64,000 nt of DNA from Candidatus Kapaibacterium sp. GTDB lineage: Bacteria; Bacteroidota; Ignavibacteria; Kapaibacteriales; UBA4661. Positions 1-64,000 of the stretch are shown piece by piece. The stretch's first letter is position 1; every line of letters begins with the position of its first letter. Both the position numbers and the translations under genes were made by a program. The stretch covers positions 3,000-66,999 of the forward strand of contig JANWZB010000002.1 in the NCBI GenBank assembly GCA_025055035.1, read 5' to 3'. The notes below the pieces were generated by a model. The model had not been told where the DNA came from. It saw only the letters and a list, made by a program, of their open reading frames with translations, and did no database searches.

Positions 1-439
1 GAAGATTGCTTTCGGCTCCGACCATGCTGGCTTCCAATACAAGGAAGCGCTTATTCGCTATGTTACAGAAGCAGGACATGTTGCTCAAGACTACGGCACG
101 TACTCTCCTGACTCTGTAGACTACCCAGATTTCGCAGTTGCTGTGGGTAATGCTGTTGCGCAGCAGGAAGCCGATGTAGGTATTCTCATTTGTGGAAGCG
201 GTATAGGCGTTTCCATTACAGCCAACAAAATCGCTGGTGTACGTGCAGCGAACTGCTTGACAGTCGAAATGGCGCGCCTTGCTCGGCAGCATAATAACGC
301 GAATGTTCTTACTTTGGGAGAACGTCTGCTTTCTCTTGAGCTTGCACAAGCGGTAGTTCAAGCATTTCTTGAGACACCATTTGAAGGTGGAAGACATCAG
401 CGTCGCGTAGAAAAAATTCATGCTCTCACAGGCTGCTAA
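1..439 (+). CDS. rpiB: Ribose-5-phosphate isomerase B (RpiB/LacAB family), 5'-partial at window edge
   Basis: The frame-2 translation from nt 2 reads KIAFGSDHAGF...ILICGSGIGVSITANK...HQRRVEKI, a typical RpiB. The listed ORF 143..439 is only its C-terminal part. Stop is TAA at 437-439. Confidence 0.85.
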   Translation, partial: KIAFGSDHAGFQYKEALIRYVTEAGHVAQDYGTYSPDSVDYPDFAVAVGNAVAQQEADVGILICGSGIGVSITANKIAGVRAANCLTVEMARLARQHNNANVLTLGERLLSLELAQAVVQAFLETPFEGGRHQRRVEKIHALTGC

Positions 440-463
440 AAACTACCAAATACCATATACAGC

Positions 464-1015
464 TTAGCGTTGTGATGTACCACCAAAGAGCTTTCTCATC
501 ATTTCAACTTCAGCGCGCGAAACATGTGTTGGTTTGTCATATACAGCAAGGCGCTTTTCTTCAGGTGTACGTTTTACTCCAGACATAGAAGCTCGCACTT
601 CGCGCAAGAATGCTTCAGAGGATTGCACCTTGCAACCGCTTAGCTTGGCAAAATTATGCACCTCTGTATCCGAGGAAACAACAGTAACGACATGCGGTTT
701 TTCCTCATACCGTACGAGCTCTTTAATAACTTCATCAGCTTCTTGAAAGCGTTTGGTCTCTCTAATAATCACGTTTGTGCAAGGGCTTAGTACACCAGCA
801 TTTGTGCCATCGAACACCAAAGTATAGAGCACATCTGGACGTTTCTGCGCCAAGAATTCTACTATGCGCACAAGAACTTGCCGAGCGTCTACAAGGGAAG
901 TATCCATAAGGCGCTTCATTTCTGCATCCTTGTGCATAATGTTATGCGCATCAAGAATCACATGTTGCATAGCCCTAAACGGATTGTGGACTAACTTCTG
1001 CTTTTGTACACGCAC
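464..1015 (-). CDS. YacP-like NYN/PIN-domain putative RNA-binding protein
   Basis: 183 aa with the VFDG...VIIRE...VVSSD arrangement typical of YacP/NYN proteins. It converges on rpiB. Confidence 0.55.
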   Translation of the reverse strand: MRVQKQKLVHNPFRAMQHVILDAHNIMHKDAEMKRLMDTSLVDARQVLVRIVEFLAQKRPDVLYTLVFDGTNAGVLSPCTNVIIRETKRFQEADEVIKELVRYEEKPHVVTVVSSDTEVHNFAKLSGCKVQSSEAFLREVRASMSGVKRTPEEKRLAVYDKPTHVSRAEVEMMRKLFGGTSQR

Positions 1016-1022
1016 TACTCGT

Positions 1023-1634
1023 ATGATTATTGCTTTCTACAAACCATTCGGTGTTGTATCGCAGTTCACTAGCCAGCATCCTTCGCATACAACCCTTGCT
1101 CAATTCAAGTTCCCTAGCAACGTGTATCCAGTAGGTCGTTTAGACGCAGATTCCGAAGGACTGCTATTACTAACTAATGAGCCATCATGGATACCGTATC
1201 TACTTGAGCCTCGATATCGTCATCCACGGGAATATTGGGTGCAGGTTGAAGGAGCTATCACGCAAGAAGCACTCGAAAGTATGGAACGAGGCGTGCAAAT
1301 TCAAGGCTACCTCACACGACCCTGCTTAGCATCACTTCTCGATGATGCTGCAATTTCTATCCTTCCAGAGCGCATGCCACCTATCCGCTTTAGAAAGACT
1401 ATTCCCACTTCGTGGATTTCTATAGAGCTAACAGAAGGGAAAAATCGACAAGTACGCCGCATGACTGCCACTGTTGGATTTCCCACGCTCAGACTTATAC
1501 GTGTACGTATTGGCAATTTTCGTTTATCAGTGTTCCAGCCAGGTGTATGGTGGGAGCTTAATACAGAAGAACGCCAACATCTTCTCATGAACGACCAATA
1601 CCACACCCGTAAACTTAACATTACCAAATATTGA
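1023..1634 (+). CDS. rRNA pseudouridine synthase, RsuA/RluB/RluE family (RluE-like, no S4 domain)
   Basis: Motif VGRLDADSEGLLLLTNE plus KNRQVRRM. The MIIAFYKPFGV start at ATG 1023 avoids overlap with the upstream minus-strand gene. The longer listed ORF 864.. is probably over-extended. Confidence 0.75.
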   Translation: MIIAFYKPFGVVSQFTSQHPSHTTLAQFKFPSNVYPVGRLDADSEGLLLLTNEPSWIPYLLEPRYRHPREYWVQVEGAITQEALESMERGVQIQGYLTRPCLASLLDDAAISILPERMPPIRFRKTIPTSWISIELTEGKNRQVRRMTATVGFPTLRLIRVRIGNFRLSVFQPGVWWELNTEERQHLLMNDQYHTRKLNITKY

Positions 1635-2673
1635 CTTCGGGTACTAGATCTATTCCAAATCGCTCCCGAACACTCTGTTGGATTTGCTGCGATAACTCTA
1701 CGATTTCCTTTCCATGTGCACGACCATAATTTACAAGTACAAGGGATTGTCTATCATGCACAGCAGCATCGCTATGTGCGTGCAACCGTTTGCCTTTCCA
1801 ACCACATTGCTCAATCATCCATGCGGCAGGAACTTTTACACGAGTTCCCGACAGAATAAATCCGGGAATTTCTGGATAACGTGCTTGAAGAAGGCGATAG
1901 TGTTCTAGGGGTATGTCAGGATTTTTAAAAAAGCTTCCTGCATTTCCCACAGTCGTGGGGTCGGGAAGCTTAGAACGACGAATAGAACTCACAGCTTCTC
2001 GTACATGGCGAATCGTATAGCTATTGCGACTCACATGAGGAAACAAGCTGTGAAGCTCTTGCTCCACAGTACCATAGTGAAGGCGTAAATCGCCTAGCTG
2101 AGGGTTTTTACGAAGGCGTAGCACGAGCGACGTTATTATGGCCTCTTCTCGCAGTGCATGTTTGAAAATGCTATCTCTGTAGCCAAATAAACACTCAGCA
2201 TTGCTAAGCTCAAATATTTCACCGGTTGAGCGAGCAATGCACTTCACCGTGCGCACGTACTCGCAAAGCTCTACGCCATATGCACCAATATTCTGCACAG
2301 GAGCGGCACCGACCGTACCGGGAATGCACGAAAGATTTTCTATGCCTCCCCAATTACGTTGCACGGCATATCGCACAATGGTATCCCATTCTTCGCCAGC
2401 AGCAATTTCTATGTCTAGTGTTGTAGCACTTTCCTCAAGAACAGTTATGCCCTGTAATGCTATTTTGATAACAAGAGCATCAAGATCGCCAGTAAGAACA
2501 ATATTGCTTCCGCCACCCAAAATTTTCGTTGTAGCAAACTTTGGTGCTTGTACAGACAGGAGCATCTGTAACTCATCTATACTACGGGCATAAGCAAACG
2601 CCCTTGCAAAAGCATGAAGACCAAATGTGTTGTGCGGTTGTAGCGAGTAATTCCAACGTATAAGGTTGTGCAT
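1621..2673 (-). CDS. murB: UDP-N-acetylenolpyruvoylglucosamine reductase MurB
   Basis: FAD-binding N-terminus (KILGGGSNIVL) and a MurB C-terminal domain (PTTVGNAGSFFKNP...AAWMIEQCGWKG). Start taken at the internal Met (MHNLIRW). An upstream Met at 2712 is also possible. Confidence 0.8.
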   Translation of the reverse strand: MHNLIRWNYSLQPHNTFGLHAFARAFAYARSIDELQMLLSVQAPKFATTKILGGGSNIVLTGDLDALVIKIALQGITVLEESATTLDIEIAAGEEWDTIVRYAVQRNWGGIENLSCIPGTVGAAPVQNIGAYGVELCEYVRTVKCIARSTGEIFELSNAECLFGYRDSIFKHALREEAIITSLVLRLRKNPQLGDLRLHYGTVEQELHSLFPHVSRNSYTIRHVREAVSSIRRSKLPDPTTVGNAGSFFKNPDIPLEHYRLLQARYPEIPGFILSGTRVKVPAAWMIEQCGWKGKRLHAHSDAAVHDRQSLVLVNYGRAHGKEIVELSQQIQQSVRERFGIDLVPEVNIW

Positions 2674-2771
2674 ATCTAAGCCCAATATATATAAAAGAGA
2701 TGTGCACAACACTCTATACTCTGCCGATACCCCTAAGTATAAATATGCCCTTCGACAGCATACTCGTATCC

Positions 2772-3152
2772 CTAGAAAGGAATGTCATCATCATCGACAT
2801 CAAATGGCGGAGTAGCATCAACTGAAGCAGTAGAGCTTGTGTGATACGAAGCACCGGACTGTGCCTGACTACCAAGTCTTTCAATTTTCCACGCACCAAG
2901 ATTTGTAAAGTACGCTATAGAACCATCGCGCATTTTTGTCTCACGCCCCGATAGATTGAAAAGAACCTTGATCATGTCGCCCTTCCGAAAATCATTCAGC
3001 AGAGAACATCTGTCCTGTGTTAATTGGAATTTTACGTACTGCAGATAGTTACCATCTTCTATTTCGAGAACAAACTCACGTTTACGAAACTTTTCCGTTA
3101 CTTGTTGCTCATCGAAAATTGCATGAAGTTTGCCAGATGCTTCGTACGACAT
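2772..3152 (-). CDS. DUF3127-family protein with SSB-type acidic C-terminal tail (…DVDDDDIPF)
   Basis: Core KREFVLE...YPQYVKFQL...LLNDF..GD.IKV.FNL.GRE matches the DUF3127 pattern. An AAGGA SD sits 7 nt before ATG 3152. The C-terminus DDDDIPF-stop was read directly from the DNA. Confidence 0.65.
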   Translation of the reverse strand: MSYEASGKLHAIFDEQQVTEKFRKREFVLEIEDGNYLQYVKFQLTQDRCSLLNDFRKGDMIKVLFNLSGRETKMRDGSIAYFTNLGAWKIERLGSQAQSGASYHTSSTASVDATPPFDVDDDDIPF

Positions 3153-3337
3153 GGCACAGTCCTTGACAGAATATGATGCACGAAAAAAATTTGTACAACC
3201 ACAAAGATACAAATTATCGCGTTTACCCTAACAGACTTTTTCGCCAGAATGAGAACAGCTGCTCATAACGTACTGAAAGCACTCAATCACGAGCAGCTGT
3301 CGTACACCGAGATACTAGTTGTGTGCGTCGATTAGCA

Positions 3338-3790
3338 TTACAACTTAAACGCAACGCCTATACTTCCACCTGCGCCAACCCAAAAGTTTCCACGCACAGC
3401 AATTCCAATCTTGTCAGTAAAAAAGTAGCGACCAAGAATATTAATAGAAGGACTGATATACAGATTGCCAATTGGATACAAGTACAAACCCAGACCTGCC
3501 GCAAGGTCAAGCTGAGGTACTGATGGGATCTCGAAGTGGTAGTATGCTTCTGGTCCTAAAAATATCCCAAAACTAAACCACAGCGGCAGCCCAACTGTAC
3601 CACCAACACCAATACGACCCGGACCAATTTTATCTGATACACCATACTCCAGAGAGCCATACAAGCCCACCCCTGTTAAACCAACCTCGCCAATTAGCGC
3701 ACCCTTTGTAAAGACTTGACCGTAGGACTTTTGCACAGGTGCAAGAAACAGCACAACCCCTATAGCTAGAGCAGATAGCAGTGTACGCAT
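3338..3790 (-). CDS. Small outer-membrane beta-barrel protein (signal peptide, Gly/aromatic-rich, C-terminal F-K-L)
   Basis: Start MRTLLSALAIGVVLFLAPVQKSYGQ is a signal peptide. The protein shows an alternating hydrophobic pattern and ends ...VAFKL. A GAGG SD lies upstream of ATG 3790. Confidence 0.6.
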   Translation of the reverse strand: MRTLLSALAIGVVLFLAPVQKSYGQVFTKGALIGEVGLTGVGLYGSLEYGVSDKIGPGRIGVGGTVGLPLWFSFGIFLGPEAYYHFEIPSVPQLDLAAGLGLYLYPIGNLYISPSINILGRYFFTDKIGIAVRGNFWVGAGGSIGVAFKL

Positions 3791-3992
3791 AACAGTACCT
3801 CTCGTTAAATTATAAGAACAGTAATTACACACGGAAAATACAAAAGCTTTGGTCAATACAATAATGTTTTCTCTCCATGAGCGTTCACGCAGGTTTCATG
3901 AAAAGCTCTCTCAGGAAGTCATAGGTTTTTGTATCTTTGCGCTACCACTCTCCAACACAACGCATCTTACAGTTTCATTATGCATCTCTTGT

Positions 3993-6446
3993 ATGACTAT
4001 GATCATTTCTCAACGATGGCTTGGTGAATTTGTTGATATCTCAGTATCTCCAAAAGACGTCGCGCACATTCTTACGATGCTTGGATTGGAAGTAGAGAGT
4101 GTTCGATTTCCAGCAGAGCATCTGCAGAACATTGTTATTGGCGAAATTCTGACTAAAGAACAGCATCCTAATGCACATAAACTCTCTGTATGCCGTGTAG
4201 CTATCGACGATGGACATGCTCGTACAATTGTCTGCGGTGCTCCGAATGTTAGTCAAGGACAAAAAGTTCCTGTTGCTCTTCCGGGAGCTGTACTACCACG
4301 TGGTGGTTTGAGAATAGAAAAGCGTATACTGCGCGGGATAGAATCGGATGGCATGATTTGCAGTCAAGCAGAGCTTGGTTTCACTGAGAACAGCGACGGA
4401 ATCTGGGAACTTCCTAATGATGCACCTGTTGGCAAAGCACTTGCAGAGTATTTAGGAATGGATGACGTTTTGTACGAAATCTCCATAACACCCAATCGCC
4501 CAGATTGTCTCAGTCATATCGGCATTGCACGAGAACTTGCAGCATATTTTCATGCACCTCTTCGTCTCCCTAGAATCAGCATCCAAGAAGATACAACTCT
4601 TCACACTACCGACCTCATTCGTGTGTATATCGAGGATAGAGAAGGTTGCCATCGGTTTGCTGGTCGGATTATCATGGGCGTAACTGTTGCAGAATCCCCA
4701 CAGTGGATCAAAGACCGCATTACAGCATGTGGACTGCGTCCTATCAACAATGTCGTCGACATTACAAACTATGTTATGCTTGAGTGCGGTAAGCCAATTC
4801 ATGCTTTCGACCTGAACACTATTGCCGGAAACACCCTTATTATCAGGAAAGCACGAGATGGAGAAGAGTTCATAACACTCGATGGCAAAACTCGTATTCT
4901 CGATTCCTCGATGACTATGGTATGTGATGCAGAGCGAAGCAGCGCCATAGGAGGAGTGATGGGTGGGAAGCATAGTGAAATCTGTGCATCAACTGTGAAT
5001 GTTCTTATCGAATCAGCATATTTTCACCCTTCGTCTATTCGTCGAACAGCAAAGAAGCTTGGGATTACTAGCGATGCAGCTTATCGATTTGAGCGTGGGG
5101 TAGATATGGGAACTGTCGTGTTTGCAGCAGACCGTGCAGCAGAACTAATACAGCAGATAGCCGGCGGAAAGATTGCGCAAGGCATCGTAGATATCTATCC
5201 TATTCCTCACCCTGAAAAACAAGTACAGGTGCGGTATGAGCGTGTACGAAAGCATATCGGGATTAGTATTCCTAATGCAGACCAGCGTTCTATTCTTGAA
5301 CGGCTTGGGTTTTCCATACTTGAGCACGATGAAACCAGTGCGACGTATCGCATACCTTCGTATCGCATTGACGTTGACCATGAAGCCGATTGCATTGAGG
5401 AAATTGCTAGGCTACACGGATATGATAAGATTCCGTTATCACACGTATCCCGTGTGCAGCTTACAGATAGGCGCGTTCCCCCACAATATACTCCTTTGCC
5501 TTTTGCAGAAAAGCTTAGCAGCTTCTTGCGCGCAAACGGATGTACTGAGATCATTACGCAAACTATAATTGACCCAACGTCAGCTTTCTTCTTTACCTCA
5601 TCGCCCGTGCGTATTGCAAATCCTCTCGGAGAAGAGCTTTCTTGCATGCGTCCGTCGCTTCTTCCTTCGATGCTAAAAACAATAGAACGCAATCATCGCT
5701 ACGGTCGTAAAAATCTTCGATTATTTGAGCTAGGGACAGTATTTCATTCTGTTCCTCACACTCATAACACATGCATTAGTAGCATTGCGGAAGAACAGCA
5801 TTGTGTCATAGCTTTCACAGGCACATATATTCCCTACAAGATATGGAATTCCCAAGAGCGCGCAGTAGACTTCTATGATGCGAAGGGTCTACTTGAAAGC
5901 ATTACACATATACTTTGCCTAAAATCTGCTCTTCTCCAGCCTATATTAAATCCTGAGTCCTATCCAATGTTTTCAGTAAACACAGTAGAGCTTATAGTGC
6001 AAGGCAAGAGTGTCGGTTGTGCTGGTGAGCTTGACATCCCAACATTGAAAGCATTCAATATTGATATTCCTGTTATTGCTTGCATATTGAACATTTCTGC
6101 TCTTCATACATGTTCAAGTCAGCAGCACTCATATACCCCTGTATCGCCCTTTCCAACAGTAGTGCGCGATCTAGCATTTGTTGTGGACAATAGCGTTCAT
6201 GCTGAGCGTATCCGTGAGTGTATCATGCAGCGTGGCGGAGGCTACTTACGCACAGCGCGAGTTTTCGACGTATTTTCTGGTGAAGTAGCACAGAAAGTAC
6301 TTGGCAATGGAAAAAAGAGCATTGCCTTTAGCTTAGAATTTAATTCTTTCGAAAAAACTCTCGAAGACACAGAGATTGATAGTGCTATTTGCTCTATTGT
6401 TGAGCATGTTCAAAGTAGTGTAGGGGGAATACTACGCTCAGCATAA
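3993..6446 (+). CDS. pheT: Phenylalanine--tRNA ligase beta subunit (PheT), not adjacent to pheS
   Basis: N-terminus MTMIISQRWLGEFVDIS matches the PheT MKISxxWL start. tRNA-binding, B3/B4, B5 and FDX-ACB regions are present along its length. The listed ORF 3849 (TTG start) is probably over-extended. Confidence 0.85.
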   Translation: MTMIISQRWLGEFVDISVSPKDVAHILTMLGLEVESVRFPAEHLQNIVIGEILTKEQHPNAHKLSVCRVAIDDGHARTIVCGAPNVSQGQKVPVALPGAVLPRGGLRIEKRILRGIESDGMICSQAELGFTENSDGIWELPNDAPVGKALAEYLGMDDVLYEISITPNRPDCLSHIGIARELAAYFHAPLRLPRISIQEDTTLHTTDLIRVYIEDREGCHRFAGRIIMGVTVAESPQWIKDRITACGLRPINNVVDITNYVMLECGKPIHAFDLNTIAGNTLIIRKARDGEEFITLDGKTRILDSSMTMVCDAERSSAIGGVMGGKHSEICASTVNVLIESAYFHPSSIRRTAKKLGITSDAAYRFERGVDMGTVVFAADRAAELIQQIAGGKIAQGIVDIYPIPHPEKQVQVRYERVRKHIGISIPNADQRSILERLGFSILEHDETSATYRIPSYRIDVDHEADCIEEIARLHGYDKIPLSHVSRVQLTDRRVPPQYTPLPFAEKLSSFLRANGCTEIITQTIIDPTSAFFFTSSPVRIANPLGEELSCMRPSLLPSMLKTIERNHRYGRKNLRLFELGTVFHSVPHTHNTCISSIAEEQHCVIAFTGTYIPYKIWNSQERAVDFYDAKGLLESITHILCLKSALLQPILNPESYPMFSVNTVELIVQGKSVGCAGELDIPTLKAFNIDIPVIACILNISALHTCSSQQHSYTPVSPFPTVVRDLAFVVDNSVHAERIRECIMQRGGGYLRTARVFDVFSGEVAQKVLGNGKKSIAFSLEFNSFEKTLEDTEIDSAICSIVEHVQSSVGGILRSA

Positions 6447-6537
6447 TAATTCGCTGCACGAGCTTTGATGCAAATAAGCATTTACTTCAGCGGTTCATCT
6501 TATACACCAGATAACTATCCTTCTTGGAGAAAAAACA

Positions 6538-6852
6538 ATGATATGGAAAATACTTGCAGGTGTATGGCTTTCTATCGCTATAGCAATTATGAGTACATGG
6601 CTCGCTCATGGTTCTCATATTTTTACAAAAGATAAAGTACAAGTCGTAACAAAGCGCCTTAATCCTACGTTTGGCGTTGAAGAAGAAATTATTGAGTGGC
6701 AGCCACAATTTCGTTTAGGACTGGAATATGCAGCTCCATCAGCGGTCTTATGTGTAATAGTTGGAATCATATGTCTACGCATTGCCTGCCGTACAACACA
6801 AACCCTTCCTTCTAATCTGAAGAATCAAACAAAAACAACAAGTAGAATTTGA
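6538..6852 (+). CDS. Small hypothetical membrane protein (two predicted TM helices)
   Basis: 104 aa with a GGAG site upstream and hydrophobic N- and C-terminal segments. No recognisable family. Confidence 0.4.
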   Translation: MIWKILAGVWLSIAIAIMSTWLAHGSHIFTKDKVQVVTKRLNPTFGVEEEIIEWQPQFRLGLEYAAPSAVLCVIVGIICLRIACRTTQTLPSNLKNQTKTTSRI

Positions 6853-6896
6853 CGTTCAGCTCTACTTGCAATTTTTACTGCTTTGGAGGAAAACAT

Positions 6897-7556
6897 ATGC
6901 AAGCTACTCTCTATACACGACGCAGACTACACCATACTGCAACAGCAGTCGCTACTGCTGTAATTAGCACTGTACTGCCATACTTTATATATGCTACAGG
7001 CTTCCCTTTTGGAACAAAAGGAAATAAAACTATCAAGCTTGATAATAGGTACGGAAATAACCAAGTACAATTTCACAGTAAAGCACCGTTAGAAGAAATC
7101 AACGGCACGGCTAGCGTTACTGGCTCATTTTCCTTCGATCCATCGAATATAGAAGCAACTCATGGAAAAATTGTCGTCCCCGTTAACTCAATGCAGACTG
7201 GTATCGAGCTACGCAACAAGCATCTCATGAGCAAAGACTGGCTTGATGAAGAATCGTACAAAGAAATTGTGTTTGATGTTAAAAGCATCTCGTCCGTACA
7301 GATTGTCTCAAGTGCTCAAGGCAAAGGTGTAGCAAAAGGTATCGCAGAAGGTGTATTGTTCCTTCATGGTGTTTCTAAACAGATTTCGTGTCCGATTGAG
7401 CTTACATACATCGAAAAAGGCGATGTAGTGATGGTCAAGACCGAGATGTCAGTGTCATTAAGGGACTTTAACATTTCTGGAAAGCGCGGTATTGTTGGGA
7501 GCAAAGTAGCAGAAACGATTGCGGTCAAAGCTACGATGTTCGGCGCGGGTTCGTAG
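6897..7556 (+). CDS. YceI-like family periplasmic protein (Tat/Sec signal, TRRRL)
   Basis: GGAGGA SD sits 6 nt before ATG 6897. YceI-like pattern (FDPSNIEATHGKIVVPVNSMQTGIELRNKHLMSKDWLD...). N-terminal RRRLHH followed by a hydrophobic segment. Confidence 0.7.
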   Translation: MQATLYTRRRLHHTATAVATAVISTVLPYFIYATGFPFGTKGNKTIKLDNRYGNNQVQFHSKAPLEEINGTASVTGSFSFDPSNIEATHGKIVVPVNSMQTGIELRNKHLMSKDWLDEESYKEIVFDVKSISSVQIVSSAQGKGVAKGIAEGVLFLHGVSKQISCPIELTYIEKGDVVMVKTEMSVSLRDFNISGKRGIVGSKVAETIAVKATMFGAGS

Positions 7557-7560
7557 TTAG

Positions 7561-9855
7561 TTACTGCAGTAGCGCAGGAAGAGCAGATTCGTACACAGAA
7601 CGAAGTCTGTAAATAGATGTTTCCATATATCCAACGATCTTGAACACATCCTCTACAACAGTACCGATATGCTGTACAGACACTTCGTAGGCAGCACTAA
7701 GTCTCTCTAGCATGGGAATATTCGTGTGAGGCAGTGCTACAAGAATACGAGATTGTATCTCACCAAACATCATAGGTACAGTTGGTGTAGACTGCATATC
7801 TATAGTTACCCCAAGATTACCATAAGAGTTAATAGCCATTTCTGCCAGAGCAACTGCTAAACCGCCTTCGGAAATATCATGCACAGCATGAACTAGACGC
7901 TGACGAATAGCAGTAATAACCAAAGCTTGAAGGCGCTTTTCTGCTTCGATATCCAGAAATGGTGCATCTCCCGTAATGTAACCATGTATTTGCTTGACGT
8001 ATTCAGAACCGCCAAGTCCTAGATTTGGCAGATCGTTCTGAATAAATAGTAATACAACAGCATCTCCAGCGTTGGTAAATCCATTACCTGTTACCGTTGA
8101 AACATCATCAATCAGTCCTACCATACCAATTGTTGGTGTAGGGAATATTGTGCGTGGCTTGCCTCCAGTTCGCGCAGCAGCTCGTGATTCGTTGTGAAAG
8201 CTCACATTGCCTCCCGTTACAGGTGTGTTTAATGCACGGCAAGCATCACCCATACCACGCAGTGCTTCACGAAACTGCCAGTACACTTCAGGATTGTACG
8301 GATTACCAAAGTTCAAACAGTTGGTAACTGCAACAGGTTCTGCTCCCGTACATGCTACGTTGCGTCCTGCTTCGGCAACAGCGATCATCCCTCCCATATA
8401 AGGATTCAGATACACATAGCGGCTGTTACAATCTGTTGTAACGGCAATTGCTTTGCCCGGCAACTCCTTTATGCGCAAAACAGCAGCATCGGCACTTGCA
8501 CGCAGAATAGTGTTTGTCCCAACCTCGGCATCATATTGTTCATAAATCCAGCGCTTCGATGCTATGGTAGGGGATGAAAGAATTTTCCAAAATGCTTCTT
8601 CTGTTGGTCGAACATCCTGCAATGCACGAAAATCTTCTTTGCGTGTTTCGCTGATGTATGCAGCTTCCTTCCACTCACGCACATACACTGGCGCTCCGCC
8701 TCCTAGTACTAGAGATTGCGCAGGAACTTCGGCTACTTGCTTATCATTGTGGAAAATACGTACCACACCATCACCTGTTACTTCTCCAATTTGCGTTATC
8801 GGCACGTCCCATTTTTCGCAGATTCTCCGAGCTCTTTCTTCATGACCTCTTTGGACGACAACAAGCATACGCTCCTGAGATTCTGAAAGCAGAATTTCAT
8901 AAGCACTCATGCCTTCTTCGCGAAGCGGCACAAGATCTAAATTGATAACCATACCTGTTCCTGCCTTAGCACTCATCTCCGATGTAGAACAGCAAATTCC
9001 TGCTGCTCCCATGTCTTGCATGCCTACAACTACTCCTTCTGCAATAAGCTCCAAAGAGGCTTCTAGAAGCATTTTTTCAGCGAATGGATCGCCAACTTGA
9101 ACAGTAGGACGCATATCTTCTGGAGATTCTTCAAACTCTTTAGATGCCATCGAAGCTCCATGAATACCATCTCGTCCTGTACGACTGCCTAAAATAAAGA
9201 CAGGATTTCCAACGCCTGATGCAACGGCTGATGCCGTTTTACCAACCTCTACAATCCCTACTGCCATTGCATTAACAAGAGGATTCTCGGTGTAGCACTC
9301 GTCAAAATACACTTCACCGCCTACAGTTGGTACACCGAACGCATTACCATAGTGCGAAATACCATGAACGACTCCATTGACAAGGTACCGCGTCCGTGCA
9401 GCACATTCACCATCCAGATGACCAAATCGCAGAGAATTAAGAGCAGCTATAGGGCGTGCACCCATCGTAAAAATATCGCGCAGAATACCTCCGACACCGG
9501 TTGCTGCCCCTTGCACTGGCTCGATAGCCGAAGGATGATTATGGCTTTCGATTTTGAATGCTAGCGCCCAACGTTTCCCGTTATGATAGCCAATATCAAT
9601 AAGCCCAGCGTTCTCCTGACCAGCCTCCACAAGCATTCGCCCACCAGAACGTGGAAGCTTCTTAAGCTCAAGAATCGAATTCTTATATGAACAATGCTCA
9701 CTCCACATTACACTATACATACCCAGCTCAGTATATGTTGGTAGGCGACCAAGAATTTTCATAATCGCATCAAATTCATGATCATGTAAACCAAGCTCTC
9801 GTGCGGTCTCGTGTGTAACAATGATTTCAGAATACAGATGTGGAAGAATGTTCAT
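7561..9855 (-). CDS. purL: Phosphoribosylformylglycinamidine synthase subunit PurL (FGAM synthase II)
   Basis: 764 aa with a duplicated AIR-synthase-like fold. Motifs include [17 protein letters not shown] and GGSEY. No purS or purQ is adjacent. Confidence 0.85.
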
Positions 9856-10041
9856 ACGCCATCTTAGGAACTATCTACGAAACATCTTAGCACAAATCTA
9901 CAAACATTCATTTCAGTACAACATGAAAAACTTTCTTTGATACTCCAACCTATCTGCAATTTCTTATAGTATCCATCGTCGAGCACGATGTTATTTCACT
10001 TGATGTCTGCACTTTTTCAAATTTATCAAGAAAGGCTTCAT

Positions 10042-10524
10042 ATGTCATCTCTTCTTGGTCAGCAAGCACCTAAATTCATTGCGCTCACAGACAACGGAGA
10101 AACAATTTCTCTCGATAACCTTCGCGGACAAACTGTCGTGCTATACTTCTATCCCAAAGACAATACAAGTGGCTGTATAGCAGAAGCTTGCGACTTTCGA
10201 GATAATATGCAGAGCATTCGTGCTGCCGGGGCAATAGTCATAGGGATCAGCCCTGATAGTCCAGCATCCCACACTACGTTCAAAAACAAGCATCAGCTAA
10301 ACTTTGCACTGATTAGCGATCAACAACATGACATTTCTATGCTCTATGGCGTTTGGGTCGAAAAATCTCTGTACGGACGAAAGTACATGGGCATAGAACG
10401 CAGCACATTTATCATTAATCCTGAAGGTATTATCATACGCGAATGGCGGAAAGTCAAAGTTGCTGGTCATGTGCAGGCTGTGCTCCAAGCATTACTATGT
10501 CTTCCCAAACTGAATCCTGAATAA
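10042..10524 (+). CDS. bcp: Peroxiredoxin Bcp/PrxQ (thiol peroxidase)
   Basis: MSSLLGQQAPKF...VVLYFYPKDNTSGCIAEACDF, with peroxidatic Cys in the T/SxxC context. An AAAGG site lies upstream of ATG 10042. Confidence 0.85.
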   Translation: MSSLLGQQAPKFIALTDNGETISLDNLRGQTVVLYFYPKDNTSGCIAEACDFRDNMQSIRAAGAIVIGISPDSPASHTTFKNKHQLNFALISDQQHDISMLYGVWVEKSLYGRKYMGIERSTFIINPEGIIIREWRKVKVAGHVQAVLQALLCLPKLNPE

Positions 10525-10609
10525 TCCGATACAGTTTTTATGCAAAAAATTATAAATTGCCCATAGCAAATCTCTTGTGAAATCCTCGCTCAATGAGATT
10601 GAATTGGCT

Positions 10610-11236
10610 ATGAGGCTATACCTCTTTTTTGCTTCTCTTGTTCGCACACTCGTCATAGGTGGATTGGCACAGGTCCTTCTATCATGCAAGAATGAAAAAC
10701 TAGATTTAGTACCTTCTTCCAAGAAGCCTTGGAAAACTATCCCAAACGTTGCAGTACAAACGCTGAGTGGCGACACAATACATCTCTCAGCACTATGCAA
10801 GCTGCAACCTGTCCTGCTATCGGTATATCTTGGTACTGGTTGTCCTATGTGCGTAGTGTCTATGAAACAACTATCCCAGCATGCCTATCGCTATAGAAGT
10901 TATGGCTGGAGAGTGCTTGGTTTGAGCAATGATTCTCCAGAGAGCAATCGCCGAGCACTTGCTGAACCTCGTCTCGATAGTAGTTTTATACAACCGGGTG
11001 GTGAGTTTGAGGTGGAGCTTCTTTCAGATTTTGACCATAATGCTATGGAGGCTCTAGGCTGTTATCGGCGTCATCTCGATACAGAGCGGCATGGACTTTT
11101 CCTGATTGATACAGCAGGATATATTCGATTTGAATATATCGACAAACGCCCTTTTCAGAATTGGTCTGCACTTACAGACACTATGAAAGCAATCTTTTTT
11201 AAACTGCATTCCCCCCATCCTAGAACACCATCCTAG
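10610..11236 (+). CDS. Redoxin/AhpC-TSA-family thiol-disulfide oxidoreductase lipoprotein
   Basis: Lipoprotein signal (MRLYLFFASLVRTLVIGGLAQVLLSC) followed by a thioredoxin-fold region (LSVYLGTGCPMCV). Sits in tandem after bcp. Confidence 0.65.
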   Translation: MRLYLFFASLVRTLVIGGLAQVLLSCKNEKLDLVPSSKKPWKTIPNVAVQTLSGDTIHLSALCKLQPVLLSVYLGTGCPMCVVSMKQLSQHAYRYRSYGWRVLGLSNDSPESNRRALAEPRLDSSFIQPGGEFEVELLSDFDHNAMEALGCYRRHLDTERHGLFLIDTAGYIRFEYIDKRPFQNWSALTDTMKAIFFKLHSPHPRTPS

Positions 11237-11302
11237 AACAGTACATCACAGAGATTAGTAGCCTTTTGCATCATTTTGTGTTATTGAGGAGAACTAGTTA
11301 CC

Positions 11303-13891
11303 ATGACAAAACAGCTACGACCATCATCGAAGCGCTCCACTCAAAGTCGTCGCCGAATTACTTCACCACAGTCGCTTATACCGGAGCGATACCATACTGC
11401 AATCTATATTGCAATACTTGCTGCGTCAGTCTTATTGTTTCTTCGCGGCACGCTCTTCGGTAGTGGAGTTTTTTTCGCATCCGACAACATAGCTTCGGGA
11501 AGCTTTATCCCGTTTTTAGAAGCAGCAAAGAAAAGCGGGGAGTACCCTTTATGGATGCCATATATCTTTTCTGGGCTGCCAAGCTATGCAGCTCTCTTAA
11601 CCACTGGTGAACGCTGGTGGGACATCATTATGCTTGTGTTCAACACTCTCTCGCGGAGCTTTGGTGCACTATTTGGAAGTGATGCAGCGCGTGTAGGACT
11701 ATTTTACATCCTTTACGGCATTGGAATATACATACTCATGCGCAGCAAGGCACACAGCCGATTTGTCGCGTTTTTTGCAGCGTTCTCCGCCATATTCTCA
11801 ACGTTTATCATTGTGTGGGTTGTGATTGGTCATAATACAAAGCCTATGGCTCTCATGACCTTTCCATATATCTTGCTCTTTCTTGAAAAGCTGCGCGAAC
11901 GATTCTCTCTGTTATTCGCAGTTCTTCTCGTCATTGCTGTTCATATCCTTATTGAATCAACACACGTGCAAATGGTCTTTTATGGGCTATGCTGTGTAAG
12001 CTTATACCTTCTTATTGAAGCAATAAACCGCCTTGTCAATAAGCAATCGGTTGCTGGGGTCGCAAGGGCAGCAGGAGTCATGATTATTGCTGGCGGATTA
12101 TCTTTCGCTATGGCAGCAGACCGATACTTATCTGTCCTTGAGTATACACCCTATTCAACGCGCGGTACTGCACCAATAGAGAAAACAGCAGGTCAGAAGC
12201 AGGATGAGAGTGGAGGATTCGACTATGAATATGCAACGAATTGGTCTTTTAGTCCGCAAGAAATGATAACGTTTCTTGTTCCCAACTACTTTGGCTTTGG
12301 GAAAATGACAATTAATGGTGAAATGCAAAATACCTACTGGGGGCAAATGCCGTTTACCGACGCTGCAAACTATATGGGGATTGGTGTGCTCACTCTAGCA
12401 ATTTTCGGTGCGTGGTACTGGCGGCGTGATACGTTTGTCCAGTTCCTTGTCGTAATGGCAGTTTTTGCTCTACTTCTCTCTTTTGGGAAAAACATGCCTC
12501 TTGTGTATAACATGTTTTTCTACGGCATTCCAAACTTCAACAAATTCCGTGCTCCCCAAATGGCACTTGCTCTGACACAGTTTGCTGTACCTATTTTAGC
12601 AGGCTACGGGATAACTGGCATACTGCAGCAGCGATCCTTAAATGACCAGAAGCGGCAGCGTGTTATTCAGCAGCGATGGCTTGTAGTTGGTGTTGGCGGC
12701 GCAGTCCTGTTCTTGCTTATAGGCTTTACATTTAGCATAGTAGGCAAAGAACCTTATATCAATGCTGTTTCTGCAGCTACTACAGAGCAATATCAGGCAA
12801 TTCTCACACAAGTTCGTGATAACCCGCAGCAGCTAGCAGCATACAAAGAGCGTATTGCACAACTTGCTCGGGAACGGGGAAAACAAATCTACCAGCTCAT
12901 GATCGACGACTGGTACACAACAGCGCTACTCGGATTTTTTTTCATGCTAGCAGCTTGGCTTCTTGTTCGTGGTACTCTTTCTACTGCTGTTGCTTTCGTA
13001 GTATTTGGGATTCTTCTAGCTATAGACCTATGGCGAGTAGCAGTGCGTCCAATCGAGATATCATCGCAGCGCTATGAACAAACAGTGTTCCGTAAAACAG
13101 ATGTCATCTCTTTTCTCCAACAAGATACAACCCTCTTTCGCGTAGCAGATTTCAGCCAAGCACCCAACATCATGGCGTACTTTGGAATACAGCATGTGCA
13201 TGGTTATCATTCAGCGAAGCTCCGTGTATATCAAGATCTTCTCGATGTTGCTGGGAAGGGTGGAGGTTCTGTTATTGCCAATCCATTTCTGTGGAATCTC
13301 ATGAATGTAAAATACCTAGTTTCGGAGCGCCCAATACTTGAAGGCATGCAGCCTGTGTTCAAATCTCAAGAAACTCCGCTGCTTGTGTACGAAAATCCTT
13401 CTGTTTTACCTAGAGCTTTTTTCGTTAACCGCGTGGAAGTTGCTCCGCAAATAGCTATTTTGCACCACCTCAGAGATGGAGACTTTGCTCCCCTAGAACT
13501 CGCATACCTTGAGCAACCACTCACACAGCCTATAGATACTATACCCGGTGACATAATGGAGCACATTAATCGAGTGCAGCTTTTAAAATACAACAACCAA
13601 TATATTGCGTTCAAGGTCAATGCATCTGGTAATAATTTTCTCTTTGCAAGCGAGGTGTACTATCCAGCAGGTTGGAGAGCATATATTGATGGAAAAGAAA
13701 CACCTATTTTCAAAACAAACTATGCATTTCGTGGTGTCATTGTTCCTCAAGGTACACATACAGTCGAAATGCGCTTTTTCTCAGAGCGTTTTATCATTGG
13801 GAAGAATATAAGCCTTGCCTGCAACCTTTTTGTTCTTGCTCTACTAGGAGTAAGCATATGGCAGTGGAGAAAACATGACACTCTATACTGA
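11303..13891 (+). CDS. YfhO-family polytopic membrane protein (glycosyltransferase-like)
   Basis: 862 aa with many TM helices and a large C-terminal extracytoplasmic domain. GAGGAG SD upstream. Stop is TGA. Confidence 0.65.
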   Translation: MTKQLRPSSKRSTQSRRRITSPQSLIPERYHTAIYIAILAASVLLFLRGTLFGSGVFFASDNIASGSFIPFLEAAKKSGEYPLWMPYIFSGLPSYAALLTTGERWWDIIMLVFNTLSRSFGALFGSDAARVGLFYILYGIGIYILMRSKAHSRFVAFFAAFSAIFSTFIIVWVVIGHNTKPMALMTFPYILLFLEKLRERFSLLFAVLLVIAVHILIESTHVQMVFYGLCCVSLYLLIEAINRLVNKQSVAGVARAAGVMIIAGGLSFAMAADRYLSVLEYTPYSTRGTAPIEKTAGQKQDESGGFDYEYATNWSFSPQEMITFLVPNYFGFGKMTINGEMQNTYWGQMPFTDAANYMGIGVLTLAIFGAWYWRRDTFVQFLVVMAVFALLLSFGKNMPLVYNMFFYGIPNFNKFRAPQMALALTQFAVPILAGYGITGILQQRSLNDQKRQRVIQQRWLVVGVGGAVLFLLIGFTFSIVGKEPYINAVSAATTEQYQAILTQVRDNPQQLAAYKERIAQLARERGKQIYQLMIDDWYTTALLGFFFMLAAWLLVRGTLSTAVAFVVFGILLAIDLWRVAVRPIEISSQRYEQTVFRKTDVISFLQQDTTLFRVADFSQAPNIMAYFGIQHVHGYHSAKLRVYQDLLDVAGKGGGSVIANPFLWNLMNVKYLVSERPILEGMQPVFKSQETPLLVYENPSVLPRAFFVNRVEVAPQIAILHHLRDGDFAPLELAYLEQPLTQPIDTIPGDIMEHINRVQLLKYNNQYIAFKVNASGNNFLFASEVYYPAGWRAYIDGKETPIFKTNYAFRGVIVPQGTHTVEMRFFSERFIIGKNISLACNLFVLALLGVSIWQWRKHDTLY

Positions 13892-14537
13892 CCAATCAAG
13901 CTCTGAGTTTGTAAGCTTTTCTCTAGCTAACATTGAAAACAGGCGCGACTCAGGTACAGTAAGTTTCTAAGCCGACACTATTTCAGCTGGTTCGTTCCTA
14001 TAATGGATTTGACCAGCTACAGATGAAATTGAAATACTGTAGCTACACAGCATACAAAGTCAATCTAAGAATCATCTGAGTACAAAGCTATGATGAACTT
14101 CCTACTACCTATAGAGCTGTTCCTTTCAAGGTGTCGGCAGCTTCAGATTACAGCTATTGTTCTTATAATGTAGTATAGCTTTTTTAATCCTGGGTTCTTG
14201 TGCTATTGTGCAGCAGATCACAGGAATAGACATGCCGCCACCTGACAACTACCGGCCACGGTTTATTAAAGCAACACGCACATTTTCTTTGGACAATTTA
14301 GACGATGCAGTACTAGAAAATAAGCCGAATAGAACCCGTTGCCGCAACAAAAGTAAAAGTATACATGCATCTGATTGATTCCAACGGTACTACCTTACTG
14401 GCGCATGTTCAAACGCACACAAAAAGATATGGTGCGAAGTCATTGACCACGTCGATGGAGTTCACCAGACCATTAAAACATTTACCGTTCGTGAGTTCAG
14501 CAAAGCTGAGCGTAAGCCTCAGGCTATTGCCTTAGTA

Positions 14538-16214
14538 ATGGATTTTAGCGGTTCAATGGGTGAAGGTAGAGCAAATGCTGTCCAGCAGGCAGCATACAAC
14601 TTCATCACTCAAGTCAAGCAGCCTAACGATGCTGTTACTCTCATCAAGTATGATCACCAAGTGTCTATAGAAGCACCTTTGACAACAGACAACAAATTGC
14701 TCATCCAGAATCTTCTTGCAAAAAAGGGCTTAGAAGGATATGGTGGTCAAACAGCAACTTTCTCAGGAATTGCTCAAGGAATTCGTGAGTTAACAAAATC
14801 TACTCCTTCACAGCAGCGCGTTGTTATTGTCTTTACTGATGGCGATTACAACGCATCACAGGTTTCGAAAGACGATGTCATTCGTTTCGCTCGCGAGACA
14901 AATACGATTATCTGTGCAATCGATTTTGGATATAGCATTGGTACTAATCTACTAGAGGAAATATCACGTAAAACCAATGGCACATATCATCACATCTATA
15001 ACCGCTCAGAGTTTGATCTAGTGTTTAAAGACATTTACCGCCGATTTGAACAGTACTATCTTCTGGAGCTTGAACAATCGGACTTCGGAACTCACACTAT
15101 TTCCGTAAAGCTGTGCCCACCACAGCAAATCTCATCATCCTTTGCCAATATAAGAGCAACTGGATACTATGATAATACTCCATATCCGGGATCTGTCTCT
15201 CTTCTTAATGTGTTCTTCGATGCTGATAAATCAGTACTCAGACCAGAATCGGAAAAAGCTATTAACCAACTTCTAAACCTGATGCAACGCGACACTAGCA
15301 TAATTATAGAATTACGTGGTCATACTGACTCGCAGAATAGTACCAAAGACCCTCAGCATAACTTAAAACTATCACAGCGGAGAGCTGAGGCAGTACGCGA
15401 TGCTCTTATCAAGCAGGGCATCAGACCAGAACGTATCTTTGCAAAAGGATTCGGCGACTCTCAGCTCGTTGCAAGCAATGCAACGCCAGAAGGGCGTGCC
15501 CAAAACCGACGCACAGAGTTTGCTATTCTAGGACAAAGCTGCAGAGCCCGTATCGACTCATTGCTTAACTTACCCCCAAAACGTATTGAAGCCGGATTAA
15601 TACAGCCATACCCAAACAGCAATCTTTCCTCATTACCACTACCCTCTTGCAAACAAGAACCAGAATCTATTTCATCTTTTGAATACCAAGTATGGCAAGA
15701 AATCAATCTTGCTCGTACCAACCCAAAGAAATATGCCACTTATATCAAAGAGTACGCTCAGCAACTACACTATCCCTTACGCGAAGGACCAAGCATTATT
15801 GAAGAGGCAATTTCCTATATGGATACTATATCGCCTCGTCCGCCACTTCCCCTTGCAGGATGCTTATGCCTAGCTGCTCGCGACCATGTAAATGACACCG
15901 GACCCAAAGGTATTTGGGGACACTCTGGCTCCGATGGAAGCGATCCCTTATCTCGCTCAAAGCGTTATATAAATGGATATGCATGGGCTTGTGAGAACGT
16001 TTCGTATGGGCAGACTACTCCTCGTAATGTCGTTATTCAGCTCCTTGTGGATGACGGTGTCCCATCTCGTGGCCATCGGCAAAGCGTCATGTACCATCTC
16101 AATAAAGCTGTTGGCATTGCAGCTGGCACTCACTCTCAGTATGGAACAATGTGTGTAATAGTTTTTTCTCTACAGGAAATCAATGGTCTTAAAACACTCC
16201 CTATCAAAGACTAA
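14538..16214 (+). CDS. vWA–OmpA_C–CAP(SCP/PR-1) three-domain protein; N-terminus apparently disrupted
   Basis: vWA MIDAS LVMDFSGSM...TDGD. OmpA_C ELRGHTDSQNS...NRRTEF. CAP/YkwD-like C-terminus (GHRQSVMYHLNKAVGIAAG). No signal peptide follows ATG 14538. The upstream in-frame sequence continues the vWA beta-strand but carries a TGA at 14376. Confidence 0.75.
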   Translation: MDFSGSMGEGRANAVQQAAYNFITQVKQPNDAVTLIKYDHQVSIEAPLTTDNKLLIQNLLAKKGLEGYGGQTATFSGIAQGIRELTKSTPSQQRVVIVFTDGDYNASQVSKDDVIRFARETNTIICAIDFGYSIGTNLLEEISRKTNGTYHHIYNRSEFDLVFKDIYRRFEQYYLLELEQSDFGTHTISVKLCPPQQISSSFANIRATGYYDNTPYPGSVSLLNVFFDADKSVLRPESEKAINQLLNLMQRDTSIIIELRGHTDSQNSTKDPQHNLKLSQRRAEAVRDALIKQGIRPERIFAKGFGDSQLVASNATPEGRAQNRRTEFAILGQSCRARIDSLLNLPPKRIEAGLIQPYPNSNLSSLPLPSCKQEPESISSFEYQVWQEINLARTNPKKYATYIKEYAQQLHYPLREGPSIIEEAISYMDTISPRPPLPLAGCLCLAARDHVNDTGPKGIWGHSGSDGSDPLSRSKRYINGYAWACENVSYGQTTPRNVVIQLLVDDGVPSRGHRQSVMYHLNKAVGIAAGTHSQYGTMCVIVFSLQEINGLKTLPIKD

Positions 16215-16226
16215 TGCATCCGAAAC

Positions 16227-17621
16227 TTAGTACTTGTCAGAATGCCAAATTGAGGCAAGCTCCTTATAAAACAGAGCGGAAGCAAGAATTCCGCGGTACA
16301 AATTCTTAAGAGTGAAGTGTTCATCAGGTGAGTGAGGATTTTCGGTATTAAGACCTACACCCATAAGTACAACAGGAGCATTCAGAATATCTTGAAACAA
16401 CAGAACAATAGGAATAGATCCTCCCTCACGCGTTAAGAATGGCTTTTTGCCAAATGCTTGCTCCATAGCACGCATCGCCGCTTGTATTCCTTTGCTTCTA
16501 GTAGGCGTAATAACTGGACGACCACCATGCAGTGCTCGCACGCGCACGCGCACGGTTGGGGGAGCAATCTGGACTACATACTTTTCGAACTTGTGGGCAA
16601 TGTCCTGAGGATTTTGATTCGGAACAAGCCTCATGGACACTTTCGCATACGCCTTAGAGGGCAATACCGTTTTTGCTCCTTCTCCCGTGTATCCACCCCA
16701 TAGACCATTCACATCAAGCGAAGGGCGAGCAGAAGTTTTTTCGAGCGTAGAATACCCAAACTCACCATCAGTTGCTGGAATTTCTAACTCTCGGCAATAT
16801 TCCTCTTCATTATGAGGAAGGGAGCGATATTGCTCACGTTCTTCGTCTGTCAATGGTATAACATCGTCATAGAATCCGGGTATTGTGATACGACCGTAGC
16901 TATCCGTCAAAGCAGCAAGAATTTTCGCAAGAGCATTTGCAGGATTTGCTACAGCCCCCCCAAATACACCAGAATGCAGGTCTCTATTGGGTCCTGTCAC
17001 CTCTATTTCCATGTAGCACAGTCCTCGCAAGCCGTAGCATATAGAAGGCACCTCATCGGCAAACATTGCTGTGTCAGAAATTAAGACAGTATCAGCAGCT
17101 AGCATATGCAATTTCTCGCGAAGAAACTTTTCAAGGTGTACGCTTCCTATTTCCTCCTCTCCTTCAATTAGGACTTTGACATTCACAGGTAGTTCCCGTA
17201 TTACCTTTGTATGTATCTCCAAAGCTTTGAGCTGCATAAACACTTGTCCTTTATCGTCTACTGCACCACGAGCATATATTTTCCCATCACGTACGGTAGG
17301 TTCAAATGGTGGATTTGTCCATAGATTGAGAGGATCGGTAGGTTGGACATCATAGTGCCCATAAAAAAGGACTGTCGGAGCATTGTCGCCTGCATGAATA
17401 TAGTCGCCATAGACCACAGGGTGACCTTCTGTGGGAAAGATTTGTACGTTTTCCAAACCAACTGCTTTCGCTGCGTGAGCAAGCCACTCGGCACACTGGT
17501 AAACATCATTCGCATGCTGCGGTGAGGTACTAATGCTCGAAATACGCAAAAACTCCTTGAGCTCTTCAATGTATCTTGTTTGCTGCTGTTCAATGTATTG
17601 TTGTAGTGCTGCGTTATCCAT
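16227..17621 (-). CDS. M20-family metallopeptidase (dipeptidase / ArgE-DapE-CPG2 clan)
   Basis: 464 aa with HYDVQP, GAVDDKGQ and EGEEEIGS motifs typical of M20 metal-binding residues. Confidence 0.8.
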   Translation of the reverse strand: MDNAALQQYIEQQQTRYIEELKEFLRISSISTSPQHANDVYQCAEWLAHAAKAVGLENVQIFPTEGHPVVYGDYIHAGDNAPTVLFYGHYDVQPTDPLNLWTNPPFEPTVRDGKIYARGAVDDKGQVFMQLKALEIHTKVIRELPVNVKVLIEGEEEIGSVHLEKFLREKLHMLAADTVLISDTAMFADEVPSICYGLRGLCYMEIEVTGPNRDLHSGVFGGAVANPANALAKILAALTDSYGRITIPGFYDDVIPLTDEEREQYRSLPHNEEEYCRELEIPATDGEFGYSTLEKTSARPSLDVNGLWGGYTGEGAKTVLPSKAYAKVSMRLVPNQNPQDIAHKFEKYVVQIAPPTVRVRVRALHGGRPVITPTRSKGIQAAMRAMEQAFGKKPFLTREGGSIPIVLLFQDILNAPVVLMGVGLNTENPHSPDEHFTLKNLYRGILASALFYKELASIWHSDKY

Positions 17622-17642
17622 GACTTACTTGTAGCAAGAAGA

Positions 17643-18143
17643 TGTGGAAAACTTGGTGAAAAACTTCTATTCTTGTGGAAAAGTTAAGGTGATTAACGAT
17701 TACCACTTCTTTTTCTTTCAAATGTTTCCTGTGCTAACTTACTATCTTATGTTCGCTATGCTCTTATCACATTGTGTAAGCATCGGAGTGCAAGATACTT
17801 CTATGCCAGTGAATAACCAAGATGAGTTTTACACATATCTCTATAGCTACGTTTTCCACATATTTTCCACCTATGTGAAAAACTTTGTGGATATACGGCA
17901 GGAAAGCTTTTGAAAAACTTCGGACTTTTTCTGGCAAAATCAATCTGATGTCTATTTTTCAACTTTCCATGAGCATAACTTTCACTCTAATTAACATTAT
18001 ACACACAACCTTCACTACGCTTTGCTACGCTATAAGTTTCTGTTATGTATTAGCTATTAGGAAGTTTACACAGCGTTTTCCACTTTTCCACAGTGTAAAC
18101 TTTTAGTACAATGTCTCATATATGCTTATATCATATATGCTTA
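17643..18143. promoter_or_regulatory. AT-rich intergenic region with seven DnaA-box-like 9-mers and a tandem 13-mer repeat (candidate oriC-like/DnaA-regulated element)
   Basis: TGTGGAAAA at 17643 and 17674. TTTTCCACA at 17852. TTTTCCACC at 17863. TGTGGATAT at 17886. TTTTCCACT at 18076. TTTTCCACA at 18084. Tandem TCATATATGCTTA at 18116-18128 and 18131-18143. Only low-complexity short ORFs here. Confidence 0.5.
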
Positions 18144-18282
18144 GACATACCAACATGTGCAATGCTTTTCTAGGCAGAATCTGACTAGAGGAACTGCTAA
18201 ATCTTGTATTTTTGCAGTAAAACAGCCCCAATTATTATACTACATACCACGCTGTATCACAATTCTACAACTTTACAACACT

Positions 18283-19668
18283 ATGGGAGAAGTATCCATA
18301 AGAGTAGTACTATTCTTTGTGATTGTTGGAGCAGTGCAGCTACTTCTAGATTGCATTGTATTATACTCATGGCGGTTGTACATACAACGCAAGCGCTGGT
18401 CTTCGCTGCTGTACACACTGCCAACACTTGTCGGAGTAGCAATGTTTATCCTATTTCCCGTGACAGTCTATTTGCGTTATACTGAGCTTCATCCAAGTCC
18501 TCTCAACAAGGCTCTACACAAACTGCTAGCAGTATGGTATGTACCCAAAGTACCTATTGCACTATTCATTCTTGGTTACTTCGGTGCACAAGCACTTCTC
18601 AATCGCTGGGGTGCAAAGATCGTTGCAGCACTTGAGTACCTGATAGAGAATACTCGAGCTGTTTCATTATTGCTAGTGCATCGCCTACATATGCACCGAG
18701 TAATAGCTTCGAAGGAACAGAAGCAGCGCAATCAGATACATAGCATAGAACGGCGTAAACTCCTAACATCATGTGTTCGCATAGGTACGTACGCTATAGC
18801 ATCTTCACCGCTAGTTGTGATAGGAAGAGATGCCATCAGCCTAGTTTATGACTTTGATGTCCAGCGTGTTACAATTCCTATACGCAACCTTCCCTCACAA
18901 TGGGAGGGCGTAACAATAGCTCAGATATCTGATATTCATGCTGGTTCCTTTTTCTCTGATAAGCCTATACAGGAAGTTTGTCGTATCATTGAGTCTCTTC
19001 GACCTGATGTGGTTGTTGTTACAGGAGATTGGGTAAATTGGAGAGCTTCTGAACTAAAGCTATTGTACCCTCACATTCAGCGTTTGTGCCGCTTTGCTCA
19101 GTCTTCTGCTCGGCTAGGATTGTGGGGTTGTCTAGGTAACCACGATCATTACTCTCATGGAGCTCAGCACCAAGCTCTGTTGAGCACTCTGCACTCTATG
19201 GGAGTAAAACTCCTTATTAACCAAAACGTTACATTAAAAGTTGATGGAGCGAAATTACAACTTGCTGGAATTGATAATATTGGGTTACGGCAAAATTACG
19301 GTCGGCTAGACAAAGCGCTAGAAGGCTTAGCACCAGACTTCCCAACTATACTGATGGCACATGATCCAACGTTTTGGGATGGCTATATTTGTGCAAAGCC
19401 TTTTTGTACAGAAACTGGAGAAATTCTTGTTGACGTGACGCTATCGGGACATACACATGGTGGTCAAATAGGGGTAAATGTATTGGGCAATAGTATCACA
19501 CCAGTACACTTCCTATATAAGTATTGCGCTGGGTTGTACAGCGATGAACATGGTTTGGGACAGCACATTTATGTCAATCGTGGGATAGGAACAACTGGGA
19601 TTCCAGTACGTATCGGTATCGCCCCAGAAATTACTCTGATAACCCTGAAAAAATTAGCAAGCACATAA
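18283..19668 (+). CDS. Membrane-anchored calcineurin-like metallophosphoesterase (YkuE-like)
   Basis: N-terminal TM helices, then DIHAG...GDWVN...GNHD...GHTHGG phosphoesterase motifs. Start taken at the internal Met (MGEVSIRVV). Confidence 0.7.
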   Translation: MGEVSIRVVLFFVIVGAVQLLLDCIVLYSWRLYIQRKRWSSLLYTLPTLVGVAMFILFPVTVYLRYTELHPSPLNKALHKLLAVWYVPKVPIALFILGYFGAQALLNRWGAKIVAALEYLIENTRAVSLLLVHRLHMHRVIASKEQKQRNQIHSIERRKLLTSCVRIGTYAIASSPLVVIGRDAISLVYDFDVQRVTIPIRNLPSQWEGVTIAQISDIHAGSFFSDKPIQEVCRIIESLRPDVVVVTGDWVNWRASELKLLYPHIQRLCRFAQSSARLGLWGCLGNHDHYSHGAQHQALLSTLHSMGVKLLINQNVTLKVDGAKLQLAGIDNIGLRQNYGRLDKALEGLAPDFPTILMAHDPTFWDGYICAKPFCTETGEILVDVTLSGHTHGGQIGVNVLGNSITPVHFLYKYCAGLYSDEHGLGQHIYVNRGIGTTGIPVRIGIAPEITLITLKKLAST

Positions 19669-19697
19669 TTTTGTGTCTTTAATATAAAAATGCAAAA

Positions 19698-19724
19698 CTG
19701 CTTCTAGTTTTTTCCTAGAAGCAG
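19698..19724. terminator. Bidirectional rho-independent terminator hairpin (10-bp perfect stem CTGCTTCTAG/CTAGAAGCAG)
   Basis: Lies between the convergent phosphoesterase gene and tRNA-Asn. A U-tract follows on the minus-strand side. Confidence 0.6.
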
Positions 19725-19749
19725 TTCGGTTATATAATGTTCCAGCAAG

Positions 19750-19823
19750 CTCCGGAAGCAGGGCTTGAACCTGCGACCCTCTGATTAACAGTCAGATGCT
19801 CTAACCAGCTGAGCTATTCCGGA
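19750..19823 (-). tRNA. tRNA-Asn (anticodon GTT)
   Basis: Reverse complement is TCCGGAATAGCTCAGCTGGTTAGAGCATCTGACTGTTAATCAGAGGGTCGCAGGTTCAAGCCCTGCTTCCGGAG. It forms a perfect 7-bp acceptor and an anticodon loop CUGUUAA. CCA is not encoded. Confidence 0.9.
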
Positions 19824-19893
19824 AAATAGCGCGTACTGTACACATAGCCCACAAATATATGCCTTTTCTATAGCAAAGTCAAGAACTTTTTTG

Positions 19894-20541
19894 CTATGGC
19901 AACATGTGCTGTTTGATAGATGGATCGGTGGACGGTGGATAAGATGTACTGCCTCGGATAGTTCCTAGGTCTTTTTGCATAAACCCAAAAATACTTCCAC
20001 AAATACCACCTAGAATATGAGCAAACTGTGATACATTGTCAGCTTTCAGCGAATTATATACCTCTCGTCCTAAATATAAGACTAGGACAATAACAAATGT
20101 TAGGGGAATGTATCCCTGTCGCAGATTAGCGAAAGAGCTGAGCAAAATCATCATAAACACAATCCCACTTGCTCCCATAAGTCCTGTTGTGAACAGAAGA
20201 TTATTCAAAACAGCTGTAACGACAGCAGTGGTGATAATCATGACAAGCATTGATTGAGAGCTGTATTTTTCCTCTAAGAGAGGTCCGATAAGCAAAATAA
20301 CAGAGAGATTTCCAAACAAATGTTCCCAGCTAGCATGACCGAATATGTGGGAAAATAATCGGAAATAAGTCATGATATCAGTCCACGAGGAATGAGGATA
20401 CGTTGCAAAAAACATTTGTCCGAGAGTACCACCTGTAAAATTACTTGCAATCATAACCCCAGCAGAGACTAGGGCAAAAGTCAGGACAACAGGGGAATTA
20501 TAATCAAGTTTCATGAACCTTACACTCAGCTGAAATGGCAC
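19894..20541 (-). CDS. Rhomboid-family intramembrane serine protease
   Basis: Six to seven TM helices. A GASG (GxSG) serine motif and a His in a later helix (AHILGG). Confidence 0.75.
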   Translation of the reverse strand: MPFQLSVRFMKLDYNSPVVLTFALVSAGVMIASNFTGGTLGQMFFATYPHSSWTDIMTYFRLFSHIFGHASWEHLFGNLSVILLIGPLLEEKYSSQSMLVMIITTAVVTAVLNNLLFTTGLMGASGIVFMMILLSSFANLRQGYIPLTFVIVLVLYLGREVYNSLKADNVSQFAHILGGICGSIFGFMQKDLGTIRGSTSYPPSTDPSIKQHMLP

Positions 20542-20552
20542 AAAATTAAAAA

Positions 20553-21224
20553 TTACACAATTTGTGGCATAAAAGGCAAGCTAGACTTTAGAAATAGTAG
20601 GAAAGAGCCAGAATGTAGATAAATCGTTACAGTATGATGGCGAGCTTGGTTTCTCGCGCCTTCTCGCTTGCCGAGAGCGAGAGTTTCGTTCGACAGATTC
20701 CACATTAGACCGTGAGTCGTAAGAGTAGCTTCCGGTTGTGGAATAAGGGAAAGCATTTCTCCAGGCTGTACTGAAAACTGTACCGATTCGTATACAGGAA
20801 GAGCAGTGGTACCGTTGTCGTATATAGCTATGCGCATAGTTTTCCCATAGCGCATAAGAATACTCCAGTTGTTTAAAGTATGGTCAAATTCTCCTCCGTG
20901 AAGACCAATCACTATAATTGACGAATATCCACGAGAGCGTACAAAATCAAGCGTTTTCTCGAAGTCAGTAGTATCTTGACTCGATTGTTCTTCTATAAAA
21001 ACGTGCTCACATTGTTCCCAATATATACGTTCTTGTGCCACGGAGTCTAAATCTCCAACAATGTACTGAGGAATGATACCTATATCTCGAAGTTTCAGAG
21101 ATGCACCGTCAGCTGCAGCTATAGGAAGTAAACGTAGGCATTCAAAATCTTCCTGATGCGGTAAGGTACCGTTTAGACAGACTACGATATCAGGTACAAC
21201 AAGCTTGAGGGTCTTTACAGACAT
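20553..21224 (-). CDS. Thiamine pyrophosphokinase
   Basis: N-terminal catalytic domain with the IVGDLDS signature, plus a C-terminal thiamine-binding domain. 223 aa. Confidence 0.7.
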   Translation of the reverse strand: MSVKTLKLVVPDIVVCLNGTLPHQEDFECLRLLPIAAADGASLKLRDIGIIPQYIVGDLDSVAQERIYWEQCEHVFIEEQSSQDTTDFEKTLDFVRSRGYSSIIVIGLHGGEFDHTLNNWSILMRYGKTMRIAIYDNGTTALPVYESVQFSVQPGEMLSLIPQPEATLTTHGLMWNLSNETLALGKREGARNQARHHTVTIYLHSGSFLLFLKSSLPFMPQIV

Positions 21225-21251
21225 GATGAATAATGTTTCACGTGAAACATT

Positions 21252-21309
21252 TGTGGAGTTTCCACAAGATTATCCACAAGATTGTATATTTTCCACAATG
21301 TTATCCACA
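21252..21309. promoter_or_regulatory. Array of five DnaA-box-like 9-mers (two perfect TTATCCACA) in the promoter region of the thiamine pyrophosphokinase gene
   Basis: TGTGGAG (rc) at 21252. GTTTCCACA at 21258. TTATCCACA at 21270. TTTTCCACA at 21289. TTATCCACA at 21301. The four head-to-tail boxes are spaced 12, 19 and 12 bp apart. Confidence 0.55.
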
Positions 21310-21318
21310 GTAAGTGGT

Positions 21319-23040
21319 TTAAATTTTGGTTGCTGATTTTGTGCAAGATGCATGCTCAGTGCAGCAGAGCACAAGCATTGTGATGTCATCTGACTGAGGT
21401 TGTTTACCAGCGTGGCGCTGTACTTCTTCAACAACAGCAGAAATGAGAGTTTGAGCAGATTGGTCAGAATAGGTGTGTAAGACTGCTTCAAGGCGCTGTT
21501 CTGTGAATTCTTCGTAGTGTTCGTTGAGCGCTTCTGAGACCCCATCGGTGTAGCATACAAGGATATCTCCTTTATCAAGAAAGATAGTCCGTTCTTCGTA
21601 TGGTATTACTGCTTCCATAACACCAAGTATTAAGCCACCCTCTGAGAGACGCTCTATCGTTCCGTTAGCACGTCGTACAAGGGGTGGATTGTGTCCCGCA
21701 TTACAAAATGTTAAGGTATGGTTCCGAGCATTGAGCTTCGCACAAAACAGTGTAATAAACTTATCTGCGCTTGTATTCGCAACAAGTAGCGTGTTGATTC
21801 GATTGACCAAAGATGAAAGTGGTAAATTTATCGGCGCTAAAGCTCGTAGAGCTGCTTGGATATTCGCCATTAGTAGAGCAGCAGGGGTGCCCTTGCCCGA
21901 AACGTCAGCAATCACAAGCAGCCATTCATCGTTGCCAAGAGAAATGACATCATAATAATCACCGCCTATCTGCTTTGATGAAATACTAATACCCATGATG
22001 TCAAATTCTGCTATAGTAGGTAGCTGCTGAGGAAGAAGACCTTGTTGAATTGTTCGGGCGAGGTTGAGCTCATCTTCGAGGCGCTTTTTCTCTAGTTCTT
22101 CATGAAATAACCGCGCATTCTCAAGAGCGATCATTGCTATTCCCCCAAGTGCTTCAAGAAAGTTACGCTCTTCAGTAGTAAAAGGTCGTCCATTCATCCT
22201 CGGTCCAACTAGTAGTAACCCTTTTACTTCGTTTTGTGTTTTCATCGGTACAGCAACAGCACAGTCATGTATGATATGCGAACATTCTTCTAGCACGTGG
22301 GGATTGCTGTAATATGCTGCGCTCAAGCGCTCGACGTCTTCGAGAGTAATATTCATTCGATTGATAGAAACCTCAAAGCTTGCACTATTGCGAAGGTTCT
22401 TTATGAGAACAGCAAACTTACTAACCGCCAGCTGTCCCATAAGGTGTAAGCTGAGAAACTTTAAGATATCCTCTTTGCGCAGGAGTGCAGTAAACTCTCG
22501 GTTAATTTCAAAGAGCGTCGTCAGAAGTTGATTTTTCCGCTCAAGATATATCCCTGTTTCCCGCAATGCTCGCAGGTTGCGGGCATTGAGTACGGCGTTG
22601 GCTGTGATGCTACTCACAAGCGAAGTGTACTGATACTCTTCTTCTGTGTATGGTTGTTGAGTAATGTTAGCACCAAAACATAGAAGACCAATACACTGTG
22701 GTTGCATATCGTTGATAGAAATGCATACTGCTTGGCACAGCTCAATACCAGCTGAAGTAATGACGTCATGGTGTATGGTGATATGACCGTTATTTTGAAA
22801 TTGAACAGGAATTTCAAGCGGCTCGTTTGGCAAAATAATGCCTTTCGCCACAATGCATCGCCAAATACTCAGATTCGATGTAAATACTGGTACAAGAGCA
22901 CAGGCTTTAACTGTACGCAGTTTCCCCATGACACTAAGAAGAGCGGTATTAAAGATAAAAGATTCATCGTCAGAGGAGTTCAGCGCGGCACTTAAATCGA
23001 TGAGTGATTGGAGATTGATAAGCGTTGTCGATGAAAGCAT
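21319..23040 (-). CDS. Tandem-GAF – PP2C (SpoIIE/RsbU-type) serine phosphatase
   Basis: C-terminal PP2C motifs (GGDYYDV, ADVSGKG, CNAGHNPP, DGVSEA, SDDITMLV). The N-terminal approx. 330 aa are GAF-like. Confidence 0.75.
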   Translation of the reverse strand: MLSSTTLINLQSLIDLSAALNSSDDESFIFNTALLSVMGKLRTVKACALVPVFTSNLSIWRCIVAKGIILPNEPLEIPVQFQNNGHITIHHDVITSAGIELCQAVCISINDMQPQCIGLLCFGANITQQPYTEEEYQYTSLVSSITANAVLNARNLRALRETGIYLERKNQLLTTLFEINREFTALLRKEDILKFLSLHLMGQLAVSKFAVLIKNLRNSASFEVSINRMNITLEDVERLSAAYYSNPHVLEECSHIIHDCAVAVPMKTQNEVKGLLLVGPRMNGRPFTTEERNFLEALGGIAMIALENARLFHEELEKKRLEDELNLARTIQQGLLPQQLPTIAEFDIMGISISSKQIGGDYYDVISLGNDEWLLVIADVSGKGTPAALLMANIQAALRALAPINLPLSSLVNRINTLLVANTSADKFITLFCAKLNARNHTLTFCNAGHNPPLVRRANGTIERLSEGGLILGVMEAVIPYEERTIFLDKGDILVCYTDGVSEALNEHYEEFTEQRLEAVLHTYSDQSAQTLISAVVEEVQRHAGKQPQSDDITMLVLCCTEHASCTKSATKI

Positions 23041-23064
23041 GATTTTGGTAAGGTTGCTATCCTT

Positions 23065-24363
23065 CTATGAAATTCCGCATCGTGCGAAAATTGCATCAAT
23101 ATTGCTAAGAAAGGACATTGGAATGCTAAAAATTTCTTCTAAATCCCTATGTGACAAGAATCGAGTAACATCTGCATCTTGTCTAAGGTGTTCTAAAAAT
23201 GGCTTACGGTCTTTCCATGTACGCATAGCGTTGCGCTGTACCATTGCATAGGCATCTTCTCGAGAAACACCTCGCTTGACAAGCTCTAGTAGAACAGTTT
23301 GCGAGAATATAAGTCCGCAAGTTGCATGTAGGTTCTTTTGCATGGTTTCTGGGTACACGAGCAAATTCCTAAGTAAATTGTTCGTGAGATGGAGCATGTA
23401 ATCCAGTATGATTGTAGAGTCGGGAATAACGATGCGTTCAACACTGCTATGAGAAATATCTCTCTCATGCCACAATCCAACATTTTCCATTGCAGCAATT
23501 GCATTTCCGCGAAGGACGCGAGCAAGTCCACAAATACGTTCGGACATAATAGGATTGCGCTTATGAGGCATAGCCGAACTACCTTTTTGTCCTGCTGAGA
23601 AGTATTCTTCCACTTCGAGTACTTCTGTACGTTGCAAGTGACGGACTTCGAGGGCGATTTTTTCCAGAGATGCGCCAATAAGAGCAAGCACCAATAGAAA
23701 CTCGGCGTGGCGGTCGCGTTGAATAATTTGAGTAGTTATAGGGTCTGGTTTTAAGCCGAGCTTCCGAGCCACGTATTCTTCAACTTTCATAGAAATGTGC
23801 TCATACGTTCCTACAGCGCCGCTAATCATGGCTACTGATACACTGTCAATTGCTTGGGTAAGTCGTCGTATATTGCGTTTAGTTTCCTCATGCCACAAAA
23901 GAAATTTTAATCCAAACGTTGTTGGTTCTGCATGGATACCATGGGTTCGACCAATACATATAGTATACTTGAATTCTTGAGCACGTTGAGCGGTAATATC
24001 ACGCAAGCGCTGTAGTCCTTCTAACAACAGCTCGCCTGCCTGCTTCATTTGAATAGATAAACATGTATCGAGAATATCGCTCGAAGTCATTCCCAGATGA
24101 ATATAGCGAGCAGATTCACCAACATATTCAGCCACGTTTGTTAGAAAGGCAATAACATCATGTTTTGTTGTCTCTTCAATTTCAAGTATTCGCTGAACGT
24201 CAAATTGTGCTTTAGCTTTAATATTGTCGAGATCTGCCTGTGGAACAATCCCAAGAAGAGCTTGTGCTTCAACGGCTGCTATTTCGATGTCTAGCCAGAT
24301 GCGATACTTGTTTTCGTCGCACCAGATTGACCCCATTTCAGGACGAGTATATCGTGCAATCAT
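23065..24363 (-). CDS. purB: Adenylosuccinate lyase PurB
   Basis: 432 aa. Start MIARYTRPEMGSIW, then the fumarate-lyase signature (GSSAMPHKRNP) and a C-terminal ADSL domain. Confidence 0.85.
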   Translation of the reverse strand: MIARYTRPEMGSIWCDENKYRIWLDIEIAAVEAQALLGIVPQADLDNIKAKAQFDVQRILEIEETTKHDVIAFLTNVAEYVGESARYIHLGMTSSDILDTCLSIQMKQAGELLLEGLQRLRDITAQRAQEFKYTICIGRTHGIHAEPTTFGLKFLLWHEETKRNIRRLTQAIDSVSVAMISGAVGTYEHISMKVEEYVARKLGLKPDPITTQIIQRDRHAEFLLVLALIGASLEKIALEVRHLQRTEVLEVEEYFSAGQKGSSAMPHKRNPIMSERICGLARVLRGNAIAAMENVGLWHERDISHSSVERIVIPDSTIILDYMLHLTNNLLRNLLVYPETMQKNLHATCGLIFSQTVLLELVKRGVSREDAYAMVQRNAMRTWKDRKPFLEHLRQDADVTRFLSHRDLEEIFSIPMSFLSNIDAIFARCGIS

Positions 24364-24417
24364 AGGTGTTGAGTAAAATACCCAAAATACCTTAGGTTCA
24401 CAAACTAGAAACTAAAA

Positions 24418-24891
24418 CTAGAGGACTTCATCGCATTCTATAGTGTACATAATGTCAGCAAATTCATCAGTAACATTCGTATTCACTATCAATTTGCCAC
24501 GTACTCGCACAATACCACCTTTGTATTGTGTTACCTTTCCTTTCCTCATCTGGACAAAGATGACTTCATTAACACGAAGAGGCGGATGACAAAAACAATT
24601 CATTGGTGGTGATGAAGCTAAAACAAACTCATCGATATCTTCGAGCTGAGTAAGAGCAGCCATAAACCCTATAATTTCAACGTTTTTACCGTTAAATTCA
24701 AGTACCTCTTGCGGTGGCTTTTTACCAGGTATATATAGACGCAAGGTGCGAAACGATAGTGTCTGGTACGAAGTCGCATAATGTGCAGCGTGTAATGGCA
24801 GCGAAGTATAGACTACAGAAGTAGCGTATGATGAAAAATATGTCATAGAGATACACAATCCGAGAGAGAAAAATGCAATAGTGAGGTACAT
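24418..24891 (-). CDS. Secreted hypothetical protein (DUF3299-like)
   Basis: Signal peptide, then a conserved CxCHPP region (NCFCHPPLRVNEVIFV). 157 aa. Confidence 0.45.
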   Translation of the reverse strand: MYLTIAFFSLGLCISMTYFSSYATSVVYTSLPLHAAHYATSYQTLSFRTLRLYIPGKKPPQEVLEFNGKNVEIIGFMAALTQLEDIDEFVLASSPPMNCFCHPPLRVNEVIFVQMRKGKVTQYKGGIVRVRGKLIVNTNVTDEFADIMYTIECDEVL

Positions 24892-25178
24892 ACGCTTTTA
24901 GGGAAGTTGAGTAAAAAACATACGCATATAGTAGAGTAGCTGTAAAATAAAAATAAACGATGCAGACTAAATACGCAAGAGTTTGAGGCGTAATGTTCTA
25001 ATGCTCCAAATGGAAGAGCAATGTTTCACGTGGAACATTCCTGCCAAAAGCTTGAGGTTCTTACATGCTTCCTAGTTGATCTGATAGTACCATGTACTGC
25101 ATCTAACAAAAACTTGACTATTAGGTGGTATCTTAGTATTTTCTACTTGCACTCGTGTACCAATCGTATCCGAAAAAG

Positions 25179-26132
25179 ATGAGTAGGCAAATAAAGCAGC
25201 ATGACGAATTGCGGCTCCTCATTACAGGTGCAGGTAGTAAGGTGGCAGAAGCTATCGCGCGCATTCTTCTTATGTCTCCGCTTAGGCACAATCTATATTT
25301 TACTACTTCAGGAATCTCTGGGTTTGCTCATCCTGATGGAGAAAAAATTATTGTATGTGATGTCAGCAACCGAAAACACCTGAAAGAGCTATGTTTATAT
25401 ATCCAGCCACATGTGATTATTAACACTGCGGCATACACTAATGTTGATAGAGCGGAAATTGAGCGCCAGCAAGCATGGAAAGCAAATGTGTGTATTGTAG
25501 AGAATTTAGTCGCTGTTTGTCGTTTAGTAGATGCTCATTTGATTCATTTTTCTACGGATTATGTATTCGACGGCGAGCACGGCCCGTATGTCGAGACAGA
25601 TACGCCTAATCCCCTTGGATATTATGCAAAAACAAAGCTTGCAGGGGAAAATGTATGTATTGGAGGGAATATTGATTATACGATTATCCGCACGAACGTC
25701 TTGTATGGATACACTGAGCAAAAAAAACATGATTTCGTATCATGGACATTGCATCAATTGGATAAGGGAAAGCCGTTTTATGTAGTATCTGACCAGTTTT
25801 CTAATCCAACGCTTATAGATGACGTTGGATACATGGTAGAAAAGATCATACGAAAGCGTGCGCAGGGAATATTTCATGCTGGCGGTGCAGATTGGGTTTC
25901 TCGGTATGACTTTGCACGGGCAATCGCGCGCATATTCCGCCTGCCCGAAGATCTTGTTCAGCCAATTTCAACACGAGAACTGCGCCAGCTTGCTCCACGA
26001 CCCATGCGTGGGGGTGTAATTGCTTACAAGGCAGAAGCTCTCTTTGGTATGAAATTCTGCGGTATAGAAAGTGGTCTCTTGACAATGAAGCGCCAACTCC
26101 AATCTGCTGGCTGTCATGCATGGATACTCTAA
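25179..26132 (+). CDS. rfbD: dTDP-4-dehydrorhamnose reductase (RmlD/RfbD)
   Basis: GAGS...STDYVFDG...YAKTK RmlD signature (YxxxK). Solitary, with no rmlABC adjacent. A start at 25155 is an alternative. Confidence 0.75.
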   Translation: MSRQIKQHDELRLLITGAGSKVAEAIARILLMSPLRHNLYFTTSGISGFAHPDGEKIIVCDVSNRKHLKELCLYIQPHVIINTAAYTNVDRAEIERQQAWKANVCIVENLVAVCRLVDAHLIHFSTDYVFDGEHGPYVETDTPNPLGYYAKTKLAGENVCIGGNIDYTIIRTNVLYGYTEQKKHDFVSWTLHQLDKGKPFYVVSDQFSNPTLIDDVGYMVEKIIRKRAQGIFHAGGADWVSRYDFARAIARIFRLPEDLVQPISTRELRQLAPRPMRGGVIAYKAEALFGMKFCGIESGLLTMKRQLQSAGCHAWIL

Positions 26133-26671
26133 AGTCAGAGCATATGGATAAGACAATACATGTTCGGCCACTTGAAGAGGAGGATTTTACAGCATTTGTT
26201 CGTTTGCGAGAAGAAGCATTGCGTAATGAACCCGAAGCATTTGGTCCAGACTATGATTCCTATAGCACAGCGCCTCTTCTAGACAAAGAGCATTACTTTG
26301 AGAGAATTTTGAAATACCCGTTTAGCTTTTCATTAGGAGCGTTCGCCAGTGATGGTACTCTTATAGGTATGGGTTGCTTTACATGCCCTTATACCATGAT
26401 AAAGCGACGGCACAAAGGAATTATGTGGGGAATGTATGTGAAGCCAGAGTACAGAGGGCGCGGGATTGGTAAAAAAATTGCTGAACTTATCTTGTTGGCG
26501 GCAAAAGAAGATGCAGGATGTGAGCAAGTGCTCATTACTGTTACACCTCCGGGCTCACCAGCACATAAGTTTTACGAAAGCTTGGGTTTTATCCAATATG
26601 GTATTGAGTATCAAGCTCTGAAGCTTGAAACAGGCTATATTGATGAAGTGCTCATGATGAAGATCTTGTAG
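26120..26671 (+). CDS. GNAT-family N-acetyltransferase
   Basis: Acetyl-CoA-binding motif RGRGIGKKIAELIL and a GNAT fold. Overlaps the rfbD stop by 13 nt. An alternative start is at 26144. Confidence 0.7.
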   Translation: MDTLKSEHMDKTIHVRPLEEEDFTAFVRLREEALRNEPEAFGPDYDSYSTAPLLDKEHYFERILKYPFSFSLGAFASDGTLIGMGCFTCPYTMIKRRHKGIMWGMYVKPEYRGRGIGKKIAELILLAAKEDAGCEQVLITVTPPGSPAHKFYESLGFIQYGIEYQALKLETGYIDEVLMMKIL

Positions 26672-26751
26672 TTCTGTGTAAAACTTAGCATGTGCATATA
26701 TTGCCCGTATGTGTACAAAAGGGAGTGAAAAGAACAATTAAGGTGAAAGCA

Positions 26752-27996
26752 TTACGAGGCTTTGTAGGATCGCTTCCCAAATTCTTGCAGTAGCTCTCGA
26801 ATCTCGGAAGCACTGATGCTTGTGGTGCTTCCTGTGTCAGGTATTGAACCAATTTGTAGGGCACGGATAGGCATAGGCATAGTGATTCCAGCATCCTTGA
26901 ACGTGTAGTAAATCTGTTTCATAACGTTGCTTCGCGCCTCAAATTGTAAGTCAAAGTGGCTGATGGCGATGAGTAAGCGGAAGTTCAGTGTGTACTCTCC
27001 AAACTCGCGAAAGCGCACAAGAGGCTCTGGGTTGTACAGTAAACCCCGTATCTTGCCAGACAAATTGGGATTACCAGAAGGTACAGCGAAGGCTTCTTCG
27101 CGTGTAGCAGAGCCGTACTGATAAACCATTTTGAGAAGAACATCTTCCACAAGCTGAGGGTCGGTATTATAGTGTACACCAAACGTCAGAAGCAAGTACT
27201 GTATTTCTGTAGGAAGGTTATAGTTAATAACAATTGCTTGAGCAAGTTTGTTATTGGGAATAAGAACACAGTTCATTTCTAGCATTTCGATAACAGTGTT
27301 ACGCCAGCCAATATCGCGCACATAGCCTTCGAATCCGTCGCTTGTGCGGATATAGTCGCCAACGCATATTTGCCGTGCTAGTGTGATATAGATTCCTGCG
27401 AAAAGGTTAGAGAGTGTGTCCTGAAGTGCCAGAGCAACTGCCAATCCTCCCACACCAAGTGCTGTAACAATCGGCGCAATATCAACACCAAAAGACCGAA
27501 GTACCATAACAAAAGCGACTGTATATACTACGATCTCTATTGCTCGACGGGTGAGCGAAACAGCTGCTACACGGCTGTGCTCATTTTCTGCTTGAATACG
27601 AACAAGCATTTTGAGCACCTTTGTTAGTATGTAGGCGAGTAATAGGATAAAGCTAGCTGTTAGTACAGGTCTTGCATACGGCATGATTACTTTCGCATGT
27701 GGTAACTCCCGTAGAGCAATGTTAATCCCTGTTAGTATAACGACATACAAAATACTGCGCCGTAGTGCATCGACAAGAATGTCGTCATACTGATTTTCAC
27801 TTTGTGCGGCTATACGCACAAGCCATCGTCCTGTTATCCATCGTAAGATGATACCAATAATAACCGAACCACAGACAATAGCAGCAGAGGGAAGGTACGG
27901 GTTCGCAAGGTGAGGAGAAATAACATCATAAAGCTGGTCGAGCATAGGTATGATGATTTGTGAAGCACAGGGAAGTTGAGACATCAATCGTTGCAA
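26752..27996 (-). CDS. MscS-family mechanosensitive channel
   Basis: Pore helix with the conserved [22 protein letters not shown] motif, followed by beta and C-terminal domains. 414 aa. Confidence 0.8.
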   Translation of the reverse strand: MQRLMSQLPCASQIIIPMLDQLYDVISPHLANPYLPSAAIVCGSVIIGIILRWITGRWLVRIAAQSENQYDDILVDALRRSILYVVILTGINIALRELPHAKVIMPYARPVLTASFILLLAYILTKVLKMLVRIQAENEHSRVAAVSLTRRAIEIVVYTVAFVMVLRSFGVDIAPIVTALGVGGLAVALALQDTLSNLFAGIYITLARQICVGDYIRTSDGFEGYVRDIGWRNTVIEMLEMNCVLIPNNKLAQAIVINYNLPTEIQYLLLTFGVHYNTDPQLVEDVLLKMVYQYGSATREEAFAVPSGNPNLSGKIRGLLYNPEPLVRFREFGEYTLNFRLLIAISHFDLQFEARSNVMKQIYYTFKDAGITMPMPIRALQIGSIPDTGSTTSISASEIRELLQEFGKRSYKAS

Positions 27997-28173
27997 ATAT
28001 ATTGAAGTTTGTCGTGAGCTGCCAAAGTGATATTTTTATGGGCTTAATTCTTGTCGCAATACTTTCAAATAGTGCCCTTCGCTATGATGTTGTGTGCTGT
28101 GCGTTGCTTCCATATGCTGCGTTGTGTGTGGAAAACATCATTGAAAACAGCATGTTGTAGCATAATGTTGCTG

Positions 28174-31100
28174 ATGTGCCAGAACCTGCAACGACTACAC
28201 ATCTCGCAATGCGGAGGAACTCTTCTAGTGTTGCTGCTCTCATCTGTACATGTATTGTACACGCAATCTTTAACGCTTTTTGATGTCAATGCTTCGGCGT
28301 TTCCTGTGGTCCGAGCAAAGTTTTTTGCTCTCGATGCTGACGGAAAACCGCTAACTGATATATCTGCTCGTGATGTTGTTGTGCGAGAGCATGGGGTCCC
28401 CCGAACTGTAACAGCTGTTGTGTGTTCTCCACAGCAGAGCACAGTGCGGTCTCTCTCTGTTGTTTTGACAATTGATGTTTCAGGTTCAATGAAAGAAGGA
28501 ACTTCGGGCGTTTCGCATTTGTCCTTAGCACAAGCAGCTGCACGTGCATGGGTGCAGGCTATGCCTGAAGAAAATGTCGAATGTGCAATTACAAGTTACG
28601 ACCACATAAGCTATCTCAACCAAGATTTTACACAAGACCGTAAGCGTCTCCTTAAAGCTATCGCTAATTTGAAGCCTCAAGGGGGAACAGATTATGATGC
28701 AGGACTTCTCAGACCGCAAGGAGGAAGCTTGTTCGTGATGCAAAATGCTAAGTATAGTCGCCGTATCGTCATTTTTCTTACAGATGGACAAGGCGGAGGA
28801 ACTGAAGAGCAAATAATTGAAGTAGCAAAAAGCGATGGCGTGAGCATATACTGTATTGCTGTTGGTATGCCTGCACCCGAAATTCTACGCAATATTGCAC
28901 GCCAGACAGGAGGAGAGTGCTTCGATAATATTACAACAGTTCAACAAGCTGAGCAAATCTACCGTATTCTGTTACAATTTGCTCTTGGGAGTAAGCCATG
29001 CGAAGTATCATGGCTCAGCGAGCAGACATGTAGTGTCAGCCGTGTGCAAGCAACACTATCGCTCCCTGCACGCCTACTCTCCCATGCGTTTACCTACGAG
29101 ATTCCCGCAAAAGCTGTCAAGGCGCTAGAATTTTCGAGCGAAAACATTACCTTTGGTGGAGTTCCTCCGGGAAAGTCGCGAGAGATGCGTTTAGTTCTAC
29201 GTGCACGTAATAGTGCGTTTACCGTTAATAGTATTGAGAGTTCAGATGAACGATTTAGTGTAACACCGACGTACTTTACCCTGAAGTCTGGACAGCGTAA
29301 AGTCGTTACTGTAAAATATACTCCTACAGATTCAGGATATGCCTTTGCGACACTAACAGTGAACGATAATGTATGTGGGAACCACACTCTGTATGTCAGT
29401 GCAGGATTCCCTGGAAAAAAGCCTCAGCAATCCACATTGAAGTTGTTAGAGCCAAATGGTGGTGAGCAGTATGTTGCTGGGTGTGATACGGTGATTCGTT
29501 GGCAGGGAATTACGCCATCGGAGGCTGTCAGTATTGAGTTCAGCGATGATAATGGTGCATCGTGGCAGAAAATCATTCCTGCTACAAGTGGTCTGCGAAC
29601 AGATTGGCAGATACCCAAAACTTCAACAACTAGAGCACTTGTTCGTCTAAGGCAGCTTCAATCGCCTACATTTTCTCATTTCAAAGACCTCATGACAAGT
29701 GCTGTCTTTCTGCCCGATAATCGTACAGCTGTAACACTTGGTTCAGGAGGAGTTGCGCGAGCATGGAATCTCGATAAAGGTACAATGGGGCAAATATACT
29801 TTAGCAACCAGTTTGGTCAGCGTAAGAGCACCCTACTTCCCGGTAAGCTTGTCGTAACACCGCAGGGCGAATACGTTATTGGCGGATTTGATGAAGGTAC
29901 TGTGCGAATTTGGGACGCTGCAAGTGGCGACTTAGTGGATGTATACTACGATCATGCCGATGCAATTACTGCATTGCGGTTCTTCCCGAGTGATGGGAGC
30001 CGTGTAAGCCGTGTTCTTACCGCAAGCCTCGACAGTACTGCACGAGTATGGTACATAGAGAACGCAGAAACTGCACTTGTGCTTAAGCATAACGGCCCTG
30101 TATACGATGCTGTTGTTTCACCTGATGGTTCTCTTATCGCGACAGCTGGTGGTGATAGTGTTGCTATGCTGTGGGATGCGAAAACAGGCGAGTTACTCTA
30201 CAGGTGCGAAGGACATACGGATGTTGTCCTAAGCGCTGCATTTTCGCCGGACAGTAAGAAGCTTTTGACAACAAGTGCTGATGGAACAGCACGAATCTGG
30301 GATACACGCAAAGGAACACAGCTGGAACGATTCACAGGACATAGAAGTGTTGTATATATGGGAATCTTCTCGCCCGACGGGGAGCGTGTTGTGACGTGTA
30401 GCGCTGATAGTACTATCAAGGTATGGAGTGGCAAAGGTGGAGGATGGATCCAAAATCTACGAGGGCACCAGGGTATTGTAAGAAAAATTATGTTTGTACC
30501 TAATAGTTCAGCGATACTTTCAAGTGTGAGTTCTGATAGAACAGCAAGAATATGGGATTTATCTGCAGGTCGTACAGTCCAAATTCTTGGAGGTGTTGAA
30601 GCACGCAGCAAATCCAGCGTTGGAAGTGGAATAGGCATAGCTGATGGGCATACTGGTGCAGTGTACGATATGGTATTTTCTCCTAATGGTGCGTATGCAG
30701 CTACAGTAGGCACTGACCATAAAGTGTATTTTTGGAGAATAAATACAACAGCATCAGTCTCTGCTGGAAGTATTTTTCGATCTAGCCCTTTAATTTGGGC
30801 GCTTGACACCACTGCTGTACAAGAAGCTATCTCTGCTGCTCCATTTACTATTACTCAGCCTCGTTTTTCTGTTAAAAGCATTGATATGGGGCGGCAACTG
30901 CGTGGGGACAGCAAGGATTCTGTTATTGTAGCTTGTATCCAAAATGAGGATAATACTCCTTTGCGCATTGATGAGTTGTCATTTCTTGGTAGTGCGGCAC
31001 AGGACTATAGTATTGTGTCAGGCGGAGCGCCGTGTATCGTACCCCCAAAAGGTTCTCGTAATCTGGAAGTACGCTTTAAGCCGTGCTGCGTGGGCGGGAG

Positions 31101-32907
31101 ACCAGCACAGCTTCGGATTGTCTCTCAGTCAGATGTGCGATATGTATCTGTGACAGGAGCAGGTGTATCGCCACTTATCGTTGTTATGAATCGTAGTGTA
31201 GATTTTGAAGAGGTGAAAATTAGGCAATACCGTGATACTGTAGTTACTGTGTTAAAAAACATTAGCCTACAGCCTGTTATTATTACTGGTATTTCGTTCA
31301 TTGGTCCTAATACAACGGATTTTCGCCTTGTGGGGAATGCATCGCAAATTATTCGTACAGATACATCATATATTTTGTACCCAAATGCTACACTGTCGTT
31401 GCGCCTACGGTTTAAGCCTACAAATAGTGGGCGTACTTCTTGTCAGATGAATATTGAGTATAGTGGATTAGGTAGTCCTGCAACAGTTCAACTGTTTGGT
31501 ACAGGGAATTCAGCACTCTCTGCATATATTCAGCCATTTGGTGTAAAGCCTCATCCAAGCTCTAGCCGTAAGGATAGCGTTGAATATCCAATACAAGCTT
31601 TACGCGTGGAGGAATTCCTTGCAACAACTATGCATCCACTCTTGAACTATATATTCTTTGACAACAACTCATTTACTCTTCCACGCCGTTATAATCAGCT
31701 TACACCAGAGCAAGCACGTCGCTTGATAGAGACGAAACAAGCATTTGAGAAAGTTCTTTCTGCACAATCGACGCTTGATGTGTACAGGAATGTGCTCAAC
31801 ATTATTGGTAGCCGCATGCTCCTTTATCCTTCCTCAATGCTGACGATTGTTGGGTGCAAATCAGGAAAAGAAAAGTTCGTAATTCCGGCCACACAGGCGC
31901 GAGTACTTGCATTATCAGCAAGCAATGCTCAAACAATTACAACAACGCAGGCAAATATGGTACCAGCAACAACTTCTCAGTTGACGCTAGTTGAGCACGC
32001 AAGTATCTTACAAAAGCTTACGGCTCAAGATGATATGCGCCTTTCAGAAGCACGAGCCCTAGCAGTGCGTGAGTATCTTCACACAGTATGGGGAATTCCT
32101 GAGGAACGCATGCCGATTCAATTCCGAGGGCTACCAGAAAAGTTCTCTAATGAGCAAATACCTGATGGCATAGCAGAAAACCGCCGCGTCGAATTGATTC
32201 CTTCTATACCAGAGCTTACGGCAACGGTTCTTGCTCAAGATACGCTAAGGGTTGTCGTGCCACCTGTTGTACGCTTTCGCACAAATGCACTCTCGCAAGC
32301 AAATCTTACTACATGGAATGTTGCAGTAGTACAAAGCACCGGTTCTAGGTCCCGAAAAACAACTCAAATCCTCAAAACTGTTTCTGGTACGGGAAAACCG
32401 CAGGAGCGCATAGAATGGAATACAGAGCGAGAGGTATCAACAGCGCCAAAGCTTACCGTTCCTGTGCAATATAGTTTGAGTGTAAATGATGATAGTGGTG
32501 CAAATACTATAGCTTCGGGTAGTTTACCGCTGGAGCTTATCTCGATTTCTAAAAAGCGTGCGGCGAAGGCTGCAGATAAGGAGGTCAATACGTTTGGTTT
32601 GCTACTGTTTGATTTCAATAGAGCAGAGATTACGGGTCAAAATGCCAATGTACTGGAATTTGTTCGTAAACAAATACTTCCCGAATCTCGTGTGAGTATT
32701 GTAGGCTACACAGATCGCACTGGTAGTAGTCTCCTAAATAAGTCTTTGTCTCTTCAGCGAGCAAAGGCAGCAGCAAGCGCACTCAGTCGTCCTGATGCTC
32801 TTGTGCAGGGGCGTGGGAGCGACGGTTTGCTGCATGATAATACGACACCAGAGGGAAGGTTCTACTGCCGAACGGTAAACATTGTTGTAGAAAATGCTAT
32901 ACGCTAA
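28174..32907 (+). CDS. Giant exported multidomain protein: signal peptide – vWA – Ig-like – WD40 beta-propeller – Ig-like – 2x OmpA_C-like
   Basis: vWA MIDAS TIDVSGSM...TDGQGGG. At least six WD40 blades (GHTDVVLSAAFSPD...ARIWD, KVWSG, ARIWDLS...). Two C-terminal OmpA-like domains (...NRRVELIPS and VGYTDRTGSSLLNKSLSLQRAKA). Start taken at MCQNLQRL... (28174), a plausible signal peptide. The listed ORF start 28051 is probably over-extended. Confidence 0.75.
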   Translation: MCQNLQRLHISQCGGTLLVLLLSSVHVLYTQSLTLFDVNASAFPVVRAKFFALDADGKPLTDISARDVVVREHGVPRTVTAVVCSPQQSTVRSLSVVLTIDVSGSMKEGTSGVSHLSLAQAAARAWVQAMPEENVECAITSYDHISYLNQDFTQDRKRLLKAIANLKPQGGTDYDAGLLRPQGGSLFVMQNAKYSRRIVIFLTDGQGGGTEEQIIEVAKSDGVSIYCIAVGMPAPEILRNIARQTGGECFDNITTVQQAEQIYRILLQFALGSKPCEVSWLSEQTCSVSRVQATLSLPARLLSHAFTYEIPAKAVKALEFSSENITFGGVPPGKSREMRLVLRARNSAFTVNSIESSDERFSVTPTYFTLKSGQRKVVTVKYTPTDSGYAFATLTVNDNVCGNHTLYVSAGFPGKKPQQSTLKLLEPNGGEQYVAGCDTVIRWQGITPSEAVSIEFSDDNGASWQKIIPATSGLRTDWQIPKTSTTRALVRLRQLQSPTFSHFKDLMTSAVFLPDNRTAVTLGSGGVARAWNLDKGTMGQIYFSNQFGQRKSTLLPGKLVVTPQGEYVIGGFDEGTVRIWDAASGDLVDVYYDHADAITALRFFPSDGSRVSRVLTASLDSTARVWYIENAETALVLKHNGPVYDAVVSPDGSLIATAGGDSVAMLWDAKTGELLYRCEGHTDVVLSAAFSPDSKKLLTTSADGTARIWDTRKGTQLERFTGHRSVVYMGIFSPDGERVVTCSADSTIKVWSGKGGGWIQNLRGHQGIVRKIMFVPNSSAILSSVSSDRTARIWDLSAGRTVQILGGVEARSKSSVGSGIGIADGHTGAVYDMVFSPNGAYAATVGTDHKVYFWRINTTASVSAGSIFRSSPLIWALDTTAVQEAISAAPFTITQPRFSVKSIDMGRQLRGDSKDSVIVACIQNEDNTPLRIDELSFLGSAAQDYSIVSGGAPCIVPPKGSRNLEVRFKPCCVGGRPAQLRIVSQSDVRYVSVTGAGVSPLIVVMNRSVDFEEVKIRQYRDTVVTVLKNISLQPVIITGISFIGPNTTDFRLVGNASQIIRTDTSYILYPNATLSLRLRFKPTNSGRTSCQMNIEYSGLGSPATVQLFGTGNSALSAYIQPFGVKPHPSSSRKDSVEYPIQALRVEEFLATTMHPLLNYIFFDNNSFTLPRRYNQLTPEQARRLIETKQAFEKVLSAQSTLDVYRNVLNIIGSRMLLYPSSMLTIVGCKSGKEKFVIPATQARVLALSASNAQTITTTQANMVPATTSQLTLVEHASILQKLTAQDDMRLSEARALAVREYLHTVWGIPEERMPIQFRGLPEKFSNEQIPDGIAENRRVELIPSIPELTATVLAQDTLRVVVPPVVRFRTNALSQANLTTWNVAVVQSTGSRSRKTTQILKTVSGTGKPQERIEWNTEREVSTAPKLTVPVQYSLSVNDDSGANTIASGSLPLELISISKKRAAKAADKEVNTFGLLLFDFNRAEITGQNANVLEFVRKQILPESRVSIVGYTDRTGSSLLNKSLSLQRAKAAASALSRPDALVQGRGSDGLLHDNTTPEGRFYCRTVNIVVENAIR

Positions 32908-32924
32908 GTACGTATCAGGCGGAT

Positions 32925-33353
32925 ATGAGATACTGGCTTATTAAATCTGAACCAGAAGCATACTCATGGTCTGATTTTCAGCGCGACTGTATAACGTCCT
33001 GGGATGGTGTGCGAAACTATCAAGCACGAAATAATCTTCGAGCGATGAGTGTTGGAGACAGAGCGTTATTCTATCATAGCGGGTCAGAAAGAGCTGTCGT
33101 AGGAATTGCAGAAGTAGTGCAAACAGCGTATCAAGATCCTACAACCAATGACCCATCATGGGTATGTGTTGACGTCCGACCGCTGCAGCAATTCAAAAAG
33201 CCTGTTCGGTTGAAAACTATCAAGGCTACTCCACAGCTTGTTAGAATTGGGCTACTCAAGCAGCCAAGGTTATCGGTTGTTTCTCTGTCGGAGGAGGAAT
33301 TTAAGACGCTCTGTGAGCTTGGCGAGAGCTGCTCGGACTCAAACAATAGTTAA
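32925..33353 (+). CDS. EVE-domain (PUA-like) protein
   Basis: Opens MRYWLIKSEPEAYSWSDF and shows EVE fold conservation. 142 aa. Confidence 0.7.
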   Translation: MRYWLIKSEPEAYSWSDFQRDCITSWDGVRNYQARNNLRAMSVGDRALFYHSGSERAVVGIAEVVQTAYQDPTTNDPSWVCVDVRPLQQFKKPVRLKTIKATPQLVRIGLLKQPRLSVVSLSEEEFKTLCELGESCSDSNNS

Positions 33354-33356
33354 GAA

Positions 33357-34760
33357 TCAGTTCAGAAGCTCTCGCACATCAGCTACTTTGCCTACAATTG
33401 CCGATGCAGCAGCAGTCAGTGGGGAGGCTAAAAGCGTGCGAGCTCCTTTGCCCTGGCGACCTTCAAAGTTGCGGTTTGATGTGCTCACACAGTATTCACC
33501 TGCCTTAACATCGTCGCCATTCATTGCAATACACATCGAACAGCCTGCTGAACGCCATTCCGCACCAGCTTCACGGAAAATTTTGTCTAGTCCTTCTGCT
33601 TCTGCCTGACGCTTTACTTGCTCAGAGCCAGGAACAACAAGCATACGTATTCCTTCTGCAATTTTACGCCCTCGTAGTATCGAGGCAGCTTGACGTAAAT
33701 CTGAAATGCGAGCGTTTGTACAGGAACCAATAAACACAACGTTGATTGGATGCCCCAGAATTCGTTCTCCTGGACGCAGATTCATGTATGCGAGAGCTTT
33801 TTCCAGAGCTACTTTTTCATTTGCGGAACTAGCATGTGCAGGGTCTGGTATCCTTTGTGTAATGCCCATCCCCATGCCAGGGTTTGTTCCATAGGTGATC
33901 ATGGGCTCAAGTGCGCTTGCATCAAGCGTGATAGTATGATCGAAGACTGCTCCTTCATCTGTAGGTAAAGTTTTCCAATAGGCAAGTGCTTTGTCCCATG
34001 CTGCACCCTGAGGAGCAAACTCTCGCCCAGCAATGTATTCAAATGTTGTATCGTCTGGCGCAACCATGCCTGCCCGTGCTCCTCCTTCAATGCTCATGTT
34101 CGAGATGGTCATGCGCCCTTCCATCGAAAGAGACCGAATTGCCGATCCTGCATATTCATACACATACCCTGTGCCGCCTTCTGTTCCTGTTTTTGCAATG
34201 AGTGCCAGAATAATATCTTTTGCTGTGACACCCTTTCTCAATGTGCCGTCAATCTGCACAAGGCAAGTTTTGGGCTTGCGCTGCAAAAGGCATTGTGTGG
34301 CTAAGACATGAGCAACTTCACTTGTTCCAATGCCAAAGGCAAGTGCTCCAAACGCACCATGCGTCGATGTGTGGCTATCTCCACATACGATAGTCATGCC
34401 CGGTTGTGTTAGACCAAGCTCAGGTCCAATCGTATGAACAATTCCCTGCTTATCACTCGAGAGGTCGTATAGCCTAATTCCATGTTCTCGTGCGTTAGCA
34501 TATAGAATTTGCACTTGCTTTGCAGCTAATGCGTCGGCAAATGCTAGGTCGCGTGACACTGTGGGAGTGGAATGGTCACATGTTGCAATGGTGCGATCGG
34601 GTCGGCGTACTTTGAGTCCGCGTGCCCTCAATTCTGCGAAGGCTTGCGGAGAAGTAACCTCGTGAATTAAGTGCAAGTCGATGTACAGTATAGCAGGGCA
34701 ATTAGGTTCTTGGACGACAACATGCTTGTCCCAGACTTTTTCAAACAGAGTTTTTGGCAT
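33357..34760 (-). CDS. leuC: 3-isopropylmalate dehydratase large subunit LeuC (no adjacent leuD)
   Basis: Near-colinear with E. coli LeuC ([15 protein letters not shown]...[29 protein letters not shown]...CSMCIAMN). Confidence 0.85.
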
Positions 34761-35036
34761 AGAGCAAGAGAGTGTTTGTGATGAGATCTATGTATGATGG
34801 ATACTACACTAGGAATCTGAATGTGCTGCAAGTAGAACATGTGAAGTACAAGTATCTACTAAATTAGTGGCAAAAACAGCATTTTTCAAATACATCTTCA
34901 AAAGGTACTAGATATTGAGAAAAATATAGTGCTGAGGAAAAAACAGTTGCATACAATTCTTAAAAGTTTTATGTTTGCGGTGCTATTTTCTTAAACAATT
35001 ATGGATTATTTTAAATTCTCGAAGGGAGTGGTTTGC

Positions 35037-35549
35037 ATGGCAGGACTATCAACACTGAATGAAACAGACAAGATTATCTGTGATGTTCTTCAGAGAAATG
35101 GGCGTGCTCATTTTAACGAACTCGCCGAGATTGTCGATTTGTCTGTTCCGGCGGTTAGTGAACGCGTACGTAAGCTGGAAGAGCGAGGTATCATTCAAGG
35201 ATATTTTGCCAAACTTCAGCCTGAAGCGTTCGGCTTGCATATTGCTGCATTTATCCTTGTAACAGTAGAAGGTAGTCACAACTACAAAAAGTTTCTGGAA
35301 AATTGTGATAAAGAGCCAGAAATCATGGAATGCCATGCGGTAACAGGTGATGCTTCGCACATTCTCAAAGTTCGCACAAGCAGTCCCGGTTCTTTAGAGC
35401 AGCTTCTTTCGCGTATTCAAGAATGGAGTGGAGTCAAAAAAACATTAACAAACATTATCCTTTCAACACATCATGAGTCGTTAGCTATTAACACAGGGAT
35501 ACGTTCAGTACCAGCAGTAGTGAATGGGAAAACACGGCACAGACACTAA
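35037..35549 (+). CDS. Lrp/AsnC-family transcriptional regulator
   Basis: N-terminal HTH ([43 protein letters not shown]) plus a RAM/ACT domain. Confidence 0.8.
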
Positions 35550-35608
35550 ACAACACTTTTCTACTCATACACCTTTTCGTTATTTTAAATTTTTCAGAGA
35601 GTAGCTAT

Positions 35609-37798
35609 ATGGTACACACACCGTCTCGTCGTTATGATGTTGTAGCAGCAGCGCGCAAATTTCCATCTAATGGACATACCAATAGTCCAGAGAAGCGCCC
35701 TACAGCCGATGAAATTTTTGGCGAGCACACTTTCAGTATTGAGGTAATGCGCCAAAAATTGCCTAAAGATGTTTACAATGCTTTGATAGCAACGATTGAG
35801 CTCGGCAAGCCTATAGATCCGAAGATTGCCGATATTGTTGCTGTAGCAATGAAAGACTGGGCAATTGAGCATGGTGCAACGCACTTTACGCACTGGTTCC
35901 AGCCACTTACAGGGTCAACAGCAGAAAAGCATGATAGCTTTATTACACCCAATGCTGGAGGAGGCGCTATTGCTCGCTTCTCAGGAAAAGAGCTCATACA
36001 AGGTGAGCCGGATGCTTCCTCATTTCCTTCTGGAGGAATACGTGCTACGTTCGAGGCACGAGGCTATACTGCGTGGGATGTAACATCGCCAGCCTTCATC
36101 ATGAAAAATCCTCGTGGTGCAACGCTGTGCATACCGACAGCGTTTGCTTCGTGGACAGGAGAAGCACTCGACCACAAAATCCCTCTTCTGCGTTCAATGG
36201 AAGCTGTCAGCAAAGCAGCCGTTCGAGCACTGAAGATTTTTGATGTCCATGTTACAAAAGTGTATTCGACCGTTGGCGCTGAGCAGGAGTATTTCTTGAT
36301 TGACGAAGACTTCGCGTATAATCGTCCAGACCTTTTATTATGCGGTCGCACATTATTTGGTGCGAAGCCTCCTCGTGGTCAAGAGCTTGAAGACCACTAT
36401 TTTGGCTCAATCCCTGATAGAGTGCTTGCGTACATGACTGATGTAGAAGAGCAACTATATCGGCTTGGCGTACCCGTTAAAACACGGCACAATGAAGTAG
36501 CACCAGCACAGTATGAAATTGCACCAATTTTTGAAAATAGTAACGTTGCTGCTGATCATCAGCAGCTTATCATGCAAACGCTTCGCTCTACTGCCCGCAA
36601 ATATGGCATGTATTGCATCTTGCATGAGAAGCCATTTGCTGGTGTGAACGGTAGCGGAAAGCATACAAACTGGTCGCTTTCGACCGATACAGGTATGAAC
36701 CTGCTTGAGCCGGGCGAGACGCCGCATGATAATATGCAATTCCTCTTTTTCTGTGCAGCAATTATCAAAGCTGTTGATAAGCATCAGGATCTGCTGCGAT
36801 TGAGCGTTGCTACAGCAGCCAATGATCATCGGCTTGGTGCAAACGAAGCACCGCCAGCGATTATGTCGATTTTCTTGGGAGAGCAGTTAGAGAAAATTTT
36901 TATGCAGCTTGAAAAGGGTAAAGTGAAGAAGTCCGATACTAAAGGGCTTTTAGGCTTAGGAACACCTGTACTGCCTCCAATTCCTCTTCATGCTGGTGAT
37001 CGGAATCGTACTTCACCATTTGCCTTTACTGGCAATAAGTTTGAGTTTCGTGCTGTTGGTTCGAGTCAGTCTATATCTTTCCCTCTTGTTGTGCTCAATA
37101 CTATTGCTGCTGAGGCAATTGATGAACTTGCCGACGAGGTAGAAAAGCACATGCGGTCGAGAAAATCTCTTGAAGAGGCTTTGCAAGTGGTGCTGCAAAA
37201 TACTATTAAGCAGCATAAGCGGATCATCTTTGGTGGCGACGGCTATAGCGAAGAATGGAAAGAAGAAGCGAAAAGACGCGGATTGTACATTAAGAATACT
37301 TCGCTAGAAGCATTTGAGGCATTCCATGACAAGAAAAACATTACTCTTTTCAGCAAGTATGGTGTGCTCAATGAGCGCGAATGGTTTGCTCGCGAAGAAG
37401 TACTGCTTGACCAGTATTTTAAAACCATCAACATCGAAGGAGAAACAACAGCATCTATTGCGCAGCGTAGCATTCTTCCTGCTGCTACTCGGTATGTGCG
37501 TAGTCTTGCTGAAACAGTAACCTCACTTAAAGCTGCTGGAATGCAATCTAAAGCAGTAGAGCAGTCGCTCAAAGAAGCATCGGCACTACTTGATGGGTTC
37601 AAAGATGCTCTGAGCAAGCTTATTGCAGTCAATGCTGACGAGGGAGGAGATGCTATACAAAGCAAAGCAAAGCATATGCACTCCAAAGTGATTCCAGCAA
37701 TGGCAAAAGTTCGGGAATTTGCTGACAAGCTAGAAAAAATTATTCCCGACGATCTTTGGCCTCTACCCACATATCAAGAGATGCTCTTTGTGAAGTAG
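35609..37798 (+). CDS. glnN: Glutamine synthetase type III (GlnN)
   Basis: 729 aa GSIII architecture with a long N-terminal domain and a catalytic GS core ([11 protein letters not shown]...). Confidence 0.8.
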
Positions 37799-37828
37799 TT
37801 GCATAAGCATGTAGTTTCGTGGCTTCTC

Positions 37829-37876
37829 AGGCTGTATTATCGCTGAGATGGTACAGCCTTCTGTTGTTTGTTTTGT
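37829..37876 (+). terminator. Rho-independent terminator after glnN (8-bp stem AGGCTGTA/TACAGCCT then T-rich tract)
   Basis: Stem at 37829-37836 and 37852-37859, followed by TCTGTTGTTTGTTTTGTG. Confidence 0.55.
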
Positions 37877-38000
37877 GTAGCTGTACGTGCATATATGTTA
37901 GAACTTTTTTGTAAGTTGAAGTGGGCAACCAGTAGAGTATCTCTGTTCCTCATCCTCAAAGTTTGAAACTGAAAACACTTTCGTCTGAGGTGTCATCACT

Positions 38001-39581
38001 ATGACTTCTTGTCAGCAATGTTCTGTATTGCGCCGAACTGTTGTGGAAAAGCAAAGTGCATATCAACAAGATCATGAAGTTTGCAACAGTATTGAAGACA
38101 AGCCTCGTGCTAATTGTGGTGTTGTAGGAGTATTTAATCATCCACAAGCAGCTCTGATGAGTTACTACGCCCTTCATGCACTGCAGCATCGTGGTCAAGA
38201 GGCTGCAGGTATTGTTGCTTCACGTATCGATGCAGATGGTCGTGCTCGTTTTGCTGCTCACAAAGGCGAGGGGTTGGTACTCGATGTCTTTTCCCAGCCA
38301 GGTATTCTTACAGAGCATCTAGCAGGCACAGCGTCTATTGGGCACAACCGCTACTCAACAACGGGCAGTTCCAAAGCCGCCAATATTCAGCCTTTCTGGA
38401 TTAAATATCGTGCTGGGAACATTGCCCTTGCACACAATGGTAATCTAACAAATACACGAACCCTACGCGAGCAGCTGCAAAATGATGGTGCTATTTTTCA
38501 AACAACAACGGACAGCGAATTGTTTTTGCACTTGATTGCTCGCAGCAAGGCAAAAACACAAATCGCGCAAATTCGTGATTCCCTGCAAACAGCGAAAGGT
38601 GCATATTCTCTAGTACTTTTAACAGAACATGCACTCTATGCCGCTAGAGACCCACATGGATTTCGGCCCCTGTGTATTGGACGTAAAAAGGTGCATATCA
38701 ATGGAAACGAGGAGTACGCGTATTTCGTTGTATCTGAAACATGTGCTCTAGATATTGTAAGTGCCGAATTTGTACGGGAAGTAGGGCACAATGAGATTAT
38801 CATGATAGACCGGGAGACAATAGAAACTGGTACAATACACTCATGTGTGATAGACAAAATAACGCCACAATCCCATCACTGTATCTTTGAATACATTTAT
38901 TTTTCGCGTCCCGATAGCCGTATTTTTGGGCACAACGTGGATAAGGTACGTCGTAAGCTTGGTAAGGCTCTTGCTGAAGAGCATCCTGTAATGCCAGACA
39001 ATGACGATGAGCCTGTACGTGCAATTGCTGTGCCTGATAGCGCGAACACAGCAACAATTGGTTTCGCACAGAATGCGACAAAGCTTGGCATTCCAACGCG
39101 GTATGAGATTGGGCTTATCCGTAGCCACTATGTGGGCAGAACGTTTATTGCTCCCGGGCAAGATCAGCGAGAATTCAAGGTAAAGGCGAAGTTCAACATT
39201 GTGCGTGGAGTGCTTCATAATCGCAAAGTGGTAGTTGTCGATGATTCGATTGTTCGTGGAACAACCTCCCGCTCAATTGTGCGATTAATACGTGAAGCAC
39301 AGCCGCGTGAAGTGCACTTGCGTATATCGTCCCCTCCTATTACCCATCCCTGCAAGTACGGTATGGATTTTCCAGATCGAGAGGAACTGGTTGCAAATCA
39401 GTATAACAATGAGGAAGAGATTGCTAGAGCGGTAGAAGCCGACTCCGTTCGGTATTTATCGGTGGAAAAGCTTCTATCGGCTGTACCCCAAGATGCTGGC
39501 TATTGTACAGCGTGTTTTACTGGAAAGTATCCCGTGCCAATAGATACTAGCGGAAATAAGTTTTCAATAGAAGAGGTATAG
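38001..39581 (+). CDS. purF: Amidophosphoribosyltransferase PurF (with N-terminal propeptide)
   Basis: Catalytic CGVVGVF...ALQHRGQEAAGI Ntn-hydrolase start, a PRTase domain (VVVDDSIVRGTTS) and a C-terminal Cys cluster. No start codon immediately precedes the catalytic Cys. The nearest ATG leaves a 37-aa leader. Confidence 0.8.
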   Translation: MTSCQQCSVLRRTVVEKQSAYQQDHEVCNSIEDKPRANCGVVGVFNHPQAALMSYYALHALQHRGQEAAGIVASRIDADGRARFAAHKGEGLVLDVFSQPGILTEHLAGTASIGHNRYSTTGSSKAANIQPFWIKYRAGNIALAHNGNLTNTRTLREQLQNDGAIFQTTTDSELFLHLIARSKAKTQIAQIRDSLQTAKGAYSLVLLTEHALYAARDPHGFRPLCIGRKKVHINGNEEYAYFVVSETCALDIVSAEFVREVGHNEIIMIDRETIETGTIHSCVIDKITPQSHHCIFEYIYFSRPDSRIFGHNVDKVRRKLGKALAEEHPVMPDNDDEPVRAIAVPDSANTATIGFAQNATKLGIPTRYEIGLIRSHYVGRTFIAPGQDQREFKVKAKFNIVRGVLHNRKVVVVDDSIVRGTTSRSIVRLIREAQPREVHLRISSPPITHPCKYGMDFPDREELVANQYNNEEEIARAVEADSVRYLSVEKLLSAVPQDAGYCTACFTGKYPVPIDTSGNKFSIEEV

Positions 39582-39612
39582 CTATATCGGGCAAAAGACC
39601 AGTCGAATACGT

Positions 39613-41025
39613 CTATTCCTCATCATTTACCGAAAGACCATACTGCTCTATTCGGGCCTTGAGAGCAGCACGAGTAATGCCAAGCATTTTCGCTGCTTGC
39701 GTTTGGTTGCCTTGAGTAAGGCGTAGAGTCTGTTCCAAAAGGTCGCGTACGACACTTTCCAACTTTGCTCCTTGCTTGGAAATTGTCAAGGTATGCTGCC
39801 CGCTAGCAAGCTGCGGCGATGAGGAAATAGAAGTTCCCATTCCTACGCGCAAGAAACGAATAGAGTCTTTTGTAATCATTTCGCCGGATTCAAGCAAGGT
39901 AATGCGCTCAATAGCATTACGTAGTTCGCGAACATTACCTTTCCATTCGTAGGATTCTAAAGCCTCGATAGCATCGGGTGTAAAGCCAGCAATCCGCTTA
40001 CCAAACTTTTTGTTGAATTCGTTCAAAAATGCCGTTGCCAGTAACATGATATCACCCGGACGCTCTCGTAGTGGAGGCATCATGATTGTTCCTACATTCA
40101 GTCGGAAATATAAGTCCTCGCGAAATTTTCCTTCTTCAACCATTTTTTCAAGGTTACGATTTGTTGCAGCAATGACTCGCACATTAACAGAGACTTCTTT
40201 GCTCCCGCCCAGACGATAAAAAGAGCGCTCCTGTAGCACGCGGAGAAGCTTAATTTGCATTTCATAACTCAACTCACCCACTTCGTCGAGAAGTATTGTA
40301 CCTCGATGTGCCATTTCAAAGCGCCCCGGCTTAACTTTTTCGGTCGCTCCTGTGAATGCTCCTCGTTCATATCCAAAAAGCTCATTTTCTGCTAACTCAC
40401 GTGGAATCGCACCACAATTGACAGAAACAAAAGGACCACTAGCACGTGGTGAGCGTCGGTGAATATAACGTGCCATAAGTTCCTTGCCCGTGCCAGACTC
40501 ACCGAGAATGAGAATTGTGGTATCATCTGTTTGAGCGAAAATATCTGCGAATTGCTTGACCTGACGCATAGTTTCCGAGTTTCCGAGTAGCTCATTTTGT
40601 TCTTCTTCTTGAAGGCGTTCCTGAAGCACATCCATTTGACGGCGTAAGTCGTAATTCCGCAATGCGCGCTGAACAGCTGATTCCACCTGAATCGGGTCGA
40701 GGGGTTTAACAATGAAGTCTTCTGCTCCAGACTTGAGAGCATGAACAGCAATGCGTATATCTGATGAGCCAGTCATAATGATAACTGGTATTTTAATGCC
40801 TCGCTCGTGAAGCATATCGAGGGCATCGAAGCACATTTTATCTCCCATGTAAACATCGAGCAATACGAGGTCGGGGCGCAGTTTTTCGACATCAGCAAAT
40901 GCTTTGCTGTAATCAGGTTCACTAAAAAATATGACCCTATCGTAATGCTCGCCAAGAGCGCTACATACTACTTGTACTGCTGGGTCATCATCTATGACAA
41001 GAATTGTGTATTTCTGCTTAGCCAT
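39613..41025 (-). CDS. Sigma-54-dependent response regulator (NtrC/Fis family enhancer-binding protein), orphan
   Basis: REC domain (ILVIDDD...LVLLDVYM). AAA+ sigma-54 activator with Walker A (GESGTGKE), a GAFTGA loop (ERGAFTGA) and ESELFGH-like region. C-terminal Fis-type HTH. No histidine kinase is adjacent. Confidence 0.8.
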   Translation of the reverse strand: MAKQKYTILVIDDDPAVQVVCSALGEHYDRVIFFSEPDYSKAFADVEKLRPDLVLLDVYMGDKMCFDALDMLHERGIKIPVIIMTGSSDIRIAVHALKSGAEDFIVKPLDPIQVESAVQRALRNYDLRRQMDVLQERLQEEEQNELLGNSETMRQVKQFADIFAQTDDTTILILGESGTGKELMARYIHRRSPRASGPFVSVNCGAIPRELAENELFGYERGAFTGATEKVKPGRFEMAHRGTILLDEVGELSYEMQIKLLRVLQERSFYRLGGSKEVSVNVRVIAATNRNLEKMVEEGKFREDLYFRLNVGTIMMPPLRERPGDIMLLATAFLNEFNKKFGKRIAGFTPDAIEALESYEWKGNVRELRNAIERITLLESGEMITKDSIRFLRVGMGTSISSSPQLASGQHTLTISKQGAKLESVVRDLLEQTLRLTQGNQTQAAKMLGITRAALKARIEQYGLSVNDEE

Positions 41026-41549
41026 ACTATACGTAATGAAGCTCATACAATCTTGCATGCAACCTGTGGCAACACATCAATAGGTACAAGGCTGCAATCA
41101 GCAATGTTTGTGCTAAATCATTGCACAGGTATACATAAGCAAATATACGTAATTCACTTGTGGATTATGTGAACTTTCTACAGGTGAATTTGTACGAGGT
41201 AGTGTGTAGAAAAATCGGATAGTTGATATATCAACAGCGTAAAAAATAAAAAATTTCGCTTAAAGAAAATTTTCGCTTTTGGATCAATTGTCGTTTGCAT
41301 ATTTTTATGCTTGTGTGGTATGTGTATCCTTTCGACAGTATACTGCATCGAGTGGTGGAAATGTGTGTAAGTGTAGCGAAATATAGACCACCGAGCTGTG
41401 TATATTTTGAAGTACTGAGGCTGGAGAAGGAATCCTACACGTTACGCTGTGCACAACGTTTCATAGCGAAGTAGATAGCCTAGTGTCAGGGTCGTATTGC
41501 CACAGTTATAATTCTCTCTATCATTATTACCATCACATGGAGTAGTATC

Positions 41550-42833
41550 ATGAAAACAGCAGAGCAACTCGCACAGGAATGGCGTGCAAACGATCGATGG
41601 AGCGGTATTATTCGCTCATACTCGGCGGAAAGTGTTGTGAAGCTACGGGGCAGAGTAGATATACGATACTCGATTGCCGAGCAAGGGTCAGAGCGGTTAT
41701 GGAAGCTTATGACAGCAGAGGACTATGTCCACGCTTTGGGCGCACTTACTGGGAATCAGGCAATGCAAATGGTAAAAGCTGGTCTCAAAGCAATCTATGT
41801 TTCAGGGTGGCAGGTTGCTGCTGATGCTAACGTAGGAGGGCAGATGTATCCTGACCAGAGCCTTTATCCCATGAATAGCGTTCCCGACCTTGTGCGAAGG
41901 ATAAACAACACATTGCGCCGAGCAGATCAAATTGCTTTTTCTGAAGGCGATACTTCTGTGCACTGGATGGCACCTATTGTTGCCGATGCTGAAGCGGGTT
42001 TTGGTGGTCCGCTAAATGCTTTTGAATTAATGAAGCTCATGATAGAAGCTGGAGCAGCGGCAGTTCATTTTGAAGACCAGCTTGCATCTGAGAAGAAATG
42101 TGGTCATTTAGGAGGCAAAGTACTTGTGCCAACATCGCATTTTATTCGAACACTCACTGCTGCTCGCCTTGCAGCAGACATCTGTGGCGTACCGACAATT
42201 CTGATTGCTCGTACGGATGCAAATGCTGCAGAATTGCTCACAAGCGATATTGATGATAGAGATAAAGAGTTCTGCACAGGAGAACGCACTGTTGAAGGAT
42301 TTTACCGCTTACGTCCGGGTATTGATGCAGCAATAGCTCGTGCGCTGAGCTATGCTCCGTATGCAGATGTTCTATGGTGCGAGACAGCAACACCCGATAT
42401 GCAAGAAGCGAAGAAATTCGCCGAAGCAGTGCATGCACACTTTCCCAATAAGCTTCTTGCATACAATTGCTCGCCGTCGTTTAATTGGAAGCGTAACTTG
42501 ACACTGGGAGAAATTGCTGTGTTCCAGCGTGAGCTTGGTGCAATCGGATACAAATTTCAGTTCGTTACATTGGCGGGATTCCATGCGCTAAACTTTTCAA
42601 TGTTTAATCTTGCCAGTGGGTATCGTGATAGGGGAATGGCTGCATACTCAGAGCTTCAGGAGGCAGAGTTCGCTGCTGAAGCACAGGGCTATACGGCAGT
42701 GAAACATCAACGCGAAGTAGGTACAGGATATTTTGATATGATAGCGGAGACTATTAGTGGTGGTCGGTCCTCTACAACAGCACTTTCTGGCTCTACTGAG
42801 AGCCAGCAATTTCATGATGAGCCTATATCATAA
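41550..42833 (+). CDS. aceA: Isocitrate lyase AceA
   Basis: 427 aa with the ICL signature [20 protein letters not shown] sits 8 nt upstream. No malate synthase is adjacent. Confidence 0.85.
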
Positions 42834-42951
42834 AACTTGGGTGCTAGTGGGCACTATCTCGAATGCTGGTGGGGTAAGAGATATCGCCTCTTTACCCCAC
42901 ACTAGTTTATAACTTTGTGTTTGTAGATACTGTGTACATAAGAATTCCTAT

Positions 42952-44787
42952 CTACCTAGCCAGCCAATACTCCAGGAGAGCCTGTTGGTCGGGGGTGGCG
43001 TCCTCTCTAACAACGAGGACACGTTCCAGCAGTGGTGTTGGTTTCAAGTACACAGTTGTAAGAGTATAATCCGATGCAATTAGAATTTCAGATGACTCTC
43101 CAATGCCTTTTTGAGCAAGTGCTGTCTCAAATTCTTCAACACAGGTACAACGCATACCATTGACGCAAAGAATTTCATCATCGACACCTATAGCTGCATC
43201 ATATGCGGGAGAATATGCCTCTACTTGTGCTACAAATAGCCGACCTTGTTCAGCTCTCAGTGTTAGCCCTGTAAAGGGTTTCTTATGCAGGGGCATGCTG
43301 GGAATGCCTTCGCCTATGACAGCAGGCGAAGTGCTGCTAGATTCCTTCCATTCAATCCCAACGCGCTTAAAAAGCTGTTCTATTGGTAGTTCATCACCTC
43401 TCCCGCTAAGCCATTGTGTAAGGGCATCACGAATAGGAACATGGGTTGCGTCTTCCATAAGAACAATAAACTCTTCTTCCGTTATTCCTCGCTCGGGGTG
43501 TTCTTTGTAGCGTTTCCAAAGAGCGCGAAACCCATCATCAAGACGCTTTTTTCCACCTGACTCACTAATAATCCACAGCTCAAGGCAAAGAAATATAAGC
43601 CCACCATGAAGATAGTACGACACATTGCGGTTTATTGAGTCATCGTGTGGCAGGTAGAGCTTGACCCATGCTTGAAAGCTGTTATCACGAATGCTTGCTT
43701 CGTTACGTCCAGGTTGACGAAAAAAAGGGGTAAGGTGATCTCTAGACAGTATCGTAAGGTATTCGTCGCGTGTGTAGAAGCCACAACGATACGACAAAAA
43801 ATCATCGTAGTATGAAGTAGCTCCCTCAACAAGCCACAGCATACGAGTGTAATTTTCTTTGTTGTAGTTAAACGGTCCGAGCTCTAATGGTCGAATCCTC
43901 TTGCCATTCCACACGTGGAAAAATTCGTGAACAAGAAGTGAGAGTAGACGGTGGAGCTTTGTTGTATCGTTCCAGCTGTCTATAGCATTGACAGAGGAGC
44001 GTGCATGCTCTAAACCGCCGCCGCGCATACCCGGAATCAAATGGATGATACAAACATAGCGGTCGAAAGGTAGCTCTCCAAAGATGCGAGCCTCACATTC
44101 GACAATTGTTTGCATACGCTCTGCAAGCCATGCAGGGTTGCAATTTCCCCTGTACACTATAGCGGTTTCTATCAATGAGCCCTGATATTCAAATCGTGCA
44201 ATAAAGTGATTACCAATTTCAATCGGTGAATCAACAAGAATGTCATAATTCAACGCGCCGAGAACAAGAGGCTCTGATGAAGAAAATTCTTTCTTTATTG
44301 GAGAAAGAGCTGTGGAGATATGTCTCCACTGTGTGCGGTCGTGATGAAAGTAGCAGTGATGGATTTCATACTCTCGACCTTCCACAAACATGCAGCACGT
44401 TACAGGATTAAGAAAAGCATGTGTTCGTGTAACATGGGAAGAGCGTATAGTACTGTCTTTTTCATAGGCGTAGAATACATACTCTATCCGTACAGTTCCA
44501 CGATGTGCTTGAATTTGCAGGCGGTTTTTCGCAATCCATTCCCATTGTAGTGCTATACCATCGTGATTGACTATCGTAAAGCTGCCGAGAGTGGAGATGT
44601 AATCACGAATTTTGTAGCTTCCCGGAATCCAAACTGGCAAACCTAATACTAGTGCTCCATCGCGCTCGGTATCAACTTCCATGACGATGCGGACAATATG
44701 TCGATGTGCATGCTCAAAGTGCAGATGGTAGCGGATATGTGCAGTTGTTCCAAGAAGCTGTCTGTCGGTTTGCTCCAATGAATACAT
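42952..44787 (-). CDS. M61-family glycyl aminopeptidase with C-terminal PDZ domain
   Basis: Zinc motif LLVHEFFHVWNGKRIRP (HEFFH) and a typical M61 N-terminus. 611 aa. Confidence 0.8.
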   Translation of the reverse strand: MYSLEQTDRQLLGTTAHIRYHLHFEHAHRHIVRIVMEVDTERDGALVLGLPVWIPGSYKIRDYISTLGSFTIVNHDGIALQWEWIAKNRLQIQAHRGTVRIEYVFYAYEKDSTIRSSHVTRTHAFLNPVTCCMFVEGREYEIHHCYFHHDRTQWRHISTALSPIKKEFSSSEPLVLGALNYDILVDSPIEIGNHFIARFEYQGSLIETAIVYRGNCNPAWLAERMQTIVECEARIFGELPFDRYVCIIHLIPGMRGGGLEHARSSVNAIDSWNDTTKLHRLLSLLVHEFFHVWNGKRIRPLELGPFNYNKENYTRMLWLVEGATSYYDDFLSYRCGFYTRDEYLTILSRDHLTPFFRQPGRNEASIRDNSFQAWVKLYLPHDDSINRNVSYYLHGGLIFLCLELWIISESGGKKRLDDGFRALWKRYKEHPERGITEEEFIVLMEDATHVPIRDALTQWLSGRGDELPIEQLFKRVGIEWKESSSTSPAVIGEGIPSMPLHKKPFTGLTLRAEQGRLFVAQVEAYSPAYDAAIGVDDEILCVNGMRCTCVEEFETALAQKGIGESSEILIASDYTLTTVYLKPTPLLERVLVVREDATPDQQALLEYWLAR

Positions 44788-44832
44788 GTGGCACAGTGTG
44801 TAGTTAAGGTGTGATACAAATAGCGTGATATC

Positions 44833-46734
44833 TTACTCTTCAAGATATGTGTATCCATATAGACCAGAGCGGTACATTGCAAGAAACTCTTTGCCTTGCG
44901 CAAGAGTGATTTTAGATTCTTTGACGGATGCGCTTACCCATTTCTCCATCGTACGCACAAGCTCTTTTGGATTAAATTGCACATATTCAAGGACGTCAGC
45001 AACTGTTTCCCCTTCGATAATCTGGGCGACTTCAAATTCTCCTTGTGCATTCAGAGTTACATGTACGGCGTTCGTATCACCAAAGAGATTGTGTAAATCG
45101 CCAAGAATTTCCTGATATGCTCCCACAAGAAAAACGGCGATATAGTAGGGCTCACCTTCCCGTAGGGGGTGAACTGGAAGAAATGAGGGATAGTCGTACA
45201 TCCCAATATACTTCTCAATTTTGCCGTCGGAGTCGCACGTTACATCTTGCAATGTAGCTTCTTGTGTAGGGCGTTCTGTGAGACGATGAATAGGCATGAT
45301 AGGGAATAATTGGTCAATAGCCCATGCATCTGGAAGAGATTGAAAGAGTGAGAAGTTACAGAAATACTTATCAGCGAGAACCTTTTGAAGTTGCTCAAAC
45401 TCGTCGGGAACATTTTTCATCTTAGAAGCAATCTTCCGAACAGAACGAGCTATCGTCCAAAAAAGCTTTTCAGTTTTAGCGCGAGTTGGTAGGTCAAGAA
45501 GTCCAAGCGAAAACATATTCAAAGCTTCTTCTTTAAGTTGCTGGGCATCATGCCAGTTTTCTCCTACGTTACGTGGCGAAAGATGCTTATAGATGGCGTA
45601 CATGTCCTGAACAATCTGATGGTCATTCGGTGTAACGGTATCTTTGTCATCGTCCCACATAGGGAGGCTCGTTGCTTCAAGAACATTGAGTACAAGCACG
45701 GAATGGTGTGCTGTGAGTGCACGACCAGATTCTGTAATGAGGTTAGGGTGAGGCAAGTTATACTTTTTGCATGCTTCGCATAGCATATACACAGCGTCAT
45801 CGGCATATTCTTGCATGGAGTAGTTCATGCTGCTAGCAGCAAGAGAAGAAGAGCCGTCATAATCTACGCCTAATCCGCCACCAATATCAACAAACTGAAT
45901 ATTGCAGCCAAGATGGCGAAGCTGTGCATAGAAATGCGAGACTTCACGAAGACCTGCTTTAATCCGACGGATATTCGTGATTTGGCTTCCGAGATGAAAG
46001 TGAATCATGGTAATGCAGTCGAGCAAAAGGTGTTCTCGTGCATACTCGATTGCCTCTAAAAGCTCTGATGCGTTTAAGCCAAACTTGCTCTGGTCGCCGC
46101 CTGATTCTTCCCACTTGCCACTACCAGAGTTTGTTAGTTTGATACGTATTCCGATATTTGGTCGTACGTTATTACGCTCAGCAACAGTCTTAATAAGCTT
46201 AAGCTCATTGAGCTTCTCTACTACAAGAAAAATTTCCTTCCCCATCTTTTGAGCAAGAAGCGCAAGCTCGATAAACTCCTCATCTTTGTAGCCATTGCAG
46301 ACAATAATGCTTTCGGGATTATCCATAATCGCTAGCACTGCCTGGAGCTCAGGCTTTGAGCCCGCTTCCAGACCTATATTGAACTCTCGTCCGTAACGAA
46401 CAATTTCCTCGACAACATGCTTTTGCTGATTCACTTTGATTGGATACACTCCAAAATATCGTCCTTTGTAGCCGTACTCTTGTGCAGCAGTCTGGAAGCA
46501 TTGAGAAATTTGTGCTATACGGTCGCCGATAATGTCAGAAAATCGCACAAGAATGGGTAAAGAAATATCTTTGAGAAGTAAGTCATCAACGAGTTCCTTC
46601 AAATCTATGGCAGGAGTTTCTGTACGCCGGGGCTTAACAATAACATGCCCTTTCTGGTTGATTCCAAAATATCCAGAACCCCAGCCTCCCATGTTGTAGA
46701 GCTCGTAGGAGTCATCTATAGACCATGTTCTCAT
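44833..46734 (-). CDS. speA: Biosynthetic arginine decarboxylase SpeA
   Basis: 633 aa PLP-dependent fold-III decarboxylase colinear with SpeA (MRTWSIDDSYELYNM...). Confidence 0.85.
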   Translation of the reverse strand: MRTWSIDDSYELYNMGGWGSGYFGINQKGHVIVKPRRTETPAIDLKELVDDLLLKDISLPILVRFSDIIGDRIAQISQCFQTAAQEYGYKGRYFGVYPIKVNQQKHVVEEIVRYGREFNIGLEAGSKPELQAVLAIMDNPESIIVCNGYKDEEFIELALLAQKMGKEIFLVVEKLNELKLIKTVAERNNVRPNIGIRIKLTNSGSGKWEESGGDQSKFGLNASELLEAIEYAREHLLLDCITMIHFHLGSQITNIRRIKAGLREVSHFYAQLRHLGCNIQFVDIGGGLGVDYDGSSSLAASSMNYSMQEYADDAVYMLCEACKKYNLPHPNLITESGRALTAHHSVLVLNVLEATSLPMWDDDKDTVTPNDHQIVQDMYAIYKHLSPRNVGENWHDAQQLKEEALNMFSLGLLDLPTRAKTEKLFWTIARSVRKIASKMKNVPDEFEQLQKVLADKYFCNFSLFQSLPDAWAIDQLFPIMPIHRLTERPTQEATLQDVTCDSDGKIEKYIGMYDYPSFLPVHPLREGEPYYIAVFLVGAYQEILGDLHNLFGDTNAVHVTLNAQGEFEVAQIIEGETVADVLEYVQFNPKELVRTMEKWVSASVKESKITLAQGKEFLAMYRSGLYGYTYLEE

Positions 46735-47000
46735 AAGTGGAGCAGCAATAGCAAGCAGTAACAGGTAAGCGGAATATGTGGCAAATGAAGTAGTATAGCG
46801 TTGAAGAGATGCAAAAATATTCAGATTCTTCTAATTTTTGCAGAGTTTTTGAGGGAATTGATTTCGATTTTGCGAAGTATTTTGATAATTTTACACTTCA
46901 AAAACACTTGCTGTACTTGTAAAGGTAAAGTGTAGAATTCATGTATGTTAAGTTTGTATGGGTAGTGCATGCAGTAACTGTATAACCTCCCCCAGTGATT

Positions 47001-47570
47001 ATGAAGACAAGTCCTTCTCTTTCATTACCGATTGTTACTCCCTGTGATGAGAATTGCGCAAGTGGCGGTACTGCAGCGGCGCAAAGCTCAGACCGAGGGA
47101 AGAGTACTGCTAGTAGCACCGACGCTGAACGCATTAAGGAGCGCTTTGCACAATTTCTTCGCGAGAAGAAGTATCGAAATACTCAAGAACGATACTACGT
47201 ACTCGAAGGTGTTTTGCAATGTCAAGAACATTTCAGTGCTGATGAGCTATACTTGGCGTTGCGTACAAAGAATGTTCAGGTTTCTCGTGCTACAGTGTAT
47301 TCAACGCTAGATCTTCTAACACGCTGTAACATTCTTGTCAAGCACCGCTTTCAAGGCGATAGCGCTCGATTTGAGCTGGCTGATAAAATGCCAAATCACG
47401 ACCATTTGATATGTACTGAGTGCGGGTATATTGTCGAGTTTCAAGAAGAAATATTGAGTGAAATTCAAAACCGCATTGCAGCCAAGAATGGCTTCAAGCC
47501 TCTGAATCATTCTCTCCAAATATTTGCCATTTGCCAAGATTCCAGTACATGTGAGCATAACCGCTCCTAA
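47001..47570 (+). CDS. Fur-family metalloregulator with unusual ~40-aa Ser/Ala-rich, Cys-containing N-terminal extension
   Basis: DNA-binding and dimerisation core (VYSTLDLL...HDHLICTECGYIVEF...HSLQIFAICQ) with HHDH-like and CxxC motifs. The extension MKTSPSLSLPIVTPCDENCASGG... has no in-frame internal alternative start. Confidence 0.75.
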   Translation: MKTSPSLSLPIVTPCDENCASGGTAAAQSSDRGKSTASSTDAERIKERFAQFLREKKYRNTQERYYVLEGVLQCQEHFSADELYLALRTKNVQVSRATVYSTLDLLTRCNILVKHRFQGDSARFELADKMPNHDHLICTECGYIVEFQEEILSEIQNRIAAKNGFKPLNHSLQIFAICQDSSTCEHNRS

Positions 47571-47640
47571 GCGTAGAAGCTTTAATGTGTGCTAATGACC
47601 CTCTAGCACTCGGGGATATGAAGAGCTGAACCACCGAAGA

Positions 47641-49056
47641 GTGAGTATGATCCGCGTCAGTATGTACATTCTACGTGCTCACTTAGCACCTTTTCTATTT
47701 GGGGTTTTTACAGTAGTGTTTATCTTTCTGCTCAACTTTCTGATTATTTTTTTACCGCAAATGGTGGGGAAAGGCTTGGGGACATCGATTATTCTAGAAC
47801 TTATCATCCTTAATATGGCATGGATGATAACTCTTGCTGTACCGCTTGGTGTGCTAGTAGCAACGCTGATGGCGTTTGGAACACTAGTTTCTACACACGA
47901 GGTTACAATTATCAAGGCAAGTGGAGTGAGTCTAGTGCGTATGATGCGTCCAGTACTGCTTGCAAGTGGTATCCTCTCTTTGTGGCTATTTTGGTTTAAT
48001 GACTCTGTGCTTCCTGACGCAAACTATCGTGCACAAATGCTCATGATAGATATACAACGCAAAAAGCCAACATTTATTCTGAATAAAGGACAGTTTTCCT
48101 CGCAAATAGAAGGTTATACCATTTTGGCACGCGATATAGATACGGCACGAGGGGTCATGCTAGGAGTAACATTGTACGACAATACCTCATTTGATGTCGT
48201 GAGTGTTGTATCCGCTGATACAGGAGTTATCAATTTTTCAACAGATTACAAAAAAGCCGTGCTTATACTTTATCGTGGGGAGCTTCATCAAACTAACCAA
48301 CACGGGATAGGCGATTATAAACGTGTGCAGTTTCAGCAGCATCAAGTAATTATGGATGCAAGCGGTTTTGCGTTTACTTATAGCGACGCAAGTCTTCATG
48401 CGCGAGGAGATCGCACAATGCGCATAGCTGACATGCAACAGGTAGTGAATGACAATCTGAACAAGATAACAAGTTCTCGCCAGGCTATTCATCGATATGT
48501 TACTCAACAGCTTGATTTTGTCGTAGGACCAGACACTACCATACAAGAGATTCAGGCTAGCAGACGTGAAACATCGCGACAAGATTCTGCTGTACAACCT
48601 AGTACGAGAAAGGATGCTGCATGGCGCTCTGAAAGCCGAATTACGGGCGTAATGTCGATGCTTGAAAGTGAAATATTCAACGTGCGCGACAAGACGATGA
48701 CAGCGAACAAGTATCTTGTGGAGATACATAAGAAGTATGCAATTCCAGCGATATGCTTTATTTTTGCATTTGTAGGCTGTCCGCTTGGCGTTATCACAAA
48801 GCGGGGAAACTTTGGCATCAGTGGTGCGATTACACTGGTGTTCTACGTCATATACTGGATATTTTTGCTCACAGGTGAGCGGCTTGCTGATAGAGGTCTC
48901 ATGGCTCCATGGCTTGCCATGTGGCTTGGTGATATTGTACTAGGAGTAGTTGGTGGTATTCTTGTGTGGCAGGTATCGCAGGGCGTATCAGTAGGAGAAA
49001 AGGTGCGGAATAGGATAGCAGTACAAACACTGCGCAATAGAGCCACAGTGAAATAG
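47641..49056 (+). CDS. LptF/LptG-family (YjgP/YjgQ) LPS-export permease
   Basis: N-terminal ILRAHLAPFLFGVFTVVFIFLLN helix, a periplasmic beta-jellyroll region, then three C-terminal TM helices. Confidence 0.75.
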   Translation: MSMIRVSMYILRAHLAPFLFGVFTVVFIFLLNFLIIFLPQMVGKGLGTSIILELIILNMAWMITLAVPLGVLVATLMAFGTLVSTHEVTIIKASGVSLVRMMRPVLLASGILSLWLFWFNDSVLPDANYRAQMLMIDIQRKKPTFILNKGQFSSQIEGYTILARDIDTARGVMLGVTLYDNTSFDVVSVVSADTGVINFSTDYKKAVLILYRGELHQTNQHGIGDYKRVQFQQHQVIMDASGFAFTYSDASLHARGDRTMRIADMQQVVNDNLNKITSSRQAIHRYVTQQLDFVVGPDTTIQEIQASRRETSRQDSAVQPSTRKDAAWRSESRITGVMSMLESEIFNVRDKTMTANKYLVEIHKKYAIPAICFIFAFVGCPLGVITKRGNFGISGAITLVFYVIYWIFLLTGERLADRGLMAPWLAMWLGDIVLGVVGGILVWQVSQGVSVGEKVRNRIAVQTLRNRATVK

Positions 49057-49120
49057 GATTAGTACATAGAGATTTTGCTAGGAATAAAGCCAAATCTCAC
49101 TATAGTACGTTGTCTATCAT

Positions 49121-50623
49121 CTACTTTCTTGTGAAGAGTGCCTGCTCTTCTTCCCTAAAGAAGCCCAGACCAGCTAGTGCTAGAGGATATGTTAGAATCC
49201 ATGCAACTTTTGCTGTAAACCGTAGTATAGTGCTCATCCCTTCGGTAGTATAGTGAGCAGCACCAAAAATAAGAATGCACAATAGCACTGCTGTTAGTAT
49301 GCGCTTCCACTCATACCGTAGTGGATAAATGCGCCGTGTAATACAGTACATAAGAATGGCACTGAGCATGTATGCACCAAGTGTTGCCCATGCTGCTCCC
49401 CAAATTCCACATAGTGGAATGAGAGCAAGATTGAGAGCAATGTTGGCAAGTGCAGATGCACCAGTAACCCTTGGAAGATACCTTGTGCGTTTACGTATAT
49501 AAACACTTGCGGCGAAGTTGATATACAACCCATTGCAAAAGTACCCGCCAAGAACAATTGGTACAAGGGAGAGTCCTGACCAGTACGATGGGTGAATGAA
49601 CCGTCCGCCAACAAATGGCATACGAACGGCAAACTCTATAAGTAATCCTGCTACGAGAAACACTATTCCGCAAGCAATAGTAAAGTACGTTAGTATGCGA
49701 GAAAGCAGAGAATATGCAATGTGTCGCTGCTTGCGGGTTCTTGCTCCTGAAGTTTCTCGAAGATAAAATGGCTTCCATGCATACTCAAAAATAGTTACAG
49801 CCATCATCATAGGAATACCCAGACGGTAGTTAGCTTGGTATAAACCAACAGCAGCGCTGTCAACGAACAGTTTGAGAATCGGTCTGTCAATTACTTGTAG
49901 CATAATTGCTGAAACAGCAGCAGGTATAGTCGGTAAGCCAAACTGTAGTAATTCTCGAAAAAGTCTTCGGTCAAGTCGTATTCTGTGTGTAAACAGGTAT
50001 CGTTTGAACTCGGGTACAAGAAGAACAATACCAGCAAAAGAGGAGAATGTTCCGGCGAGAAATATTCCACGTATTCCCATGCGCATGTATACAACAAGTA
50101 CAAGGTTTGCTACAACATTTAAAGCAATCACACTGAGCTTGAGTAAGCCAAAGCGTTTTGAGCGCGATTCCATTCGTAGTGCCGCGAAGGGTACAACAGC
50201 ACAGGCATCGAAGAATGCTATAAGAGCTGCATACACAATAATCGAAGCAGAAGCTTCGTCTAAGCGTAAGAGCTGCGCGATAGTCGAAGGCATAATACAT
50301 ATACACAAAGTGAGTAAAGAGCTTAGGCTCACGATGCCCATATGTGCATGAGCGAATATACTGCAGTTGTATTCTTTATACTTGTTATCTAAGCTTGTTG
50401 AGAAACGAAAGTACTTGAAGAATGCTGAGTCGAGCCCACATGAATACAGGACATTAATGAATGCTATGAGTGAGTACAAATAAGCTGTATCGCCTAGTGC
50501 TGATTTACTCACATAGTTTGTATAGAGTGGTGTGAGCAAAAATGTCAGAAAGCGTCCTACAACAGTGCTAACGCCGTATATCAGGGTATCAGAAGCAAAT
50601 ACGCGTAGTTTATTGAAAATCAT
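49121..50623 (-). CDS. MOP-superfamily polysaccharide/oligosaccharide flippase (Wzx/PST-like)
   Basis: 500 aa with 12-14 TM helices and the PST-family pattern at the N-terminus. Confidence 0.65.
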   Translation of the reverse strand: MIFNKLRVFASDTLIYGVSTVVGRFLTFLLTPLYTNYVSKSALGDTAYLYSLIAFINVLYSCGLDSAFFKYFRFSTSLDNKYKEYNCSIFAHAHMGIVSLSSLLTLCICIMPSTIAQLLRLDEASASIIVYAALIAFFDACAVVPFAALRMESRSKRFGLLKLSVIALNVVANLVLVVYMRMGIRGIFLAGTFSSFAGIVLLVPEFKRYLFTHRIRLDRRLFRELLQFGLPTIPAAVSAIMLQVIDRPILKLFVDSAAVGLYQANYRLGIPMMMAVTIFEYAWKPFYLRETSGARTRKQRHIAYSLLSRILTYFTIACGIVFLVAGLLIEFAVRMPFVGGRFIHPSYWSGLSLVPIVLGGYFCNGLYINFAASVYIRKRTRYLPRVTGASALANIALNLALIPLCGIWGAAWATLGAYMLSAILMYCITRRIYPLRYEWKRILTAVLLCILIFGAAHYTTEGMSTILRFTAKVAWILTYPLALAGLGFFREEEQALFTRK

Positions 50624-50760
50624 GCCAAGAAGTCAAAAGAGAATGGTGTTGGGCGAACTTCCAAACTGTCGTCCAAATTAGGTGTAGCACGTACTATACA
50701 GTGCATGAATATATAACTTTTGTGCGAGAATACTACCAGTGAGCATGTGCTTAGCTTAGT

Positions 50761-51471
50761 ATGAAGATTGGTCTCTCCAAGGCAAGTGGATCACCTAACT
50801 ATGCTCGCTATGAAGAATGGCTACGTGCAGTAGATCCTCTGATCACGTGTGTCGATTTGTCACTTGTGTCAAACCAGCAAGCAGTAAAGCTGCTGGAATC
50901 ATGCTCAGCTCTTGTACTGACAGGCGGTCCGGACATTCATCCGTCTCGGTATGGCAAGGCTTCAGAACTCAGCCGTTGCTACACTGACGAGGATCGTGAT
51001 GATCTAGAGTTTGCACTATATGCTCGTGCGAGAGAAATGACCATGCCCATTCTTGCAATTTGCCGTGGTGCTCAGCTGGTGAATGTTGCCGAGGGTGGAA
51101 CGCTTATTGTAGATATTGCTGCGGACACACAAGTACATCAGACACATACACAAATTGATGATCAAGATAGTGAGCATGCTCTACATGTTGAGCCAGGCTC
51201 TCTCCTTATGAAGATTACTGGCGAAATTGACGGTGTAGTGAATAGCGCACATCATCAAGCTATTGAGCGTCTTGGGAATGGTTTATGTGTTAGTGCTTTT
51301 TCCGATGATGGTATCAAAGAGGCAATTGAATGGAACGACGCTACGGGGAAATCATTCTTATTAGGTGTACAATGGCATCCAGAACGCATGAATTTTGTAA
51401 ACCCATTCTCACGTATGCTTGCACAACATTTTATCTTTGAAGCGGAATCTTTTCAAATGCTGCTACGATAA
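50761..51471 (+). CDS. Class-I glutamine amidotransferase-like gamma-glutamyl hydrolase (peptidase C26 / PuuD-like)
   Basis: Nucleophile context MPILAICRGAQLVN and His in GVQWHPE. Confidence 0.75.
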   Translation: MKIGLSKASGSPNYARYEEWLRAVDPLITCVDLSLVSNQQAVKLLESCSALVLTGGPDIHPSRYGKASELSRCYTDEDRDDLEFALYARAREMTMPILAICRGAQLVNVAEGGTLIVDIAADTQVHQTHTQIDDQDSEHALHVEPGSLLMKITGEIDGVVNSAHHQAIERLGNGLCVSAFSDDGIKEAIEWNDATGKSFLLGVQWHPERMNFVNPFSRMLAQHFIFEAESFQMLLR

Positions 51472-51531
51472 TTTCTCCATACAGCACTAACCAAGGGTAT
51501 CTGCTCCACCGTCCTAATTCTTACAAACATA

Positions 51532-52302
51532 GTGTGTTGTTTGAGAATGAAAATTCTCAAAGCGAGACGAACTTTTCCATTTGACTGGAGACTTTGTGGA
51601 AAACTGTCAGAACAATCTTACAGTCATGCAATGGAGTGTCAGAAAAAATTAACACCTACACGCTCGAAAAGCACTTCAGGCCTTGCTGGAACACGATTTG
51701 GCACAAGATTTGGGAAGATAAGAAGAGTTTTTCAGTCGGAGACAGATGTCATGATCAATACAAAGCCAAAATTGCCCTTAGACACAGCATCACGCAAACA
51801 AATTATCACATTACCACGCGTTATTGTAGGTATTGTTATTCTCTGTCTTGTGTTCCAAATTCAACGGAGCAAGTCAGTAGAGCTGCCCAAATACACGTTG
51901 CCAGAGTACGTCAAACAAAGTATTCTCGAACGTGTCAATAACCATCGTGCTTCTGTGCGGGTTCGTGAGCTGATTCTGAACGATTCGCTTTCTGCAGAAG
52001 CATATCGATACTGCGAGATGATTGCAAAAGGCAATCTTCAAGCGAATCTTTCCGCGACGCTGAGTACCGAAGATGTGGATGCATGGGACAAGAAGCGGGG
52101 AATAACAAGAAACGTTGTAGTTTTTGAGCCAGCGAGTACAAGCCCAGCGTTCGATGCTATGCGGATGTGGCTCAAGCACAACGATGCAGCAAATAATCTT
52201 GAGAGTGCCAGTGCATCCCTGACGGGAATAGGTGTAGTCAAACGAGGAAACGTATATGTTATTTGTCAAATATTTGCTTCAGCATCATATGCTCGATGGT
52301 AA
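51532..52302 (+). CDS. Membrane-anchored CAP/SCP (YkwD-like) domain protein; start uncertain
   Basis: C-terminal CAP fold (VNNHRASVRVRELILNDSLSAEAYRYCEM...). A TM/signal-anchor segment (ITLPRVIVGIVILCLVF) follows internal Met 51754. The upstream 74 codons are of doubtful coding value. Confidence 0.55.
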   Translation: MCCLRMKILKARRTFPFDWRLCGKLSEQSYSHAMECQKKLTPTRSKSTSGLAGTRFGTRFGKIRRVFQSETDVMINTKPKLPLDTASRKQIITLPRVIVGIVILCLVFQIQRSKSVELPKYTLPEYVKQSILERVNNHRASVRVRELILNDSLSAEAYRYCEMIAKGNLQANLSATLSTEDVDAWDKKRGITRNVVVFEPASTSPAFDAMRMWLKHNDAANNLESASASLTGIGVVKRGNVYVICQIFASASYARW

Positions 52303-52467
52303 CGAACAAGCATTTTGGAGATTGCTGCATTGATTGTTGGATTAATTGATTTGATTATGTGCTTGCTTACCTGTAAATTCGCAAGTGTAGCACGTAGCAC
52401 TAAACGATCACGTGGCACTAAACAACTTTGTGCGATTCGACTATACTTATTCTAAAAGGAGTACATA

Positions 52468-52578
52468 ATGAGAACAGCCCGAGCAATATTACTTGGCGCT
52501 TATATAGCAGCTTTCGTCAGTATAGCAACTACATATGCATATGCTGGCGGAGATAATTGTAAAGACAAGAGCTGTTGA
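52468..52578 (+). CDS. Small secreted peptide precursor (36 aa; predicted mature GGDNCKDKSC)
   Basis: Strong SD AAAGGAG 8 nt upstream. Signal peptide MRTARAILLGAYIAAFVSIATTYAYA, with an AxA cleavage site. TGA stop is immediately followed by an A10 tract. Confidence 0.45.
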   Translation: MRTARAILLGAYIAAFVSIATTYAYAGGDNCKDKSC

Positions 52579-52693
52579 AAAAAAAAAGTGACGAAAACGG
52601 CGAAGAAGGCAAAAACTGAAAACCAGTCCAGTGAAGCGAAAAAATCCTAAAACCATAAAAACCTCTTTAGTAGTTACATAAACATTAGAGTAG

Positions 52694-52728
52694 GGCTTCT
52701 TTTCTCTCCTAGAGAAGAGAAGCCCTTA
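52694..52728. terminator. Bidirectional terminator hairpin (15-bp stem, 1 mismatch) between small-peptide gene and pruA
   Basis: GGGCTTCTTTTCTCT cctag AGAGAAGAGAAGCCC. Confidence 0.55.
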
Positions 52729-52750
52729 TCGTATTAGGTGTGTAATCCTG

Positions 52751-54304
52751 CTAAGGAAGCTTGCGGGTCACAGATTTCCCTTGTAGAAAAAGCATAAGGT
52801 AATCTCGGCTTCCAGCCTTGGAGTCTGTACCGCTCATATTGAATCCCCCAAATGGGTGAACATCGACGATTGCTCCTGTGCACTTACGATTTAGATAGAG
52901 ATTACCAACAAAGAACTCTCTACGAGCACGCTCAAGCCGTCCGGGACTTGTACTGTAAACAGCACCAGTGAGGCCATACTTCGTTCCGTTTGCTATTTCT
53001 AGCGCATGATTGAAGTCCTTCGCTCGTATAACAGCTAGTACGGGACCGAATATTTCCTCCTGAGCTATACGAGCCGTTGGAGCAACATCGTCGAAAATGG
53101 TTGGTTCAATATAATATCCATTGAGGTGAGGAACTTTTTTACCGCCGACAAGCAGCTTCCCCTCTGTTTTGCCAATTTCAATGTACTCCAAAATCTTATT
53201 TTCTGCTTTCTGTGATGATACAGGACCGATTGAGGCGTTGTCTTTGGGATTACCAATAGTAAGTTCCTGCGTTGCGGCAACGAGCTTCGTGACAAATTCA
53301 TCATGAATACATTCATCAACTATCACACGAGAGCATGCTGAACATTTTTGCCCTTGAAAGCCGAAGGCCGAAGCAACTGTCCCACGAACCGCATCATCAA
53401 TATCTGCATCATCAGCAACGATAATAGCATCTTTACCACCCATTTCTGCTATAACACGCTTAATCCAGAGTTGTTCGGGCTGTGGTTGAGCAGCGAGCTG
53501 GTTAATACGCAGACCTACATGCATTGAGCCGGTGAAAGAGATAAAGCGAGTTTTGGGGTGTTGTACAAGAAAATCGCCCACATCGAGTGGGTCAGCAGAG
53601 ATAAAGTTCAACACACCGGGGGGCAAACCTACTTCCCGCATGATATCAGCGAAAATCCAGCCCATCATTGGGGTTTCCATAGCTGGTTTAAGAACAACTG
53701 TGTTTCCTGCAGCGATGGGAGCTGCACTTGTTCCCACAAGGATAGCAAAAGGAAAATTCCAAGGAGTAACGACAAATCCAGCGCCAAGTGGAATGTAGAA
53801 GTATGAATTGTCCTCGCCCGGTATACGCGTCAAGGGTTGGGGCTGTGCATATCGTAATGCTTCGCGCCCGTAAAATTCGAGAAAATCAATTGCTTCACAT
53901 GTGTCAGCATCCGCTTCTGGATAATTTTTACCAGCTTCAGAAATCATCCATGCGTTAATCTCTAGGCGGCGCTGGCGCACAATATCGGCAGCCCTAAAAA
54001 GATACTCGGCGCGTTGTTCTGCTGGAACATCTTTCCATGTTTCAAACCCTTTCCATGCACTCTGAAGTGCACGTTCGGCATCGGACTGTGTAGCACTTTG
54101 AAATATACCAATAGTCTCACTGATGTCAGCAGGATTGATAGAGACAACTTTTTTGTCTGTAAATACTTCTTCACCATAGATAATATTGGGATACTCTTTG
54201 CCAAACATGCTTCGCACCTTCTCAAGAGCAGCTCGTTGCTGAGCAACAATAGATGTGTCAGAAAAATCCAAATACTGTTCTGGTCTATAGGGAGGTCTAT
54301 TCAT
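52751..54304 (-). CDS. pruA: L-glutamate gamma-semialdehyde (1-pyrroline-5-carboxylate) dehydrogenase PruA/RocA
   Basis: ALDH superfamily with catalytic Cys in FGFQGQKCSACSR, glutamate in ELGGKD... and the P5CDH-type N-terminus. A start at 54328 is also possible. Confidence 0.8.
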   Translation of the reverse strand: MNRPPYRPEQYLDFSDTSIVAQQRAALEKVRSMFGKEYPNIIYGEEVFTDKKVVSINPADISETIGIFQSATQSDAERALQSAWKGFETWKDVPAEQRAEYLFRAADIVRQRRLEINAWMISEAGKNYPEADADTCEAIDFLEFYGREALRYAQPQPLTRIPGEDNSYFYIPLGAGFVVTPWNFPFAILVGTSAAPIAAGNTVVLKPAMETPMMGWIFADIMREVGLPPGVLNFISADPLDVGDFLVQHPKTRFISFTGSMHVGLRINQLAAQPQPEQLWIKRVIAEMGGKDAIIVADDADIDDAVRGTVASAFGFQGQKCSACSRVIVDECIHDEFVTKLVAATQELTIGNPKDNASIGPVSSQKAENKILEYIEIGKTEGKLLVGGKKVPHLNGYYIEPTIFDDVAPTARIAQEEIFGPVLAVIRAKDFNHALEIANGTKYGLTGAVYSTSPGRLERARREFFVGNLYLNRKCTGAIVDVHPFGGFNMSGTDSKAGSRDYLMLFLQGKSVTRKLP

Positions 54305-54583
54305 GACAATATTACATAAATGGAACAAGTTGGTATAGCAGTTACCATGGCTTTATGAGTTGAAATCTAACCGAAGCATAGTAGTACTATGAGTACTATG
54401 CAAGTATAGCACAAATCTAGCAGAATTTACGAGGACGCACAACTCAATTTCGCTTGGAGCGAAAATATGTATGCTTGCACATTGTTCTCAAAACTTGCCT
54501 GAATGCTTTTGAAGTAAAAAAGAAAAACCCTTGCATTACATACAAAAAAGTAGTATTTTTGCTGCTCGCAAAACTTAGCAAAC

Positions 54584-54660
54584 CGCGGGGTGGAGCAATT
54601 GGTAGCTCGTTGGGCTCATAACCCAGAGGTTGCAGGTTCAAGTCCTGTCCCCGCTACATA
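54584..54660 (+). tRNA. Initiator tRNA-fMet (anticodon CAT)
   Basis: CGCGGGGTGGAGCAATTGGTAGCTCGTTGGGCTCATAACCCAGAGGTTGCAGGTTCAAGTCCTGTCCCCGCTA. Three consecutive G:C pairs close the anticodon stem. Positions 1:72 are unpaired (C·U). The 5' half closely resembles the E. coli initiator (CGCGGGGTGGAGCAG...). Confidence 0.85.
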
Positions 54661-54745
54661 TACACCCTGTAAAAATGCCGCTTGGTTTTGATATGAGCCA
54701 AGCGGCATTGTTGTTTGTTGAAGGGTAAAGATTGCTATTGTTCTC

Positions 54746-55399
54746 TCAAGAAAACGATGATTGGGAAAAATCTAGAGAAGAAGCAGCAGCGCGTCTTCGG
54801 AAAAATCGTATGATCAGCCAGACAATAAGACCTATAATAGCTATCCCAAGGAACAAACGAAAGAATGAGAATGTTGGAGGGTAAACTTCTGTCGTTCCAT
54901 CAGGATTTGTGACATACACAGGACGAGAATAGTAAAACGCAGGATGAAATGGCATGTACCAAAGTGCAGAGGTCTGCCCCATAAGATAACCCATCATGAG
55001 CCCATCAGCAAAGCCGCCATAGCTATGGACAATGTATGGCGAAGATGCTCCAGGTACGCTAACAGGCGTACTCTGGCGTGGTATGCCATAGGAGCGGCGA
55101 TAGTTCGATGCTGCTGGAGCCATGCTCCGTGTTCCTCCAAAGCTTGTTGTACCGCTGCGTTGCAGCGAAGAGCTTGCAGAAGGTGCTGCAGGACTTGGTG
55201 TATAGCGATAACTTTGGGATGGCATGGCAGGTCGGCTTGGTGCATATGAAGGAGAACTTCGAAATCCTCCAAAGCTACTGCGGCCGCCGCGGCGCTGTGC
55301 CTCAGCTTCCAGAGAAGAAAGTAGTAATATCGCTAATGCTGCAAGTGTCGCAGAAACACACATGAGCAGAGAGTGTGGCTTGAAAGAGAGTCTATTCAT
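54746..55399 (-). CDS. Hypothetical secreted, C-terminally membrane-anchored Ser/Pro/Arg-rich protein
   Basis: Signal peptide, then a low-complexity region (RRGGRSSFGGFRSSPSYAPSRP...), a conserved-looking GGFADGLMMGYLMGQ segment and a C-terminal TM helix plus RRR tail. Confidence 0.45.
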   Translation of the reverse strand: MNRLSFKPHSLLMCVSATLAALAILLLSSLEAEAQRRGGRSSFGGFRSSPSYAPSRPAMPSQSYRYTPSPAAPSASSSLQRSGTTSFGGTRSMAPAASNYRRSYGIPRQSTPVSVPGASSPYIVHSYGGFADGLMMGYLMGQTSALWYMPFHPAFYYSRPVYVTNPDGTTEVYPPTFSFFRLFLGIAIIGLIVWLIIRFFRRRAAASSLDFSQSSFS

Positions 55400-55435
55400 A
55401 GGAGTTATTCAGAAATGCAATGTGGAAGAATAGTT

Positions 55436-55921
55436 TTATCCAAAAATGAGCTCTGTCGAGATAGACTCATCAGGATTGCGGTATCGAATTTCGGCACGGA
55501 ATATTGCTTGTTCGCCGTATCCTTGTTGTTTTTTGAATATCGAAGTGAAGCCGCTGCTCTGAGCTGGTGAACCGCGTTGAATTTGCACAAGTAAATCAAC
55601 AATACCGTCCTGTGGCTCTTCGTTAATGTACACCATAGTATTTTCGAGTAAGCCATCACTTGTGATTGTGAGTAGCCGTAAGAATTGTGCTTCCTCTTCA
55701 GTAAATGTAGGAGGAACTTTTTTAATGTTGTCCAAATAGTCGGTAAATATGTTTTTCGTGTACATTTGCTTGTCAGTACCCTCATAGACGATAATGGTAT
55801 CGAAATCACCATCTTCGCTGATGTGAAGCATAATCTGATGAATGCCGCCTACTTGTTCACCATTGATATACACCGCTGTTTTTTCGAGGCTGCCATTGCT
55901 CTCGATAGAAATCTCACGCAT
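55436..55921 (-). CDS. Hypothetical protein with internal duplication
   Basis: Two similar modules (LEKTAVYINGEQVGGIHQIM... and LENTMVYINEEPQDGIVDLL...). No known family recognised. Confidence 0.4.
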   Translation of the reverse strand: MREISIESNGSLEKTAVYINGEQVGGIHQIMLHISEDGDFDTIIVYEGTDKQMYTKNIFTDYLDNIKKVPPTFTEEEAQFLRLLTITSDGLLENTMVYINEEPQDGIVDLLVQIQRGSPAQSSGFTSIFKKQQGYGEQAIFRAEIRYRNPDESISTELIFG

Positions 55922-56032
55922 GAGCTGTCCTTTCTTCTACAAAAAGTTCCAAAAAATGCTGACGCAAATAGAAAGAAAAAGTTACAGTGCTATCAAACTC
56001 AGTGTAGTACTGTTATTTGTCAGTTAGGAGCT

Positions 56033-56812
56033 TTACGCATGTTTGTTCATAAGCCGCTCCACTGCATAGTGATGCAAGAGCCTGCAGGGGCTGTATCTGT
56101 TACTGTTGTATTCAGCATATAAGGCCTCTAATATTGCAAAAATAACGTCGAAGCCAATATTTTCAGCCCACTCTAGGGGTCCGTAAGGATAATTTGTCCC
56201 AAGTTTCATTGCTGTATCAATTTCGCTGGGAGTTGATATGTTCTCAAGAACTGCAAACGCTGCTTCATTAACAAGCATTGCAACAATGCGTGGCACAACA
56301 AATCCCACAATGTCGTCTATTGTTTCGGTGCGTAGCCCTACACTGCGAAATAGCGTTTCTGCTAGTAACAGAGCTTCGGCGGAAAGTGTACGGGAATACG
56401 CAAGCTCAATTACTGTCATTTCTGGAAAAAATCCTGCCAAAAGATTAGCTCGAATAGTATTTGGTGCATTTATCACCTTTGCAAGATATGCCGCAGTAAG
56501 GGTGGGTGTAGAGAATACAAACAGTGCAGTGGGGTTTTGGTTGCAAAGAAATGTTAGTATGGCGTGATGTACTTGGTCAGGATATAATGAAAAGTCAACA
56601 ATAATGTCTGGACGAAATGACAACTCTGAAGTGTTTGCCACAATTTTCTCCGCAAACGAAGCAAGGTGGGTATCTGGTGCACCATTAAGAATAATCTGAA
56701 ACTGAATAGAACATTTATGAAGCAGTGCAGCAAAGGCGTGTATGCTTCGTTGGTCATGCTGTTCTGAAATAAGGAGTACACAAGGCTGAGATATTGCTGC
56801 GTGGTTGTCCAT
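56033..56812 (-). CDS. 3-hydroxyacyl-CoA dehydrogenase-fold protein lacking NAD-binding GxGxxG and catalytic His (putative pseudoenzyme)
   Basis: Colinear with 3HCDH (ANTSEL as ATNTSSL, AGFFPEMTVIEL as GHFFNPxxVMxLVE, GFVVPRI as GFxVNR, IDTAMKLGTNYPYGPLEWAENIGFDV as the C-terminal domain). The Rossmann glycine motif is absent, and His in HFFNP is replaced (AGFFPE). Confidence 0.55.
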   Translation of the reverse strand: MDNHAAISQPCVLLISEQHDQRSIHAFAALLHKCSIQFQIILNGAPDTHLASFAEKIVANTSELSFRPDIIVDFSLYPDQVHHAILTFLCNQNPTALFVFSTPTLTAAYLAKVINAPNTIRANLLAGFFPEMTVIELAYSRTLSAEALLLAETLFRSVGLRTETIDDIVGFVVPRIVAMLVNEAAFAVLENISTPSEIDTAMKLGTNYPYGPLEWAENIGFDVIFAILEALYAEYNSNRYSPCRLLHHYAVERLMNKHA

Positions 56813-56865
56813 AGAGTTCTAGGGCAGGAAGTAGAAGAGCACGTCTCTAGCACGCGAAACATTGT

Positions 56866-59800
56866 TCATTTGTGTTGGAATAGTTTGGTTATGCGTAGCG
56901 TAGTATCGAGCAAGCGTTCTCGCACACTCAGTAGACCCAACGATAAAAGCACGGTGAAGATTGTCATGCATATCAAAACAACCGCATTATAGCAGACAGT
57001 CGGCACGTACTTCTGGGAAAAGAACATACGCTTCTCATGAATTAGCATTGGATAGTCGAAAAGTCCGATGTGCGCTTGGGTCATTACTCCGCCAGTGCTA
57101 TCAAGGGCTTGTAGCATAGCGTGGAGCTTATCCTGTGCTTCGAGCACCTGACGGTGGATTTCTTGATTTCCATACTTATCTTGAAACTGTAAGCGGTGCT
57201 GCTCGACCGCAGAATCGAGAGAAGCCTTGTTTTGTTCATAAGCGTCAATTTCTCGCTCTGCTCTTTCAATACTTTGATTGAGTTGTACAAGTTTAGTCTG
57301 CAGTTCGGCGCTTAGTGTGGAGGAGTCGGCTTGAGCAAGGAGAGAGTTACGTTCTTGTAGTGCCGCGTCACGTTCATCGTAAACACGTAGAATATTTTTT
57401 GCTGGCGCCTGCAGTTCATCATCCCTACTTTGGAAACGATTATACCTATCTTGCATCGTTATTAAGCCTTCGTATGCCCAGCGTGCTGGGATAAGCTGGC
57501 AAATCTCTGGGATTTCGCGTGTAGTGTTGAACTTTAAGTGAGTCATCTCGCTGTATGGAATAAGAGCGCCCCCAAAGATGATTTGGGGAATGAGAACAAG
57601 GGGTACAATGTTAAATGCTGCTTTTGCTGACAGGTTCGGTAGCGCTGATATAAGGAGTCCAGTTGCTATACCAACAATCGAAACAAGAGTAAGAAATAGT
57701 AGGTACGCAGCATGAAGTTCTTGGAGCTGCAGTATCGGAAAAGCAGCTATGATAAAGAGAGCGTTTTGCAGCAATGCAAAGACAACGAGCGTAATGAACT
57801 TCGATGCATAGTAGCTGAGGTTGCCAATATTCAGCATCCGTTCTCGCAGAAGAACAGCAGCGTCTTTGATGATTTCATCTATACTATTGGTAATTGCTAG
57901 AAATGTTGCAATGATAACTGCCAAAAATATGAAGATGGCAAGGTTGTCGTTTTGAAAGAGATTGTATTCGGCATCGATGTCGGCTGCATGCCGCAAAATG
58001 AAGCTTACAGCAAGAGCAAGAGCTGGTGCTTCAAAAAATGTAATAATGAGATTAGAGCGGTCGCGAAACTTGTTGACAAAGTTCCGTTGTAAGAGAGTAG
58101 TAAATTGTCGCCACTTTTCGCGCAAAGAGAGTTCACGAGGCTGTGGAAGTGAGACGCGTTCGGAGTCTTCTATTGTTAGGCGGTGTACAGAAGCACGAAA
58201 ATCCAGAAACTTTTCCTTCCAGTACATTGGTGTGTATTTACGCTGAGACAGGGGCACACCATCAATATCCCGCAAGGGTTCTTCGAGCGTTTCGAGCAGC
58301 AAATCCGGTTCAACGTTTTTACATACAGGACACTCAACCATTTCAGCAGCAACTTCGGGGTTTACAGGCGAAGCAGAAACGTGAGACTCAAGAGAATGAG
58401 TTTTAAAGTATGCTAGTGCTGCCATTGTGTCGCCAAAAAATGCAGTTTTTCCTCCTTTGTCTAGGAACAAAATCTTATTGAACATCTTGTATATCTTGGA
58501 GCTTGGCTGATGAATAACCACAAAAACAATCTTACCTTTGAGTGTTAAGCGCTGGAGTAATTCAATAATTTTTTCCGAATCTTTTGATGATAAGCCTGAT
58601 GTTGGCTCGTCAAGAAAGTATACATCTGCATCAGCTAAAAGCTCTAAGCCAATATTCAAGCGCTTACGCTGTCCTCCTGAAAGAGTTCGTTGTGTTGGGC
58701 TTCCGACCTTGACGTTGCGCTTCTCTACAAGATCGATATCTACAAGTGTTTGCTCGACAAGAGTACAGATTTCTTCATCGGACATATCGGGATGTCGAAG
58801 TCGAGCGTTATACATCAAGTTTTCATAAACTGTTAGATTTTCAAACAATAAATCATCTTGCGGTACATACCCTAGATAGTCTTTAAGTGCTTGGTAGTCG
58901 TGGTGAAGATCGTAGGCATTGATTTCGATATTACCGTCATTTGGTTTATTGTAGCCATTCATAATATTTAGCAATGTAGATTTCCCGCACCCTGAAGGAC
59001 CCATAACGGCGACAAGGTCTCCATAGTCAATCTCAAACGAGATATCATCGAGGGCAAGAGTGTTATCTTGGAAAGAGTAACGAACATTTCGAGCGATAAA
59101 ATCGCGGAAGCGAAATGGTTCGGAGCGTACTACACCTCCCAAGAACGAGCAATGGAAGACTTGCTTGGAGATAAAAATGTGGCACTCGGCAGGAAGAATT
59201 TGGGGCTTCTTTACTGCTTTCCCATTGTAGCCGATGCGATGAGGACAACCACGCGGGTCAAGAATATACTCTGCCGAGCTAGCATGATCCTTGCGAGTAA
59301 CGGTGATGTGCCACTGTTTTGAAAGACCATCATGAAAGATAGCATCGCATTCCGCATGATTTCCAAACGTGAACGATGGCTTTTTGGGATCGAACGTGAA
59401 GACTTCACTTTCGAGACCATATTGAAACGCAAGCTTACGGAGGTTAATTGGGCAGTTTCCAATTAGAACGCTGTCATTCAAGTTAACATATACTTGTGTT
59501 TCTACAGGGCGTCCGTTCACAACAAGCTGATTGGCAAGCTTTCCCAAGTCGGAATCTGTAACACCAAGCGGTGTCAGAATAATAAAGAGCTTGGTAAATT
59601 CGATGAGCAAGACGTCGTCCATACTAGGCATTTGCGAGAGAACAAACTCTGTTGTTCTACGTTCGGGGTTGATTCGACGCGATACGAATAGAGCAAATCC
59701 GAGTAGGGTTTTTGTTTTAAGGTGAAAGTAGTAGCTTAGGTCTTCGAAATTGATAGTATAGCTATCAATCGAAATGGACTGATTGTGCTGAATTTTCGTT

Positions 59801-60447
59801 GCATTGAGCAAATTTCGCGATGTCTTGCCAGCAATAGGAACGTTGCCAACTTTCACAAGATGTTTGTCATTCTTTTGAAGAATGATGTAGATACTGCGGA
59901 TTTTGAATATTTCTACGTCAAGGAGCGGAAAGGGCAATACAATATCGAACAGCTGCGGGTCGTCGCCAATAGTGATAGAAATTATCTCAGACTGTTTTGC
60001 TATTTCTAGTGTTTCTGTAGAAGGTAGGTCGTAGATGCTTTCTACTTTGCATATGTCGGGGTCAGTCAATCCTATCATGCGTCCAATTCTCCGTGCCGTT
60101 TCGCGTTCTACATCGTCCATCGTATCCGAAGCCGCAAGCTCATAAACTTTCATCAGGATAAATACACGGTTTTCGTAGGAAAATCCCGTACGAATTTGAG
60201 CTGCTGCTTGCTCTGCATCAATATTTTCCGAGAGAAAGTACTCAAATTGCTTGTAGAGATACTCTGCAACAGGAGCATGATAAATGGACGTGAGATAAAA
60301 TCGCACGTAGTCACGCTCTGCCTGCGAAACACTGCTATCCGCTTTAGCAAGCAAGCTAAATAGCTTGACAGTGTTGATAAGAAGCGAATTACCTAAGCTC
60401 TCTTTGAGCGTAGAGGCTTGAGAAGTATCATGAGCGTGAGAAATCAT
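56866..60447 (-). CDS. TerB-like – FHA – FHA – ABC ATPase – ABC-2 permease fusion (ABCG/White-type half transporter, Rv1747-like architecture) with C-terminal coiled coil
   Basis: N-terminal TerB-like repeats (KADSSVSQAERDYVRFYL / ASDTMDDVERETARRIGRMIGL). FHA-like segments (FTFGNHAECDAIFHD..LSKQWHITV...NGKAV). NBD with Walker A GPSGCGKST, signature LSGGQRKRL, Walker B VYFLDEPTSGL and H-loop VIHQPS. Six TM helices, then a coiled-coil region and a terminal TM helix. Confidence 0.8.
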   Translation of the reverse strand: MISHAHDTSQASTLKESLGNSLLINTVKLFSLLAKADSSVSQAERDYVRFYLTSIYHAPVAEYLYKQFEYFLSENIDAEQAAAQIRTGFSYENRVFILMKVYELAASDTMDDVERETARRIGRMIGLTDPDICKVESIYDLPSTETLEIAKQSEIISITIGDDPQLFDIVLPFPLLDVEIFKIRSIYIILQKNDKHLVKVGNVPIAGKTSRNLLNATKIQHNQSISIDSYTINFEDLSYYFHLKTKTLLGFALFVSRRINPERRTTEFVLSQMPSMDDVLLIEFTKLFIILTPLGVTDSDLGKLANQLVVNGRPVETQVYVNLNDSVLIGNCPINLRKLAFQYGLESEVFTFDPKKPSFTFGNHAECDAIFHDGLSKQWHITVTRKDHASSAEYILDPRGCPHRIGYNGKAVKKPQILPAECHIFISKQVFHCSFLGGVVRSEPFRFRDFIARNVRYSFQDNTLALDDISFEIDYGDLVAVMGPSGCGKSTLLNIMNGYNKPNDGNIEINAYDLHHDYQALKDYLGYVPQDDLLFENLTVYENLMYNARLRHPDMSDEEICTLVEQTLVDIDLVEKRNVKVGSPTQRTLSGGQRKRLNIGLELLADADVYFLDEPTSGLSSKDSEKIIELLQRLTLKGKIVFVVIHQPSSKIYKMFNKILFLDKGGKTAFFGDTMAALAYFKTHSLESHVSASPVNPEVAAEMVECPVCKNVEPDLLLETLEEPLRDIDGVPLSQRKYTPMYWKEKFLDFRASVHRLTIEDSERVSLPQPRELSLREKWRQFTTLLQRNFVNKFRDRSNLIITFFEAPALALAVSFILRHAADIDAEYNLFQNDNLAIFIFLAVIIATFLAITNSIDEIIKDAAVLLRERMLNIGNLSYYASKFITLVVFALLQNALFIIAAFPILQLQELHAAYLLFLTLVSIVGIATGLLISALPNLSAKAAFNIVPLVLIPQIIFGGALIPYSEMTHLKFNTTREIPEICQLIPARWAYEGLITMQDRYNRFQSRDDELQAPAKNILRVYDERDAALQERNSLLAQADSSTLSAELQTKLVQLNQSIERAEREIDAYEQNKASLDSAVEQHRLQFQDKYGNQEIHRQVLEAQDKLHAMLQALDSTGGVMTQAHIGLFDYPMLIHEKRMFFSQKYVPTVCYNAVVLICMTIFTVLLSLGLLSVRERLLDTTLRITKLFQHK

Positions 60448-60633
60448 TGGGATACAAGATACTTATAAAACAATTATGTATAACCGTACCTCCAAGTATA
60501 ACGTACACAATCCACACAAGCAAATTTCTTTTTCGCAATAGCCCGAAAAATGTTAGACGGTGTTGTGTAATATCTCTAAGAAAGGCTATGGATTAGGTAG
60601 GCACGGAACTAGGCTTGACAAATACAAAGAGAC

Positions 60634-60665
60634 CTGCTTCGGACTAGAAAGAAGCAGGTCTGGCG
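60634..60665 (-). terminator. Perfect 11-bp hairpin (AGACCTGCTTC / GAAGCAGGTCT), terminator-like, immediately 3' (minus strand) of the tRNA-like element
   Basis: Stem at 60634-60644 and 60655-60665. On the minus strand it is followed by CTTTGTATTTGT. Confidence 0.5.
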
Positions 60666-60678
60666 GATGTTTGAGGGG

Positions 60679-60798
60679 CTGTAGGAGAAGGAGTCGAACC
60701 TTCACGGAGGGCTTAGGAACTGCTTTGTGGGCAGACTTTATCGCTGAACTCCACCGTCGGGACTGGACGGCACGGCTGCCTGTTTCGTCATCCTACAG
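60679..60798 (-). ncRNA. tRNA-like structured element (8-bp acceptor-like helix + canonical T-arm GAAGG-TTCGACT-CCTTC), unclassified
   Basis: Minus strand reads 5'-CTGTAGGA...GAAGGTTCGACTCCTTC-TCCTACAG-3'. The 11-mer GGTTCGACTCC equals the tRNA/tmRNA T-arm consensus. The 120-nt length fits neither a standard tRNA nor tmRNA. Confidence 0.4.
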
Positions 60799-60964
60799 TG
60801 TGGAAGGAACTACAAGCAATACAGGTTATGCTGCATATTTGATGATGCAAAGATATAAAATAGCGATTCTTGATGCAAATTTATTTGTAAATTCTGAAAA
60901 AAAATACATACTTTGCAAAAAAAAACGCTAAAATTATAGAGTTTATAATTCATCGCTACGTGTT

Positions 60965-61444
60965 ATGAGGCAAATTATCGATATTGATGATCTTGACATT
61001 AAGATACTAACAATGCTTTTGCATAATGCTCGGCTACCATTTACCGATATTGCTCATGAGGTTCATACTTCATCGGGTACCGTGCATGTGCGTATGAAAA
61101 AGCTGGAGGCAGCAGGAGTAGTTAAAGGTTCACAATTATTGATTTCACCAGCAAAACTGGGATACGATATTTGTGCTTTTCTAGGAATATACCTTGAAAA
61201 AGGCTCGCTGTACAAAAGGGTAGTTAAAGAGCTGGAACTAATTCCAGAGATTATTGAGCTCCACTATACTACTGGCAACTACAATATTCTCGCTAAAATC
61301 ATTTGTCGAGACACGCAGCACCTACGAGAGGTTCTGAATGACAAAATCCAAGCGATAGAGGGTATAGAACGCACTGAAACGTTTATTTCGCTCGAAGAAA
61401 GCCTGCATCGTCCTTTGTCGCTTGAGGAGACATTTAATCCATAG
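60965..61444 (+). CDS. Lrp/AsnC-family transcriptional regulator (second copy)
   Basis: HTH (LDIKILTMLLHNARLPFTDIAHEVHTSSGTVHVRMKKLEAAGVV) plus a RAM domain. 159 aa. Confidence 0.8.
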   Translation: MRQIIDIDDLDIKILTMLLHNARLPFTDIAHEVHTSSGTVHVRMKKLEAAGVVKGSQLLISPAKLGYDICAFLGIYLEKGSLYKRVVKELELIPEIIELHYTTGNYNILAKIICRDTQHLREVLNDKIQAIEGIERTETFISLEESLHRPLSLEETFNP

Positions 61445-61886
61445 TAGCCCTTCGATACCAATAGCACATTAGGCCTACGCTGAATGCAGCGCCTATGCAA
61501 TCCGTCATAACGTCCTGTATACGTGCATGCCGACCGGGAACGTATGATTGATGCAACTCATCAAAAATAGCAAGAAGTAGAACAACAATAAGAGTAGAGA
61601 AATAGTAGTACTGTGTGAATCTGTAGGAATGAGCCTGTGCTGCATACAGTAAGAGACCCAAGATGCCAAAAACAACAATATGGGCGTACCACCGTAGAAC
61701 GGAATTGAGTATATCGCTGCCTCCAACAAGCTCAGCTGTTGAACTGCTTGTAGCGGAAGGAGTATGAGACAAGTATGAAATGAATCCGTACCATGCGGCA
61801 GCATAACACCAAAGTGTAAATCGAGATGTACGCTGTATGCACTGCTCTACTACTAGTATGAAAGAACTACAAGTCATCATCGGCAC
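61434..61886 (-). CDS. VanZ-like family membrane protein
   Basis: Four TM helices and the VanZ motif LAIFDELHQSYVPGRHARIQDVMTDCIGA. Confidence 0.7.
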   Translation of the reverse strand: MPMMTCSSFILVVEQCIQRTSRFTLWCYAAAWYGFISYLSHTPSATSSSTAELVGGSDILNSVLRWYAHIVVFGILGLLLYAAQAHSYRFTQYYYFSTLIVVLLLAIFDELHQSYVPGRHARIQDVMTDCIGAAFSVGLMCYWYRRATMD

Positions 61887-61908
61887 ATTCGTTCCTTATT
61901 TAGAGGTA

Positions 61909-62562
61909 CTAATTCCAATCCAGAACATCAGATATATCCTCGCGCGAGGAGGCATGGCGCAGAAGACCATCGTCTACGAATTCTATAATCATTTGCTTGA
62001 CTTCTGCAACGGGTAAGCGGTAGAAATATGCAAAGCGCCAAATATCAATAGGAGCACGGCGTATTTCCATAAGCAAGATCTCTTTCATAGAGAGTTCATG
62101 CTTGTCTTCTATGCGCTGCAATATAGCATCAATAACAGGCTTAATTTCTTCCGCATTGAAGCTTTTGATAGAGAAGAAAAAGTTTGTTTGGGTTATGAGG
62201 TCGCAAATTGGAAATCCACGGGATTCATGTACCATTTCGGGCAATAAGCCTAAACTCACAAGATACGGCTCATTGCTTTCGCCTTCAGGAATGTCAGTAT
62301 CCCAAAGATCGCTCCAAACGTCATAGTCAACATGTTTGAGCCATTCAAAAAAGTGGCATTCCGACTCTGGAAGTCGTAAGAATACAGATGCGCCAAAGTG
62401 AGCAACTATCTCCTGCGCTTGCGTGCGAGTAATTCTCCAAAATACTTCATCAGGAATCGAAACAACACTGCGCGACGTGCCGGGTAGTATTTCAATACGC
62501 TGTTGAATATATTCGCAAAGCTCTTGTACTGTCATAGTGTTAAAAAAGAGAATCCGTGACAA
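61909..62562 (-). CDS. Hypothetical protein
   Basis: 217 aa ORF with no recognisable motifs. Sits in the same orientation, between the VanZ and TPR genes. Confidence 0.4.
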   Translation of the reverse strand: MSRILFFNTMTVQELCEYIQQRIEILPGTSRSVVSIPDEVFWRITRTQAQEIVAHFGASVFLRLPESECHFFEWLKHVDYDVWSDLWDTDIPEGESNEPYLVSLGLLPEMVHESRGFPICDLITQTNFFFSIKSFNAEEIKPVIDAILQRIEDKHELSMKEILLMEIRRAPIDIWRFAYFYRLPVAEVKQMIIEFVDDGLLRHASSREDISDVLDWN

Positions 62563-62585
62563 GAATGCTAAGGACTACAACTATG

Positions 62586-64000
62586 CTAGAGCTTCATGAG
62601 TCTTTCGAGTCGTTGCTGAGCAGTCTTAGAGAAATCGTCGCTGCTGCGCTGAGCTATGATAAGTCTATACATCTCTTTTGCTGCATCAAATTGCTTCGTT
62701 GCTTCATAGCATAACCCTAAGTTCAGAAGAGCAAGAGTATACCAATCTTCGATGCCAGCAAAGGTACTTTTGTTTTTCAGAAAAGCTCGAATTGCTTCAT
62801 CATATCTCTTTTCACGTTGATACAGTTCACCAATGCGATACTGTGCTTCGGCAGCCAGGTCGTCGGTACGAGCTGCAACGATTTCTTCAAGATGTGCGCG
62901 GGCGCTGTCGTACAGAGCATGCTGACGAAAGAACATTGCAATGCGGTATCGGCAGCGGTCTCCATAGTCTGAGCCTTTGTATCGGTCTGCTACGTAGCGA
63001 TAGTGCTGCAGTGCACCCGTCGTGTCACCGTGTAGCTCGCGCAAGACAGCACGCTCGAATGCTGCACGGATAGCAGCATCGTCACCCGGATACAGATGTT
63101 CTACATGAGCAAATGCGCTATCTACGTGCGCAAAACGCTGTTGTATCGGTGAGGTCGTAGCAGATACAAAGTTCTGAGGAGGTATTGAAGAAAAACGCCG
63201 AGCATCACGTGCAAGAGAAACGCCATCTTTGGATTTATTAGCTAAGAGTGCCTCTCGAAGAGCAAGGGCAAGTTCCAGTGCTGCACGCGGAGCAACAGAA
63301 CTGCTAGGATACTCTTTTTCAATACGCCGAAAAGCAGCAAAAGCTCTTGCAGTGTCCTCAAGCGCAATATAGCTGCGACCAAGCTGATATAGTGCCTCAG
63401 CCGTGCGCGGATTATGGCGGTTTTTCCCGATAAAGTCTTCAAATTCAGCAGCAGCTGTTGAGAACTTTCCTGCATTGAAGAGGGTTTCAGCTTTCTTGAA
63501 CTTGAGTTCTTGCGAAAATGTCGAGCTAGGGCTTGCGCGAATGTATCGGTCAGTGATAAGGGATGCTGAGTCTTCCTTTCCCTGCAGTAAGTAACAGTAT
63601 TGCATGGCACTCACAGCTTCAGGGGCAAGCGGGTGCAGAGGGAAGATATCTATAACTGCCCGGTAGGCTTGAACAGCTGCATCGTACTGTTCCAGATTAA
63701 AATAACTGTCTCCTAGAGCGTAGTATGCACGCGGCGCTGACGAACCTTGTGGGTAGATATCGAGAAGAGCACGAAACTCCTGTGCAGCATCGGCAAAACG
63801 GCGTTGCTGAAAAGCAATCCATGCCGCTCCGTAAAGAGCGTCGTCAGCAAGCGGTGAGTTTGGATATGTTCGTGCAAATGCTTGCATAGACTCGATAGCT
63901 CGCTCATAATCCTGTAGCCGATACAATGCTTGCCCGGCTTGAAATGCTGCATACTCACCAAGCTCTGAATGAGGTTGTAGTAAAGCCGCTTGCTGATATG
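62586..64000 (-). CDS. Tetratricopeptide-repeat protein, 5'-partial (continues beyond window end)
   Basis: At least ten TPR-like 34-mers (W/LG..Y......A...F). The frame stays open upstream of the TTG at 63926 to nt 64000 (…YQQAALLQPHSELGEYAAFQAGQALYRL…). Confidence 0.7.
   Translation of the reverse strand, partial: YQQAALLQPHSELGEYAAFQAGQALYRLQDYERAIESMQAFARTYPNSPLADDALYGAAWIAFQQRRFADAAQEFRALLDIYPQGSSAPRAYYALGDSYFNLEQYDAAVQAYRAVIDIFPLHPLAPEAVSAMQYCYLLQGKEDSASLITDRYIRASPSSTFSQELKFKKAETLFNAGKFSTAAAEFEDFIGKNRHNPRTAEALYQLGRSYIALEDTARAFAAFRRIEKEYPSSSVAPRAALELALALREALLANKSKDGVSLARDARRFSSIPPQNFVSATTSPIQQRFAHVDSAFAHVEHLYPGDDAAIRAAFERAVLRELHGDTTGALQHYRYVADRYKGSDYGDRCRYRIAMFFRQHALYDSARAHLEEIVAARTDDLAAEAQYRIGELYQREKRYDEAIRAFLKNKSTFAGIEDWYTLALLNLGLCYEATKQFDAAKEMYRLIIAQRSSDDFSKTAQQRLERLMKL

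Follow-up and report, generated by a model that had tools for sequence, protein, structure and literature searches.

Closest described systems

Rv1747 of Mycobacterium tuberculosis carries N-terminal FHA-fold modules ahead of an NBD-TMD half-transporter of the ABC-2/ABCG type and PknF exerts positive control over it via the FHA domains (PMC3138270). Consecutive FHA-fold β-sandwiches also stand at the cytoplasmic N-terminus of another membrane ATPase, EssC/YukA of type VIIb secretion, an FtsK/SpoIIIE-type enzyme with two such modules, which lack phosphothreonine (pThr)-binding motifs (PMC4925161). The order of NBD before TMD, the ABC-2 membrane fold and the topology of six transmembrane (TM) helices recur in the eukaryotic half-transporters ABCG2, ABCG1, ABCG5/G8, and AtABCG25. 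Here we analyze a 1193-aa protein with the architecture TerB, three FHA-like modules, NBD and ABCG-type TMD, which is encoded at 56866..60447 on the minus strand of a 64-kb window, the whole stretch of DNA that was analyzed. In contrast to Rv1747 (PMC3138270), it has no adjacent kinase gene, bears an added TerB head and possesses three FHA-fold modules instead of two, all without pThr-binding residues; unlike EssC, it is an ABC transporter with three such modules; and unlike the eukaryotic ABCG half-transporters, it has a large N-terminal regulatory arm.

A bacterial ABC exporter with a TerB head

A Bacteroidota metagenome-assembled genome includes an annotated protein, P0001, of identical sequence, and homologues with 77-84% identity come from Kapabacteria; the transporter family as a whole is small, accounting for about 50 clusters out of 1.8 billion representatives. 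Pfam recovers ABC_tran (residues 466-617) and ABC2_membrane (780-996), and the best NCBIfam match is TIGR00955 of the ABCG/White subfamily, in agreement with the original prediction of an ABCG-type transporter. The NBD (58348..59091, minus strand; residues ~453-700; PF00005, E 8e-31) has intact motifs that are invariant in 37 homologues, namely Walker A (G483-S485-G486-G488-K489), the signature (L589-S590-G591-G592), Walker B (D613-E614), and H646. We conclude that the gene encodes a genuine, uncharacterized ABC exporter of bacteria, headed by TerB as a putative sensor.

That head (60052..60375, minus strand; residues 25-132), which had likewise been predicted, scores 41.5 bits against PF05099 (E 1.9e-10), above the curated cut-off of 24.4. 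It retains the paired acidic motifs of TerB (KAD..V..AE and ASD..DDVE), whose COG3793 representative (PDB 2ou3) is a weak sequence match. The domain is detected in 27 of the 37 family members at E≤1, and its Asp37 is at least 90% conserved in the family. In the present protein the domain is joined to a transporter, outside any ter operon; in some homologues from Delongbacteria a GAF domain replaces it, with the middle and C-terminal parts being the same.

The membrane domain begins with TM1-TM5 and re-entrant helices (57439..58059, minus strand; residues ~797-1003), delineated by PF01061, phmmer, Foldseek, and hydropathy. Its structural matches in Foldseek include ABCG5/8, G1, G25, and G2 (rmsd 2.3-4 Å, about 229 columns). 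Searches with phmmer align the protein to eukaryotic ABCG proteins with E 1e-39 to 1e-42, and the alignments to ABCG2, ABCG1, and ABCG8 stop at residue ~965-1000, short of their TM6. Hydropathy identifies six TM segments, and AF2, applied to residues 776-1193 (model pLDDT 84), predicts three long helices (1004-1039, 1047-1092, and 1095-1117; pLDDT about 83-91) followed by TM6. What had been described as a C-terminal coiled coil is hence a helical insertion between TM5 and TM6 (57001..57438, minus strand; residues ~1004-1149), and AF2, hydropathy, and alignment to ABCG proteins identify the supposed extra TM helix as the canonical TM6. TM6 and a basic cytoplasmic tail occupy 56869..57000 (minus strand; residues 1150-1193), with an AF2 helix at 1150-1192, a hydropathy peak at 1155-1173, and five K+R in the tail; this segment spans 44-46 aa in nearly all complete family members.

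The insertion ranges from 100 to 292 aa across the family, whereas the other segments are nearly constant in length. It is absent from the classical FHA-FHA-ABCG proteins, in which TM5 is followed by only 66-140 aa up to the C-terminus, and it takes the place of the short, disulphide-stabilised EL3 of ABCG2. The K+R counts by segment (6 / 0 / 3 / 0 / 0 / (large loop) / 5) place the flanking loops inside and thereby the TM5-TM6 loop outside. Topology rules and homology thus predict that the ~145-aa insertion sits in the last extracytoplasmic loop and faces the periplasm.

Three FHA-like modules without pThr-binding residues

The original prediction placed two FHA domains behind TerB. The Pfam FHA model finds no match in the protein at E≤1, unlike profile-profile comparison, AF2, and Foldseek, which uphold the fold and revise the count to three. 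For residues 133-455, AF2 predicts three β-sandwich units (pLDDT 83), and the top Foldseek matches of this model are the tandem FHA domains of EssC (9qks_H, 5fwh, and 1wv3; sequence identity 9-12%), followed by many classical FHA domains. When compared by hhalign with 97 classical FHA domains, the degenerate module 1 (59713..59994, minus strand; residues ~152-245) was matched with 94% probability (E 1e-7), the likewise degenerate module 2 (59413..59697, minus strand; residues ~251-345) with 93% (E 4e-7, 64 columns), and the best-preserved module 3 (59116..59406, minus strand; residues ~348-444) with 99.1% (E 2e-18). Modules 1 and 2 are each modeled as a β-sandwich followed by a helix (pLDDT of the module 1 block mostly 82-93), and ~215 columns of the module 2 region are aligned by Foldseek to the EssC tandem FHA pair. 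Module 3 is homologous to FHA2 of bacterial FHA-FHA-ABCG proteins (E 5e-12), its profile matching FHA2 of genuine members with E down to 1e-10. The arm is described here as three consecutive predicted FHA-fold modules, with profile probability and modeled structure as the basis for the first two.

None of the three modules retains the canonical pThr-binding Arg, Ser, His, or Asn, and the residues found instead are conserved family-wide: in the aligned consensus, GR becomes GN or xD, SxxH becomes xxxW, and S-NG-T becomes gCPy. Module 1 has x-D where GR is expected and is missing SxxH and NG, while the family-conserved residues of module 3 are G-N for G-R, W for S-x-x-H, and C-P-[YH] for N-G. 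The apical loops of the modules are also conserved within the transporter family.

These replacements bear on the proposal that the protein is an exporter regulated like Rv1747, with its FHA domains reading pThr marks that a distant Ser/Thr kinase writes and a PP2C phosphatase erases. Homology to genuine FHA-FHA-ABCG proteins and the positive action of PknF on Rv1747 are in keeping with this, as is the ORF at 21319-23040, previously noted as a PP2C and identified as GAF-SpoIIE/PP2C by domain search, whose counterpart in the relative L007 is no more than about 4 kb away from the cluster. However, SpoIIE-type phosphatases usually function in partner-switching pathways. Moreover, no Pkinase domain was found in the scanned ORFs of at least 150 aa in the 64-kb window, bearing out the earlier remark that no kinase gene lies nearby, and the closest structures belong to the EssC FHA pair, which does not bind phosphorylated ligands. 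Since the pThr-binding residues are missing from all three modules and there is no Hanks kinase in the 64 kb, phospho-control in the style of Rv1747 is unlikely, and a complete scheme of reader, distant writer, and eraser appears very improbable.

The downstream genes and their conservation

Three further minus-strand genes follow that of the transporter, and the coordinates of all four co-oriented ORFs match the earlier listing exactly. They code for a 3HCDH-like protein (56033..56812; 259 aa), a protein with an internal tandem repeat (55436..55921; 161 aa), and a Ser/Pro-rich protein (54746..55399; 217 aa). The gaps between the four genes are 53, 111, and 36 nt, and a strong terminator stands only after the last of them, not within the run. 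It is a hairpin at 54674..54709 with a 15-bp stem, a T-run on the plus strand and TTTTT after it in the minus-strand reading, which could terminate both the minus-strand run and a plus-strand tRNA-Met. With such short gaps and no strong stop signal between the genes, a common transcript of all four is still conceivable here; the downstream three may or may not share one with the ABC gene. Upstream of the ABC start codon, a stretch at 60485..60550 (minus strand) is 76-82% identical by blastn to its positional equivalents in L004/L005 and L009/L010, with no sharing in the remaining intergenic DNA around it, and is a candidate promoter or 5′ UTR. A tRNA-like RNA family, unannotated, is found directly upstream.

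The 259-aa protein shares the 3HCDH C-terminal dimerisation domain with the PaaH-type 3-hydroxyacyl-CoA dehydrogenase of E. coli (3mog) and with Hbd. Its only Pfam match is to the C-terminal domain PF00725, and both in NCBIfam and in the PDB its closest counterpart is the extra C-terminal domain of PaaH-type enzymes (residues 376-467 of 3mog, domain E 6e-19). Unlike PaaH and Hbd, it lacks the NAD-binding GxGxxG; in alignment with solved enzymes, their NTSS corresponds to STPT, their catalytic His to L, and their GFIVNR to GFVVPR, i.e., catalytic Ser to Pro, His to Leu, and Asn to Pro. GxGxxG and the catalytic Ser, His, and Asn are missing in all of about 115 family members inspected as well. 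The earlier diagnosis of a dead 3HCDH paralog thus survives alignment, and the protein is, by these residues, catalytically dead. It belongs to a widespread stand-alone, non-catalytic family that is usually encoded elsewhere in the genome, with members in unrelated contexts in L011 and L012.

The 161-aa protein contains the predicted internal duplication (BLASTP of its two halves, E 2e-7) and is 83-86% identical in L004 and L007. Its gene is located upstream of the ABC gene in L004, adjoins a gene for a 260-aa secreted protein in L068/L069, and forms a pair with that for the 217-aa protein, which always goes with it. The latter matches no Pfam family, and its translation displays the signal peptide, Ser/Pro-rich stretch, and C-terminal TM with a basic anchor expected of the secreted, membrane-anchored protein originally proposed.

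One possibility is a single export module of all four genes, as suggested earlier, in which the dead 3HCDH-fold protein would assist the transporter by binding lipid or acyl-CoA. The co-orientation of the genes, their close spacing, and the terminal hairpin are consistent with such a unit; only one close relative (L007/L008, 84% identity) has all four in this order, and the ABC and 3HCDH genes are merely 3 nt apart in L009. Yet relatives at 81%, 79%, 77%, 61%, and 56% identity do not preserve the order. In L004 the ABC and 3HCDH genes are 6 kb apart, with p3 and p4 upstream of the ABC gene, and in L006, L001, and L003 the transporter has other neighbors. Likewise, genomes that share 79-84% identity in the ABC protein share only 41-48% in the 3HCDH-like protein, the broad family of the latter speaks against a dedicated accessory, and distant relatives of the transporter have none of the three genes nearby. 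A single four-gene module is hence quite improbable: the downstream genes are neighbors by local gene order shared among close relatives, not obligate or conserved partners, and this includes the 3HCDH-like gene.

What distant relatives keep next to the transporter gene are instead genes for two other proteins, one secreted, helical, and ~260 aa long, the other of ~140 aa. The 260-aa gene, with or without the 140-aa gene, adjoins it in L003, L066, L067, L082/83, L084, L086, L090, and L095, and lies within 3-5 kb of it in L004 and L009. This recurrence of secreted proteins in distant lineages, along with the large, predicted periplasmic insertion of lineage-variable length, raises the prospect of a mechanotransducer in place of a transporter, wherein ATP-driven motion of a TM5-TM6 stalk would work on periplasmic partners such as these proteins, comparable to the action of NosFY, MacB, and FtsEX on periplasmic components. 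NosY chains are indeed among the fold matches of the membrane domain; nevertheless, its best matches are substrate-translocating ABCG proteins, and neither the ~260-aa nor the ~140-aa gene is present in the 64-kb window. At the level of sequence, export with hand-off and pure mechanotransmission look alike, and we regard the latter as a doubtful but not far-fetched alternative.

A proposed mechanism

Taken as a whole, the locus is best explained as a TerB-sensing, FHA-relayed ABCG-type exporter with a periplasmic stalk, the downstream genes being mere neighbors; we assign this reading a probability of roughly 0.6. The 1193-aa protein is a stand-alone ABCG-type (type V fold) half-transporter that presumably functions as a homodimer, in which the periplasmic TM5-TM6 insertions may form a helical stalk. 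TerB would serve as the input domain, sensing a putative cytoplasmic metal or small-molecule ligand, as hypothesized in the literature, and the re-tooled FHA stack would pass its state to the NBDs via protein-protein contacts, without phosphorylation by a kinase. ATP hydrolysis would then extract cargo of a hydrophobic or lipid-like nature from the inner membrane and move it toward the stalk, a lipid or glycolipid being a possible substrate. In other lineages of the family, the stalk probably cooperates with the secreted ~260-aa helical and ~140-aa proteins encoded beside the transporter.

A TerB-headed ABCG-type protein with three FHA-like modules

The largest gene of the cluster (56866-60447, minus strand; hereinafter the ABC gene) codes for a 1193-aa protein, the N-terminal head of which was recovered in Pfam searches as a TerB domain (PF05099, residues 25-132, E = 1.9e-10; 41.5 bits against a curated cut-off of 24.4), the match spanning positions 3-113 of the 118 in the profile. 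Metal or ligand binding by the TerB family is as yet only a hypothesis of the literature. Further downstream lies an ABC_tran nucleotide-binding domain (NBD; PF00005, residues 466-617, E = 8e-31), placed N-terminal to an ABC2_membrane domain (PF01061, residues 780-996); its Walker A, signature, Walker B, and H-loop motifs do not vary among 37 homologues. The 320 residues separating TerB from the NBD are conserved in both length and sequence across the family. Since a Pfam scan of the protein gave no FHA match at E<=1, we turned to family profiles, hhalign, and AF2 modeling combined with Foldseek searches. An AF2 model built from 24 family sequences (pLDDT 83) displays three beta-sandwich units, with a short helix after units 1 and 2. 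Its best PDB matches in Foldseek were the tandem FHA domains of EssC (9qks_H, 5fwh, and 1wv3; ~215 aligned columns), followed by dozens of classical FHA domains. A profile of module 3 (mid2) also picked up genuine FHA-FHA-ABCG proteins, at their second FHA domain, with E-values down to 1e-10, and in profile-profile comparisons with 97 classical FHA domains, module 3 (residues ~348-444) scored 99.1% (E = 2e-18), module 1 (~152-245) 94% (E = 1e-7), and module 2 (~251-345) 93% (E = 4e-7). Taken together, the model, the Foldseek matches, the module 3 search, and the profile-profile scores argue for three FHA-fold modules. Thus, the TerB head of the original prediction stands on a score above the curated cut-off, and of its two FHA domains the fold is upheld by structural and profile evidence, the count has to be raised to three, and a Pfam FHA match is lacking.

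The canonical FHA phosphothreonine pocket is formed by an arginine (GR), a serine and a histidine (SxxH), and an asparagine (NG). In the aligned consensus of module 3, the canonical G-R is replaced by G-N, S-x-x-H by a conserved W, and S-x-N-G-T by g-C-P-[YH]; none of the canonical phosphothreonine-binding residues is present in modules 1 and 2 either. As the replacements are themselves conserved across the family in all three modules, the apical loops are conserved but chemically re-tooled. The middle modules adopt an FHA fold, yet by their aligned residues do not qualify, in functional terms, as FHA domains that bind phosphopeptides. The FHA pair of EssC provides a precedent for FHA folds without phosphothreonine motifs (PMC4925161). 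Short helices (model residues 102-113 and 204-213) connect the modules in the AF2 model, and there is no long disordered inter-FHA linker of the kind that would carry phospho-acceptor threonines in an Rv1747-like exporter.

These features bear on the likeness to Rv1747, to our knowledge the one studied example of an FHA-headed ABC exporter, a pump under kinase signalling. No protein-kinase domain was detected among the scanned ORFs of at least 150 aa in the 64-kb window, in agreement with the kinase-free neighborhood noted originally, and the genes called in those related loci that protein look-up retrieved likewise include no Pkinase domain. With the pocket replaced in all modules, no Pkinase domain in the window or the related loci, and no disordered linker, the Rv1747-style phospho-control proposed for this protein is unlikely. 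In Rv1747, the pump is kinase-controlled and a conserved serine of FHA-1 (Ser47) is needed for function (PMC3138270), whereas the family described here has kept the FHA scaffold and lost the phosphate-reading chemistry; it further differs in having a sensor head that can be exchanged (TerB or GAF) and an extended helical insertion predicted to be periplasmic. In its mode of action, the 1193-aa protein resembles Rv1747 less closely than the domain plan would lead one to expect.

A helical insertion ahead of the sixth transmembrane helix

Hydropathy analysis delineated six transmembrane (TM) segments (residues 800-818, 835-853, 884-902, 916-934, 939-965, and 1155-1173). Searches with phmmer against ABCG1, ABCG2, and ABCG8 gave E-values of about 1e-39 to 1e-42, with alignments that span the NBD through TM5 and end at ~965-1000, before TM6 of these transporters. 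By the counts of lysine plus arginine per loop, which are 6, 0, 3, 0, and 0 ahead of the 187-aa loop and 5 in the tail after it, the long loop lies outside, and the inner side holds the N-terminus, the loop between TM2 and TM3, and the C-terminal tail. In an AF2 model covering residues 776-1193 (pLDDT 84), long helices span 1004-1039, 1047-1092, and 1095-1117, and a small hairpin and then TM6 (1150-1192) come after them. On these combined grounds, together with the Foldseek matches of the membrane domain to ABCG5/G8, ABCG1, ABCG25, and ABCG2 (probability 1.0), what had been described as an extra TM helix is the canonical sixth, and what had been described as a C-terminal coiled coil is a helical insertion ahead of TM6, where ABCG transporters have their extracellular loop EL3. 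This insertion is predicted from sequence and model to face the periplasm. Foldseek also matched NosY, and the protein could conceivably be a mechanotransducer in the manner of NosFY or MacB; as the membrane domain matches substrate-translocating ABCG proteins best, we regard this as the less likely reading and retain the originally predicted ABCG-type half-transporter, which would carry out transport proper.

The TM5-TM6 loop is the sole segment of the family with much length variation (100-292 aa); in classical FHA-FHA-ABCG proteins, the entire stretch from TM5 to the C-terminus comprises only 66-140 residues. A Kapaibacterium MAG (GCA_004292595.1; loci L006 and L003) has two transporter paralogues, P0012, which is 77% identical and has a loop of 156 aa, and P0028, which is 56% identical and has one of 250 aa, such that short-loop and long-loop forms coexist in one genome bin.

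Distribution of the family and exchange of its head domain

The closest relatives of the 1193-aa protein (77-84% identity) come from Candidatus Kapabacteria, and an identical copy is annotated in a Bacteroidota MAG. In a search of 1.84 billion representative proteins with a profile built on the three modules, full-length matches were confined to ~45-50 clusters, nearly all of them proteins of ~1050-1330 aa; weaker matches covered module 3 only and lay in ordinary FHA proteins. All 36 representatives scanned contain ABC_tran and ABC2_membrane, with TerB detected in 16 of the 36 (E<=1e-3) and GAF in two. In some Delongbacteria homologues, a GAF domain occupies the TerB position with everything downstream retained, and more distant ABCG relatives bear cNMP-binding or receiver domains. 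This modularity of the head (TerB, GAF, cNMP-binding, receiver) is the main argument for interpreting the first domain as a sensory input. Literature searches retrieved no paper on TerB-ABC fusions.

Conservation of the four-gene run

The window is ordinary chromosomal DNA (G+C ~44%), in which four co-oriented minus-strand ORFs occur exactly where they had been predicted: the ABC gene is followed by genes for a 259-aa 3HCDH-like protein (56033-56812), a 161-aa protein (p3; 55436-55921), and a 217-aa protein (p4; 54746-55399). The gaps between them measure 53, 111, and 36 nt (56813-56865, 55922-56032, and 55400-55435). Inside the cluster we found only weak 5-bp stems and no strong terminator; a strong hairpin lies 3′ of the last gene (54674-54709, 15-bp stem, followed by TTTTT in the minus-strand reading) and closes the run together with a tRNA-Met gene (54584-54657, plus strand). 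The short gaps and the lack of a strong internal terminator make co-transcription of the four genes possible. A sigma-70 promoter scan, a model unsuited to this lineage, returned 10 sites against 12.4 expected from shuffled sequence, and no Bacteroidetes-type TAnnTTTG box lies directly upstream of the ABC start.

The comparative evidence argues against the four genes being a functional unit, as the original prediction of an operon-borne module had it. Among the relatives compared, the full order is kept only in L007/L008 (ABC protein 84% identical to that of the window) and is broken in eight other loci (L004, L009, L006, L001, L003, L065, L066, and L067). For instance, L009 (79%) retains only the ABC and 3HCDH-like genes, 3 nt apart. 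In L004 (81%), the next gene after ABC is a LytTR regulator in convergent orientation, the 3HCDH-like gene is 6 kb off, and p3 and p4 are found as a pair on the upstream side of the ABC gene, beyond a methyltransferase encoded on the opposite strand. The neighbors are unrelated in L006 (77%) and L001 (61%), and in L003 (56%) the ABC gene adjoins a different, 267-aa gene. The latter, unannotated and located after the ABC paralogue, was considered as a diverged 3HCDH-like gene and rejected (BLASTP E = 1.0); it belongs to the 260-aa family described below.

In L007 (region 10777-16528), the four genes are directly followed by a Rhomboid-TPK-GAF/SpoIIE-ADSL-DUF3299 block, whose counterpart in the window is found ~30 kb from the cluster, at 19894-24891. 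With tRNA genes at both junctions (tRNA-Asn, 19749-19823; tRNA-Met, 54584-54657), this suggests a rearrangement at tRNA genes. Elsewhere in the window, a plus-strand gene (28051-32907) codes for a 1618-aa protein with VWA, WD40 beta-propeller, Cep192-like, and C-terminal OmpA domains.

The 3HCDH-like, 161-aa, and 217-aa proteins

The 259-aa protein contains only the C-terminal 3HCDH domain (PF00725, residues 170-252, E = 2.3e-20); PF02737 gave no match, and the Rossmann GxGxxG is absent, with LLISEQHDQRS at the motif position. Alignment to active enzymes showed the catalytic Ser, His, and Asn replaced by Pro, Leu, and Pro, respectively, with the Glu kept, which bears out the dead paralog of the original prediction. 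It is best matched by the additional domain at the C-terminus of PaaH-type enzymes (positions 344-499 of NCBIfam PRK08268; residues 376-467 of PDB 3mog). The same losses of catalytic and NAD-site residues were seen in every homologue inspected (~115), including short "family proteins" of Chloroflexi, Paenibacillus, Chlorobi, and Ignavibacteria, and two genes of the family occur in unrelated contexts. By these alignments, the protein belongs to a non-catalytic family of long standing and did not lose its activity recently at this locus. Between genomes with ABC proteins 79-84% identical (the window against L007, L004, and L009), the 3HCDH-like protein is only 41-48% identical, and p3 (83-86%) and p4 (66-68%) are far more conserved; by this comparison, the 3HCDH-like protein evolves unusually fast. 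The other two proteins were likewise characterized correctly at the outset: the internal repeat of the 161-aa protein is genuine (E = 2e-7), and the 217-aa protein, as read from its translation, is Ser/Pro-rich, predicted to be secreted, and anchored at its C-terminus. The p3 and p4 genes are always found together.

Secreted proteins adjoining the transporter in other loci

The 260-aa protein recurs next to TerB/FHA-like ABCG transporters of distant lineages. It has a signal peptide, is all-alpha, carries the motifs ALNLGTRxxDAF and GGWLEGL, and belongs to no Pfam family. Its gene directly adjoins that of the transporter in L003 (12356-13159), L066 (10591-11838), and L067 (5694-6917), being accompanied in the last two by a gene for a secreted protein of ~140 aa, and it lies 3-5 kb or less from the transporter gene in L004 (486-1265) and L009 (15866-16603). 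A metagenome scan seeded with the 260-aa protein yielded 29 loci, six of which also encode the transporter (L082/83, L084, L086, L090, and L095); L084 (9851-14322) and L086 (482-6156) display the co-directional order 260-aa, 140-160-aa, ABC. In L068/L069, homologues of p3 and p4 directly follow the 260-aa gene. No member of the 260-aa or 140-aa family was found in the window by tblastn and HMM searches of all six reading frames.

A candidate small RNA family upstream of the ABC gene

A 517-bp gap separates the ABC start from a divergent AsnC-type regulator (60965-61444), and within it we detected an unannotated tRNA-like RNA of ~125 nt (~60676-60799, minus strand) with its own terminator (~60610-60655). 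It combines an 8-bp terminal stem (CTGTA[G/A]GA / TC[C/T]TACAG), one pair of which covaries cleanly (G-C vs A-U), with an invariant, perfect T-arm (GAAGG-TTCGACT-CCTTC) and, at the anticodon-arm position, a hypervariable hairpin closed in several copies by GCAA. In all, 15 copies, from the window and from eight Kapabacteria or "Ignavibacteria" contigs, have ~95 invariant positions in common. Besides the window, the RNA occurs in L007 (4157-4294, 4319-4452, and 4498-4624), L014, L015, L018, L022, L024, L025, L026, and L030. Copies stand singly or in tandem arrays of two or three, and each seems to have a Bacteroidetes-type -7 box to itself. The constant neighbor of the RNA is a divergently oriented AsnC/Lrp-type regulator (85-92% conserved), not the ABC gene; because of this constant companionship, we rejected the idea that the RNA serves the ABC gene as leader or riboswitch. 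It gave no match in Rfam 15 (gathering and E-value modes), ARAGORN was negative, and literature searches returned nothing on it; these features make it a candidate new sRNA family. A 123-aa GTG ORF on the plus strand (60560-60931) has no Pfam match and runs antisense across both the RNA and the terminator; it is unlikely to be a gene.

A proposed mechanism and its implications

In our preferred reading, the transporter would act as a homodimer, with TerB as its ligand sensor. The FHA stack would signal to the NBDs independently of phosphorylation, and the helical insertion would be directed to the periplasm. The cargo may be hydrophobic or lipid-like, and in other lineages could be passed to the secreted proteins of ~260 aa and ~140 aa. 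A bolder reading, to which we assign a probability of roughly one in five, sees the family as a self-contained, ligand-gated envelope machine. In it, a cytoplasmic sensor (TerB, or in some Delongbacteria GAF) would control the ABCG-type pump through three FHA folds turned from phosphopeptide readers into fixed relay modules; the helical hairpins between TM5 and TM6 would form a periplasmic stalk of lineage-dependent length; and this stalk would pass a hydrophobic cargo on to dedicated secreted proteins of ~260 aa (all-alpha) and ~140 aa. If true, this would constitute a hitherto undescribed route for material from the inner membrane to the periplasm in bacteria of the FCB group.

For annotation, the lesson is that "FHA" need not mean kinase control and that a "3-hydroxyacyl-CoA dehydrogenase family protein" may be no enzyme. 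If the logic proposed here holds, the family shows how a regulatory arm that once depended on phosphorylation can come to depend on a ligand, and it extends the ABCG fold by a periplasmic stalk and secreted partners.
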